A stretch of DNA of 64,000 bases from Amoebophrya sp. A120 (taxonomy: Eukaryota > Protista > Dinoflagellata): NCBI GenBank assembly GCA_905178155.1, contig CAJINV010000012.1, positions 1,802,492-1,866,491 on the forward strand, given 5' to 3'. Every line of letters begins with the position of its first letter. The stretch's first letter is position 1. Shown one piece after another: positions 1-64,000 of this stretch. The translations under genes and the position numbers were made by a program. A model generated the notes under the pieces. The model saw only the letters and a program-made list of their open reading frames with translations, had not been told where the DNA came from and made no database searches.

Positions 1-108
1 GCATTACAAATTTCTTTCTCAAGGTAAATCCGCATTACAAATTTTATTTCTCATGCTGCGGAAATTTGTTATGCGATTTATACTAGTACGATGCTTTTGC
101 ATTTCGTA
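1..108. mobile_element. Partial introner, short family B
   Basis: Ends TACTAGTACGATGCTTTTGCATTTCGTA, like the right end of 300-447. Confidence 0.7.
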
Positions 109-3100
109 TTGTATCCACCGTCGCGAGAACTGATTCGCCGGGAATCAATTTCGCACAGTAATTCACCGCTTCGTCCCGAGAGAAATCAGACGCGGACGAT
201 GCTATCGAGACCTTCCGAAACGCCATCCCGGTGGCCTCGCTGCAGGAAAAGCCAGCAGGACAGGCGTTGAGTGTGGAGTCTGCGTTAGTTCCTGTAGCTT
301 ATGCTCTACAAAAGTATCGCACTCGTACTAATTGCAACCATGCATGACAAATCTTGTTTCTTCGCCAAATCAGCATTACAAACTCCATTTTTTTCTGAAA
401 GAACTTGTATTGCGATTTATACTAGTACGATGCTTTTGCAATGCATATAGCTCCTGTTGTTCCGACCACTATATCGTTGTTCGCATTCGGGTGCTTCTCG
501 ACAAATTGCCCCTCCTCAAGCTCCAGGCTGTCGAGCGCGAAACTGACGAACGGAAAGATTACGTCGCTTGTCGCGATGTCGAGCGTAATTTGACTAGACC
601 CAGCGGGGAGAGACACCGCAACTGGTTTCGTGTAGGCCCAGGACCTGGTGTTTTCTCCTTGAGTGGAGGACGTGGTGGAGAAAGTACTTTGGAAGGAAAC
701 AAACTCCCCATTGCTGGCGTTGTTGGAAGCGGGGAGGATCACGGTCGAGTTTAACTGTTATGAAAGCCTCAGGTTGGAAATTCTCAAAGTTGAAATAATT
801 TGTAATGCAAAAAAACGATCCCGGTCGACGCCCCCCTTCTAGTCGGCGCATGACAAATCTCCGGGGCACGTGAGGCGTGTCTGTCATGCTGTTTAGTGCA
901 AAGGGGTGCCCCTTCTGTCATGCTAGTCAGCAACCCAATCCTTAGCACGTAGCAGGACAATAGTCAGCCCCCATTGCGATTGCGTGCTCTGCAATACAGT
1001 CAGTCTATGCGTCGCATTTCATGCATTACAAGTCATTTCAACTTTGAGCATTTCCAACCTGAGGCTTCCTTAACTGTAGGCTTGCGGACAGGGTGGCTTG
1101 CGACAAGTACTGGGCATTCGCCGTGTTTGAGGTGTCAACGGCTAAGGAGTAGCGGAGTCGTATCATATGCAAAGACGTCCCCCCCCATAGTCAAGTTGGG
1201 AACGTAGCAACACAAATCCAGAAGTTTTGGGAGCCACGCATGACAAGTTGCGGTCCGTAGTGTCGTGCATGTTAGCAAGAACAGCCGCATCACAAATCCA
1301 TCTGCTTATCCTGTTTGCAGCATTACAAGTGCCAAAACACGATTGGAAATGCCTCCCTTGGAGACGCGCATTACAAATGTTCCTGCAATTGCAAATCTGC
1401 ATGACAACTCTGGGGTGGGGACGTTTTTACACAGGATAAACCGAACCAAATAGATTTTCGCGGTGCAGGTGCTCGTCTGAAAGGTCAACGAGAATCCTAT
1501 GGAGAGGAAAAAACCCCCCTCCCCATATCGAAAAGGTATGTTTGCGAAAATTTGTCTTGCTGACTTGAGACCACAAATCACGTCTGTCTTGCAAGAAGAC
1601 AACTCCACAGGCTCTGCCGCATTGTGCAGGCGGTTTGTGATGCTGTTGGGCCTACAGCATAGACGTTTCTCATGCTAAGCGCTAGGCCAAAACTTCTCTA
1701 CTCAGGCTTGGCAGGAGCCTGCAGTCCTCTACTGCAAGACAAACGTGATTTGTATACGCAAATCCAGCATCAGAAACTTCCGTTTGATAATGGGAGGGGG
1801 GATTTTCCCTTGTGATAAATCCGCCAAAGCTGGTTCCCGAGACCTGCACATACCCCGACCCAGAGAACCCGTCTGCGAAATAGCCGCCCGGGGTGGTTGC
1901 AGCCGCGTTTTGCTTGGTCGCTAGAGTCGTGGAGCCGAATATGGCCGGAGTGACCGCACTCGTCTGCTCGGCTTGGTATACCCCGTCGCAGAAGTCTTGC
2001 TTGCTGCCATTGTCCGCCGCGACGATTCTGACTAGTTTCCGTCTCGCCCCGAACAGGTTGGGATTTCTCTCGCGGTTCGGGGACAAGGAGTAGTACGAGG
2101 GAAATAACCCGGTGGTGCTGTCGAAGATCGGATCTCTGATCCCAGTAAAGCCGGTGTTGTCAGGAATCAAGACGGAAAACTCCAATTTCTCGCTTCTCCC
2201 CCCGGTAATGGTGGTCGCGCCGGAGATCGGACCGTACTTGGCCGCGAACTGGGCGTTTTGGGTGGTTGCGGCGGCAACACTGACCGAGCTGTCGGCGGGA
2301 AATTGCTCGACACTCGCGTCGGTCGCGGCTAAGTCGGTGAAATAAACGAAAAAAGCGAGGTTTGTGAAGGAAGAGGATGCTGCATTTGCGTTGGTGACGG
2401 AGAAGGTCAGGTTGCCGCCGATTTGGTCGACATTTAGATCGTAGTCGGTGAATTCCACGTCTGTAAATTCTAGGTGGTTCAGGTTATTCGCGTCGGCAAG
2501 CAGAACCGCGAACTCCGCCGACATATAACCGGAGAAAAGCAAGAGAAACAGCTTGACCCTCCGCAGGAAGCGAATCATGAATTTGATCGAGCAGACGAAG
2601 ATTTTATGGAAAATTTCGAGCAGTCTTGTCAAGGAGCAAGAGGTAGCGTCGACCGCTTTCGACGCCAGTCGTTTCGCGGTCGTGGCCGCCGTTCCTGCAA
2701 ATGACGTAGTTCTACTTGTCCTTCCAGTTGTTCCAGAAGTTGGCTTCTTCGTTCTCCGTGTAGAGTCGCCCCTGGAGGTGGACGACGATGAAGTTGTACT
2801 CCTTGTGCAGCAGCAGGAGCTGCAGAATATTTTCTTACTACACGACTTTCTTGTCCTCGAACCGCAGAAGTCCACCTCTCGTTGTTCTTTAGAGCAAGCA
2901 GTTGTAGGTCTATTAAACCAGGGTCGCTGCAGGTAGTTGTACAACTTCTCTCTCCAAGACACGACCCTAGTTGCCCCTGGCTGTACTGCTGGTGGGGAAC
3001 TATAACCTCCAGGCGGTGGTCCTGGCTTCTTCGGTGCTGTGGATGCGCTTGCAGTAGTTCTTCCCCCCGCCTCCAGGTCGCGGCCTACCTGCACATGAAT

Positions 3101-5750
3101 CTCGTCCGGCGAAGTAGTACAACTCTTTCTCTTTTTTCTCCTTCCTTTACCGCGAGGCAGTTCTTGTACAGACGGCTGGCACGACAGCAACTCCTGGGGA
3201 CAGATCTTGCTCTTGTCCATGATCTTTTGAGACTTACAATTAACCTCCTGTACCTGTTGCTGTTCTTCATCTTCATCCTTCTTCCGGTGAAGGGCGGGTC
3301 GTGTTTGTCGTTTCATCAAATTGATGCCGCGCTTGTCTTCAGTGGCTGCTAGTTATCAAATGGAAAAGTGTCTGGGTCTGGAAACTTGTGATGCTGGGTG
3401 GCGTCTCATGAGGCCACAAGTGCTGGCTCAGCATGACAAGTTTCTGAGCTTCTAGGTGTTGCCTATTCTGCATGACAAGAAACTGCGCTTCTGCATCACA
3501 GAAAAATGGAGCTCTTGGGTAACGTGCATGACAGAGTTAAGCGTCATGTCAGACAAGGATGACAAACATACATTCTTCCAGACCCAGACATTTATTTTGC
3601 ACTTGATACTTTTTTCTTGTTTCTAGGGACAAGAACCGGAAGAAACGAGCGAGCGTTATTTTCACCACTACAAGCTACTTTTCTCTCTTGTTTCCTCCTC
3701 GCGGGGCAGAAGTAAAGACTGTACGAACCACCGTTTGAGATAATTGTCGTCCGAAGACAGTTGAAGCTGTCGCCAATCTTCGATAGCCTCGCCCATGATC
3801 TTCTAGCAGCAAATTTGATTTCGTTTTCTTCACCCGCGGGGGCATCATCATTTTGATCTGCGCTAACTGTAGCATCATCATTTCGATTTACGCTACTTGT
3901 ATTTTCCTCGTGCGCCGTTGGTCGCTGTTGTACTAGAAGTTGTTCACGTGCAGCAAGAACTCCGCTGTTGTTTGGATTGTTTTTTCTTTGCGCCGGCTTC
4001 TGCTTTTCCACATTTCGGTAGAAATCATAAGCAGATCTCCTGCAGCTGCTCCGTAATAGTTGAGGTTGACGACCCTTGTTCTGAAGACAACCACGACGGA
4101 GGTCTTCCTCTTCTTCAGACGAGCTACTAGCTGTACTGCTACTGGCTGTAGTACTGCCTGGCGACCGTGTTGCCGTTGTTGCGACGTCTTCGCCGTCTAT
4201 GTCACCTGCGGTAGAAGTGAGCTGCCAGCATCCCTTTTTTGTAGTTTTTCTTTTTCGTGGAGGTGATTCAATAATAAACGGAAAATGGGTTTTAGTGCTT
4301 GTATTTATCAACTGCAAATATAAAGATCTCTGGGCCTGGAACAAAGATCCTGTATAAACAACGCGTGTGCAAGATTTTCTTGTTCATTTTTCCAGAACAA
4401 AAATCTGTATTTTTGCAGGAGAGCAACAAAAGCTGCACAGAAGTTTTGTCATGACAAAGCGCAGTCTCAGCATCTAAAAATGGTAATGCGCACTAACCCT
4501 GAGAAAGGGTTTGGAAAAAAATTTGTCATGCTATACTTACACAACTGCGCTTAAAAAGGGCGCACTCACTGATGTTGACCATTCAGCATTACAGCTTTCC
4601 AGACCTCCCAGACGATCCCATGGTTGCACTTGCTAGTATTTTTGCCAGTCGAAGAATCACAGCTGATGTTGTTCGCCTCGGAAGAACCTGCAGTACAACT
4701 GCGGTATTGTACCAGGCAATTGGTGCTGCTCGACATAGAGGGACTATTTCTACGACTGCAGCTTGTCCTTGTTGGACTACTTGTACTTTGGCTAGCAGCA
4801 CCTCGGTGCACAACTGGTCGTGGTGCTCCGCAACTCCAACTAGCTTGTGGTGATTCCTCGTCCGTCGTGCTGCACGACGCTCTTCTATTTTTCCTGCACA
4901 AGAACCAGCTGCATCTACTTTTTCCCAATGTAGTACAACTTTTTCTCCTCTTCTGCTGGTCGACATCTTTCAGGCGGTTGTCGGTGTTCCGCCAACTCCT
5001 CGCGCAGCATGAGTAAATTCGTCGGGCCCCCGCAACAAGATGAGCAGCTTCTTCGTGCGTCGTAGGATTTGTGATTATTTTCTTTTGGCACGATGTGGTC
5101 GATGCTGGTGCACCAGCCCCGGCGCTCCTCTTCATCCCACAACAAGATGTAGTTTTTACGGGAAGTACAGCAGAAGTCTTTGTTGTAGTGGTTTTCATTT
5201 TTGATTTCGCTGCAGCAGAATGAACTTTGTCTTTTTCCGCTAGAAGTACGTCAGGAGTTGGTGCCCCACTTCTACTTGCTCGTGGTCCCTCTGGACCACG
5301 TGAAGTTTTCCTCTCCGGTCGCCGCAAGGACCTCCGACAAGGGCAAGGCGGAGCTTTTATCCTGTGTAAAAGATCATCGCCATTTTTCATGCCGAGGAGG
5401 CCGGAGGAACAATTATCTTCCGAAGCTGCATGGTCAACAACAACATCATCTCCAGATATTGACACTGCGCGTTTTATTCCCAAAGTTGTTGAGGACAGCA
5501 CTGCGTTCGTTGAAGTAGACCCATGTTCTTGACAGGGAGATGACACAGTTGCAGTTGCAGGACGAACACTACAACTTTCCTGGCCGTTACCAGAAAACTT
5601 CGCCTTGTTGTTCCCTTTCGCTTTCCTTCGTTTCGCGCGCGCGTAGATGTAGGAGCTGCTACAGTTGGACGAAGTGGCGGTAGAAGTGCCAGTGCTTGAG
5701 CTACTCGTCGGCATTTCACATGTCGTACTAGAAGTAGATGCCGAGGACAT
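1..5750 (-). CDS. Multi-exon membrane protein with low-complexity N-terminus, TM segment and CBM6/CBM35-like module; runs off the window start
   Basis: ORFs 4566..5750, 3592..4344, 1682..3319 and 422..742 are separated by TIR introners. The 4306-4635 junction gives in-frame GKNT|STKTHF. Hydrophobic VKLFLLLFSGYMSAEFAVLLA. Motifs YQAEQ..GFSGSGYV..SW..VAVSLPAGSSQITL resemble CBM6/35. Start codon uncertain. Confidence 0.6.
300..447. mobile_element. Introner family B (148 bp)
   Basis: TATGC..AAAAGTATCG / CGATGCTTTTGCAATGCATA termini; direct repeat (DR) TAGCT on both sides. Confidence 0.9.
759..1072. mobile_element. Introner family D
   Basis: ~38-bp TIR TATGAAAGCCTCAGGTTGGAAA..; DR ACTGT; related to 26421-26727. 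Confidence 0.85.
1161..1438. mobile_element. Introner family C
   Basis: TATC..AAAGACGTCCCC / GGGGACGTTTTTACACAGGATA; DR AGTCG/AACCG. Confidence 0.85.
1498..1817. mobile_element. Introner family E
   Basis: C-rich/G-rich TIRs; DR AATCC; related to 17453-17740. Confidence 0.8.
3354..3608. mobile_element. Introner family A
   Basis: TATCAAATG..TGTCTGGGTCTGGAA / TTCCAGACCCAGACA..TTGATA; close to 25068-25319 and 46361-46612. Confidence 0.85.
4306..4635. mobile_element. Degenerate family A-like introner
   Basis: DR GTATT; removal fuses the flanking ORFs in frame. Confidence 0.75.
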
Positions 5751-7770
5751 AATCGCGGGGCTATTATTTTCTTCACACGATGGTAATTTGGATTTGCTCG
5801 TCCGAATCGAAGATCAACAACTCGTACTCGTCAGTCTGGCGGCCTCGAAGACATCAACTCAGCAGGAGAAGATGCGCCTTGCTGGCCAGGGTTCTTTGTT
5901 CCCCGGAAATAGAAGAGTACTTCTAGAGAAACTTCTACGCTCAACACAGCGGCGCGGCCGCATAGCACGAAGCCGATGTTGCGCCGAATGTGGAGGTCCA
6001 CTTTGTAGTTTTTCTTACACGCACCAGTTGTAGCTCCCGTAGTTCCTTGTCGTGGTAACTACGCAAGTTGTTGCTGGCAGCTCCTGCGACTGGACGACAA
6101 CAAACAACAAGAAGCACCAGAGCATATCTTTGTCTTCGCCGGCGTGTTCTTTCATCTTCCCTGAAAAGTGGTTGCTAAAAGGGAAGAAGAGCAGGCACCA
6201 CAAACACAATTACCGCATCGCGCGCACAATATAATTCGCGAATTTCCGTACACCTTGCATTCATCAACGAGGACGGTGCGCCGCGTAATTTGTCTTGCAG
6301 CCTTGCTCGGTGCTGTGCCGTCGTGTGTGTAGAAGTTTTACAGGTTCGTTCTTCTACGGTCTACGCCTGCAACCTCAGTGTCTGCGTCGTTCGGGTCTAC
6401 GGTCTTGTAGTTCTATTTTCACCGCCGTTGCATCACTCAACCATGCTCGGTGGAAGCCGGGCGCCAGGTATTCTTCAATGCCGGTAGTCCTTCGTGGTTG
6501 CTCGCGAGAATTCATTCCCAGAGGAGGTGTGACGCAAGCGTCTAGGATCCGCAAGCCGCTCCGAAAGAACTACAACCCCGCTGAGCAAAATTAATAGCAG
6601 AGCAAAGAAACGAAAGCAGAACGGCAAGATGTTGAGAACAAACTCCGTGAGGATCTTTTGGTAGTAGGGCGAGCTGAGTTATGGGGAAGGAGCAAGACCT
6701 AGCTCGTCGTCCAGCACACCTACTGACGAACAAAGGGCAACATGTTTATTGCGCATCTCCGGAGATTGATTTTTGCACAAGTAATATGACCGCATAACTC
6801 ACTTGTTTGCAATTTCTAACTTGTAGTCTGGCTTTGACTAGTAAGTACTTAACTTCTATCCACAGAAAAAAACCCATCCGCATCCATTTTTTGCATGACA
6901 AACACATGACTTGATACGTGTTTTACATCAAAAATTGGATGTGGATGGGTTTTTTTCATTTTCTGTGGATAACTTCTTCGCTGCACAAACTCGGACACGC
7001 TCATGCATCGGGAATTACAACTAGGATCATGCCGTATTGAAGATGGATCCACCGCCCCCCTGCCTGCCGTTGTTCAGGCGGCTCCCAACACCCGGCCTCT
7101 CTATCTATCTTCCACAACTTTTTGCTTATTCTCATCACTCGAGAGACTAAAAACACAAACAGCTGAACCTAGTATCATCGAACTGAACACCACTCAAAGA
7201 AAAAGAGAACGCGATGGATTTTTCAGGGCCTTGAACCTTTGATGCCGTGCCCGGGCACGGAAAAGAAAGAAAGAAATCATAGATCTTCTCCTTATTCGCT
7301 CTCATACTCATACAGACTACACAACAGAATCTTTGCATAGTCCTACCCTCCGGTTCCTCACTCTGGATCATCAATCTGGAAGACAAGAGCTCTCCTTCTC
7401 TCTTCCAAAAAATGAATCAAGTAGGATCATCTTCATTGTAAAAAAGACACAACAACTAACTTCCATCAGGAGGAGCTGGCCCCTGATGTAGTGAGCGCGT
7501 CGATCTTGCTCCATGATAAGTATGTTGAACATGATGGCGCGTCGCGCGAAGATCGCACCCACGAATGCGCGCTGATCCCGCGCGCCATTTATGAAATGCT
7601 TGATGATCCCGCACGGGGAGATCAAACGACCTATCCTTTAATGAAGTGAACAAGAACAACGGCCTCGGGAGGCGTCAAAAATAAATGCGCCCCGAGACGA
7701 GCGGGCGTCTGTGAGCGCGGCTCCGGCAGTCTTTATTTTTTTTTCCAAATTACAAAGAAACCCGTTCTGC

Positions 7771-7901
7771 CCAAGTAGAACTCCCACTTGGGACGATCGG
7801 TGGTCGACGAGCGTTCTTCCCACAATGCGGCTTTCCTGTTAATCAGCTTCGTTCTCATCCTCGGAGTTAAAAATTACAAAAGAAAGGCAAAGCGCCATCC
7901 T
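7771..7901. repeat. Dispersed ~125-bp repeat, copy 1
   Basis: CCAAGTAGAACTCCCACTT..GGAGTTAAAAATTACAAAAGAAAGGCA..GCCATCCT recurs at 11828-11945. Confidence 0.85.
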
Positions 7902-8289
7902 CGATGAATAATCATGCCATTACCAAAAGATATTAAACTGCAGACGCAGATGAAGAACAAAGATCATAGCGGGAATGAAAGCCAATATGGTGAAGCAAAA
8001 AATATGCTTCGGCCACAGATAAATATCACGGACCAAAACAGGCGATCTAGGGTTAAGATTTAGGAATATGCTATCAGACGTAACAACTTCACTTTCTTTT
8101 TTCTTTCGAGAAAATTGCATTGCTAAACAGATGAAATGACTACACTACCGAATCAAGATTAGTCAGGGTCCACGCACCAGCGCGGGAGCACCTGACCGAC
8201 ACCCGATTGGCAATGGAAAAAAATTGTATTGCATTATTTCCGAGACATCAAATACAGTTACAGTGCGATGCATTTGCAAAAATGCCTAG

Positions 8290-11062
8290 TCAACTACATG
8301 ACCTGATGCGCGCCTCCTGCGGAGTCTCCTCCTGAGGCCCGGGAAGTACCAAATGCGCTGCTTTATGCCATTCCCATTCGTTGCTGGGCTGGCGGTATGG
8401 AATACAAATATGTCCGGGTCTGGAAATGAAGTCGAGCTCGTGAAGAGGCGTGCCTCGCTGTCCTGGAAAAAAATCTGTATTGCATGACCCCCAAAAATAG
8501 TTTAGCTTCTCGCGTCTACATGCCATCAAGGCGCAAACTGTCATGTGCACCCCTAAGTATGACGGAGTGCAGCTCTAAAAAGTTGGCATGCCTGGCAGCA
8601 GTTGCCCTCAACACATGATCTCGTAGTGCATTCATTCACACCAACTCCGCAACATCTACTTCACGAGTGTGGTAGCTCCGACCCAGATCGATATTTGCAA
8701 TGCATAAGCGGACGGGCCGCTGGCCGGCGACCGAACGTGTCCCGAACCAGGAACGGGACGACAGGCGGCGGGCGGGGCCTGGAACAATCTTCATATTCCA
8801 TATCCAACAGTCCTTTTCTCTTACCCTTAATTTTTTCCTTTAGGCGGTTGATGTGATGCTCCGCGCGACAGTTGGGCACGTTTAATCCAACGGCGAGACA
8901 GGCAGCGACACCAAAACAGGGGCAGGGAATATGTGAGTTTCCGGCACACACGAACGCCATGCAGCCAATGCTAACCCCACTTAGCGAGCAGCACAACCCA
9001 CAACCGTCTTGAAATCTGGAATGACCATCTTGCTCCAAGCAATATCCTCTGTAAAAAAATATCATCGATCTGGGCCTGGAAGGTTCAAGAAGCTAAACTA
9101 CCATCTTGTTGTGATCATGCAGCACACTCTGATTGGTCTGGACGAGGACGCGAGAAAGCTTTTTTGCCCCTCAACCCATAATTATCCGATTGCGATTTGT
9201 GTTGCTGCATGAATGCCAAAAGTTCTTGTCCTTTTTTGCTACTCAAACAGCGCGTCTCTCCCCTTGCGGGCTAGGCATCAAGCAGGAGCCCCCTGCTGCG
9301 CAATAAGACTTCCACAAAGAACGCTTCGGCGTGCGTGCTACAGCTGCTACATCATGCAAAAATGTGTAAAAGCATAAATGCTACATGATCCAAAAACAAT
9401 ATCCGCATGGCAAACCCAAACATCTGCAAGCTTCCTTCCAACCCCAGGCATATAATTCCAATGATTTCGATGGATAGATAGAGCCGTCTTATTTTCTCTT
9501 TCCGCCTTGCAATTCTTGCGAGGAGAACCTGTCTCCGCCGCTCACCCGCGTAATCACGACCAATACCACTACGATTACACACTGGGCACCCTTTCGGCTC
9601 GGATGCTGTGCCCTCTGCGATCCAGTTCTTCCCGCATTCCCAGTGCAGCAGGTGCCGGCGTTGCGGATCGCCGCAATTGTTAAAATAATACGTCCCAAGG
9701 TCTTGCTCACGCTTATGGGGTTGTTCTCAAACGTGACATTTTCAAGCGTAGTTACATGCAGTTGTGATGCAAAAACTAGCAAAAGGGAAGGTGAAAGGGG
9801 GGAGCTTGGTGGTGCACGTCCCGCACGACAAATTCGGCACAAATTTCCATCGACTGTTTGGCGCATCACGAATTTGTCATGCCAAGTGGCTTGATCATCA
9901 TCATCATGTGGAGGCTGATAGGTCTTTTGCATGCCAAATCGTGTAACATTGTATGAGAATGTAGGGTTCGAGAATTATGCCATAACCATCGGGATGAATC
10001 TCTTCGTGGTATCACTCGGAAAACAAGAAGTACAGTCATGATACCAGCAGAAACAAATCGCATCTGTAGCATCACTGCCTTGCCCTTGTGCGCTTGTTTA
10101 TTTTGCGTTACAAAAATTTTTAGGTGTTGTTGGCTCCTGTGTTGCCCAGCATGTTGACAATATCAAACGCTCGTGCTCTGATGTACCTGTAGAAGTCGCA
10201 GCTATCGTGCAGCATTTTTTTTACACAAGCTACATTTTTGCGCATGACAGAAAATTCTTTCCGATATATGCTATCTTTCTATAATACTGGTCGCCGCATT
10301 GAAGAAGATTACAGTGTTTTCAGTGACAGGACGTCCACTTCAGCATCAGAAGCTCACTTTTAATTCTGGTATGATGTTGTGTACTTGATTCCTGTTAGAT
10401 ACGTGACAAATGACGCACACGTCATCGTCCTCGTCCGCGTTTTCGTCGAGAAGGGGCGCTGTTGTTCCTGTTGGTGCACATGGTGGTGGCTCGTCGCGAG
10501 TAGACTCAGATGAAGAAGAGCAAGACGAGGAAGAAGATGAGGAACAACTTCTCGCTGCAGCCGTTCCCGTTCCCGCAGCACCTACAAAAGGGGTCGCCCT
10601 CGTTCCTGCTTGTGGCGCTGCGTCAGTTTGTAGTAGAAGGGGCACAGCACCTCCTCTTTTATCAAATGCAAAGTCGTCTGGGTCTGGAAGGATGTAACTT
10701 GTAGTTCTGCATTTGGATTCCAAAAAAATCTGTATTGCAGGAACAGCGAATGCGAAAGAGGTGCGCTTTTTGCTACGCGGCGGGCGGGGCATATCTCATG
10801 TAGTATGGGCATCCGAAAGCTGTCACAAAATCTGTGATGCTAGGGAATGCATCAGAGACATCGCTGGTGATGCAAAATGTGCATGACAAACTTCCAGACC
10901 CAGACATATTTGCAATTCATATCTTGCCCGCGGCTGCAATGCCTGTGCGACTGGGACAAGTACGCTGTAGCCGACGTCAACGCAGCACGAGAGGCAACTA
11001 CAGGCGGTAAAAAGATAAACCGCAAGCATCTTCTTCACTTGGCTTTTAAGAACCTTCGCCAT
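8290..11062 (-). CDS. RING-H2 finger protein with N-terminal hydrophobic signal and C-terminal hydrophobic segment (putative E3 ligase)
   Basis: Exons give VCVICH|EEIHPDG and CGDPQRRHLLHWECGKNW..GCPVC. Introners at 8396-8706, 10010-10401 and 10660-10921. Two junctions (about 9040-9480 and 9690-9985) are unresolved. Confidence 0.6.
8396..8706. mobile_element. Introner family A-like
   Basis: TIR with TGTCCGGGTCTGGAA; DR GGCGG/AGCGG. Confidence 0.75.
10010..10401. mobile_element. Introner (distinct TIR)
   Basis: TATC..CAAG(A)AGTACA termini; DR CGTGG/CGTGA. Confidence 0.6.
10660..10921. mobile_element. Introner family A
   Basis: Family A TIRs; DR TCTTT/TCTTG. Confidence 0.85.
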
Positions 11063-11827
11063 TTTTCAATTTTTCTGGCCGACTACACGGAGGTGTCCTC
11101 AAACAATCAAAAACAACGGCAGTGGCAAGGATTTTATTTGACGGTAAATACTTATTTACGTGTGTAAAGTAAAAGTAGTCTACTGGATCGACTCGCACTC
11201 GGGATGCAAAAAAAAGATGTGGCAAAAAGATACTTACCCTCTTGCAGCCATTACGTTCTTTTTTTCCACTTTACTGAGTTTTCACCTGGTTATTTTTGCA
11301 GCAAGATCCCTATAGCAAGTTGGCGCGCCGACCGTTGTAGTCCACTCAGATACTAAACCATTTTTTGAAGTAGATTACCGAAGTTTTTCTACGAGCTTGA
11401 TTAGGATCAACATCTTGATCGATACGTCTCCGCATCTGCCTCCGAAAAAAGAACAGAGAAGCACTCATTTTCTCGTTCTTACGACCGGTCGCGATTTCAA
11501 CTTCTTTCCGAAACAAAAACATCTTCATACCGATACCGAGGACCACCTTGATCTTCGAACTGGTTCAGTTCCACCTCCATCGGACGATCCCTTTATTGAT
11601 CATTTTGATAAAGCTGACCCCTTTGATTTCCTTTTTATTTTGATGTTGAAGCTGAGGTCGAGACGACCGGTGTCAGGTTGACAAGTTCATTTCGGCGATA
11701 TATGGTTTTAATGATCACCAAGAGCAAGAACAACATCAAATGCGGCGATGTATGGTTTTAAATACTTAATTTCCAACCATACGCTTTCTGATTTTCATTT
11801 TTCTTCCACATTACAAGCCCGCGGCTT

Positions 11828-11945
11828 CCAAGTAGAACTCCCACTTTGGACGCCTGGTGGTCGACGCGCGTTCTTCCCACAATGAATCAGCTTCGTTCTC
11901 GTCCTCGGAGTTAAAAATTACAAAAGAAAGGCACAGTGCCATCCT
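11828..11945. repeat. Dispersed ~125-bp repeat, copy 2
   Basis: Direct repeat of 7771-7901 with a small deletion. Confidence 0.85.
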
Positions 11946-13343
11946 TAATAGATAATTCAATTATACAAAAGAAAGATCAATCAATCAAAACGCATTATCA
12001 ATCCGGTCTCGTTTAAGGAATTCTTGTCGGACATCTTCGAAAAATCGCGGATGTGCGTGTGTTACTGTCGCTCTTCTATTTCTACTGGCCGGGGGAGGCT
12101 CTTCTCTACGTGGAAACTGCCCACGTAGAGAAGGATGATAAAATCAAAAAATATACAAAGAGCAGAACAAAGTAGATCCTAAACTGGAAAAAAAAGCTGG
12201 TCGAAAGAAGGTGGAGCAAGAAATTATATGTTTTCATCGATAGATGGCCCGGCGGGACCATTTTCACGATTATCCGCGATGTAGGAAAAATATGCTCGCA
12301 TACATAAAAGCAAGCGTGATTTCATTTCAGTTCCTCATTTCCTGGGACGGAAAGGGCACAAAAATTAGCGACACTGTTACAACAAGCAACAGCGCTCCCA
12401 ACCCGCAGGCTGTTGATGAGCACTACAACCAGCTTGCGCGTTTGAGTTGTTCACTTCGAGAATGATGATCTTCGCACTTCCACGGAAACACCCCAGGAAG
12501 TGGCTGTAGTAAAGCTTTGGCCCGCAGCAGCCGAACTTCTAGCCGTGGAGCAGCGCAAATCTACTGCGCCATTACTACGACAAGTATAAACGATAGTGAT
12601 TTTATTTGTCTACTTCCCACCAGCATACCCAGGCGGACGGTGAATTGTCTTTGGAGATAACGATTTTGTACGCCCCAACAGGACGGGGAGATGTCCAGCA
12701 ACATTATGAGTTCGAGCGGGGCTTCTACTTCCCACCGCGCCACCTACTGCTTGTGTCGAGGACGTAGCTGCTCCTTGCAACAGTATGAAAGTGGTGCGCA
12801 ATTTTTTCTCTCCCATCTTGTTTGCCAAACATAGTAGCACCTCCAAGCCCACCCTTTCCCTTTAACGTTTTTTCTTCGCTCTGTATGCATGACAAGTTAT
12901 CGTGGTCCTTTCGAAAATTGATATCAAGCTCAGAGAGAACAAGTAAAAACAGGACAACAATTTGCAAATCATGGGCAATTTCTTGTTTTTTGATCTGCTC
13001 TCTTATGCGGAACAAGCACAAGTGAAAAGACGGAGAATATCAAATTGCACAGTCTCATAAATGAAGACGGCTGCAGCTGCTGATGGTGCGTTCGGTTGCA
13101 GGACGGCGACGGGGGCCGCGACGTATCCACGGCTTGGGACGAGGAGGCCCGCTCGGACGTCGGCGTAATACTGCGGGGACCACATCGTGGAGAGATGAAT
13201 GCTTCCACGGCGTCCGTGTACTGCCCCGGGGGGTGGTCCCTCAGTAACCACCCGCAGTAACACTGGCGGACTCGACGCGCACGGCCCTCGAACGGAATTG
13301 CTGGCGCGTCCTGGTCTTCCTTCTCTGACTCTGGCTCCCGCTC

Positions 13344-14240
13344 CTAAACAGAAAGAGTGTCGGCGCTGTAATCAGCACGCCTGATGATCACGTCCTCGGG
13401 GCGGTTGCTACCTAAGCCAGTTGCTCGGTCCATTGCGTACTGGCATACTTGGCTCAATAGATGCTCCGGAAAAAAATCTCTAAACCGCCTCGATTTTAGT
13501 TTAAACGGCCACGGCTTGGCGGCTACCCGCGTCGTGGTCGTGCCACCGCGCGCGGCAAGCGGTGGCGGCAGCATGTGTGCCGGATCCGGAGCTTCTCCAT
13601 GATGAAAATAATATTCCTCGCATAGAATACTATCCTGAGTAAAAACGTACCCACCCCAGAGTCAAGATGGGGATTTTGCAACACAAACCTCGGAGTTTTG
13701 CGAGTCATGCATGACAAGTTGCAGTCCGTAAGGTAGTGCAAGTGAGCAAGGAAAGCCGCATCACAAATCGATCTGCTGATCCTGTTTTACAGCATTACAA
13801 GTTCCCGAACACGATTGAAAATGCCTGTCATGGGGTTGCGCATCACAAATGTTTCTATCATGGCAAATCTGCATGACAACTCTGGGGTGGGGACGTTTTT
13901 ACTCAGGATAAATACGCTGAATTTCCTTCTTGTCCTCAGCTGGAGGATTCGCCTGTGGCCCATTCGAGGCCGTGTTTCCGCGTCCCGGCGTTCCTTGTGC
14001 TGGATTGTTCGCAGAACCTTCTACTTCCAAAAAGGGTGTTTCACGAGGACGACGACCTCCTCCATTTCCAAACGACGAACGGACCTGCAGCCGTAATGCG
14101 GACGCAACAGGACAGAGGAAGGACAAAGAGGACGCGACCGCAAAAATAACCAGCGCCGTCATTTGACGAGCGCGAGGTGGTTTATGGCAGGACACCCGAC
14201 CACCACACCTCCACAACGGAGACGGACTCAAGATCTCCAT
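13344..14240 (-). CDS. Small two-exon putative secreted protein
   Basis: MTALVIFAVASSLSFLCPVASA is signal-peptide-like. Removing 13631-13910 plus DR gives IQRI|LCEEYYFHHGEAPDPAHMLPPP in frame. Confidence 0.55.
13631..13910. mobile_element. Introner family C
   Basis: TATCCTGAGTAAAAACGT / ACGTTTTTACTCAGGATA perfect TIR; DR AATAC. Confidence 0.95.
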
Positions 14241-16400
14241 TTTATCTGCGGTTTCTGTGCCGATTGATGAAGTAAATAAAAATCAGGAGCAATGCAATTA
14301 TATAGAATAAAGCGCACAGAAGTTGTAGATGGAAGCCTTCTGACAAGGATTTGAGTGAGAGCACTGTGATGAGTAAAGCGTCTACTGGTATTATAGCTGT
14401 AGGAGCTGCGAGGGAGTGCGACAATCACAATCAGAATCAGACAACAATAATAAATACTGAATCAAAACAAGATTGATTAAAGATGACTCTGTTAGATCTG
14501 AGCTCGTGCCGCGTACTAGTGCGACAGTAAATCGCTCTTGCTTAGTTACAACTGAGAAAGTAAGTAGAGAAGTCGTTCGTACAACTTCAACCTACAAGAT
14601 TATTTCGGGGGAATACTGAGTTAGCAGATCTTTGCTTGCAATGCTGTCGCTGTTTTCCACCCAAGGAAGGCGAGGACTGATGTAGTAAAATATAAATAGC
14701 GGGGGTGCTTAAATCGCGAGAAAATTGGTTTCTACCTGATGAGCGTAGCTCAAGACTTGATTACTTTTAGGCGGTGTCGGTGAAGAACGAGAACCACTTC
14801 TAATGATAATCAGAGACCTGGTGGTGCGCGAAGATTCGTATGGTGATGATGTGCTAGGGCTAGCGGGAGTGGCCATTTCTCTTTTTGAGACATGATATCT
14901 ACTTCTGGCGACTCACTCATGAATGCGAAATCAATATCATTTTTATCCTGATCGCTGATCATGGGGCAGAAATTTCGCACCGATTTCTTCATCTTGTTCT
15001 TCGGATGTGTGTTCCGTGCGCCCTTGACCGCTAGGCCGTTATCGAAGGGCGACAAATCTTCATGATAGAAATAAATCATCTTCTTGTTGCTCGTACCGAA
15101 AGCTTCGATCTTGTACGTGATTCCACCAGCGGATCACTTTTATATTTTCTTGGTTTTATATATTTCTGTTGTGCCTGACTCTGAGCTGCATCTTCAGATC
15201 TTCACGAACCGTTCGGAACGAACTTTTTCGGATTCGGGTACAGTATTAATGCCAAAGGTTGCTCAAGAACATTTCTGACCGATGTTGATGCTCTTTTGTT
15301 CTCTTCGTCACGTCGAATCGATTTTATTTTCGTGCCTAGAACAAGTAGCGAGCCGGAAGATATAATCATTGCTCGTGTAACCTAAAATATTAACACACAA
15401 GACCTCCACCGAAAAACAAGGCCTTGAGAACTGCAACCCACCGGGATGGCCGCGGGGGCATTGCAAGCATAAGAAAAATTCAGCATTACTTGAGATGTTG
15501 ACCCGAGAAGGTTTTCTTTTCTACGAGTTTGCAATTCATCTGCTGGGTCCGCGGATCTAATACATTTGGTCCGTCTGGATCGATCCGGTCGAAATAAAGA
15601 GGACCTCTTTATTCGTCTCGCATGGTATCAGATCTCAGAGTCAGAAGCGCATGCAAAAAATAGAGCGAATTCATGATGAAACTACAAGATTTAAGATTAG
15701 ACTTAAGTAGAGAGGGGAACAATACGTATGAAAAAATGAAAAGGACTGAAGAGCAAGGCACTTAAAGGCAAAAATCTTCGACATCCTAGAACAAAGCACA
15801 GCGAGCGCCTTTGCACAGTGAGAAATGCAAAATGAAACAAACAGCTCGATAGTGGTCTTCTTGTACTGTTTTTTTCTTTGTTGCATGATAGATTTCTAGT
15901 ATCGGGCTCAATCATAGCTACTGCGAGTAATGATATGTGCTAATGAATCCGAGGATCACGATCAGGCACAGTGCCGAGAGAAGAAAAAAAAAACCTCAAG
16001 CTCCTTGAAGCAACTATTCGTCGCCTCAGAAAAAAAAAGTGAAGAATTGGCACGTGGACAAAGAGTCTAGTAGTAGATGTTGACAAGCGACCACAAGGAC
16101 GCTTCGCTATATGAAATGTTGATCATGAAAACAGAAAAGCTACACTGTGCACGTGTGCTGGGTGTTTTGTTACTATCCTTTTTACCGTGTTAGTGCTATC
16201 ATAAGTGCTGTCGTCGGCTTTCGTACCCGTACGTATCATGAATTAATGTACTTATTGTGCAAGAAATGGTAAATGCCGTGTGCTGCGTATCACATAAAAG
16301 CGAAGCTAAGCGCGCTTTATCAAAAGAGCAAGTGTTTATTTTATAGAATTTGAAGCAAAAGTTGTTGCGATGATCATGTCACTTTCGTCCCTTCCTCAGT

Positions 16401-19400
16401 TCAGTACTTCCGTTTATACCACACAATGTACTCGGGGTAAGTCTGCGCCTGGTCATACACCACAAATTCCCGAAAAGTGTTCCTGCACTTTTCCCGATCT
16501 CCCAGAACCGAGTGGTACAGACTCGACGGCGCGGCCGGGTCAAGAACCTGATCCGTGTTCTTATCAAAAGGAAAAACTGTTTCACTGTGAACCTGTGATG
16601 CAGAAAATGGAACACAAAAATATCTGTCTTGCTACACCTGCAAGACATTGAATTTTCAAGCATGTTTTCCCTTGGCCAACGCGCATGGCAAATTTTCAGT
16701 GTCATGCGTAACAAACTTGTGATGCAGATCTTGCAAAATCATCACAGTGAAACAGTTTTTTCGTTGGATAGTTCTCGCTCTTCGTGCACTGGCGCACCCG
16801 CGTATCGATAGGAAAAAATTTCCCGTGCTTGTTGCACGACGTGTGGAGTAGTTTGTTTTTCTTGCACTAAAAGACTTGTCTCCAACATTCCCACTCAGCA
16901 TCAGCATGGAGACAACATGTGGCATGCTTAATAAATAAGTTGGAGATATAAAAACTTGTGATGCATCTTGTACGTCGTGCTCGTCGAGGGAAAATTTGTA
17001 TTGCATACAGCGCTTCCACCTCGGCCTTCTCCAGTTTCTGCTTCTCACAGTACCGGACACGATATGCAGTAAGAACATGTCTGGGTCTGCTGGATACTTG
17101 ATGTCTTGCTGCTATTCGTATTGCAGCGTGACCGCTTGTACCTGCTGCGGCAGAAGAGCATCAGAAGTTTAATAAAACGGATGACAAATCAAACTGCCAT
17201 CCAGCACGACAAGAAAGGTCACCAATCGCATCCATGCATTACACAGATCTTGTTCGTGTAGTCTTTGAAAATGAAATCTCGCAACGTCACAAATCCAGAC
17301 CCAGGCATATTTGCAATTCATACATGACCCAGCACTACCCGGCACAAGATCAACGGGCGCAACTCCTCGTCTCTTGTCTCCGTCGTGTACTCGTCCGCCT
17401 TGGTGCTCGATTCCGCGAAGTACAGCCCTTTGCCGTAAAGACTACCGGCGTTTATCAAAGTGAAAAATCCCGCCCCCACCCCATACTCTGTGATGCAGAT
17501 AGCTTTGTCGTGCTAGAATGGAAAAGCTGCGGACTGCAGTGCTGGTTGGCGTGGGAAAGCCTTGCATCTTCAGCATGATAGAGGGCAGCTAGAAGTGGGA
17601 AACAGCATGACAAATTGCCTGCAAACGAGGCCACAGCTGAGTCTCTTGGCCTTCTAGCATTACAAATCGATTTGTGTACTCAAATATAGCATCACAAATT
17701 TCTTTTTCGATATGGGGAGGGGGGATTTTTCATTTTGATAGCGTTGGTCCCGGCTTTTTTCAGGTGGAACTCCGTATCGGTGATTAACTCCGCCGCCTCC
17801 GGGGTGGTGCCGTGAAAGAGATAGAACTCGTTCACGTTCTGCGGTTCAATGGGTTCCTGCTTGAACAGATTCGGGCACTTTTGCGTCCACGAGGGGATCG
17901 CAGAGAAGGTTTTGATGTTGTCCTCCTTGCTCTTCACGCAATACTTCTTTATCCTGCGCAAAAGTATCGAAGTCGTACTATCTATAGTCGCGGTCATGCA
18001 AGACAGAATTCCTTTCTCTTGCTTTCCCCAGCTTCTACAGCAGCATGTGCATGACAAGTTCCGTGTGCTGCCATATTCCTGAGCTAATTTGTAAGTATTG
18101 CAGTCACTACTAGAACTACCCCGATACTTCTGCAATGCATACTCTTGACGGCGTGTACATTTTGCTGTCCATTCAGTTTCTCCAATTTTTTACAATCCTC
18201 CAGAATCTCTCTTTTCCGCTCCTGGTAGAGACTGAAATGCTTGGAATTCTGGATCTTCGTGATCTTCTGCACCAGTAATCGCTTGGGCACCTTGTTGCCA
18301 TGAACGCTGTCCTTCCGGTCGCGCGTCTTTACGTCTTTGATAAAAGTATCACATGGAAATATGTCATCTGGGTCTGGGGTAGAGACGCAGCAAATTTGTG
18401 TTGCTGGGTCATGCAATCGTTGAGCAATGTTTTTTACGCCGTCGTCGCATCACAAAATAGCTTCTCCCTCGGTCGAGTAAGAATTGCGATTTTTGGCATG
18501 TTTTCGTTTTGCATGAAAAAGACAAACTGAGTTTCACAACATGACAAAAAAACTGCCCCATCGTATTTATGCATCGCGAATCCTCGCTGTCCTTCAAATT
18601 TCGCCTCACAAATCCGGACCCAGACGTATTTGCAGTGCGTAAAACGTGTCATCAATCAAGTCCTGTATTAATCGGTGCAGGGACAGCGATTGGACCTTCG
18701 GCTTCCAGAGCGATGAAAGGGTGAAAGTGCGGTTGTTGTTATTTGCCCCAGCCGTCGTCGCGTCGGTAGACGACGGGCCCGCGTTGTCACTTGTAAAGTT
18801 GTTCACCATCACAGAACCTGCTGTGGCTGTCCCGCCCCTGTTCGGTGCGGCAGCTGTTCCCGCTGCGCCTGCTCTTGCACCGTTATTATCCCCGAAGAAC
18901 GTCCCGTCCAGCATTTGAGTCAAGTTCTGGCCAAACCAAACGCTTGACTTGTACTTGTCAATTCGTTGCTTCGCCTCGTTGAACGCTTCATTGTTCCAGG
19001 TGTCGAGCCGCAAAAACTTCAATTCCTGAAAGAGCTTCGTGTTCTCTGCCAAGTGCGCCCCGAGCCGGTCGGACTGGAGAAGATTTTGAAGCTTTTTTAA
19101 CACCGTGGCCCGCTTCAACAGGATCAGATTTGTCTCGAAAATGTGGTCCAGGATGGCGGGAAACGTGAGGTGGTGGACCAGAGATGTAGTGCTGGTTCTT
19201 TTGCCTGCATTTTTCGCAGTTGTTTCTTCTTGTTGTTCCACTGGCTTTTTCCCATAATTCTTTGTTCCGACCTCATTGTTGTTGTTTATGAAGCCGTTGT
19301 GAAGAGAACAAAGATGAAACGGCTTCAGTGAATCGCAAGTCGAGGTCAGCACCCCACCCCCGGTCTGGGCGCACTGCTCCAGCGCACGGTACAGCTCCAA

Positions 19401-22400
19401 TTGGTTGGGGTTGTTCAATATCGTTTCATGCGCATTTGTATCCTGTGCAAAAGTATCGTACTCGTAGTAATCGCAATTATGCATCACAAATCGCATTCCT
19501 TTGCTAAAACAGCATGACAAAGTCAATTTGTCATGCTGGGGAAATTTGTAATGCAATTTATACTAGTACGATACTTTTGCATTTGATAATTTGTGCTGCT
19601 CAAATCCTGGAGGAACTGCGCAAGAATTTTCATTTCCAAAGCGGGCTCCGTGTCCTTTTCCGCAGGGTCAGTATGGAGAATGTCTTGCTCGAGGGATTGT
19701 AGTTTTTTGTACAGGTGCTGCTGGTTCAAATACGGAGCCGGAGTCGGCTTGTGTTGCCCCGTCTGCTGTGGGCCGCCGTGCACTTGATGTTGTCCGCCTC
19801 GGCGATCGGGCGTGTCGTCGATGTCCACACCGACATGATCTGCAGCACTGTCGGGCGACACAACCCCGGCTTCCTATCCTATGCAAAAACGTCCCCACAC
19901 CATGGATACGTCAAGATGGGAAGTCTGCAACACCAATCCCCAAGTTTTGGGAGTTCTGCATGACACGTTTCGATCTGTAGTGTAGTGCTGGCTAGCAAGG
20001 AAATCCGCATGAGAGAGCCACTTTTTCATCCTGTTTACAGCATTACAAATGCAAAAACACTACAAGAAATGCCCCTCATGGAAATGGGCATCACAAATGT
20101 TCCTGTCATTGCACATCTGCACTACAACTCTGTGGCTGGGACGTTTTTACACGGGATACTTCCTTCTTCTTCTTCATCTTCAGCAGTTTCTTCTTGCCCG
20201 GGTGGAGAAAGTGATTCAGTTCCAACTTTTTGCAACTACCGTTGTTGCCCGAAATTAAACAAGCATTCAGCGGCTCGCCCATCAAATTTTCCGCCGCTTT
20301 CAAGACGGCCAAACCCGCGTCGATCCGGTCAAGCACTAAGCGGATGCTCTTCTGGTCCTTCAGCGTGACGCAATTTTCGTATTTCTGCACGAAACTATTC
20401 AGCGTCATGGTGAGAAGCCGCTGCAGGTCTTCCTTCTTCTCCTGCAGCAATTTCTTCAGCAAACTCTCGTTGCGCAGAACAATCTTTTGTTGGTTTGTTT
20501 CAAAATTCTTGTCACCAGCGATTTTTGTGTCGTGCGGAGAGGAGAGAGACGAACTGCTGGACGAAAGATTGACTTCGTCCGGCTCGTCTTGCTTCGTAGT
20601 CGTTCCCGCAGCTGCCTCTTGAAATTGCTGCTTCGTGACTTTAACCTCATCGGTGTAAAACGTATTTACCTATGGATTGCAAAAGTATCGTACTCGTATA
20701 AATGCATTACAAATTAGCCCAGCATTACAAATTAAATTTGTAATGCTGTTTTGCCTTGAGAAAGAGATTTGTAATGCATAAACGCAATTACTACGAGTAC
20801 GATACTTTTGCACAGGATATTACCGCTTTTTCCAATTTCTTCAGCTCCCGATACTATCAAATGTAAAAATGTCTGGGTCTGGAAGATTGCAAGGTTTGCC
20901 ATGCACATTTTGCATTACCCGTGATGTCTGTGATGTATGCACCAGCATCACAAATTTTTTGCGGGCATCTTGATGCCTATCCCGCATGAGAAATCCCCTC
21001 TCCGCGGAGCAAAAACTGGACGCCTCCTGTTGCTCATGCAATACAGATTTTTTTGGATTCCAAAAATAGCATCACAAGTTCCAATCTTCCAGACCCAGAC
21101 ATTTTTACATTTGATAGATACTCGGAAGAGTCCATCCAGGATTCTCTATGCACTGCATATATGTCTGGCTCTGGAAAGAACCTGTGATGCTGCATTGAGC
21201 TTGAGCATGAAGGAAGCGCTTGCAATGGCAGCCAAGCACGACAAGTTTTTGAAACGCCCGCTGATGCCTAGCACGCATCACAAATTGCGTTTTTGCATGA
21301 CAAAGCAAGCTTCTCTTCTGCTGCTCATGCAACACAGAACTTCCAGGAATGCAAGACACGCATCACTACAAGTTCCACTTTTCCAGAAGACCCAGACATT
21401 TTTGCATTTGGTATTCCAGTGCGTTGTTCAAATCTTGCAGTTCTTTGTCGTCTATCCAGTGCAAAAGTATCGTACTCGTATTGCAATCATGCATTAAATT
21501 TTCTCAACGTAAATCTGCATTACAAATTTCATTTCTCATGCTGGGGAAATTTGTGATGCAGTTTATACTAGTACGATACTTTTGCACAGGATATCGTCGA
21601 ACTTTTTGTCCCGACTCGTCATTTTGATGCGTTGCTCGAAAATTTTTCGTTTTTCCAAGGGATTCACTTTATTCTGAACTTGTTCTAGAAACTTGTCTGT
21701 CGGAATGATGAAGTGCAGTTGTTTCGGAGCAGTACTGTTTGTTTGCTCTGCTCCGCCGGCATTAATTTTAGTTTCTCCTCCAGCGGTAGTCGCTGTCGTG
21801 GTCGTTGTTCCTGTTCCGCTGCCCTCCGATGGAGATGTTGTGGTCGATTCCACTGCAGAAGCACTCGTCGGCCCACTAGCTGCAGCTTGCTCCAGCAGTC
21901 GGCTTTGCAGCGTGAAATTCCGTTTTTCTGCTTCCAAATGCCGAGAAATTTGCTCCCGTAATTGCCGGAAATAGGGCTTGTACAGTTTCGGAATCAAATT
22001 TTGGTCCACCTTAGAAGCTTGCGGACTATGATTTCCTCCACTTGTACTTCCTCGCTTGTTGTTGTTCCTGCCCCCATTTTTCCACCCGCTAAACATGTTT
22101 GCCACCACCATTCCAAAACACGACACAAAACTGCTCTTCACGCCCGCGAGACACCGGAGGCCCGCGTGAAACGGGATGCAGCAGAATAAAACCATGACGG
22201 TATTGCAAAACCCTTTGACGGATTCAAAAACAAACGTAAAGACGCCAATCGTGGATTCCAGACAGGCGCTGCAAGGGTTGAGCTTGTTCAACATCGGCTG
22301 CTGATGATTCGCTTGCTGGTTGTGCCCCGCAGTTCCCGTACCAGTTGTAGTAGTACTCCCACCAGGTGGGTGCAAGTTCTGCGTCGGCGCGCGGGCCTAT

Positions 22401-25400
22401 GACAGTGCACAACTCCACCTCCCCCTCATTTGTATAGCATGAACGGCAATACTAATACAAGCATCAGCAAGAATGCCAGTTCTGCATGACAAATTTACAC
22501 TGGAGTGTAGGAACTTGTCATGCAAACAGTGCCAAGAGGAACAGACTGGATTTGGGATTTTGCATGACAAATGAGGGGGAGGGGGAATTGTGCACTCTCA
22601 TAGGGCCGCGACCGCTGCGGGCGCGCCCGTGTCGATGACCACCGGTTGTTGTCCGGCTGCTCTCCCTATCAAATGCAAATATGTCCTCTGGGGCTGGAAG
22701 GATGCAACTTGTCATGCCTAGTCTGGATCATGCAAAATTCTGTGTTGCATAAGTGCCAAAAGCAGCAGCTGTCCACTTTCGACCAAGTTGGCAGTGAGTT
22801 TCTCACGCAGGATAGGCATGATACAGATCTCGCGGAATCTGTCATGCTAGATCCTGCATTCCAGACCTCATGCGTCATGTTGAACCTGCATGAGAAGTCT
22901 TATACTCTTCCAGATCCAGACATATTTGCATTTGATACTCCCCGCCATCACCGGCTGTCCGACAGTTGCGTCAGGCCCGCGAGACGTGTTTGCCACTGGT
23001 TGCCCGTGCGCGATATTGGGGTTTCCGTCGGTTGGAATGCCAACAATGATGTCGTTGCTGTCGGTATCGAACAAAAAAGCATTAGCGTTAGCGTTTTCGA
23101 ATTTTTTCAAACAAGCGAGATTTTTGTTGATTTTGCATGTTAAGTTAGCAAGTTCACGCTCAGACGAACATCCGTCAGCTAAGTGTGTATCCTTCTCCCC
23201 CGGTGCAACAGGAAGCCGGCGCCCCTTCGTATCCTCCAGCATTTTGTTGCAGATCCTCTCCGCCGTTGGTCCATACTTCAGTGCCCAAGCGTTGATGATG
23301 AAATCCACCCGCCATCGGGCTGCCACCAGCGTCGCCGGGCTTTTGCCTGATTTGACCAGGTTCGGGGCAGATTGTAGTGCGGGTTTGCATTTCTTTTGGG
23401 TGTCTACTGGCGTTTCGTGGCCGAGCCATCAAAAGTCTACAGATTTGATGGCCAGCTGATGCAAATTTGAGTGGTCAACAGAAAAAAAGCTAATGGTGAA
23501 ATTTGTTTTCAAGCTATAGGTCGTGTCAAAGTCTGTCATTAGCGTTTTTTACAGGCACCCAAAAAAACGCTAATGCCAAAAGTTTTTTTTCAGTGTTAGG
23601 TCGTGCCAAACTCCGCCATTAGCGTTTTTTTCCGAACCGCACAAAAGCCGCACTTTTTTTGGGCGCCCGGAATAAACGCTAATGCCAGACTTTGGCACGA
23701 GCTAATGTTGGAAAAAAAAAATTGGCATTAGCGTTTTTTCGGGTACCAGGAAAAAACGCTAATGCCGAACTTTGGAACGACCTGTAGCTGGAAAAAAAAG
23801 TTTGGTATTAGCGTTTCTTTTGTGGACCATTCAAATTCGCCTCTGCTCGGGGGGTCAAAATGACCTCCGAGGACAGAAACGCTAATGCCAGACTTTGGGA
23901 AGCTTGATCATCTTGCTCGGGCTCAAGAGCCGCGAGCCAGAAACGGGTCTTCAGGCACTCCAGGAGCGACGGCTTGTCAGCCCGCCGCATGGTCAGAAGG
24001 TCGCGTAGCCGGGAGTCCCTGGAGCCCCAGACATGCGCGCGGCCGAGCTGTCGCCCAGATCTTTGGCGGTATCATATCCGATCCGCTCCGCGGCCGAAGA
24101 GACTGCTTCCACTGCTTCCAGTTAGCGCGAATCTGTCTGAACGGAAGACAGCTACCTCACTAGCTAGAATGAAAAAAAATTTGGCTTTCGCCAGCAAATG
24201 TCAAAACGCTAACGCTAATGCTTTTTTGTTGGATAGTCGGGCGTGATTTTGTTGTTCATGGCGTCCTTGTAAAAGCTGGATTGCAACGAGTCCCCGCACG
24301 GCCCGCTGCCGGAGCAGCACACCGTCCAAAAGCCGAAGATAAAAATCCAGCCAGTCGCAATGAAAATCACGACCCAAAGGAGGTCAAGTTGCTCGTCTAA
24401 GGGCTCTTCTTCTCCCGGCTCCTCCATTTCAGCCGAAGTTGGAGAGCTGCGACCTCCACCGTTGTTCATTCCGCTCGCACTCCCAATGATCCCCGCCTGC
24501 GGGTACAGATCCGGGTTGAAGTCGTAAGCCGGCTCGGATGGCTGGGAAGCACCACCGGTTGTACTGCCCGTGCTAGTTGTACCGGGGCGGTGACGCAACA
24601 CCTCGGCATTGTTGTTGTTATTCGTGTTCCCCCCGGGGGCTGCATTGTTTCCCGCGACTGTCAATGTCGGACTGCTTGCAAGGTCGTGCCACTCCCCGTT
24701 TTCCACCCCCGGCATGGAAACGGACAAAACCTTCATGCCCTATCAAACACAAAAGTGTAGTCTGGGTCTTGAAGGATGCAAGGTTTGTCATGCAGGTTTT
24801 TCATGACCCATGAGGTCTGGAATGCGGAACCTAGTATGACAGATTCTGTTAGGTCTCTATCATGCCTATCCCGCATGAGAAACTCCCCCGCAACTTGGTC
24901 GAAAGAGGACAGCTTTTCGTACTCATGCAACACAGATGTTTGCATGATTCAGATTTAGCATCACAAGTTGCATCCTTCCAGACCCAGACATATTTGCAAT
25001 GCATATGCCCGGGGAGAAGACCAAATTCGATTTCCGCAAAACCGCACTTTCCACTGCCATCGTCCGCTATCAAAAGTAAAAGTGTCTGGGTCTGGAAACT
25101 TTTGATGCTGGGTGGCGTCTCATGATGAGGCTGCAAATCCTAGCTCAGCATGACAAGTTTCTGAGCTCCTAGGTGTTGCCTATTCTGCATGACAAACTGC
25201 GCTTCTGCATCACAGAAAAGCGGAGCGCTTGGGTAACGTGCATGACAGATTTAAGAATCATGCCAGACAAGCATGACAAACATGAATTCTTCCAGACCCA
25301 GACATTTTTACATTTGATATCCGCAGAGAATACTCCATTTCGTCTTTGAGCCAAATCCGGGCGGAATCCGTGGTGAAAATGAGTTTCAGATGCTTCCGCA

Positions 25401-27093
25401 GTTCCTCCACTTGGTACTGATTCTGCGCCGTGTAGGACGTGGAGGGGTCCGCCAGGTAGTGAATACGGAGAACCACGTCGCTGACGGAGAGATCGGCAGC
25501 CGATGCACCGGGTGTTGCCGTTGAGGACACCACGACGGGTTCATCTTGAGTCGCAACGACGTTTGGTGTTCCACTTGAGGTACTGCCTGGGGCAGCAGTA
25601 TTAGTGCCCGGGGCCGGCGCCGGACTCAACATCGGAGGGGCCGCAGCCGGCTGCGGTGCCGGGCGGGGAGGATATGGCGTTCCCAAACGTTACGTTCTCA
25701 GCTGTTGCATGAGTTTGCAATGCAAGGATGGCAAAAGTGAAACGGGGAAGGTTTACGCATTTTGCATTACAGGTTTCGGGCGGATGATCATGATAATGCT
25801 ATCGAGCGCGTCGAGAACTTGTCATGCGAGGAAGGCTCGATCGCGTGAAGGGTGGTAGTGTTTTCGCATAACAAATCATGTACTTAACAGTTGAGAATGT
25901 AACGCTTGAGAACCCCATAGAGGAGCTTGTGTCGTCGGAGCAACATTCCGGTTTTCGTTGTCGTGCCACCAATTCGGATCGAATTCTTGGTCGTCCACAC
26001 TAGAGCCTTCGGCATTTCCGTTGTTGTTCCAAGAATTAGAATTGTCGTCGTTGTTTCTTGACTCAGGAATAGTACCTTGCTGCTCATCTGAACGCTGGTT
26101 GGTATCGTCTTCGTTTTCTTCTTCGTCCCGGTCCCGCTCATCTTCGTCCCATGTTGAGCTGCCATCTTCATCTTCGTCTCCATTCTCCATCCACCACCAC
26201 CAAGGCTTCCGATCGCGGTTCCGAGAGCTGCGGTGATCCAGAAGCCGCTTATTTTTGCGACCAGCACGACCTCTTTTCGACGTTGTCGCAACAGCAGCAG
26301 CAGATGCGTAGTTGTTCTGGCGTTTCTCCGTTCCCCGCCCACTCGTCAACAACAGCCTCGAAGTACTAGGAACGTTCAACACCCGATGTATGTCCGTGAT
26401 TTCCACCACCGGAACGGCCGTATGGAAGCGTCAGGTTTGAAATCGTCAAAGTTGAAATAGTTTGTCATGCATAAAATGCAGCCCTCAGAGTGCCTGTCTT
26501 GCAGAGTAGGCAAGTGAGGCAGATTGTAAGCCTGTTGAGGGGTAGAAACTGAGCAGCTAAAGCAGCACGACAAAAGGCGTCTTTCTTACCCAAACATCAT
26601 GACAAACTGGGTTTCGGCTCTACCCAAATTTGTCATGCGCCACTTGGAAACTGAGTCACTGCTTTGATCCATTTTCTGCATTACAAGTTATTTCAACTTT
26701 GACGATTTCAATCCTGACGCTTCCATAGGCCGTCGAGCCTCCGTAGGGCTGCACGCCCGCGTCCTGGGCGTTGCCGAGCACGGTTTTTAACCCTGCCTCC
26801 ATCGCGGAGAGAAAGTAGTTCCGGAGCGTGATCCCGAAGTAGTAGTCATCGGATGGCACCCAGGAGTCCAACTGGCTGTCGTGCACGCCAAATTGTTGAT
26901 CCTGGAGGTAAAACTGCAACTTAACCTCTGCTTGTAGGGTCAGCGGCTGGTTAACAGTTGTTACCGTTGTAGAACTAGACGCATGGGCGGGTTGTACGAT
27001 GGCTTGAAACAACGTCGCGGCGATCGCAGCTGCGAAGAGGAGAGTGCGGCTTCTCAACAGCAGAGGTCTCGTTTCTACACTAGAGGACGACAT
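16401..27093 (-). CDS. Signal-peptide/transmembrane protein with C-terminal PARP (ADP-ribosyltransferase) catalytic domain; 20 exons, 19 introner introns
   Basis: All 19 junctions translate in frame after removing element + 5 nt. Catalytic motifs YLFHGT, GSLYGKGLYFAESSTKADEY, LILCRVVLG and FREFVVYDQAQTYPEYIVWY (H-Y-E). N-terminal LLFAAAIAATLFQAIVQPAHA; TM LLWVVIFIATGWIFIFGFWTVCC. Confidence 0.85.
16562..16770. mobile_element. Introner family F
   Basis: TATC..AAAAACTGTTTCACTGTGA TIR; DR GTTCT; related to 47334-47560. Confidence 0.9.
16803..17007. mobile_element. Introner
   Basis: DR CCGCG/CAGCG; join EAL|VRQC in frame. Confidence 0.7.
17063..17322. mobile_element. Introner family A-like
   Basis: DR CACGA/CATGA; join VLGH|VRYC. 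Confidence 0.8.
17453..17740. mobile_element. Introner family E
   Basis: DR GCGTT; join GTNA|GSLYGKG inside the PARP motif. Confidence 0.9.
17950..18141. mobile_element. Introner family B-like
   Basis: DR TTCTT/CTCTT; in-frame join. Confidence 0.8.
18347..18641. mobile_element. Introner family A-like
   Basis: DR AAAAG/AAACG; join DTF|IKD. Confidence 0.75.
19439..19588. mobile_element. Introner family B (150 bp)
   Basis: DR ATTTG; join STN|AHE. Confidence 0.9.
19875..20158. mobile_element. Introner family C
   Basis: DR CTTCC; in-frame join. Confidence 0.9.
20671..20819. mobile_element. Introner family B (149 bp)
   Basis: DR TTACC. Confidence 0.9.
20855..21116. mobile_element. Introner family A
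   Basis: Perfect TIR TATCAAATGTAAAAATGTCTGGGTCTGGAAGATTG; DR GATAC. Confidence 0.95.
21147..21413. mobile_element. Introner family A-like
   Basis: DR TTCTC/TTCCA; join LE|SWMD. Confidence 0.75.
21453..21593. mobile_element. Introner family B (141 bp)
   Basis: DR TCGTC. Confidence 0.9.
22398..22602. mobile_element. Introner family G
   Basis: TATGACAGTGCACAA..CCCCCTCATTTGT TIR; DR GGGCC; related to 48023-48251. Confidence 0.9.
22667..22937. mobile_element. Introner family A
   Basis: DR CTCCC. Confidence 0.9.
23065..24235. mobile_element. Long (1171 bp) TIR introner with internal repeat array
   Basis: TIR TATC(G/C)AACAAAAAAGCATTAGCGTTAGCGTTTT; DR GTCGG; join ITPD|SNDII; internal AAAACGCTAATGCC copies in both orientations at about 23480-23900. 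Confidence 0.9.
24741..25005. mobile_element. Introner family A
   Basis: DR TGCCC. Confidence 0.9.
25068..25319. mobile_element. Introner family A
   Basis: DR TCCGC. Confidence 0.9.
25691..25901. mobile_element. Introner family H (TA..TCTCAACTGTTACATGA TIR)
   Basis: Degenerate DR, but element + 5 nt removal gives QA|LGTP in frame; similar ends at about 45829 and 62220. Confidence 0.65.
26421..26727. mobile_element. Introner family D
   Basis: ~39-bp near-perfect TIR; DR GGCCG. Confidence 0.95.
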
Positions 27094-27343
27094 CCTTTGA
27101 TCCTGTATGGTGTAGTCAATGGAACTCTGTGATGTTAGTAGCGTAGACGTAGAGTGGTTTAGAGGTACGATAATAAAATACGGTATTGTAGTAGTTTACT
27201 TGTATTATAATTGATTCTACTTTACTTGAAAATTACAAGTCGTTTCTCGGCCTCGACCGTATGGACGTTGGCGAGTTGGTTCTACCAATAAACACGACCG
27301 GCTCGGCGATAGACAAGGCAGGTGAGGATAAAACTTTGTCCGT

Positions 27344-27597
27344 TATCAAATGCAAAAATGTCTGGATCTGGAAACTTGTACTGCTAAAAGTGAATGATAG
27401 ACGCACTCCTGCAATACGCAGCTACGCATGACAATTTTTTTGGCAGCCATGTCTTACGTATTCCGCATGACAAACTGCGTTTTTTCATGACAGGTAAGAG
27501 GGCCTTTTCGTGCCTATGCAACACAGATTCTCGAGTCAAGCCAGACAAGCATGACAAACTTACAATCTTCCAGACCTAGACATTTTTGCAATCCATA
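27344..27597. mobile_element. Family A element outside coding sequence (5' UTR or intergenic)
   Basis: Family A TIRs; DR TCCGT; upstream of the PARP start codon. Confidence 0.85.
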
Positions 27598-29008
27598 TCC
27601 GTGCGACGAATACAGCAGAGCATGCAGAAAAAAAATAGAATCAAAACAACGGTGAACAGAATAGCCGCAGCAGAAAGGCTGAGCAGGTCTAACATAACGA
27701 TCTTATTTTCAAGGCGTGCATAATTTTTACGAGAAAATGAAAAAAATGACAAAAAAAGCGTGCAGGAGAAGAAGTAGGAATGCAGAATTCAGATCTTCGA
27801 GCAGCGAAGCGAATCAAATTGAAAAAAAAAGGGTAGCTATGCTCGTCCGTTGAGAAGACGAGTCAACTGCACCACTTGGCACAGCTTGCACAGCTGTCCA
27901 AGCTTTCTTGGTTGGAAGGGTGCGCACGAAAAGGCGCTTTTCTTGGGACCTGGAAACACAAAGGACAAAACTGGATCATGCTACTTACTTCTTGTGCAAA
28001 GACCCCATGCACATGCTTCAGTTTCAAACTGAAGAAAAATAACTTGTCCTCGCGCTCGCATCTCTAATCTCTCTCAATCGTTTTTGTTGACTCTGATTTA
28101 GCTCGCTCTTCCTCTCACAGAAATAAAACCAGGAACCGAGAAGCCTCTATTCAGCTCAACAGTGATCATCAGCTGGCAGGAGCACTAATAAATGTTATGT
28201 GCAGATGCATAGCGCTGCGAAGATCACGTCCCTGCAAATTGTGCCTTTAGCGAATTACACTACGGACACACATACAAGAACCTCCGACGGCACAGACTAC
28301 CCAACAATCACTTACCAGAGCGTGTTCGCAACATTCTGCGTCGTGCGCGGCGGACAGACGCTGAGCTAAGTCTATATCGAGAGCGACTCGTATGTGCATG
28401 CTGTACTATGGTGTGCAATTGTGTACTTCATCCTGTGTCGTGATATACTTTGAAATTTTCTCGCAACTACTTTTCTCACCTCGGCTGTACATATGGAGGT
28501 AGGTTTTGCGGCGTTTCTTTCTACTTATTTTCTTAATCTCATACAAGAAGCGTGTGTGTCTGACTCTGGTAGGTAGGTGGTCTCCTTTTTCAAGTTTTAA
28601 TTTCGTGTTACTACTGGTCTCCGTTTTGAATTTTCTCTTTTTTTTTTACTTCAAATACCGGAAGATTTTGGGAAGATGGCCTCACTGGCAGTGTGGTCAT
28701 GATACCTTTCCGTTTTGCAACATATTCTGAGACAAGAAAAAATTGAAAGTAATAAAACAACATCCCGGATAAGACTTAAAAGTTTCTTTGCAATTATCTG
28801 GACTGAAAGTGATGAAAACGCGTTGGATTTGAGGTCCACTTTTTGAATCATCATCATCATCTTGCTAGCATAGGGGAGGGCTGCTAGGGGTTTTGGGACT
28901 TGTCTTCGTTATCGTTTAGCGCAGCATTCGAAGTGGGGGTAGTGCAGAATGCTGTGGTCGAGATCGAATAGCAACTCTATTTGTCATTTGTCATCGAAAT
29001 GTCGCACA

Positions 29009-29884
29009 TCAATCGACTTCAAGATCGGCACACTCCGGAATAGGATCGAGGCCAGCCGCGAGGTCGAGCTTCTTGGAGTTTGCACATTTCCGCTCGTGCG
29101 TTTTTATACGACTCGCAGCGCCGACCTTCTTCTGGTAGGATCTGGGCCAGTCGATGGCGTGGACTGAGCAGCATGGGCAGGTAAGTTGTCTAGTGGTCCA
29201 CTTTTCGGCCCCGTCGGCAAGAAAACGTCGAGGCGGCAAAACGAGCCGCGCGGACTGCTTGTACGTCGGCGGTATGATGGATTGCCCCGATCGGCCGTAG
29301 ACAAATTCCTCGACCGGCATGCACGTCCCGTCCTGCTCCTTGACGAGACGCACAAACTCGCCCTGCTGGTGCAATCGTAAATGCGCGCGGAGCGCTCGTC
29401 TACTCCCCTTCAGATCGCAGCCGCACTCCTCGCAGTGTACAGCTCCAGCATCGTCTCTTGCAGTACTGTAGACGCCAGCGGAAGACTCAACAAGCTCACG
29501 CGTTTGGTTATCCGTGATCGACCCATCGAGAGCAACCTGCCGCGCCCGCAAGTCAACCAGACTGCGAGTGGCCTTCAAGACCGCTCGCTTCTTCGCCACC
29601 CGCGGCCGATCACCATACGAAGCGTCGTACTCCTGTTCCGTAATTCCGTGCTTCTTCAGCAACTTGTCAAACACCGCAGCAACACGCTCATCAGAAGTGG
29701 CCGAGGACCAGGACGGAAAAAACCAGTGCTGCATCGTGGCATCAATGTGCCACGCCCTCGTCCTCACGTACCAATCTCTCCTAGAGTCCTCCCCTACGTA
29801 GGAAGCAAAATCTGCAACAGGGATCTTCGCCGAGGCACACGCGTCAACAAAGACACACGTGAATAAAAGTAAGATTTGAATCAC
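29009..29884 (-). CDS. Intronless C2H2-type zinc-finger protein
   Basis: 291-aa ORF with CEECGCDLKGSRRALRAHLRLH and CPCC..KTHERKC; true start uncertain. Confidence 0.6.
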   Translation of the reverse strand: MIQILLLFTCVFVDACASAKIPVADFASYVGEDSRRDWYVRTRAWHIDATMQHWFFPSWSSATSDERVAAVFDKLLKKHGITEQEYDASYGDRPRVAKKRAVLKATRSLVDLRARQVALDGSITDNQTRELVESSAGVYSTARDDAGAVHCEECGCDLKGSRRALRAHLRLHQQGEFVRLVKEQDGTCMPVEEFVYGRSGQSIIPPTYKQSARLVLPPRRFLADGAEKWTTRQLTCPCCSVHAIDWPRSYQKKVGAASRIKTHERKCANSKKLDLAAGLDPIPECADLEVD

Positions 29885-30315
29885 GACGGGTGCCAGCGCC
29901 GTAGAAGCTGGTGTTTGAGTTTTAAGTATTTGTACTTCTCATTCGCGTTGACTGATGAACAAAGTACCTGTGAGCTGAAGATGAATATAGAAATGTTTCC
30001 GTGGTAAAGTACTAGCGTTTCTCATTTTTTCCCCGCCGACATAGTGCCTTTTCCTCCTCTTCCTCCTGTACCGTTTTCGCCACTAACGATCCCCATCTCA
30101 CTGGCTCACTCTATTGAGGGCAAAACCCTGAATCAACAAGAACCCAGAACGTGTATTAAAACGCGACCCGAATCTTCATGCTGACGAAACAAATTGCCAT
30201 GCATAGAATTCTTGCAAATCAAGAGCATCACGACCATCTACTTCAGCATCCTGAAGATCATCGTCATTTACTGCACTAGCACTAGCAGCTGCTCTTATTT
30301 ATGACGTTCAGGATG

Positions 30316-30851
30316 TATATTTATGGACGGACAGATTACAAAAACCTGCGCATGGTTTTGCGCTGTACTTCTAGAAAACGCTAGAAGTAGATCAATCCGG
30401 TTCCGCTCAACGGTGGTCCCCTTGTTGCTGTTCATCATGGTGATTGGCAACACAAATACCAAGTTGATCGGTGGATGGTACCGGTTCAGGTAGCGGTAAA
30501 AATGGGGCTCCGGGAATGTTTGCATTACAATATTTGAACTCCATCGAAGGCAGAAAGCTCAAGATGATGCGACAGATGAGCTTCTTTTTGGCATGACATA
30601 TTCACATCGTGAGGAAAATTATGCTGCATGGCATCAGACTATTTGGAACCGCACCACCGCAGTGCCACCGTGGATAAGATTACTCTGCATAGTATACAAA
30701 ATGGCGGAATTTGTGATGCGACAGCGACTTTTTGCATGGATTTGTCATGCAAACTTCCCGAAAGCCCCAGTTTTACCAATCACCCGGTTCCGCGACGGTG
30801 CAAACACGGGGGGACGCGACCAATAGTTGTGGTTTAGAGGAGAGCCACAAC
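30316..30851 (+). repeat. Left segmented terminal inverted repeat
   Basis: Three blocks nearly identical to the reverse complement of 43953-44487. Confidence 0.95.
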
Positions 30852-32089
30852 TTTTCAGACGCCATTTTTCGAGGGTTTGTGGATACTTTTTCATGAAAAA
30901 CGACACGTATTCGGACGTGGACGAAACTGAACGACACCGAGTGGACGGGCAGCAAAGAGACGACAACGCGGACGCCGACGAGCACACCGAGATGCTGACA
31001 CGATGATGACGACGAGGCAGACGACGGTGACGATTTTGAGGCACGAAGCAGCACGCGCATCTGCCAGCGGAATGACACTGCAACAAGGCTGCACACTGAA
31101 CAACTTCGACCTCGCTGGAAGAGAAGCCAGAACACGGCACACGAATTTTGGGGCGTGTCTTCCCCATGAGAGATACAAACAAAACGACTTTGACATGGCG
31201 GGTCTGTCTCTACATATCAAGAGGTCTACAGGTGCCAAGCAGTTTGTAACTTTCGTTGTATTCAAGGCTGATTCGCTAGAAACTGCGAATGAGTAAAGCC
31301 ATATACTTCAATATTAGCCGTAGGTGGTTGAGGCAACAAATCTAACAAGAGCTGGTGCGTAAATTTGTGATGCTAATCATCGAGATCGACACACGACGAC
31401 GCGACGAGGCATTCCCGCAAAGATAGATCAATACCGATTGGGTGGGTAAAGCGAAACATTAACGACATGGCTCAAGAATGCTGTATCTTGGATTCGATTT
31501 GCAATCGCATCAGCAGCACTTCTATTAAACATTCGGATCACTTCGCTGCGAAGTCAGCTTTTAATTTCTAGGAAAACAAAACAACAACAAAAGGGAAGCA
31601 AGGCTACTTGTGAATCTCTTGTAATCGAAATAGTGCGACTGCGAGCTTGTCACTCAGGCGGACTGCTGCCCGCGAACGCGTCAGAGCTACCTCGTTGAGT
31701 GCTTTGGTTTATCGCTCGCACTGGTCATGGTCATGCTAGTAGGACCGAAGACGAAGAAACGGAAAGTGAAGGCGAATTGTCTTTACGTAGTGTTGATTCG
31801 TGTAAGTCGTTTCGAATCAAGTTTGTATTTCTAATTTTTATCCAGATAAGAAATTGGCCGCAGCTAAAAACTCGACTTGCTAGAACCACAAAGCACGACA
31901 AACAAAGATTTTAAAATTTCTAATGGTTGGCCGCGTGTATAAAACCGATTGTGCTTTTTTTTCTGTTGTTCCAGGCTTGGCCATTGTATAGAGACAAACT
32001 CAACCGATCGGAGGAAGCAGAGCACGAGTAAGCTTGTCTATAGTTACATCAGAGAGCGCGTCCCTGTATCCGATGAAGATCAAAAGCAG

Positions 32090-34836
32090 CTAGGCCTTCC
32101 CTTTGGCCTTTGCCTTTCCCTTCGACTTCGCCTTCTCCTGGACCGTATCGCTCCTGGCCTCCGGGCTGCTATCCCTGCTTCCGCTAGCCACGGACTTGCG
32201 CTTCGGGGGGATGAAGTTCTGCTCGCCGATGAGGTCCACCTCCTGGGACCTTCGCTTGTTTTTGGTGGGGATGTTGTAGGTGGACGTCAAGTTTTCCTCG
32301 TCCAACTCGCTTTCACTAGTGATTGCGTCGTGCCGCTGGAGCACTTTCTTTTTGCCCCGACTGCCGGCATTGGTGTTGACGGAGGAGTCGTTTTCGTTGT
32401 CGGTGTTCGAAGTGGAGGCAGTGGCTTTGTTGTTTCCCTTCAACTTTTCCTCCATCTCTTTTTTCATCTGCTCCATCTGCGCCTCGTACTTCATCTGCAG
32501 CTCGGCCTTCATTTTTTCGAAGTCATTATCGAAGAGCTTCTGCTTGGTTTTTTTTGCTCCCACCTCCAGCTCCGTGATCGCTTCTTCGTCCTTGGAAACC
32601 TTTTTGATGCCGATGGGCATCAGAGTTCTGATGCGGATGGTCCCGCTGCCCTCCTGCTTCTCGCGGATGTCGTCGATCTTTTCCAGACCCAAGTTCGCGC
32701 CGGCCTTCTCCTCCCGCGGAGACGCAAGGGGTTCCCCATTGTCGTCAAACAGGTAGGGCATGTCTTCAATCACCTGTGAGTTGAAGATGAGGCGCTGATT
32801 GGAAATTATGAAAATCACAAGTGTGCTTTTTTGAATTTGTGACGCAAGCGAAGCTGTGACGCGAAATCATTTGTGATGCAAAAAAATTCTAAAGACCGGG
32901 AGTAAGTTTAAAAATCGCAAAGAAGTAATACAATCGTCTGCTCGCGAAATTTGATTTCGGAAAACGGTTCCACCGTAGTCGGACGAAACTCCAGGCAGAG
33001 GTCGGACAGAAGTTCTCTGTACAGTTGCCACGGGTGGGCCTCCGGGATTTCAATTTCGTAGGGGAGCACGATTGGCGTTCTCATCGCCCATTCCAGCTTC
33101 TCATCTGTGCAGGTCTTCTTGCTGTAGAAGCTCGCTTTCGTGCCAGTCTTCGGGGGAAAGTCGTACTGCTGCGCGTAGCACGACGTATTAATCCGCATAT
33201 TGTCGGGCACCGTCTGGAGTGTGAGCGTGGTTTTATTTGTGTACCCAAATCAAAGGAGAAGGCCTTTCTTCCATACCACAAAAAGTCTGAAAATATATTT
33301 TCCAAATCAAAGCTTTTCTATGCTTCCACGTCAGAGTTTGCAAAAAAAGCCTATGACTCTGTACGGTGTAATTGATCTTAGCGGTGAGCCGGTTTTTGTA
33401 ATATTGGTCGTTTTCAATCTCCGTTTCCCGGGAGAGTAGCGCGCCCTGCGCAATCGTGTGGTCCTGGTGCAGCTTCGCTAAAATTTTCTTCATCTCCTCT
33501 TCGCTTTGCGGCTTTTCCACCATCTCGCTCTGCGATTCCGCCTGGTCGATGAATTCGTTCTTCAGAGCCGCTTTTGCGGTTTTCTTTTCCAATTTGTCCT
33601 TTCCCTTTTTCCAGTCGTTGTACTTTTTGCGGCGCTCCTTCCAGTCGTCCTGGAGTTCCCGCGCCTCGGTGTTGTACGCTTCCACCTCGGTCTTCTTCTG
33701 CTCGGCAATAACTTTCAGCTCCGGACTTTTCACCGCTTCCAGGACGATTCCGGGGACCTCGGTTCCCGCCTCGAACGTGTCCACGTCTTGTTCGAGACTC
33801 ACGAGGACGTGGGTGAATTTTTTGAAACCGCCGGAGGTTGGGGGAACTCTTCCCGTTCGCCGGACCACGGTAAAACTGCCGCGCGTGATCATGTTACTCA
33901 TGCCCGACCACAGTTCCGTTGTTCGTGACAGGTGGTTCAACTTGGACTGGATCTTGTTCTTTTTCACCAGCTCATCTTTGGCGAAGCACCACTCGATGGC
34001 ATCGCAGCAAGTTCCCGGAAGCCCCAGTTCCAGCGGAGTCGTTGCCGTCACGATGGAACTCGGTCCCTGGATTTCCTGTAGTGATTTGGTTTGATTTTAT
34101 TTTCATGATACAAAGGCAAGGACTCACTCGCATGAGAAATTTAATATGCATGACAGACAACAACCCCGAATGCTCACGCGCATGACAAACTCCAAAACAG
34201 AAGACACAGACAAGCTAAGCAAATAAATACGCTCCACAGGCAGCCACTGGCTCCGGCCGGAAATTTCGTGTCTTTCAGGCAGTTGTGCACCATTTGCCGA
34301 ACTCCGTAAACCAGCTGCTGGCTTCTCTTGTCCTCGGGAGAGGAGCCCGGCTGGACCATCTTTCGCATCAGCTCCTTGATCGTCTTCAACACGTCCGGCT
34401 TTATGGAAGTCAGGCCATCCTTTCCCGTGTACAGCCAGTAATACACCTGAATGTAGAAAGTTTTTTTTTACCGAAAAGCTTGCCACGAAAAAATAATTTT
34501 AGCATGGGAAGTTCTCAGCACACTCCTTCACTCCATCCATCACAAAACGAAAAGAAAGAAAATTAATTTTCGGACCCGCAAGGTGCAGATTTTGGTGCAA
34601 GTCGGCAGGTTCTTGATCTTAGTGGGGAAGACCGTTGATTTTGTCCATCCGGTCACTTTGGCATCGTTTGCTTTCGTGATCCGGGGCCGGATGTCGTTGG
34701 TCCACAGCTTCGCGTTGGGGTCATTCATCGAGAAGTCTCTGTAGATCTGCGCGCAAAGGCCCGGCTCCGAGGGGTTTGCCGTGGATTGGCAGTGCATCTG
34801 ATTGCCAATTAAAGTCTTAGGCTTGACTGTGCCCAT
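32090..34836 (-). CDS. Five-exon hypothetical protein with coiled-coil, Lys/Glu-rich segments (element cargo)
   Basis: ORFs 34540..34836, 34174..34446, 33233..34051, 32908..33210 and 32090..32818; CAG acceptors at about 34447, 34077, 33214 and 32774; no family recognised. Confidence 0.7.
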
Positions 34837-35261
34837 GATAAAATCTAATCGAAATAATCCGAATTATCAAGCTCGAAATACGGCCGACGTCACAAATGCA
34901 AGTTTGAAAATCTCCGACGGGTCGCTTTATCAAAATGAGCTTCATCTTCATGGGGCAAACGAGAAAAATCATGCCTGCTCTCGATCATTGAAGAAACAAA
35001 AATAATCATGACGCACCTTGTTGCATGCGTATTCGGTCATGCGTTCCGCAGGCTCAGTTGTTTTCTTGTGCTCCGCATAGTTCGCCTTTAACTGATTTTT
35101 TTTTTTCAAAATTTCATTGATGGTTGACAGGGTTTCGATGAGCTGCTGTCATGCAGCACAACTTTATCGAAAACAAAAGCGCGCCCCTGATTTTCTGAAA
35201 GTAACTCTATCACCTAGTCAGAAAAATAGCATCTCTCTCTTCACCAAGGCAATGAAACAAC

Positions 35262-35996
35262 ATGGGCGGCAGTGTGAACGCGACAACAGATAGAAGGGGG
35301 GGCGGAGTAAGGAAGACCAAAAAACAGCAGAAAGCTAAGGCGATGCAAAGCAAAACGCCCCCGCCTGAAATCGAAGAGATTGGCGCGGGGGATGGGGCGG
35401 AGCGGTCTGGATCATTGGAGATTCCTGATTGCAAGAGATTTGGCACCGCCCTCGGAAAATCAACCGGCCGAAAAAAATGGGCGGGGCAACTGTACGAGCT
35501 TTGCTCGTCATTACAAGTGCTAACGGGCAGAAGAGGCGCCGACATCCGGCTTCTGGAGCTAAGCGACGTAACGGCCACCTATGTACGCGTTGGGAACAGC
35601 AAGTGCGCCAAAGAGGCAGGGGGCCGCGGGCAGATCAAACAGGTGCCGATCTCCCCGGAGCCAAAAACTGCGGACTTCATCAAGAAAACTCTTGACGAAT
35701 GTCGGAAGTACCTTCTTCCGAATGATCGCATTTTTCAGTTCGGCTATGAAGCGTTCGAAAAAAAAATCAGAGCTGTCCGGGCTAACTTCCGACCGCTCTC
35801 CCCGAATAGCTGCCCGGCGACATTGATCACCAGTCACACCCCCCGACGTTCCCTGGCAAGCCACTTATGGCGGAAGGGCGTTGCGATTTCGACCATCCAG
35901 GCAATCACAGGACACACCTCCGCCGAGGTGCTGGCCCGCTACATCAATGCCGACTTCGGGTGGCAAAGAGAAGCCGCGCGCGTTGTGGGCTTTTAG
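35262..35996 (+). CDS. Tyrosine recombinase (phage-integrase family catalytic domain)
   Basis: Ordered catalytic residues TGRRGADI (R), NSKCAK (K), SHTPRRS (HxxR), TGHTS (H) and LARY (Y); the only credible plus-strand gene; start uncertain. Confidence 0.9.
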   Translation: MGGSVNATTDRRGGGVRKTKKQQKAKAMQSKTPPPEIEEIGAGDGAERSGSLEIPDCKRFGTALGKSTGRKKWAGQLYELCSSLQVLTGRRGADIRLLELSDVTATYVRVGNSKCAKEAGGRGQIKQVPISPEPKTADFIKKTLDECRKYLLPNDRIFQFGYEAFEKKIRAVRANFRPLSPNSCPATLITSHTPRRSLASHLWRKGVAISTIQAITGHTSAEVLARYINADFGWQREAARVVGF

Positions 35997-36023
35997 TGCA
36001 AGACGCTAGAACTCCGAGTGGAG

Positions 36024-36055
36024 ATTTTACTTAGGCCGCCGGACCCAAATAAAAT
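36024..36055 (+). other. Putative recombination site 1 (12+8+12 bp)
   Basis: ATTTTACTTAGG-CCGCCGGA-CCCAAATAAAAT. Confidence 0.6.
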
Positions 36056-36135
36056 TTTTTTCAGGAATTGCTGTTCTAAATAAAAACGACAAAAAAAGTA
36101 CTGGCGCTGGTTTTGAAGGGAATGCTTGCACTCGA

Positions 36136-37035
36136 CTAGGAAAAGAAGCAAAGTACCTCCGGGAAGATTGTGGTCACGCGCTCGATCCAGGTCGCCGCAA
36201 GTTGCTTTCCTGTTTCGTTCGAGGATCTGATCACCACGCTTACCAGTTCCTCACACTCTTCGATTTTGTCGCTTAGCACCGTCAACCTGTTTTCGGTAAG
36301 TTTGTTTGCTATAGAAAAACGAGATGTCCACGCACAGAATCTCATATTCAAAAAACGCATGCGCTCTTGGTGTCAGCAACATCGTCATGCTTATGAATGA
36401 TCGGCACTGGAGGTTGAGCGCCGCGTATCCGGCCGGGTTTTCCTTTCGAAATCGTTTTGCTGCGTGCTGGGAATGGTTGCCGATGAGACACAGGAGAGCC
36501 GGATCGGGTAGCATCTTCCGGATCACCGTGATCGCTGATTTTGATGCTAAAACGATGAGCAGCAGTTTTTGCATGATGAAAGAATTTGCATAAGAAATTA
36601 AAAGCAAAAGTCTTTGCATGATGATAGAAGTCGCCTCGTGCATGACAAATTCAAAAAAAAATAAGTACCTTCTTTTTGTTCGTATCTCATCGCCCGCATT
36701 TCGTTGTGTAAGGTGCCGACATGTCCGGGGGAACGGAGCTTATTGAGATAGTATTCAATTATCATGTCCAGCTCCTCGTCCGACATACGGCGTTCAATGG
36801 GTTGCCCGCGTTCGTGGAACCGCTGGACAAACTGCCGCAGCTGCGGGCGAGAGATCTTGTTCCCCATGTAATAGAGGCGGACGACGATCTGCGATTCGAT
36901 TAACGTCGGAAGCGGCAGTGTGTTGCTGCACAGCTCGTTGGCGATCTTGGTCGATCCATCAGGTCCCAAATACGGATCCAATAGAGCTCTGTCGAACTCT
37001 TGGGCGATTGCGTCTGCCCGTAGTGTTGGCGGCAT
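36136..37035 (-). CDS. Three-exon helical hypothetical protein, convergent with the recombinase
   Basis: Exons about 37035-36669, 36546-36391 and 36308-36136; GT-AG join QKE|ASKSAITV is in frame; second intron probably GC-AG. Confidence 0.65.
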
Positions 37036-37341
37036 TTTTGTCCTACAACAAAGGAAAATGCACTTTTTTTACACAGGAAAACTACAGAAGATAGTCAGAA
37101 AAAATTCAAAAAGCACAAGCACTGTAAGAGTGCCGACCAGAAGAAACGCACCCGCTAGCGCTATCACTTCGCGTCAAGTCCTACTATTTTACGCGGTGAG
37201 AACGTTGTATTTTGGTGGTGGATTCTTATGTGGCGAGGAGCTGCAGGCGGTTGAATTTACAAGGAAACTGGTATCGCGTGGACGTCTTGGAGGGAGATAT
37301 TACTAAGAAAGTGAAAGCTTTTTGGTCCGTCCAAAGTCAGG

Positions 37342-37476
37342 TCATCTAGAATCATTCTAGCCAAACCTCCGAAAATCTGCAAAATCTGTGGATTTTCTAG
37401 GAAAGTCGTCGACTTTCCTAGAAAGTAATCAATTTCTGAGAAAAATATGACCTTTGGCTAGAATGATTCTAGATGA
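37342..37476. repeat. Nested palindrome centred at 37409
   Basis: 24-bp perfect outer arms TCATCTAGAATCATTCTAGCCAAA (37342-37365 / 37453-37476); inner TTTCTAGGAAAGTCG-T-CGACTTTCCTAGAAA (37394-37424); both share one centre. Confidence 0.9.
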
Positions 37477-37922
37477 GACGACTTCGGGGCGACCATTTCG
37501 GAAGGATTTTCTCTTATGAATTGACGCCGGTGAACTACAAACGTCCATCTGGCGAGCCCTGTACGACCCGACTACTTCGTCTTCTAGATCGAGACTCTGC
37601 GTTCGGAGACAGGCACTTGGAGCACTTTTTGGAACATACTAGACCACTAGAAACCTCGCGTGGAACTGAAGTCGACGAGGAAAACGCCGCGGAAATGAGA
37701 CGCCCACGCTCGTGCTTTTTCTTGGTGTACAGGATCCGAATGCTACCAGATACGCGCTACAGATGCTGAAAAATCTACGAACCAGAAGCAGTGCTGAAAC
37801 TATTATACAGGTAGGCTTACAGCTTTTATCATACAGAATGAGACTTTTTTTCGAAGCAAAATAGAGCACATTTAATTTTTTTTCACAAAAATGCCCGCGC
37901 ATCGTTATGCCTACCCTCGTCG

Positions 37923-38195
37923 CTACTCATCGCCATCACTATCAGAATCCTCGACCAGTTTGTCATATTTCGTAGTAGAGTCTATGTATGTTTCCAGCGC
38001 TAAAGCAGCCGCATTCTCAAGATCTTCACTAGGTGGAACGACATCGACTTTCAAAAATTTTGCAACTGCCTTCATCAGGTCGTGCCGCGCAAGAGCGATA
38101 CTCGTTGCGTCGCGCTGTCGCTTTTTTGTGGTTCTGGCGAAGCACGGACTATGGAAAGAAAAACGCGTCTTCATTGATGTGGAGTAAGAGCGCAT
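37923..38195 (-). CDS. Small hypothetical protein with acidic tail (90 aa)
   Basis: ORF with protein-like composition only. Confidence 0.35.
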   Translation of the reverse strand: MRSYSTSMKTRFSFHSPCFARTTKKRQRDATSIALARHDLMKAVAKFLKVDVVPPSEDLENAAALALETYIDSTTKYDKLVEDSDSDGDE

Positions 38196-38199
38196 GGCG

Positions 38200-38317
38200 C
38201 TCCGAGTGAAGATTTTACTTAGGCCGGCGGACCTAAATAAAGTTTTTTTTAGGGATTGCGTTCTAAATAAATTTTTTATTTAGGTCCGGCGGCCTAAGTA
38301 AAATTTTCACTACGGGA
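38200..38317. repeat. Hairpin containing putative recombination sites 2 (38212-38243, +) and 3 (38273-38304, -)
   Basis: ATTTTACTTAGG-CCGGCGGA-CCTAAATAAAGT and reverse-complement ATTTTACTTAGG-CCGCCGGA-CCTAAATAAAAA; about 38200-38271 is also a direct repeat of about 36012-36085. Confidence 0.8.
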
Positions 38318-38319
38318 CA

Positions 38320-41300
38320 TCACCCATCCTTCTCCACATCAACGAAGCTCTTTTCCTGGTTGAGATAATTTACCCGGATCTCGTACTCCTCCGCCGGGAT
38401 GTCATGCACAGGGCTCTGTCTCTGACCGATTCGGACCGCGACGGCGCGGTTCGAATTTTTTGGAATGTGGGCGTGCCAGCAGGACCGCTCCGGTCGGTAG
38501 ATCACGCACACGACCGACAGCTCCGACTCTTGCAACAACTCGGGGCAGACAACCTGCTGAGAGACAGTGTCCCGCCACCGCACCTCCCGGGTTGTGCGCG
38601 TTTTCGTCGCGACGACATTCTGCAGAGCCACGTCCTCACTTGATTCCTGTTGCTTCTTCGGAATGAAAAACCCCTCCCGCTCATGCTGTTGCGACCGCCA
38701 ATCACGGGTGGAGACCGTGAACCGCACAGATGATCTCGCCTCGTCCCAGAAGATGCTGTACGACTCGCGGGGTAAAGTGTGGAACGTGAGCTGCTTCGTG
38801 TGCCTTCCCTTCTTCGGCTTCAACTCTCCGAGAGGATTTGCCGCCGAAGGTAAGGAGGAAACTATTCCGCTCAGGTCGATCCACTTGCTCAGCGTTTTTA
38901 CTTTTACGTCGGAAACGGAAAAGAGGAGGTCTTCCTGCTGCGGATTCAGCAACGAGTTGTTCTTGGAGTCGGGATCTGGATTGAGAAGCAAAAGCCACGC
39001 GCGGTTGTTGGCTGACTTGTTGAAGACGAGGTAGGTGGGCTCCCGTGCTTGTGCACGTTCGTCACCAGGGTTGGTGGTCTGGGCGGTTAGTAATGCGCCG
39101 AGCTGTAGTTCCTTCGCGAGCGTTGTTGCTGCTCCGGAAAAATGCTTAATCACGCAAGGAAGGTCCAGCGTTCGCCTGCAGATTTCTGGAACTTCCACCC
39201 TGCCGGCCGCGCCAATTGCTGTGCCGATCGTGCGGCCCTCGAGAAACTTATCAATCCAGCTTTTGTGCTTCTGGTTCATCTCCAACGCGTTCTCCAGAGC
39301 CGGATTAATTTTGTCTAAACCGTGGTCCCGCGCCTCGTCGGTGACGATCAGCTCGTGGACGAAAGGGGAAGCCTGAGAAAGTTCGGGCCGCTTTGTCCGG
39401 ATTGCTCTTCCCTCTTTGAACCGGAGGTCCGTGCTGCGCTTCCGCTCGTTTTCCAGTGGTTCAAATTCCGTCCAGGGCAACATCCGGTCGCGGGAGTTTT
39501 CGGCTCTCCATCCTGCTCTTTCGTGTCCGAGATTTGGCGCCGCACGGTGTTGGTTCGCGGAGGTGGATTGCAAACTTTCGACGAACTGCGCCATGGTGTG
39601 ACTGCCTATCATCAGCGGCGCGGTAATTTCGAAGAGCCCGTCACTCATCTTTCCGCCGTCGCGCATCTGCACCAAGTCCGCCTCGTACTTTTTGATGAAC
39701 ATCCCCACGAACAGGTCGCACTTGGTTAGGTCGAGAGAAAGAAGCAACGCCGCCGCGACGCTCTTTTTCTCTCCGTGGAGACCATGGATCAAAAACGGAA
39801 AGGCAAAGTATTGCTTTTCCCTGTCTGGCAATCGGACTAGTATCATGATGATGATGAGAAGCCCGAGCCTGTCGCCCTCGTGTCGACCATCAAAATACTT
39901 CCGAAGCAAATCCCTGTAAAACGACAGGTAGTGTCCGGAACTCCGTTTCTTCGACATCTCGGACAACGACGCATCAGACCACAGCAGTGTAGCATCCCGC
40001 TCCAGTCGGTTTGAGGCGTGGTCCAGCTCCTGCGCCTGCTCGTAAATTGTTCGCACACTTTTCCAGAACTCGTCCTTCAGTCCGTGCTGTCGGGCGGTAA
40101 TAGCTGTGGCACGGAGGTCCTGCTGCCTGTCTCCCGGCTTCAACAACTCCAAGCACGCGCGAACATTGCAAGTATGCACATCAACACCTCCGCAGCTGTA
40201 CAGAGAAATAGAAAACTTAGAAAAGCAAAACGCTTTTCTTTGTTCCAATGTAAAGAAATTTGTCATGCGTTTTTTTTTTGAGATGCAAAGAAACCATACA
40301 GCTGCGGGCATTTTGCAAAACATAATTCTCATTCGCAAGCAACTTCTCCAACGTCGGCGTCTGCGTGTTCCACCGCTCCGTGTAGAATTCGGGAATCGAG
40401 GGGACGTGATCCTGGAGCCACAACATCGCTGCCTTCTGCACCGCTTTGATGCCGGCAATAATTTCCGGGTGGAAGATGTTTAACATGGAATTTATTTCGT
40501 CACGAAGCAGGTGCAGCTGGTGGCCCATGCAGATGTAGTGGATGACGAAGTACTCCAAAAATTGGAAGTCGTGTATGTTATTTGGATTGGCCTGCTGCCG
40601 GTCGTACCGCTCGCGGTAGGTGCCGTACGCCCCCCGTCGCACTTTCTTCATTGCCTTCAGCTGATCGCTACCGCAATCAGTTGCAGCCGACATAATCACG
40701 ATCGGATCGCCGCGGAGTTCCAAAGTAGTCGAGCCGGGTAGTGGGACGCTGGGAATCATTTCGCACATGTCGTTGAGGACATGCTGCCACCCGGCCTTGT
40801 GTTTCCTCCCCGCTGGAACTATTGGCAGGACCTGGATCGTCCGCATCTTTCCGTTGGCGCGGATCAAAGCAACCTCCATGCTAATCAGACTGGAAGCCCG
40901 CTTGTATGGCGTCCCATCTGGTCCCAACCGCACGACGATTACTGGTCTGTAAATTGTCGCCGTTGCGACTATCAACCTCTCCGGATCGACGACTGTTACC
41001 CCTCGCCGCGAAACTTGCAGTCCGTCCGTGTTCTCTTCCACCGCGCCTACTACTTTTCCGGAAGCGTCGCGTTGGATCGTCGTAGTAGCGCGATGCAGCG
41101 ACGCGACGTCGCTGTCTGTGAAGCACTGCGCGTCCACATCGTTTCGGTACTCCCGGACACGGTGAACTAACTCTTCGGCCCGCTCCGCTGCCCTCCGGTA
41201 GGCGTCGTTCAGCAGCTTCACCTGTCGATCGTTTTCCGCTTTGAAGAACTCGTGATCTGCGAACGATTTGTTGTTCGACAACTCTACGAACTTCCTCCGT

Positions 41301-43000
41301 TTCGGTGCGGAGCTTTCGTCCACCGACGTCAAGACCTGCTCCTCCCCCCTCCAAACTTTCCGACCAACCCCGGCTTCGAGCATGACCTCTTTTTGGAGTC
41401 GCAGTCTCGACCTGTGCTGCGTCAGTTCCTCCGAGCCGAAAAAAATTTGCAACAGCTGAACCTGTGATGTGAAAGCAATGCAGTGGGATGAGTAAAATCT
41501 TGGAGAACAAATCGAACCAACAAGAAAAAAAACAGGCAAATCTGCGGCTTCGGGAAGTGTCAACTTTTATCATACACAAAACAAACCCAACCAAAGAGAT
41601 ACCTTCTTCGTGCAGGTTGCAGTCGAAATTCCCAAACAGTGCCGAAGATACAGCCACTGCCTGTCCGGGTTGTCTTTCAACGAATCGAAGACACTCCACT
41701 TCACCATCGTCGCAAACTGTTCCCGGATGTTGTTCTTCTTCCGCACCGTCTCCTGCTCATCTTCCGACAACTGCTGTTCCTCGGACCAATCGACGTCCAG
41801 CTTGTACTTGCGGAAAGCTTTCTGGTAGCGATCTCGCAGCCAAATTTCAGCAAACTCACGAAGCTGCTCAACTGTTAGACCCTTCCCGATTTTGATGCCG
41901 GTAACTTTCATCTTCAACTTGCAGGCACGCTGGACTTGCTCCAACGTCGGAAGCGTTTTTTTCTTCCACCCGGAGCCGTCGCTCTTCAGGTCCTCCTCAT
42001 CTTCAAACTGCATCGAAACCCACGCGAGCAGTTGGTAAATGTCCTGCCATGTTTTGGCTGCTGCAATACACTTTTCGACGAAGATGAGCTTGATTCTTTT
42101 TTGTCTCTGCACATCCTCGCGAACCGAATCAGAAGAGCTTGCCGCTGATGTCGACGACGTAGACGTGGAGAATGGCGATGGTTGCGCGACCACTGAAGAT
42201 GATGACGCAGATGATGAGGCACCTGCTGACGAGGATTGTATTGATGGCCCAGCTTCCAGCTGTGAAGTGGTTACCGGCGGAACCGCAGTGGTGGTGTTTT
42301 TCATAAACGACGTGATGCTGTCCATCAACGCCGCCGAATTTTTTTTGACCTGCGAGGCTGGGACTAGTGGCGGCTCGTCCGGCTTCAAGGTAAAGGCGCG
42401 TGCAACTACTGTGCAACAAAAAGCGAAACCAGATCTAGACGCACACGACAATTTTATCTAGGCCAACGGACCTAGATAAATTTTTTATCTAGGCCAACGG
42501 ACCTAAATAAAATTTTTTTCAGGCCTGAATGACAATCGGTTTTGTGTTGTCGTCTGGATGTGGTTTGCTTTTGCACTACTCATACATCTCCCAGGCAACA
42601 GTGCTGCCCCGGTACCCGTTGACGACGATGCACTCGACGACGACCCACCGGATGACGAAGAGCTGGATGAGGAGCAGCTACTTGATGATCCACCGGAAGA
42701 TGAGGAGCCACTACTGCTGCCACTGCTCCCGGACGAAGCGCTACTGCCCCGCCGCTTCTCGTCTTCGTCCTTTCCCGTCCTGAAGCTGATGTCGAATTCA
42801 GCATCAGGGTCTGACTCGGTAGGGGGAAAGATGGGGAAGAAGTCGCCCTGTTTTGCGCCCAACTTCAACTTCCCCGACAAGTTGCTACTACCAGCGGACG
42901 ACGACGCGGACTTGCCGGACTCATTGCGGCGCTTGGCTTTTGGCCCGGTCAACTTGGGCACCGTCCCCTTTCCCGGTATGTGCAGGTTAACGCGCGGCAT
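38320..43000 (-). CDS. Spliced hAT-like DDE transposase (~1400 aa, 4 exons)
   Basis: Ordered motifs IQRDAS (D1, tentative), AATDCGS (D2), ICMGHQLHL (CxxH), TERWNT (TRWNS-like) and QFVESLQS (E); exons about 43000-42586, 42409-41603, 41462-40300 and 40196-38320; exon 3/4 junction unresolved. Confidence 0.75.
42451..42513 (+). repeat. Tandem putative recombination sites 4 and 5 in transposase intron 1
   Basis: (A/T)TTTTATCTAGG-CCAACGGA-CCTA(G/A)ATAAA twice, 31-bp period. Confidence 0.75.
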
Positions 43001-43952
43001 TGTTGGGCGAACAAAAAAAAAAGCTTTGCTATCGAGGTGAAACTAGAGGACAAGTGGCGTAGTGGAAGATGCGAGACGAGGCGCAATTCTAGGCCCGTAA
43101 ACTACACAACACGTGCGACGAGTAGCCCCATTCTCTCAACGTTTCTTTCTGGCCGGATAGCGACCACAAGTCCCTCAGATGGCTTTGCGTGATTTATCGC
43201 TCAACGATGACGGAGCACAGACAAGATGGCAACAACCAGAGACGAGCACCCGACAAGAACTGTTTTTTACGACATCGGCAGTGCCAGAAGTTTAACGAGT
43301 CTGGTGCACAAATTTGGCAGGCTGTGTACCATGCAGCATAATCTTATGCACGACGCTGCTCTGCTCATCTTTTTAATGACTACTGTGCCGCGCAGTATAA
43401 TGTTACTCTGGGCGCTACTATAAGTCAGAAAAATGGACAACCTTTAGTGGTCTGCTTCGCCATCCTCTCCAGTCGCTGTGAGAATTGGAAGGCAACGGCG
43501 CCACAGATGAGAGGACTGGTTGCTCTCCGACCACCCACACGTCAGAAATGTGCCGGCAGCTGCCACATCGCGCACCGAAACCAAATGCCAGCACGTTGCT
43601 GCGTCGCCGGAGGACAAAGCTCCAGATCCGCACTTGTGGGCGCACATGTATTGTTTTGTTTTTGATTTTGGTTTTGTTTAATGATGATTGTTTTTGGTTT
43701 TGTTCAATGATGATACTCGATGCGCAACTAACCTCGCCAGCATCACAACGCCAAAAAACAAGCTTGATCTGCAGAGTCGACATCATCACCATGTACATGC
43801 TCACGACTTTCGCCTATCAATGTCTTATGTTGTTCATACCTTCAGGCCCATCTCCGAAAATCGAAACGCCGCATCTTCGCTTCCTGGTTTATCAAGTTCC
43901 GTTCCCCGAGCGGAATCGGGGCGGAACAGCGATCCCAACAGGCTTTTGAATC

Positions 43953-44487
43953 GTTGTGGTTCTCCTCTAAACCACAACTATTGGTCGCGTCCCCCCGTGT
44001 TTGCACCGTCGCGGAACCGGGTGATTGGTAAAACTGGGGCTTTCGGGAAGTTTGCATGGCAAATCCATGCAAATGACCATATTCCATACCATGCTGCATC
44101 ATCTTATGCACGACGACACTGCGGTCGTGTGCTTTTCATCACAGTCATACCCTGGGGAGTAATGTCATGCACGATGGTGCTCTATGCGCAGAAAAACCCA
44201 GTAGTCAAAGGCTTCAACGGGTACCATCATGAGTAGCACTATGCTCGATGGTGTTCGAATGCAAAGGATATTTGTAATGCAAACATTCCCGAAGCCCCAG
44301 TTTTACCGCTACCTGAACCGGGACCCTTCCACCGATCAACTTGGTATTTGTGTTGCAAATCGCGCGAACAAACGACGACGGTAGGACCAACTGCTGGAGG
44401 TTCCGGATTGATCTACTTCTAGCGTTTTCCAGAAGTACAGCGCAAAACCATGCGCAGGTTTTTGTAATCTGTCCGTCCATATGTATA
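43953..44487 (-). repeat. Right segmented terminal inverted repeat
   Basis: Reverse complement of the three left-end blocks. Confidence 0.95.
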
Positions 44488-44494
44488 TTCAAGT

Positions 44495-47400
44495 CTATGC
44501 CTCGTTCCACCAGTTGTGGTTCTGGTTTTGCTTTTGGTTCTTTTGAGCAATAAAAATGTTACAACTACGTCGTGGCTTTATTTCTGTTTTCCCCTCGATA
44601 GACAGGTTCGGCTGCTGCACCAAAACCACTCCGCCCGCATTGGTAGCGCCCGCGTTTTTCGCCATCGCCGACTGGATCATCTGCTCGACCTCCTCCTTGC
44701 TGGTATTGTGAGCAAAAATACCCCCACGGCCCCACACTCAAAGCGAAAGTTGTTCGTGATGCTGATTTGTGTCGCCTCAAATGCAACACAAAGCCGACTT
44801 GTGTACACAAATCCAGAAACAGAAGTATGTATGCGTTTTGAATATGGGATCGGGGGATTGTAGTTCATCTTGATAAGTGAGGCCGGTTCCCTTCTTGTCC
44901 GGGGATTCGTTCACGGCCGCCATGATAGACGACCCGAGGTTCCTATGCATTGCAAAAGTACTAGCGCCATCATCTTCTCGATAGTAGTAATTGCAATACA
45001 AATTTTAATTTTCGCTGCAACTTACTACAAGACAAGAAGTCGCGCAAGAAAAAATTACCATGCAGAGTCAGGAACAGAGAACGAGAAGACAGCTTCATCC
45101 TGCATAATTGTAATGCATCGATGAAGTAAGAAGTTGAAGTACTACGTAAGAGCGCGAAGATACAAGGACTTTTGCGCACCGTCGTAGCTCCCACTGCCGC
45201 TGATCGAGACGACCCGAGGTTGCAAAAGTTGATGTAGCGCCGTCAGCGCGATAGTAGTAATTGCAATACAAATTTTCGCTGCAAGAACTTATTACAAGAC
45301 AAAACGTCGCGCAACAAGAATTTACCATGTAGAGTCAGGGACAGGGCAGACAGCTTTAATATCATGCAAAAGTGCATAGATGAAGTACTAGTACGAGAGT
45401 GATATGACAAGGACTTTTGCGCAGCGTCGTAGCTTATCAAATGCAAATATGTCTGGGGCAGGGGCAGGAAGTAGAATGCTAGGTTTGTCATGCACGGTTA
45501 GCATGGCTCGCAAGTCTGTCATGCACGCAACCCAAAAGGAAGAGCCACATTTCTCTGTCATTCAGAAACGCAGTTTGTAATGGAGATAGGCAAGACTATA
45601 CTAACTCCAAAACTTGTTATGCGTGGCTGTCAGTGAAGGCGTCCACATGATTCGCCAAACAGCATCACAAGTTTCCAGACCCAGACATATTTGCAATGGA
45701 TATAGCTCCCACTGCCGCTGATCGAGACGAAGCCAGATTTCAGGGCGACCAGCAGGACGACGAGCGTCACGACCATGTCACAGTATGCCGTGTACGCCAG
45801 GGCCAGACCATATGGCGTTCTCAAGCATTACCCTCTCAACTGTTACATGAATCTGTGATGCAATATATAGCAAAGGTGAAAGAGGCAACGTAGCGCGCTT
45901 TGCATCACAAATCGGGAGCGGATTGCCATGCTGTTGAGCGTATCGAAAATTTGTCATGCAAGGTAGCTTTCTCGTCGTGTGGAGGGCGATCAGGATTAGG
46001 CAGATTGCATGACGAATTCATGTATACAATTGAGAGTATAACGTTTGAAAATGCCATAGACCGAAGGCGTCGCCCGCGGCACGGCACTTCTTTGCGTTGT
46101 AGTAAAAGGCGTACGTGGTTCCCTCATTATCCCCGTTGTAGGATGGGCAGCCCCACTATCCACAGTAAATTTCCCGTACACGTACAAATGTGGTTTCTGC
46201 ATGACAAAACTTGCCTTCAATCATAGTGCAGCATGACAAGCTGGGCTCTGCAAGGTAGCGAAATTTGTCATGCATTTTGTACATGTAGAGAAAATTTACA
46301 TTGCATACCCACCACGAGGAAGTGTCCATGCTGTCCATCAGCGACCCGTCGATCCTCTCCTATCAACTGTAAAAATGTCTGGGTCTGGAAACTTGTGATG
46401 CTGAGTGGCGTAGCATGAGGAGGCCACAAGTGCTGGCTCAGCATGGCAAATTTATGAGCTTGTAGGTGTTGCCTATTCTGCATGACAAATTGCGTCTCCG
46501 CATGACAGAAAAATGCGGCTCTTGGGCAACGTACATGACAGATTTAATAGTAATGTCAGACAAGTATGACAAACATGCATTCTTCCAGACCCAGACATTT
46601 TTACATTTGATATCTCCTTGTTGTCGCCAATATGGCTTTCGCACCACTTCAAGTCCGAGCTGCTCAGGTCCGCCTTGCAAGAAGAGAAGCGAATGATAGA
46701 TACCTATTGATTGGTTGAATACGAAAAAGCATATGGTTATCGCATAATTTATCTACCTCTTACATCCACGAAATCGTATAACATTGAATTTCATCTTCGC
46801 GTCGTCTTCTATCGCAGTAGTAGAGCCTTAAACCAACACTGTATGCTTCATGCATCTGCAATATGATTGGACAAAATAACAAAAACGCAACAGCTCCTCC
46901 GACTTCGCGCAAACGGCTAAGTCGGGAAAATCCAGGAAATTCATGCGTATCTGTCACATGTGTACTTACTGCAAAGCTTTCAAATTCCGCCCAAAATTGA
47001 AAGCATTTGCAGCAGGCATGTGCGTTTTTGGCTTTAATTTGCAGCCTCTACAGTACACATGTGACGAATTTCTTGCGTTTTCCCGACTTAGCCGTTTGCG
47101 CGAAGTCGGAGGAGCTGTTGCATTTTTGTTATTTTGTCCAATCATAATCTGCAACAAGATCTACACGAAAATGAATCCGCGGCGTCATGAGCTCTGCGTA
47201 ACTAAACAATCATATCAAGTAGAAATCAATACCGTGTCCCCAACCGCGCTGCGGGTGTGCGGCGGGCGATGGCGTATTCGCAGTACCAGTAGCAGCCAAG
47301 GAGCGGAGCTGGGCCTGCAGGTCGTCCGGGATATATCGCAAGAAAAAACTGTTTCACTATGAACTTGTGATGCAGAAAATAAAACACAAAAGTGTTTGAT

Positions 47401-48453
47401 TTGCTACACCTGCAAGACATAGAATCTTCACGCGTGTGCTCCCTTGGCGAGCGCGCATGACAAATTTTCTGTGTCATGTGTAACATCATCATCAAACTCG
47501 TGATGCAGATCTTGCAATGAAATCTAAATCATCACAGCGAAGCAGTTTTTTCGTGGGATAGGATCACGGTTTTCTCTTCCAGTTCGCGACGCTGCGGCGG
47601 GAATGAGATGTTGGTGTCGTAGTACAGGAAGCCCACCATTTGGAGGCAATCGATCATGTCGTTTTTAATCATCCAGTTGATTTGCCCGAAGGGTGCGATT
47701 ATCAAATGCAAATATCATGTCTGGGTCCGGAATAAACTTGTAATGCTGAATGCTCACGAACGCGATTGACTGTGGCTTTGAGTGCAGTGCAGCATGACAA
47801 AGTTTCCAAACGTTTGATCATGCGCAGAACGCATTACAAAGTGCGCTCTTGCATAACGAAAGTGTGGTGCTTTATAATTTGCTGCTTATGCAGTACAGAT
47901 TTTTTAGATATGCGAGTCACGCAATACAGGTTCAACCTTTATTCCAGACCCAGACGTATTTACAGTTGATAGCGATGTGCAGCGAAGAGAACTCTTCCAC
48001 GGGGCATTGAACCATCAGGACGTATGACAGTGCACAACTACTCCCCCTCGGTCCCCCTCATTTGTATAGCATGAACGGCAATACAAGTGTTAGCAAGAAT
48101 GCAGGTTTTGCATGACAAATTTGCACAGGAGTGTAGTGCTACTTGGGCTCCTGCCAGAGCTTGTCATGCAAAACATGCCAAGGGGCAAAGGGTGGCTTTG
48201 GTATTTTGCATTACAAATGAGGGGGAGGGGGAGTAGCTGTGCACTCTGATAGGACGGCAAACATGGTTACAAAAAAGATCAAGTTCAGCACGGTGATGGT
48301 GAGCGCGAGGCACAGCGGGCGGGAGAATTTCGCCAGCTTGGCATTCAGAAACGCCACGTAGCCCTCCTGCGCCATTTCCACCTTAGACCTGCGTGGCGAG
48401 GCGGGGGAAGATGGGTTGTCCATCCGGATAGCGGTCGGGGTTGCGGCCGACAT
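44495..48453 (-). CDS. Multi-exon hypothetical membrane protein
   Basis: Hydrophobic LCLALTITVLNLIFFVTMFAVL and MVVTLVVLLVAL; exons separated by introners; 3' structure uncertain. Confidence 0.5.
45435..45702. mobile_element. Introner family A
   Basis: DR TAGCT. Confidence 0.85.
46361..46612. mobile_element. Introner family A
   Basis: DR TCTCC. Confidence 0.9.
46862..47146. mobile_element. MITE with ~80-bp TIRs and 8-bp TSD, inside an intron
   Basis: TATGATTGGACAAAATAACAAAAA..CGGGAAAA and its reverse complement; ATCTGCAA on both sides. Confidence 0.9.
47334..47560. mobile_element. Introner family F
   Basis: DR GGATA/GGATC. Confidence 0.85.
47700..47971. mobile_element. Introner family A
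   Basis: DR GCGAT. Confidence 0.85.
48023..48251. mobile_element. Introner family G
   Basis: DR GGACG. Confidence 0.9.
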
Positions 48454-49337
48454 GTTCTTCTTCTTTGCTAGAGAGAAGCAAGTGCAAACCTACTAGCCCG
48501 TACAAAAAGTTTATTCTAACCTCCGCCCGAGATGAATCACTGACTGCAAGTGCAACTTGTAGCTGCTTTGCAATTACTTAAATATTTTGATGCGGTTTAT
48601 TCTTCTGCACAGCTCATCATGCTTGCATCGCAAGCAGGATACTGTTGTTTTTTACCTTGCACGAAAAAAAAAAAAACACGACGCCCGGATATACTTTTCA
48701 CGCGAGGAAAAAAAAACTTTCAAAAACCGACGATTTTCTTGCTTCCTAGCTGCACAAATGAAGGACAAGCTGATGAATACGCACCGACATCACATACTTG
48801 CAAGCAATCAACCAAGACCCTGTGGTGCCTAACATCGCATAGATGGATCATATGATTGATGCGCAGCAGCAAAAAAAATATCGTTTGTCTCTAATCAGTA
48901 TCAGTTGCAACCTCGGCCCTGCTACTCGGAGGAAGAAAAAAATGTCTGCGCTGGACAATACAACACTACCACAGCACCCGTCTTGCTGCAAGTGGTTCTT
49001 ATTCGTTCACTTTGCAAGCCCAGTACAACAACGTCTCTCAACAACTGCGCAACTTCTGACAAGTAAGTGAAGATTTTTCAAGAACACAACCACAGGCACG
49101 GTTCCACGAACAGGACCACTTCGAGGCGGGAGAAAGTAAGTTAGTAAGCACGACGTAAGTTAGTAAAATCTCCTTCATGAGTGCCCTGTGCCTGACTAAA
49201 CCGCACCAGGACAAGGACTGATGTGTCGTTGCAACCAAGTTGTGCTGTGTAAACAAACCGGTCGCAGAAGTCGCTGGTGAACAAATCGAAATACAACTCG
49301 TTTCAGTTTCAAACAATCTTGCAAACGAGCAGGACGT

Positions 49338-52300
49338 TCATGATTTACTAGACCTTGCCATCCATTCCCAGTCCACGGCCCCCCGCTTCGGCGTGTACCC
49401 CTTGGGGTCCAAGCAGTAGAAAACCAAACTGTACCGGTCTCCAGATAATTTATTTGCTCCACCGTCACAGTCACTCGGCTGCTGGTCGTAGCCGCGCACG
49501 AAGTGGACGTATCTCCCATCCACTTTGACCAGGCGGTTCTTGGTCGTGCAAATGTAGAGTGTGGAGAAAGCTTGATGCTTAAGCTTATTTGGAGGGTCAT
49601 CTACTCCGCGAGGATCGTCGTTGATATTGTTCCGACAAAAATCTTCAACATCACGGGCAGTTCTTGCACAAGAAATTCTAGCGGAAGAGTGTCTGATGTT
49701 TTCATCTTCTTCATTGACGCTGGGGGACGGGGTGTCATCTTCATTCCGTTCGTCAGTTTCTTCTTCGTGTCCATCCTGATTTTCATGTAGTTGGCGCTTT
49801 CTAGTACTATTATTTCCCTTCAGGAGTTTTATTCTCCTCTCTCTACAAGTCCACCTTTCCACATTGCAATCCTCAACACAGAGCTCGCCGCCGTTTTCGA
49901 AGTCGCCAAAACTGGCGCAAAACTGGAATGTCTGATCGAACTCGTCGATGTGCGGGCTGCCAATGAAGTTTTTCGTCACTGCAATGTGCGTCCAAGGGAC
50001 GACGAGGTGACCAGGGCTAGGCTCCCTATCTCCTGTATCAAATCCAAAAATGACTGGGCCTGAAAGCTTGGTGGAGCTTGTGATGCTAACTCTGGACTCT
50101 AGAAAAATCTGTATTGTATGATCAGCAGGAGGAGTCTAGTTTGCGCTACGCGGGGAGGGCATTTGTCATGCGGATTAGGCATCCGGAAGCCCTCTAAAAA
50201 TCTGTGATGCTAGGTCATGCATTACAGACATTCTGGGTCATGCAAAATATGCATGACAAACCCGGCAACATTCCAGACCTAGACATTTTTGCAGTTGATA
50301 TCCTGCCCAGTCCATCAACTCCTCAAACAGCGGATAGATCTGCTGAAATTCCGCTCTCGGCCGGCCCCGCCACACGACGGCGTAGTGGTCTGATTTCAGT
50401 CTTTGCCGGTGCTTCTGAACCGGCCACTGCAGTCTTTTCAGTTCTTCGTGCAACTTGGTGCAAAGCGGTTCGGGGATACAGCGGCCGGTGAGGTGCTGGG
50501 TGGCGAAAAGAGTGCAGCTGGTGTGGGGGCTGTCGGGTAGTTGATTTATTTGTCCGAGAGGAGAACCATCCGCTACTTCGTCTGGAGTACTCGTAGGCAC
50601 TGTTTTCAGAGTCAAATTTCTACTTTCGCAAAACTCTTGAATTCTCGCGAGTGCCCGGGCTATCGGGCCCTTGCTGTTGCTGGTCGAGATCATAGAAGTA
50701 TTTTTCATCCCGTTCGTCGTCCCTGCACGTGGTCCTCGTGAAGAGCCAAAATCCAGCGCCGTCTTCAGCTCAAGTTTCAGCGTCGAAATCAGCGCGGATA
50801 AGGACGCATCGAAATCATTTAAGCCACTGTTCGTCGTGGTCTGTGTTTTCATCTTCGCTACGGGAGCAACATCGACCCCAGAATTGGTGCTCCTTTTACA
50901 GACGGACAATGAAGAAGAAGACGACGCAGCTCCTCCGTTCGTATCTTCTGTATCTTGTTGTACCTTGTCCACATCTTCAACATCAATAACCTCGGAAAGA
51001 ATTCGCCAGCGTTCCACCAGTTGCTCTAAGGGTAGAGCCATCAACCGGTTGAAAAGCGGTGGTGATTGCCCTGCGTATAACGGAGCTTGATGCTCTGGCG
51101 AGAAGGTCTCTGTGCTCTCTTCAAGGCCTACAGCTTCGGCTTGGAGTTGCTCTCCACCTGCTGAGCCTGGCTGCGGCCGTGTAAAAGTTGTAGCATCTTC
51201 TTTCTTGTCGGCGTCAGAGGCATTAATATAGCTTCCCCTTCCCCAAGTATCGGATGTTGTCGATGCTTGTTCTCCTTTTCCATTTTGCAAATTAGTTTTA
51301 GTCCCAGAAGAAGTCATCGGTTTCGTTACTTGCCTTGCGCGCAGGAAGAATTTGAAATCCTCGTCCTTTACGTCGTCTATCCGGTCTTCTCCTTTCACCA
51401 ACACCCGATTATTCAAGATTTCCAATACGCGCTCCGCCTCAGCCTTAGTTTTGAGTGCCAGAATATTGTGAGGAAAATAACCCCCTCCCCTTATTGCACG
51501 TGCACCCTTCTGAAAATCATTTGTGGCGTAGATTTTGTCTGAGTCTGTCATGAAACAAGAAGGCAAAGGCATAGGCTGAGAGTCCGCTGCGCTTTTATGC
51601 AGGCGATTTGTAAAAATGCTGCAAGGCGGGCCTAGAGGACAGCACACGTCTGCCTCCATGCTAGGTGCCTACACTGAAAAACCCCTGCCTGGGCTTAGGA
51701 TCTATTGTGCGCTATTCTCTACTGCGAGACAACAAGTTCGATTTGTGTACACAGCAAACGCCGCAACACGACAGACTTCCATCTTGATAATGTTGGGGAG
51801 AGGACATTATTTTTCCTTTTGGTACAGAATCGCGAAAGCGGTCCAGGGCTCCGCCGCGTTTTTCCGGTACCCTTTCTTCACGAGTTTTTTTACGTGCACC
51901 GTCCATCGCTTTTCTTCGTCGGTAACTAGATTTTCCCAGATCAACTGCCGGAGTTGGCGGACCGACGCGTACCGCTGCGGAATGCCGCCCATCCAGAGCT
52001 CCTGTTCCGGTTTCGTGGAAAACCCGGAGGCGCGGTACCGCTCCGCCTTGTTTGGAGGGTGCTTATTTCTTGTAGAATTGCTGCCACCAGGTGGAACAAG
52101 CGCGGTGGTCTTCCTCTTCTTCGCGACGATTTGGTCCGCTATAATTTCGAGGTGTGGAGGTTGTCCTCTCTCTTGCAAGGAGACCGAGCTCGTCGATCCC
52201 CCAGCCTGTTCGCAACTTTTACCTCCGCGAGCCACTGTTTTGTCTGCTCTTGCGACATCAATAGCAACCGAATCGTGGCCGACGTCCTGCTCGTCCATGC

Positions 52301-53081
52301 TGCTGCTAGTCGTGTGCTGTTGGTCTTCTGCACGACTTGTCGTGCTGCAGGTAGAAATACTGGGAGATGATGTTGACAAGAAGGTCGTGCTTGACGTGCT
52401 TGTCATCTTTTCTTTCTTGATGTCGAGCGGCAACGAGCTCTCAATATTTTGCGGCGAAAGTGGTACGACTGCACCAACATCTTCAGCACAAGGTCCTGAT
52501 ACAACCACGTCGCTCACGAGCGCTTTGATCGCATCCCCACGACTCGGTGCGTGTTTCCCCGCGAACTGAATCCCGCCAAGTGCAGCGACCTTTTGGGCAC
52601 ATGAAGATTCGGAATCGCTTGTTCTGGATGAGGTTCCCCCGTCTTTAGTATTGCCGCTGCTCGTCCCAAAGCGCAGGTGGCGAAACAGCACATTTTTGGA
52701 AGCGAATACCTGGTATCAAATGTAAAAATGTCTGGGTCTCGAAGAATGCAACTTGTCATGCTAAATCTGAAGCACGCATAAATCTGTGTTGCATGATTAC
52801 CAAAAGTCGTCCAGTTTTGACCAAGTCGGCGGGGTGTTTCTCATGCAGGATAGGCATGAGAGAGATCGCACAGAATCTGTCATGCTCGGTCCTGCATTCC
52901 AGACCTCATGGGTCATGGAAAAGCTGCATGACAAGTCGCGAATTCTTCCAGACCCAGACATTTTTACATTTGATACCTGGTTGCAGAAGGCGCAGACTTG
53001 TGGAACTCCAGCGGGTTTGGCCGGTCCCTTGTTCACGTTGGCTTCTGGCTTTGGTTTCTTTGTCGTTGTCTCCCACGTCAT
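49338..53081 (-). CDS. C2H2 zinc finger + RRM-like + 2OG-Fe(II) dioxygenase-like protein; 4 exons
   Basis: Joins give CAFCNQ|VFASKNVLFRHLR, LWMGGIP..AFAIL|ALKTKAEAERVLEILNN and WAG|DREP..SPHIDEFD..GDFENGGEL..DGRYVHFV..RYSLVFY (HxD..H..R). Confidence 0.75.
50036..50300. mobile_element. Introner family A
   Basis: DR TCCTG; can be read as a GA-AG intron on the minus strand. Confidence 0.9.
51464..51824. mobile_element. Introner (family E-like)
   Basis: DR CAGAA; restores the RRM-like motif. Confidence 0.75.
52714..52975. mobile_element. Introner family A
   Basis: DR CCTGG; can be read as GT-AG; restores the zinc finger. Confidence 0.95.
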
Positions 53082-54206
53082 TTTTCTGGTTCTCGGTCCC
53101 GGAATAAACAGTAGATATAGACTCTAGTTGTATTATTTCTGGTCGCGAAGTAGTACAAAAGCCTCATGCACGTTTTCGAGCTGTACACCGAGATCTATAC
53201 CTATCAGGCAGAACAAAAAGTATTACACGAAGACGATCAGGCTCAGACCCACTGCTTGAATATGTTTTATGCTCTTCGATACAGAGAGTAAAAGCCCCCG
53301 CCTGCGGTAGATGGCTCGCAGGAGCGCCACGGTGACCTGAACTACAAGAGCATTTTCGTCTCTAACTGTATCATGCCTGATCTTGTGGTCTCGCCTTGAT
53401 TTTATTTTTTCGAAACTACAAGTACAACCCAAATGACCAATGATTTTGATTCTGTGGGGTCTATCGCTGCAGCTCTTTCAAGATAGACACTTCACACGAT
53501 GTTGTACTAGACTCTGCCGATCACAAACTGACTCTGATGCAGCTACTTACTAGTAACACAGGAGCGCCAATTTTTACTGTTGTCATTTCTTGATCAGAGG
53601 ACGACCTCGATATCGCATCAAAACATCAAGTGTTTGTCTTGTGAAGTTTTCTTGCTTGGATCGTGATAGAGGCGGAGAAGTACAGCTCAGACGAAACGCG
53701 CTGGTCGTGATCCACAACACGGACCGACGAGTGAGAGTTTGGCGCGGCCCTCTGTGTTCTACTTCGTCCAGCAATACGACCTCGGGAGTATCTCAAGAGG
53801 CGACGACCTACCTAATTTTTGGACCTGATTTCTGCAGTTTCTCAATGGGTATTCAAGGACGAGATCATAACACAGGAAGCTATAATGCCGGACGCGATGC
53901 CGACTTGAAGATGTGCTCCAAAGGTGCTATTGATGTTGAATCTTTTTACCACTCGTTCACTAGCGGCCCTTGGCGAGAGGAGGTGATGCCTCATGTTCGT
54001 TCTATGGCAACAACGCGTGTAACTGTAATTCCACCAGTACTTTATGTAAAAAAAATCGTGCTCGGTCGTCCAATTGCTTACTGATGGTTTAAAAAAAAAT
54101 TGCCGTTGCTCTACTTCGACCACAGGACGCAGCGGCGCTTCAGCTCCCAACATCGTGATCTTCAATTGTAATTAAGTACAGCCCTCACGACTCAAATTGT
54201 CCTTCA

Positions 54207-57200
54207 TTACAACAGCGGCCTTTGGTCAAAAGGTTTTTTCTCATCAAAAACCAAGCCGAATTTGTTCCAGCTCCCGTAGCACCGCAAGGCCTTGATGCTG
54301 CACAGTTCGACAATCGCCGCAGCCACATCCTCCTCAAAAGCCGCCATTTTGGGATCGTATTTCTGGAAACAGTGGATGAACACCTCTAGTGATATTCCCT
54401 TTTTGTTCGCGATTGTCAAGATTTCCTTCTCCGGTGTCTCCTCCGCTTGAATTTTCTCCATCGGCTATCCTGTGGAAAAGTAGTCGCGTCCCCGGCGATG
54501 ACCCAGGGCCAAGTGAAGTTAGGAACTTTTCTGTAACACAAATCTTTAGGCATTATTGGGAGCCACGCATGACAAGTTTCTCCCTGTAGTGTAGACGAGC
54601 AGTTTAGCCAGGAAACAAACATCACAAAGCCATCATCTCTTCATCCCGTTTGAAGCATCACAGATGTCAAAACACAACTAAAAGCGTTCGTTTTTTTCTC
54701 ATGGAGATGCGCATTACAAATGTGTCATGTCTGTAGATACAAAAAGTCTGCATGACATCTTCTTCATCAGCTCCGGGGCCCTCGTCGTGGGAACGTTTTT
54801 ATTTACACAGGATATTTGCTTGTTTCTCCGAATCAGATAGTACACTGATCGGATCAAATTGAACCAACATCGGCGCTTCCCCTTTTGCAAAATCTGCACA
54901 TCACACTTTTGGTCGAAATAAAACTGGCGGTGTTTCGCGAATTCCGTCTCGAAGAGCTGCAAGTTCCCCGAGTTTATCGCAATGGACAGATTTTCGTATT
55001 TGTCCTTCAAAATCTCGTAGAAGTCTCCATCGGTCAGCTCGTATGCAGTGCAAAAGCATGGTCTCGAGTTCGTAGTTGTTATTGTTCCAAAAATTATAAT
55101 TCATGTATCATGCCAAATCTTCTACTCTCTTAATACTTGAGCCAGCTGCAATACAAATTGATCCATGCATGCAATTCAGCAATACAAATTGATGCATGCA
55201 TGCAAGCAATTTCTACGAGCCGCGCGAGGGTGCTTTTGCAATGTGCATACTTCGGTGAGCGCTTTTTTGTAAAAGAAGTCCGGGCCACGGTCACCCCCGT
55301 TGGTGATGTTCGGGGTAGTCCTTATTTCTGCTTGATCATCTTGCGTCCCTGTTGCTGTTATTTCCGCTCCTATCAAATCAGATCGGACGTCATCTGGCTG
55401 AAAATTCCTCCCACACACTAACCTGACCGGCACGTACATCCGGAGCAAGATTCGCAATTGCCGCTGCATTGTGCTGCTTACCGCGGCCTCGTGGATTTTT
55501 TCCGCCGAAGATGTTGTAGTTGGGTCATTATCGACTTCTTCAGGTTGTTCTTGACTGACGTTGCCTGTATTTGTTTCTCCACCTCCACTCGAGGACTTCC
55601 CACTCTGTGCGGCCAGCACCACAAACTGTATCGCGTACTCCAACTTTCTGACGCATTCCGCCAATTTCCCCTGCGAAAGCAAAACCCTAGCGTACTCCAC
55701 GGCGAAGGGGTAGGAGATTTTGGGGTTCAAATAGCTCTATGCATTCTAATATAGGTCTGGAGCTCGAAAGTTGGAACCTGTAATGCTAGCGCTCGATACC
55801 TAGGAAATCTGTATTGCATGAAACCAACAAAAGTCGTAGCCTCTTTTGTACATGCATACGCTGGAGACGGAGAGTTGTCGTGCTAGGTTGCATTCGGAAC
55901 CGTTTCCATCATCCACATTTTAGCATCACAAGTTTCCAGATTCAGACCCAGACATATTTGCATTTGATAAGCTCAGGGCAAGTTTCGATTCCAACTGGTT
56001 CGTTATTGACTCCTCTTCCACCAAAAAACCGGCTTTCACCAACTCTTCCCGAGTCGATTTCGAGGGTAGCTGCTGGATCCGTTTGAAGGGGTGGAAAAAA
56101 TTCTCTAAAACGAACCGGGACAAATCTTCCTTCTGCAGTTTTCGGTACAGGAAGAGAAGCTCGGTGATTAGAAGGGTTTGAAACTGAACCATGACCGGGA
56201 GGTCGGACGCTTGATTCGGCAGTTTCCGTATGAATTGCAAAAGCAAAAGTATCGTATTCGTATACATGCATTACAAATTTCTTCAGCATGAGAAATAAAA
56301 TCTGTAATGCTGTTTTACCTTTAGAAAAAGATTTGTAATGCGTGGCTGCAATTACTACGAGTGCGATACTTTTGCACAGGATATTCCGCACCTCCTGCCG
56401 GTAAAACTCGGCCAGTTGCTCAAAATACCGGTCTCTGTCGTCGTTATGCATTGCAAAAGCATCGCACTCGTATTGCAATCATGCATTACAAATCTTTTTC
56501 TTAAGGTAAATCCGCATTACAAATTTTATCTTTCATGCTGAGGAACTTTGTAATGCATTTATATGACGAGTACGATACTTTTGCACAGGATAGTCGTCGT
56601 CGGAGGTTGATGCAGTAGTTGAGTCGGCCCAATTGCCGTCGCCGCTTGAGCTTGACGTCGGCGCATGATTCTTTGTCGTTGCGGCCGCCCCTGCAGCTGT
56701 GGGGAAGTTTTTTCGGAGCCTCTTGCACAGAAAATTTCCAACCTCGGACACGAAAGCGACGTAGTCATGCTGTTTCCTCTTCTCCACCATGCCAAGCAAG
56801 TGGCTTTCCAGCAGCAGCAGATTTTTGTTCACCGCAACGACCTGGTTACTATTTTGCTCGGTTTGGCTCGTCTCTTCATTGTACTTCTGAATACCGAAGG
56901 CCAGCACGGCTGCGAGCGTCTGCTGTAGATATCCTGAGTAAAAACGTCCCCACCCCATAGTCAAGTTCTTGGTAAATCTGCAACACAAATCTGCCAGGTT
57001 TGGGACTTATGCATGACAAGTTTCCATCTGCAGTGTAGTGCTGGTTAGCAAGGGATGCTGCATGAGAAAGCCACTTTCTCATCTTGTTTACAGCATTACA
57101 GATTCCAAAACACGATTGGAAATGCCTCTCGTAGAGCTGCGCATTGCAAACATTCCTGTAATCGCAAATCTGCATGACAACTCTGGGGTGGGGATGTTTT

Positions 57201-57422
57201 TACTCAGGATAGTAGATCCTGATTGTTCAACGCTTCAGCGAAGGTTTTGTCGGCGCCAGAAAGGCTCGGGTCGACCGGTTTCCGCTTGTTCGTGGTTGAC
57301 AAAACGGCCGCTGAATTTTGGAGTTTTGACCCTGAAGTAGATGCTGTAGAAGGAAAATTGTCAGACGGGAAAACCCCTTCAACGCGGCTGATGACCGCGT
57401 TGGCGTCGAGAGAGGAGAGCAT
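54207..57422 (-). CDS. PCID2: PCI-domain protein, PCID2/Thp1/CSN12-like; 7 exons
   Basis: QLRILLRMYVPVRLVCG, YENLSIAINSGNLQLFE, FNLIRSVY, ISLEVF and GLVFDEKKPF follow the PCID2 pattern; introners at 54466-54814, 55042-55249, 55738-55969, 56229-56383, 56445-56592 and 56930-57211. Confidence 0.75.
54466..54814. mobile_element. Introner family C-like
   Basis: TATCCTGTG / CACAGGATA; DR TCGGC/TTTGC. Confidence 0.7.
55042..55249. mobile_element. Introner family B-like
   Basis: DR GCTCG/CTTCG. Confidence 0.7.
55738..55969. mobile_element. Introner family A
   Basis: DR AGCTC. Confidence 0.85.
56229..56383. mobile_element. Introner family B (155 bp)
   Basis: DR TTCCG. Confidence 0.9.
56445..56592. 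mobile_element. Introner family B (148 bp)
   Basis: DR GTCGT. Confidence 0.9.
56930..57211. mobile_element. Introner family C
   Basis: DR GTAGA. Confidence 0.95.
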
Positions 57423-58643
57423 TTTCTGTGATTTTTTGCTTCGATATTAGCTCCGAGTCGTGGAAGTAGGGACAAAGTACTTAATTCAAACCGTTCGCTG
57501 TCTGAGGCTAGAGCAGGCCCTAAAAACTCAGCACCAATCAAATAAAAAAATTGAAATGCGGATCCATAGGTGTGAGTGTAGTTCTAGCATTATGAAAAAA
57601 TTTTGTTAAAAAGACACTACAACAAGAACAAACGGCGCTTCGAAGTTGGTGATCGCTGAGTCATAAATATGGTGCGTCGTTATTTGTGGCCAACCAATTT
57701 TCTAGACCAGCGAAATTGTCTGTCTTGTCAGAAACTGAGCAGCTGATGATCAGTATCGAGATTGATCTGTAACAAGAAGTGCGAAGTAGATCTTCAACTT
57801 CATCTAAGAAAGCCTTTAGTTTTTGGATCAACGTGTAAGGATCGATCCTCGGAGAGCACCCACGTCACCACAACCCGATGTACTTTCGCCGTGTATTCAT
57901 GTATCTGATGTACGCAGACGGAGGTGAACCACAGAGCAGTCGTATAGAACGCGCACGATATTGTGCATCTTCGCACTCCTTCATCGGGGAACAACAAGTC
58001 GGACCGGGTCCTCGTGGGCTGGTTTTCGAATAAATATTTGTTTGCTTCGATAAAATTATTTCTGACTCCAACTCCTATCGTTTTTGTTTGTCTTTGTGCT
58101 CGTGCACAAAAAAATCGTACAAAAATTGCGAACTATCTTTTACTTATTCCCTTTATTTTTTCTTCCAGCCGTCTCAAAACATCAGACGAACTGAAACAAC
58201 AAAGTCGTGAGGCAATATCTTCAACGCGATTCATTTTTTACTTTTATTTTTACATTTTCTACATCGACACAAATCTACCTAGTACAGGGTCGGGAAGCAT
58301 TTTTGAAAAAGTTTGAGGAACGAGTTGCAAGAAAATTACTTATCAGTACAGCGGATAAGGTTCAGGATGTTGACGCGACCTTGTGACAAATCTGACAACA
58401 TCAAAAGAGCTTCTTCGTAGTACTTACTTACTACTTCTTCTATGCGTATCGATCCATATTGCAACTTCAATCTTACAGGTGGTGGTCGACATGTATAGGT
58501 ATAGCATTTGTCTTTTAGTACAATAACCACTCGCACACGCACTCATCGCCAGTCTTCAGGGTACAACTACGTCCTTTTGTAGTTGTTGTGCTCCTGCTGC
58601 TCCCTGAAAACAAAGGCGAAATGTACGAACTTTGCAAGTACTA

Positions 58644-61600
58644 TCACGCTTCTAAAACGAAGGTCTGGTGCAGCGCGACTAACCCATTCACCTCGATCTG
58701 TATCCAGTGTAAAAACGCGCCCACGTCGCCAGATTTGTCGTGCAATATCTCTGCAAGCTCTCAGGCTCAGCCCCATTCTCAAACGTAGACCCATATCAGG
58801 GAGCAGCTTCTAACTCATTCTCGGTGGAGTTTACCATGCAAAAGTCAGGATAAGGTGACCAACTTCCTCCAATGCGGCTGCGCTAGCTGAACAGGATTTT
58901 TGCACAAACTGGTCATGCGCCCCACACAGAAATAAACGTACTACTTGTTGCTTTATTGTGTAAGCATAGTTCTTTCCATCGTGAAATCGACTTTCGGGTG
59001 GCGGGGAGCACGTTTTTACTTAGGATAGCGTGTCCGTGGTCGTTGTATCAAATGCAAAAGTGTCTGGGTCTGGAAGGTTGGAACTTGTGATGCTACCTTT
59101 GGACTCTAAAAAAATCTGTATTGCATGACCAGCAAGAGGAGTCGACTCTGTGCTACGCGTTTCGTTTCGTTTTGACATTTGACTCCTGTCAGGGTGGCGT
59201 TAGAACAGATTTAGCCTCTGCCAATACCGTGGCGTTAGAACAGATTTAGCCTCTGCCAATACCCCTAGGTGGACACCCGTTCCACGTCCTACAGATACCA
59301 CCCGACCGCATCCGCTGAACCGTTTCCGATTTCTTACGCGTGTATACGGCCAGTGGGCGTTAGATGTGGCTGACCTGATTTACCATCCAAGCCCGCGAGC
59401 AAGGTGGAGCTCCAGTGTTGCCTTGCGGGGTTATTCTTACAAACGTTAAACGCTACTGCTTTTGTGGTCGGTTGCGCGCTATGATATACAGGGGGTCTAT
59501 TGGTCACACACGTTGACCCTATCACGATGACGGGCAACCCCAAAGCATGCCCCTTTCAAGCACTTTACCGACCTGCTTCCGCGTGCCCTTTTTATGCGCA
59601 TAGGTAGAGTCGGACTTTGAAGCTCCGCGTTAGCAGAGCCGCCACCGCGCCCGCCCCGGGGGGGCCCCTTGGGGAAGGGGGGCGCTGCCTTAGCGCAGTC
59701 TTTAACTTAGCAACCCTGTTTCCACCTACTAGTGCGGAGGTAGGGCGTTTGTCATGCGGAGTAGGCATCAGGAGGCCCTCTAAAAATCTGTGATGCTAGG
59801 CCGTGCATTACAGACATCCTGAGTCATGCAAAACATGCATGACAAGTCTCAGAATCTTCCAGACCCAGACATTTTTACATTTGATACGTTGAAGAGAGAC
59901 TTGATTTCTTCGAAGTCCGGGCCTTTTGGAAAGACGCTCTCGTATGCAGTGCAAGAGCATCGTACTAGCATAAATTGCATTTAGCGCAGCATTACAAATC
60001 TAAATTTGTAATGCTGATTTATCTTGAGAAGGAGATTTGCAATGCATAAATGCAATTGCTACGAGTACGATACTTTTGCACAGGATATCTCGTCGTAGAT
60101 CACCACAACCGTTTCGTCCTTTGGCTGCATAAAATGCTTCATGCCCCAGTCCGTGTACTCCCCCGCGCCCAATGCGATCCAGCACGACATCGGGTAATCG
60201 CAAGCTTCGAGCAGCTCGTTGATGTCCTGTTTTTGTTTGAGAGAATAATTTGTCATGCGATACAGCAGCTTCAAGCAAATTCCAGCATTTTGTTCTGTTG
60301 ACATTCGGGGGGTGTGGATTTGAAATGCCATCAGCATCTTCACCAGGCCACCACGAGTCGTAAGTAGATCTGCAAAGAGTTATAATTACAGCCTCAGGTG
60401 GAGACATGACATGCGCATGACGGAAGCGCCGCAAACCGGAAAGATGAAAATGTAGTTGTACTAGTACGATGATGAGCTGCTTCTACCTATAATCTAGATA
60501 CCTCCCACTTATCCTTGCTCTGCTGGTAATTCATTTGCTCTGTGATCCACTTCAGCAGAGGCTGGTAAAACATCAGGTAGTTCCTCGCCGGCGCGGCTTT
60601 TGTGTACGCGTGAATTTCCTCCCCTCGTTTCACATAGCTCGCCAACACGAGTCTCCCCGCCAGGCCGTGCGGGGAAAAATCTTTCTTCGGATTCTGCAAG
60701 GGAAACGCGTTCAGCGATATACCTGGGTATAACGTAAGTAATGACGTAGATATGTCGCTGCGCCGCATTTACTTATTTCATCGACACTGATGCGAGGACA
60801 AAATGATTTCTCGACATGTGGTCCAGCGCACTACGACCTCTAGCTCCTACATAAGAACAAAGCGGTGCATGATCTTCAGAACAAATTTCTCATCGTCGTG
60901 AAGAAAAATCAATGCATTTGTATAATTACAAGTACCTTTGCTGCCGTGTCCCCAGTTTTTCTTCTCGCTGAGTTTCTCACTGTTCCGCAGCTGTCGGATT
61001 GAGCAGTCGTATGAATTGCAAAAGCATCGCACTAGTACGAACCAGCCATGCTCCGGCTGCCGCCGGAGCGCAAGGCTGTTGGGCCGGGGCAAGACAGTTT
61101 GCCGATCGGACCACAACGCCACGGGCCTGTGCACAACGGAACATACTGGAGTCCTGCACAACGAAACATAGTGGAGTTTGCGCCGCGCCAACCCGCAGGA
61201 CCACTTGCGCGCTTCCCGCGCCTGTGGGCGCTCTGCGCAGGGAGCAGCTGAAAAGAACACCGGGGGCGAACAGAAGCCGCCCGGCGCGAGAGGGTAGCGC
61301 GAGAGGGTGGGTAGCGCGAGAGGGTGGCGCGGGAGGGTGGCGCGAGAGGGTTGCGCGAGAGGGTGGCGCAAGAGGGTGGCGCGAGAGGGTGGCGCGAGAG
61401 GGTGGCGCGAGAGGGTGCGCGAGAGGGTGGCGCGAGAGGGTGCGCGAGAGTGAGGGTGGCGCGGAAAGGCGCCGAACCAGACAAGTTCGCGAATGGCCTG
61501 CAATGCCAAATATGGGGACTGCCATGCGGATTCGCGTCCGCTTGGGTGTGCTTTTACCCTCTCGCAGACCTTCCGCAGACCCTCTCTTTGGCCTCTTTTG

Positions 61601-63949
61601 GGGGTCCCCGCTAATAATCCGGCTATGCTCGCGGGTAGAGGTCGACAGAGGTGGCCGAGAGGTGGCCAAGAGGGTCCGCGAGAGGTCGCCCCTTATTCGC
61701 GCCACCTCTCTCCACCTCTGTCGACCTCTCGCGCCCCCTCTTTTTGACCTCTCTGCACCCTCTCAGGCACTTAGGCGGCGCTTTAGGGTGAGCGCTTCGG
61801 CGGGCTATACTCGCGCACCCTCTCGCCGACCCTCTCGAATGGGGTCCCGCGCCACCTTTCCACCTCTGTCGACCTCTTTTTGACCTCTCGGCCACCTCTT
61901 GTTTACCCTCTGTCTACCTCTTTTTTCGCATGAATATAATATATAGCAATTGCATTACAAATTTCCTCAGTGTAAGAAATGGAATTTGTAGTGCTGATTG
62001 ACGTATTAATACATAACTGCAATTACTACGAGTGCGATACTTTTGCATTGCATAAGTCGTTGAAAGCGGCGATTTTCCGTGGGATTAACTTCTCCACCAA
62101 GACCTGCCTGGGCGGCCGTGGGTTCCCCTCGCCGTCGAGCTTGAAGTTGATCGACGAAGACTCGGACTTCATGGATTTTAACAATCCACCAAACTTTCCT
62201 ATGGAGTTTTCTCAAACGTTAGCGCTCTCAACTGTTACATGAGTAGTTTGTGATACAAGAATAGCAAAAGTAAATAAAGCGGGGAGCAGCTTTTACCTCC
62301 ACTCGCATCGCAATTTTACCACAGGTCTCCATGCTGTTTGCCCTCCTCGGCGAATCAATTTGTCAAGCGAAGTAGCTTCATGTTCATCATGTCAATGCAA
62401 CAATTCAGAATGTAACTATTGAGAGTTCCTTAATTCCGTTGTTCAAGCTATCCTCCAGATCGTCCTCGTCCTCGTCCAGGGCCCTTTCGTCGTTCCTCAA
62501 AAACTATGCCTTGCCAATATACTGTTTGGGTCTACTGGATTATACTTGTGTTGCGACTACTCGAATAAAAATCGCAGAGTAGTGGAGCCGCTTGCACCAA
62601 GGCGGAACAGCATGAGAAGTTTTGCGGCGAGGTTTCTTGTTGCAGATTCATTCGTGGTAATATGAGTTTCGCAGCAGAAAAAAAAATGGAGAATCGTATC
62701 TATTCTATGCATCACAAAAACAAGAAACCCTTGCTGTCCTTGAAGTCTTCTTGCATTCCAATTTCAGACCCAGACACGTTTGCAATGCATAGACACGCTT
62801 CGCCCGCGGTATTGTACAGAATATCGCAGTAAATCGCGACTTCGGGTTCCACCTGGATGTTGGCCCCTTCTTTCGGATAGTCAATCACCGCGTTGGTTAC
62901 GGGAAATCGGTTCAGCCTTTCGATGATGTGCTGCAAAACGGAATTGTCCTTCACCTGCGCCTATGCATTGCAAAAGGGTCGCGCTTCATCGTAGACATGA
63001 TCATCGTCATCGGTGGATCGGCTTTGCCGACCGGGTAACCCAACGCCTCGTAGGCACGATGCATGACAAGTCTCCTTCTCAAGGTGAATCAACATGACAA
63101 ATTCCATTTGTCATCATGCTGAGCTAATTTGTATCGCAATTATCACTACTAAGAAGAACGATACTTTTGCGTTGTTCTTGCATAGCACCTGCTGCTCATC
63201 CAGCAATTTCTCGATCGTCGCGATCGATTTCGCGTGTCCGCGCGGCTCGCCTGAGGGAGAAAGCAGCACGTCATCACCATTCCCGTCCGGGTTGCTCCTC
63301 AAATCGATGGCATAGGGGATGGAAGGATTGCCGGCGATCATTTCTGGTACCTTACATGACGCCTGATCCGCGGACTGTTCTCGTAATCTGATTACCTCTT
63401 TCTCGGGCGGCAGCTTCGAATTGGATTGCTCCCTCGCGATGTCTATCGAGTGCAAATTTGTCTGGGTCTGGAAGATTTTGCAAGTTTGTCATGCATCTTT
63501 TGGATCACACAGATGCTCTGGAGTGCGCACATGAGCATTACAAGTTTTGTTCAGGTCTCCTGATGCCTATTCTGCATGAGAACCTTGCTATTTGCATAGC
63601 AAAAAGTAGACAGCTTTTGGCTTTCATGCAACACAAATTTTTGCGTAATCCAGACCCAGAGTTTGCATGACAAGTTTGGACTCTTCCAGAGCCAGACATA
63701 TTTGCAATGCATAATGTCTTTTGCAGTTTTGTCGTTGCTTGTTCCTGCGGGAGGGGACGGGGGTGCTTCGTCTTTGTTGTTCTGATTCCTACTCAGTTCC
63801 TTTTCCTCTTCGGAAGACAGCAGTGCGCTCCTATCATACTCGTGCATTTTCGCCGCGACTGTTTGGACTGCCGCGCCCGCGCTGGGGGACGAGAGGGATA
63901 AGTTTTTCTTTTTGCTCGGCAAGTACATCGACGCAGACTTGTATCGCAA
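58644..63949 (-). CDS. DUF5718-like protein (bacterial-type family), multi-exon; 5' end uncertain
   Basis: NIQVEPEVAIYCDILY, AAFND|CSIR..KLSEKKNWGHGSKG|IS, LASYVKRG, FYQPLLKWI..MNYQ, WE|DINELL..YP..IALGAGEYTDWG..FMQPKDETVVVIYD and GLVALHQTF match my recollection of this family; two canonical GT-AG introns (about 60229-60501 and 60724-60934) plus introners. Confidence 0.7.
58701..59027. mobile_element. Introner family C-like
   Basis: TATCC.G.GTAAAAACG TIR; degenerate DR; in-frame join. Confidence 0.7.
59046..59886. mobile_element. Family A introner carrying a ~570-bp nested insertion
   Basis: DR CGTTG; collinear with 50036-50300 except for 59160-59732. Confidence 0.9.
59943..60087. mobile_element. 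Introner family B (145 bp)
   Basis: DR TCTCG. Confidence 0.9.
61010..62054. mobile_element. Expanded family B introner containing a GC-rich minisatellite
   Basis: DR AGTCG; join FND|CSIR; ~13-bp GCGAGAGGGTGGC array at about 61285-61465. Confidence 0.85.
62220..62432. mobile_element. Introner family H
   Basis: CTCTCAACTGTTACAT / ATGTAACTATTGAGAG; ends approximate. Confidence 0.55.
62505..62791. mobile_element. Introner family A-like
   Basis: DR AAAAC/GACAC. Confidence 0.7.
62962..63184. mobile_element. Introner family B-like
   Basis: DR GCGCC/GCACC. Confidence 0.7.
63444..63713. mobile_element. Introner family A
   Basis: DR ATGTC. Confidence 0.9.
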
Positions 63950-64000
63950 GAAAAAAAATTTTCTTTCACTGTGAAGTTGCCATGGAGAGGAAGGACGACG

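Follow-up and report, generated by a model that had tools for sequence, protein, structure and literature searches.

Eukaryotic transposons that combine terminal inverted repeats (TIRs), a transposase of the DDE type and a tyrosine recombinase (YR) are already known from ciliates: the Tec elements of Euplotes and the Sardine and Thon elements of Paramecium, whose TIRs are palindromic. According to the excerpts of that literature available to us, their transposases are of the IS630/Tc1 DD35E type, Tec elements are excised at TA targets, and Sardine is ~6.7 kb long. Cryptons and MarCry are also eukaryotic YR elements; MarCry has a DDE transposase too, and the available text describes Cryptons as having no TIRs and no true target duplications but 4- to 6-bp direct repeats (PMC13465315). 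These same excerpts on the ciliate elements and MarCry give no recombinase target site or role. Sites are described for two other systems. Tn4430, a bacterial Tn3-family replicative transposon, encodes its own YR and has one internal IRS, in which inverted arms of 14 bp flank a 4-bp spacer next to accessory motifs and at which deletion is selective (PMC2847244, in part). The yeast 2-micron plasmid is a selfish episome in which Flp inverts a segment between head-to-head FRT sites for amplification (PMC6594588, in part).

We analyzed a 64,000-nt stretch of the Amoebophrya sp. A120 genome (the window), in which a transposon of ~14 kb, spanning 30322-44481, carries a YR gene, a DDE transposase gene and a further gene, gene B. 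Like Tec, Sardine and Thon as described, it is a TIR element with palindromic TIRs, a DDE transposase and a YR. Unlike those elements, it appears to encode a CxxH-type, hAT-like transposase, is 14 kb long and has its YR gene nested antisense in an intron; in place of the short IS630/Tc1 D-E spacing and a TA target, we found 329 aa between D669 and E998 and an 8-bp duplication. Its candidate YR sites lie in predicted introns. The element comprises the following features.

30314 to 30321, no strand: left target-site duplication, TGTATATT, 8 bp, identical to 44482-44489
30322 to 30863, plus strand: left TIR, about 520-540 bp
32090 to 37035, minus strand: gene B, 976 aa encoded by 9 predicted exons, every intron GT-AG, free of internal stops
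35146 to 36156, minus strand: gene B intron 3, predicted GT-AG, 1,011 nt
35262 to 35996, plus strand: tyrosine recombinase, 244 aa, PF00589 E value 6.8e-13
37323 to 37495, no strand: imperfect palindrome at the centre, arms of 86 bp (72%), flanked by the stop of the transposase and the start of gene B
37923 to 43000, minus strand: hAT-like DDE transposase, predicted 5 exons, 1,469 aa, open GT-AG model
38149 to 38386, minus strand: last intron predicted for the transposase, 238 nt, which contains array B
43941 to 44481, minus strand: right TIR
44482 to 44489, no strand: right target-site duplication, TGTATATT, 8 bp

The left TIR has a diverged middle flanked by three near-identical blocks, with an internal inverted repeat at 30495-30777. 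Contigs and reads of one sample, perhaps the one from which the window comes, showed the element to be single copy with flat depth, and both DNA runs of that sample yielded a single unbranched contig of 13,177 bp with no differences.

The predicted transposase exons are 43000-42586 (putative), 42408-41603, 41461-40300, 40187-38387 and 38148-37923. Amoebophrya AT5.2 proteins match the product over its full length (best E value, 2e-98); a full HMMER search gave nine hits, among them P0012, an unrelated repeat protein, and word-based searches for long homologs found none. The motifs D589, D669, C718xxH721, RW771 and E998 were recognized, and the DDE core with its CxxH (D589, D669, CxxH at 718-721 and E998) aligned across homologs, as in hAT enzymes. 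The available text of PMC4763223 gives an 8-bp target-site duplication with TIRs as a hAT superfamily feature, present here, and notes that the CxxH motif is common to several superfamilies and not to hAT alone. Neither the transposase exons nor the nine hits matched a Pfam hAT entry, and PDB gave no transposase match; the ESM Atlas lead was P-element-like (0.80, a weak score). Because we found neither a C-terminal hAT domain nor a hAT profile match, we file the enzyme as hAT-like and not as a hAT member. Two protein structure predictions (mean pLDDT, 43.2 and 37.9) were too poor for use.

Homology also bears on the exon ends of both genes. The stretch 38195-37926 aligned to the extreme C termini of two homologs, with z scores of 10.9 for P0010 and 3.6 for P0005. 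Tested alone, the last transposase exon matched two of the nine homologs, and when it was added, the alignment reached the C termini of P0010, P0005, P0013 and P0018; by this homology to AT5.2 proteins, 37923-38195 is predicted to hold the last transposase exon rather than a free small gene. Gene B aligned to residues 1381-1981 of P0006 (E value, 7e-16) and also to P0015 and P0008, and its alignment to P0008 and P0006 crosses the intron 3 junction at residue 212. Adding exon 4 lengthened those alignments by ~40 residues in register; exon 4 alone scored weakly (z 2.9 against P0008 and -0.3 against P0006). The open reading frame at 36136-37035 is by homology not a gene of its own for a small free cofactor but encodes the N-terminal part of the ~976-aa gene B protein. 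By eye, gene B has a ParB-like GxH motif; neither Pfam nor PDB supported a ParB identity, and ESM Atlas returned nothing for the first exon.

The YR scored 49.2 bits against PF00589 (cut-off, 27.1) and has the complete R-K-H-R-H-Y set of tyrosine recombinase catalytic residues (R91, K114, H192, R195, H218 and Y227), which are kept in all three aligned proteins, this YR among them. Enzymes such as Cre, Xer and Int typically have an N-terminal core-binding domain. Here, there is a catalytic domain only: profile matches start at residues 80-95, and the N-terminal 55 aa are of low complexity, as they are in P0001. The best NCBIfam matches were of the XerA/XerC type, all far below the cut-offs. The gene lies antisense to gene B, wholly inside predicted intron 3, together with array A. 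We rejected the idea that this intron is itself a Crypton: the element has long TIRs as well as an 8-bp duplication, and sites are present on just one side of the intron.

Five 32-bp sites had been predicted in the element, and all five are present where they were placed, and each, on the strand that fits best, departs from the consensus at one position; a consensus scan of the window gave 10 strand-matches (the five sites) versus none in 100 dinucleotide shuffles. Their cores also read as proposed. A PWM scan added two degenerate sites and a half site that the original prediction had overlooked, so that the sites fall into three arrays with a 30- to 31-bp period.

36024 to 36055, plus strand: site 1, core CCGCCGGA, array A, 28 bp past the YR stop
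36054 to 36086, plus strand: degenerate accessory-like site b', array A, 9-bp spacer, PWM 10.1 + 13.4 bits
38212 to 38243, plus strand: site 2, core CCGGCGGA, array B
38242 to 38273, plus strand: degenerate site b, array B, in the middle of the 117-bp palindrome that this array forms
38273 to 38304, minus strand: site 3, core CCGCCGGA read on the minus strand, array B
42451 to 42482, plus strand: site 4, core CCAACGGA, array C, within intron 1 (42585-42409) as predicted for the transposase
42482 to 42513, plus strand: site 5, core CCAACGGA, array C
42512 to 42523: half site, array C, following site 5

The sites can be read as 12-8-12 or 14-4-14, and the dyads have the inverted 11- to 14-bp arms and asymmetric 4- to 8-bp core expected of YR recombination sites of the lox/dif/IRS type. 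Sites 1, 2 and 3 all have a degenerate site ~30 bp on when each is read in its own orientation, a layout that resembles a core site with an accessory site. Sites 1 and 2 lie in a 73-bp direct repeat (36012-36084 and 38200-38271; 90% identity, flanks included), also overlooked previously; given this flank identity, the core mismatch between sites 1 and 2 is unremarkable. Simple duplication explains the similarity, and we rejected a past inversion as its source. We also rejected the reading in which sites 1 and 2 flank an integrated foreign cassette of the attL/attR type, since the element's own exons lie between them in the order of the AT5.2 gene models, in which gene B homologs come after the transposase.

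Open, all-GT-AG gene models put arrays A, B and C in introns, that of array C being putative; a caveat is that three of three arrays would fall in introns with a rough chance of 0.06. Sites 2 and 3, originally placed just past the transposase stop, lie inside its last intron under the homology-based model. If the transposase starts at the next ATG, array C would instead lie just upstream of the gene. Three RNA runs gave 4, 0 and 0 reads on the element, too few to speak to expression or splicing, and X3, X7 and X8 gave nothing but low-complexity matches.

Among the 10 site pairs, cores are identical only in 1 x 3 (inverted, 2,249 bp) and 4 x 5 (31 bp apart), and none of the five well-spaced direct pairs has matching cores. 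Site 1 x site 3, the pair originally proposed to recombine, is thus the sole identical-core pair at a workable distance, inverted and with no core mismatches, which is the arrangement expected of a switch. Recombination between them would invert the following segment.

36036 to 38292, no strand: segment predicted to be invertible by site 1 x site 3, spacer to spacer

This segment had been taken for a cassette of two open reading frames; under the gene models, it holds gene B exons 1-3, the intergenic palindrome and the last transposase exon. The sites, cores, element ends, YR residues and homology across the exon junctions are observed, and splicing, YR binding, recombination and any regulatory role are inferred. 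The reading that we tentatively prefer, at somewhat less than even probability, is that the dyads are target sites of the element's own YR, lying in predicted introns, and that a 1 x 3 flip would switch both genes off. In the present (ON) orientation, the transposase and gene B are both predicted to splice intact. A flip of the 2.25 kb between sites 1 and 3 would give the OFF state; since the segment holds the exons named above, the transposase would lose its last 75 aa and gene B exons 1-3 would be detached. The YR gene, outside the flipped segment, could reverse the flip, and because all five well-spaced direct pairs have core mismatches, self-deletion would be limited. Array C has no distant partner and is unexplained by a switch. 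The original recombinase-site interpretation is supported in part, by dyads with an asymmetric core next to an intact YR and by the 1 x 3 pair; inversion itself was not seen, as contigs from both DNA runs of the sample had one orientation only, and X2 listed no joints. Inversion creates just eight new 31-mers per junction and contigs drop rare forms, so these data exclude only a common flip.

A possible but fairly unlikely alternative is that the arrays are res-like: the YR would recombine every array with the corresponding one on another copy of the element (a dimeric circle, a sister chromatid or a product resembling a cointegrate), in the manner of TnpI at the Tn4430 IRS, and the 1 x 3 match would be incidental. 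The core-plus-accessory layout, the 14-4-14 reading shared with the IRS, the transposon-encoded YR, and differing cores that would restrict each array mostly to its own twin all fit, and this reading accounts for both the fixed orientation and array C. However, a single site would be enough, the element is single copy, and its transposase looks hAT-like, with an 8-bp duplication; the hAT class transposes by cut and paste and is not known to form cointegrates. Unlike Tn4430, the element resides in a eukaryote and has three arrays, with an inverted matched pair inside a single copy.

Slightly less probable is an operator function, in which the YR, gene B or the transposase would bind and loop the dyads without productive strand exchange, thus repressing or pacing how genes of the element are transcribed or spliced. 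The positions of the arrays (near the transposase 5' end, in its last intron and beside the YR), a three-turn spacing of 30-31 bp that suits cooperative binding, and the invariant orientation in the contigs are all consistent with operators, but operators have no need for an asymmetric, oriented core, and the conservation of catalytic residues in all three aligned YR proteins argues against them.

Whether the motif is confined to the element, as originally stated, bears on an improbable third alternative, namely, that the arrays are introner- or MITE-type palindromic repeats that landed in introns, or another protein's sites, unrelated to the YR. Inverted-repeat introners abound in this genome (PMC7789003, in part), an arm shares an 11-bp match with the terminal repeat of one introner family, and array B is itself a 117-bp hairpin (-42.9 kcal/mol). 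Confinement held within the window: consensus and PWM scans found no full site outside 30322-44481, including the numerous host introns and introners of the remaining 50 kb, and the one weak paired PWM match there (position 1424; 7.6 + 4.4 bits), at shuffle level, is an introner end. It did not hold at other loci. A related array is present on a 128-bp contig from the same sample, where no YR was seen, and a metagenome motif scan gave three loci (L001, L002 and L003), of which L002 has one related site and shares introner families with this genome (identity of the best 25 matches, 73-95%). No YR match was found in the 12.4 kb of L002, but that contig stops 2.4 kb from the site, and a YR could lie beyond. 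Also against the repeat explanation, the arrays have no evident target duplication by eye, whereas three of four complete copies of that introner family have 5-bp duplications. L001 and L003 represent a single GC-rich sequence of bacterial appearance, without a YR match and taken as chance; three isolated matches in prokaryotes without YR homology were taken as background. Motif scans of viral contigs gave no matches, and a YR alignment scan of viral and metagenome contigs gave no loci.

Two further explanations are very improbable. In 2-micron-style amplification, an excised circle would flip between inverted sites during replication and so raise copy number, for which the YR with head-to-head matched sites (the Flp/FRT layout of PMC6594588, as excerpted) and the large palindrome within the segment speak, but this element is an integrated, single-copy transposon with flat depth and predicted intronic sites, and no circle junction, origin or replication gene was found. 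That the YR and transposase genes use the sites as 3'-end or polyadenylation signals, an alternative raised originally because of where the sites lie, fits the AATAAA in the right arms and the place of site 1 behind the YR stop but is largely removed by the predicted intronic position of array B and the absence of the motif from every host gene in the window, and it leaves the dyad symmetry and conserved core unexplained.

Returning to the dyads as target sites of the element's own YR, it is conceivable, if rather doubtful, that they form a natural on/off switch in which lox-like intronic sites let the YR reversibly disable and restore the transposase and gene B. FimB and FimE, which flip a promoter segment, are short YRs that lack a core-binding domain, and FLEx alleles are man-made constructs in which intronic inverted sites toggle a gene; the YR is similarly short and domain-poor, and the site layout recalls FLEx, while no test of YR similarity to FimB/FimE was positive. 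No intronic switch turned up in the literature searched. If true, the switch would be a naturally occurring analogue of engineered conditional alleles, and would provide a new, compact recombinase/site pair (about 190 aa of catalytic domain). Eukaryotic transposons with both a DDE transposase and a YR are known from the ciliate and MarCry descriptions available, and here the role of the recombinase becomes addressable, as the sequence itself gives the candidate sites, their cores and the predicted outcome of each pairing. Should the flip be real, transposase activity would be controlled at the DNA level, by a small recombinase and 32-bp site pair from a eukaryote.

The element (30322-44481; 14,160 bp) is flanked by an exact 8-bp duplication and ends in terminal repeats of ~520 bp, each with an internal palindrome. 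A nested inverted repeat surrounds a diverged middle in each terminal repeat (30495-30777 and 44027-44307). The open reading frame at 35262-35996 encodes a tyrosine recombinase (YR) catalytic domain (PF00589; E, 6.8e-13) and no core-binding domain. R91, K114, H192, R195, H218, and Y227 are kept in all three aligned proteins, and the closest relative (58%) is a gene model of Amoebophrya sp. AT5.2.

A pattern search bore out the five loxP-like 32-bp sites of the original prediction; each has one mismatch to the consensus on its best strand, and 100 shuffles gave no matches. Scanning with a weight matrix made from ten arms added two degenerate paired sites and a half site; twenty shuffles gave zero to two weak pairs each, and beyond the element the matrix picked out a single, weak pair in the window, at 1424. 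Together, the two scans of the window resolved three arrays with a 30-31-bp period:

Array A: site 1 (36024) and degenerate site b' (36054)
Array B: site 2 (38212), degenerate site b (38242), and site 3 (38273, minus strand), a 117-bp palindrome
Array C: site 4 (42451), site 5 (42482), and the half site (42512)

Sites 1 and 2, flanks included, share a 73-bp direct repeat (90%). Every core has the form CC-NN-CGGA, which lets the dyad be divided as either 12-8-12 or 14-4-14.

Most relatives of the transposase, too, are AT5.2 gene models, which points to an Amoebophrya species as the host. P0005 to P0010, P0013, P0015, and P0018 form an unannotated AT5.2 family of hAT-like transposases (1,270 to 2,240 aa). 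The transposase, a long minus-strand gene, has eight or more AT5.2 members in its family, and the family motifs are D...D, CxxH, and what we take to be RW and a distal E. The transposase and the 8-bp duplication behave like those of hAT elements (PMC4763223); Pfam and PDB gave no profile confirming hAT membership, and the ESM lead was weak and P-like. Tested alone, the 90-aa stretch at 38195-37923, previously counted as an ORF of its own, aligned with 2 of 9 homologs, at their extreme C termini (z of 10.9 for P0010 and 3.6 for P0005), and it is instead the predicted last transposase exon. With this exon, the alignment extends to the C-terminal region of four homologs, and scores exceed those of read-through to 38320. 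The five-exon model (1,469 aa) has only GT-AG introns and no stops. In this model, array B falls within the fourth predicted intron and array C within the first; exon 1 lacks specific homology support, so the gene may instead start at a later ATG, with array C ~120 bp upstream.

The other ORF of the proposed cassette is likewise predicted not to be free-standing. Its exons (37035-36157), which match the post-transposase region of AT5.2 models P0015, P0008, and P0006, would join downstream exons of gene B, a minus-strand gene; a later part of P0006 is matched by the exons at 34081-32917. The nine-exon model (976 aa) is stop-free, and a predicted 1,011-nt GT-AG intron contains array A and the entire antisense YR gene. 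Alignment to P0008 and P0006 stays in register over this junction. Exon 4 alone scored weakly; we picked splice sites among in-frame candidates, and for introns 4 and 6 two of eight trial combinations kept the frame open. The central palindrome (37323-37495) consists of three dyads bounded by CTAG and lies between genes, upstream of gene B; it may be bound by the transposase or gene B, or it may be a MITE. The terminal repeat has a TCTAG dyad like these at 30366-30389, and TCTAG density is 1.9 per kb within the element versus 1.1 per kb outside.

YR recombination demands matching cores (PMC2847244). Among the 10 site pairs, cores match only in 1x3, an inverted pair 2,249 bp apart, and in 4x5, whose 31-bp distance is too short; the five well-spaced direct pairs have one or two core mismatches each. 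Sites 1 and 3 are each flanked on the inner side by a degenerate site. Recombination between sites 1 and 3 would invert 36036-38292, stripping the last 75 aa from the transposase and severing gene B exons 1 to 3 from the rest of the gene, with the YR gene staying outside. The original interpretation thus gains partial support as to its pair of sites, but the segment is predicted to hold exons of two genes rather than a two-ORF cassette. Because 1x3 is the sole spaced matched pair and a flip would damage both genes, we tentatively favor a recombinase-operated off-switch, for which we infer binding, recombination, and splicing from the sequence, over five alternatives. Res-like exchange between element copies comes next and is unlikely. 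Transposon-internal YR sites with accessory motifs are known from Tn4430 (PMC2847244). Use of the sites as operators, also raised originally, is rather doubtful. That they are unrelated repeats is improbable. Amplification as in the 2-micron plasmid, whose YR sites are also inverted (PMC6594588), is very improbable, as is the original suggestion of 3'-end signals.

In two DNA runs of a single sample, which may be the source of the window, the interior assembled each time into one 13,177-bp contig that showed no differences and whose depth was similar to that of other contigs. These contigs show one copy and one orientation; no joints were listed in the second run. As to the two orientations of 36040-38289, the contigs exclude only a common flip, and a rare one could escape, since a flip adds just eight new 31-mers per junction and contigs leave out rare arrangements. 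Immediately to the right of the element (44905-45434) are two to three diverged ~245- to 280-bp tandem repeats, whose very high depth comes from an adjacent introner family. Just outside the left end, a 291-aa ORF (29009-29884, minus strand) has a second, diverged genomic copy at equal depth and no match in Pfam or PHROG.

Confinement of the motif to the element held for full sites within the window but not beyond it. In the second run, a 128-bp contig at genome depth shows 7 differences from array B across a 46-bp match, beyond which it runs on into another site-like sequence. A metagenome motif scan gave three loci, including L002, which carries introner families of the window's genome and a full related site with the same core type (9997-10028) in a repeat-rich stretch. 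No YR match was found across its 12.4 kb, with 2.4 kb between the site and the end of the contig. Within a repeat module at 9600-11130 of L002, the site comes after three 98-bp palindromic tandem repeats and lies among a repeated ~50-bp unit (9629, 10191, and 11079) and GGGTCC-rich tandem arrays. These related sites make the motif a small family in the organism, whether its members belong to diverged relatives of the element or exist apart from it. Motif scans found none in viral contigs, and three matches in prokaryote genomes were at background level.

Inverted-repeat introners of ~250 bp are abundant in the window, and such introners have been described in Amoebophrya (PMC7789003). One family (13631-13910, 56930-57211, 19875-20158, and 1161-1438; half copy ending at 59013) has an 11- to 12-bp terminal-repeat stretch like a site arm. 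Three of its four complete copies have 5-bp target duplications and so look DDE mobilized; the arm match is probably coincidental, and a shared binding protein is conceivable.

The proposed switch may be compared with FimB/FimE and FLEx, and the sites with loxP/dif; a ParB identity of gene B found no support in Pfam or PDB. In ciliates, TIR elements that carry both a DDE transposase and a YR and whose TIRs are palindromic are already known (PMC3464196), and MarCry pairs a DDE enzyme with a YR (PMC13465315). The three near-identical outer terminal-repeat blocks here resemble TIRs described for Sardine/Thon. We rejected membership in Tec/Sardine, as transposase type and target differ, and in Crypton, as TIRs are present. 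Searches of open-licence literature listings turned up neither an intronic switch nor a dinoflagellate hAT-like element carrying a YR, and the element may be catalogued in supplements to the papers on the Amoebophrya genome and on introners; PMC12130899, in the portion available, mentions rare Crypton introners but not such an element. In the available text of PMC7789003, only two putative transposases are reported, in one of two strains, a low count suggesting that the hAT-like AT5.2 family may have been missed. That family is a candidate for mobilizing some of the repeats.
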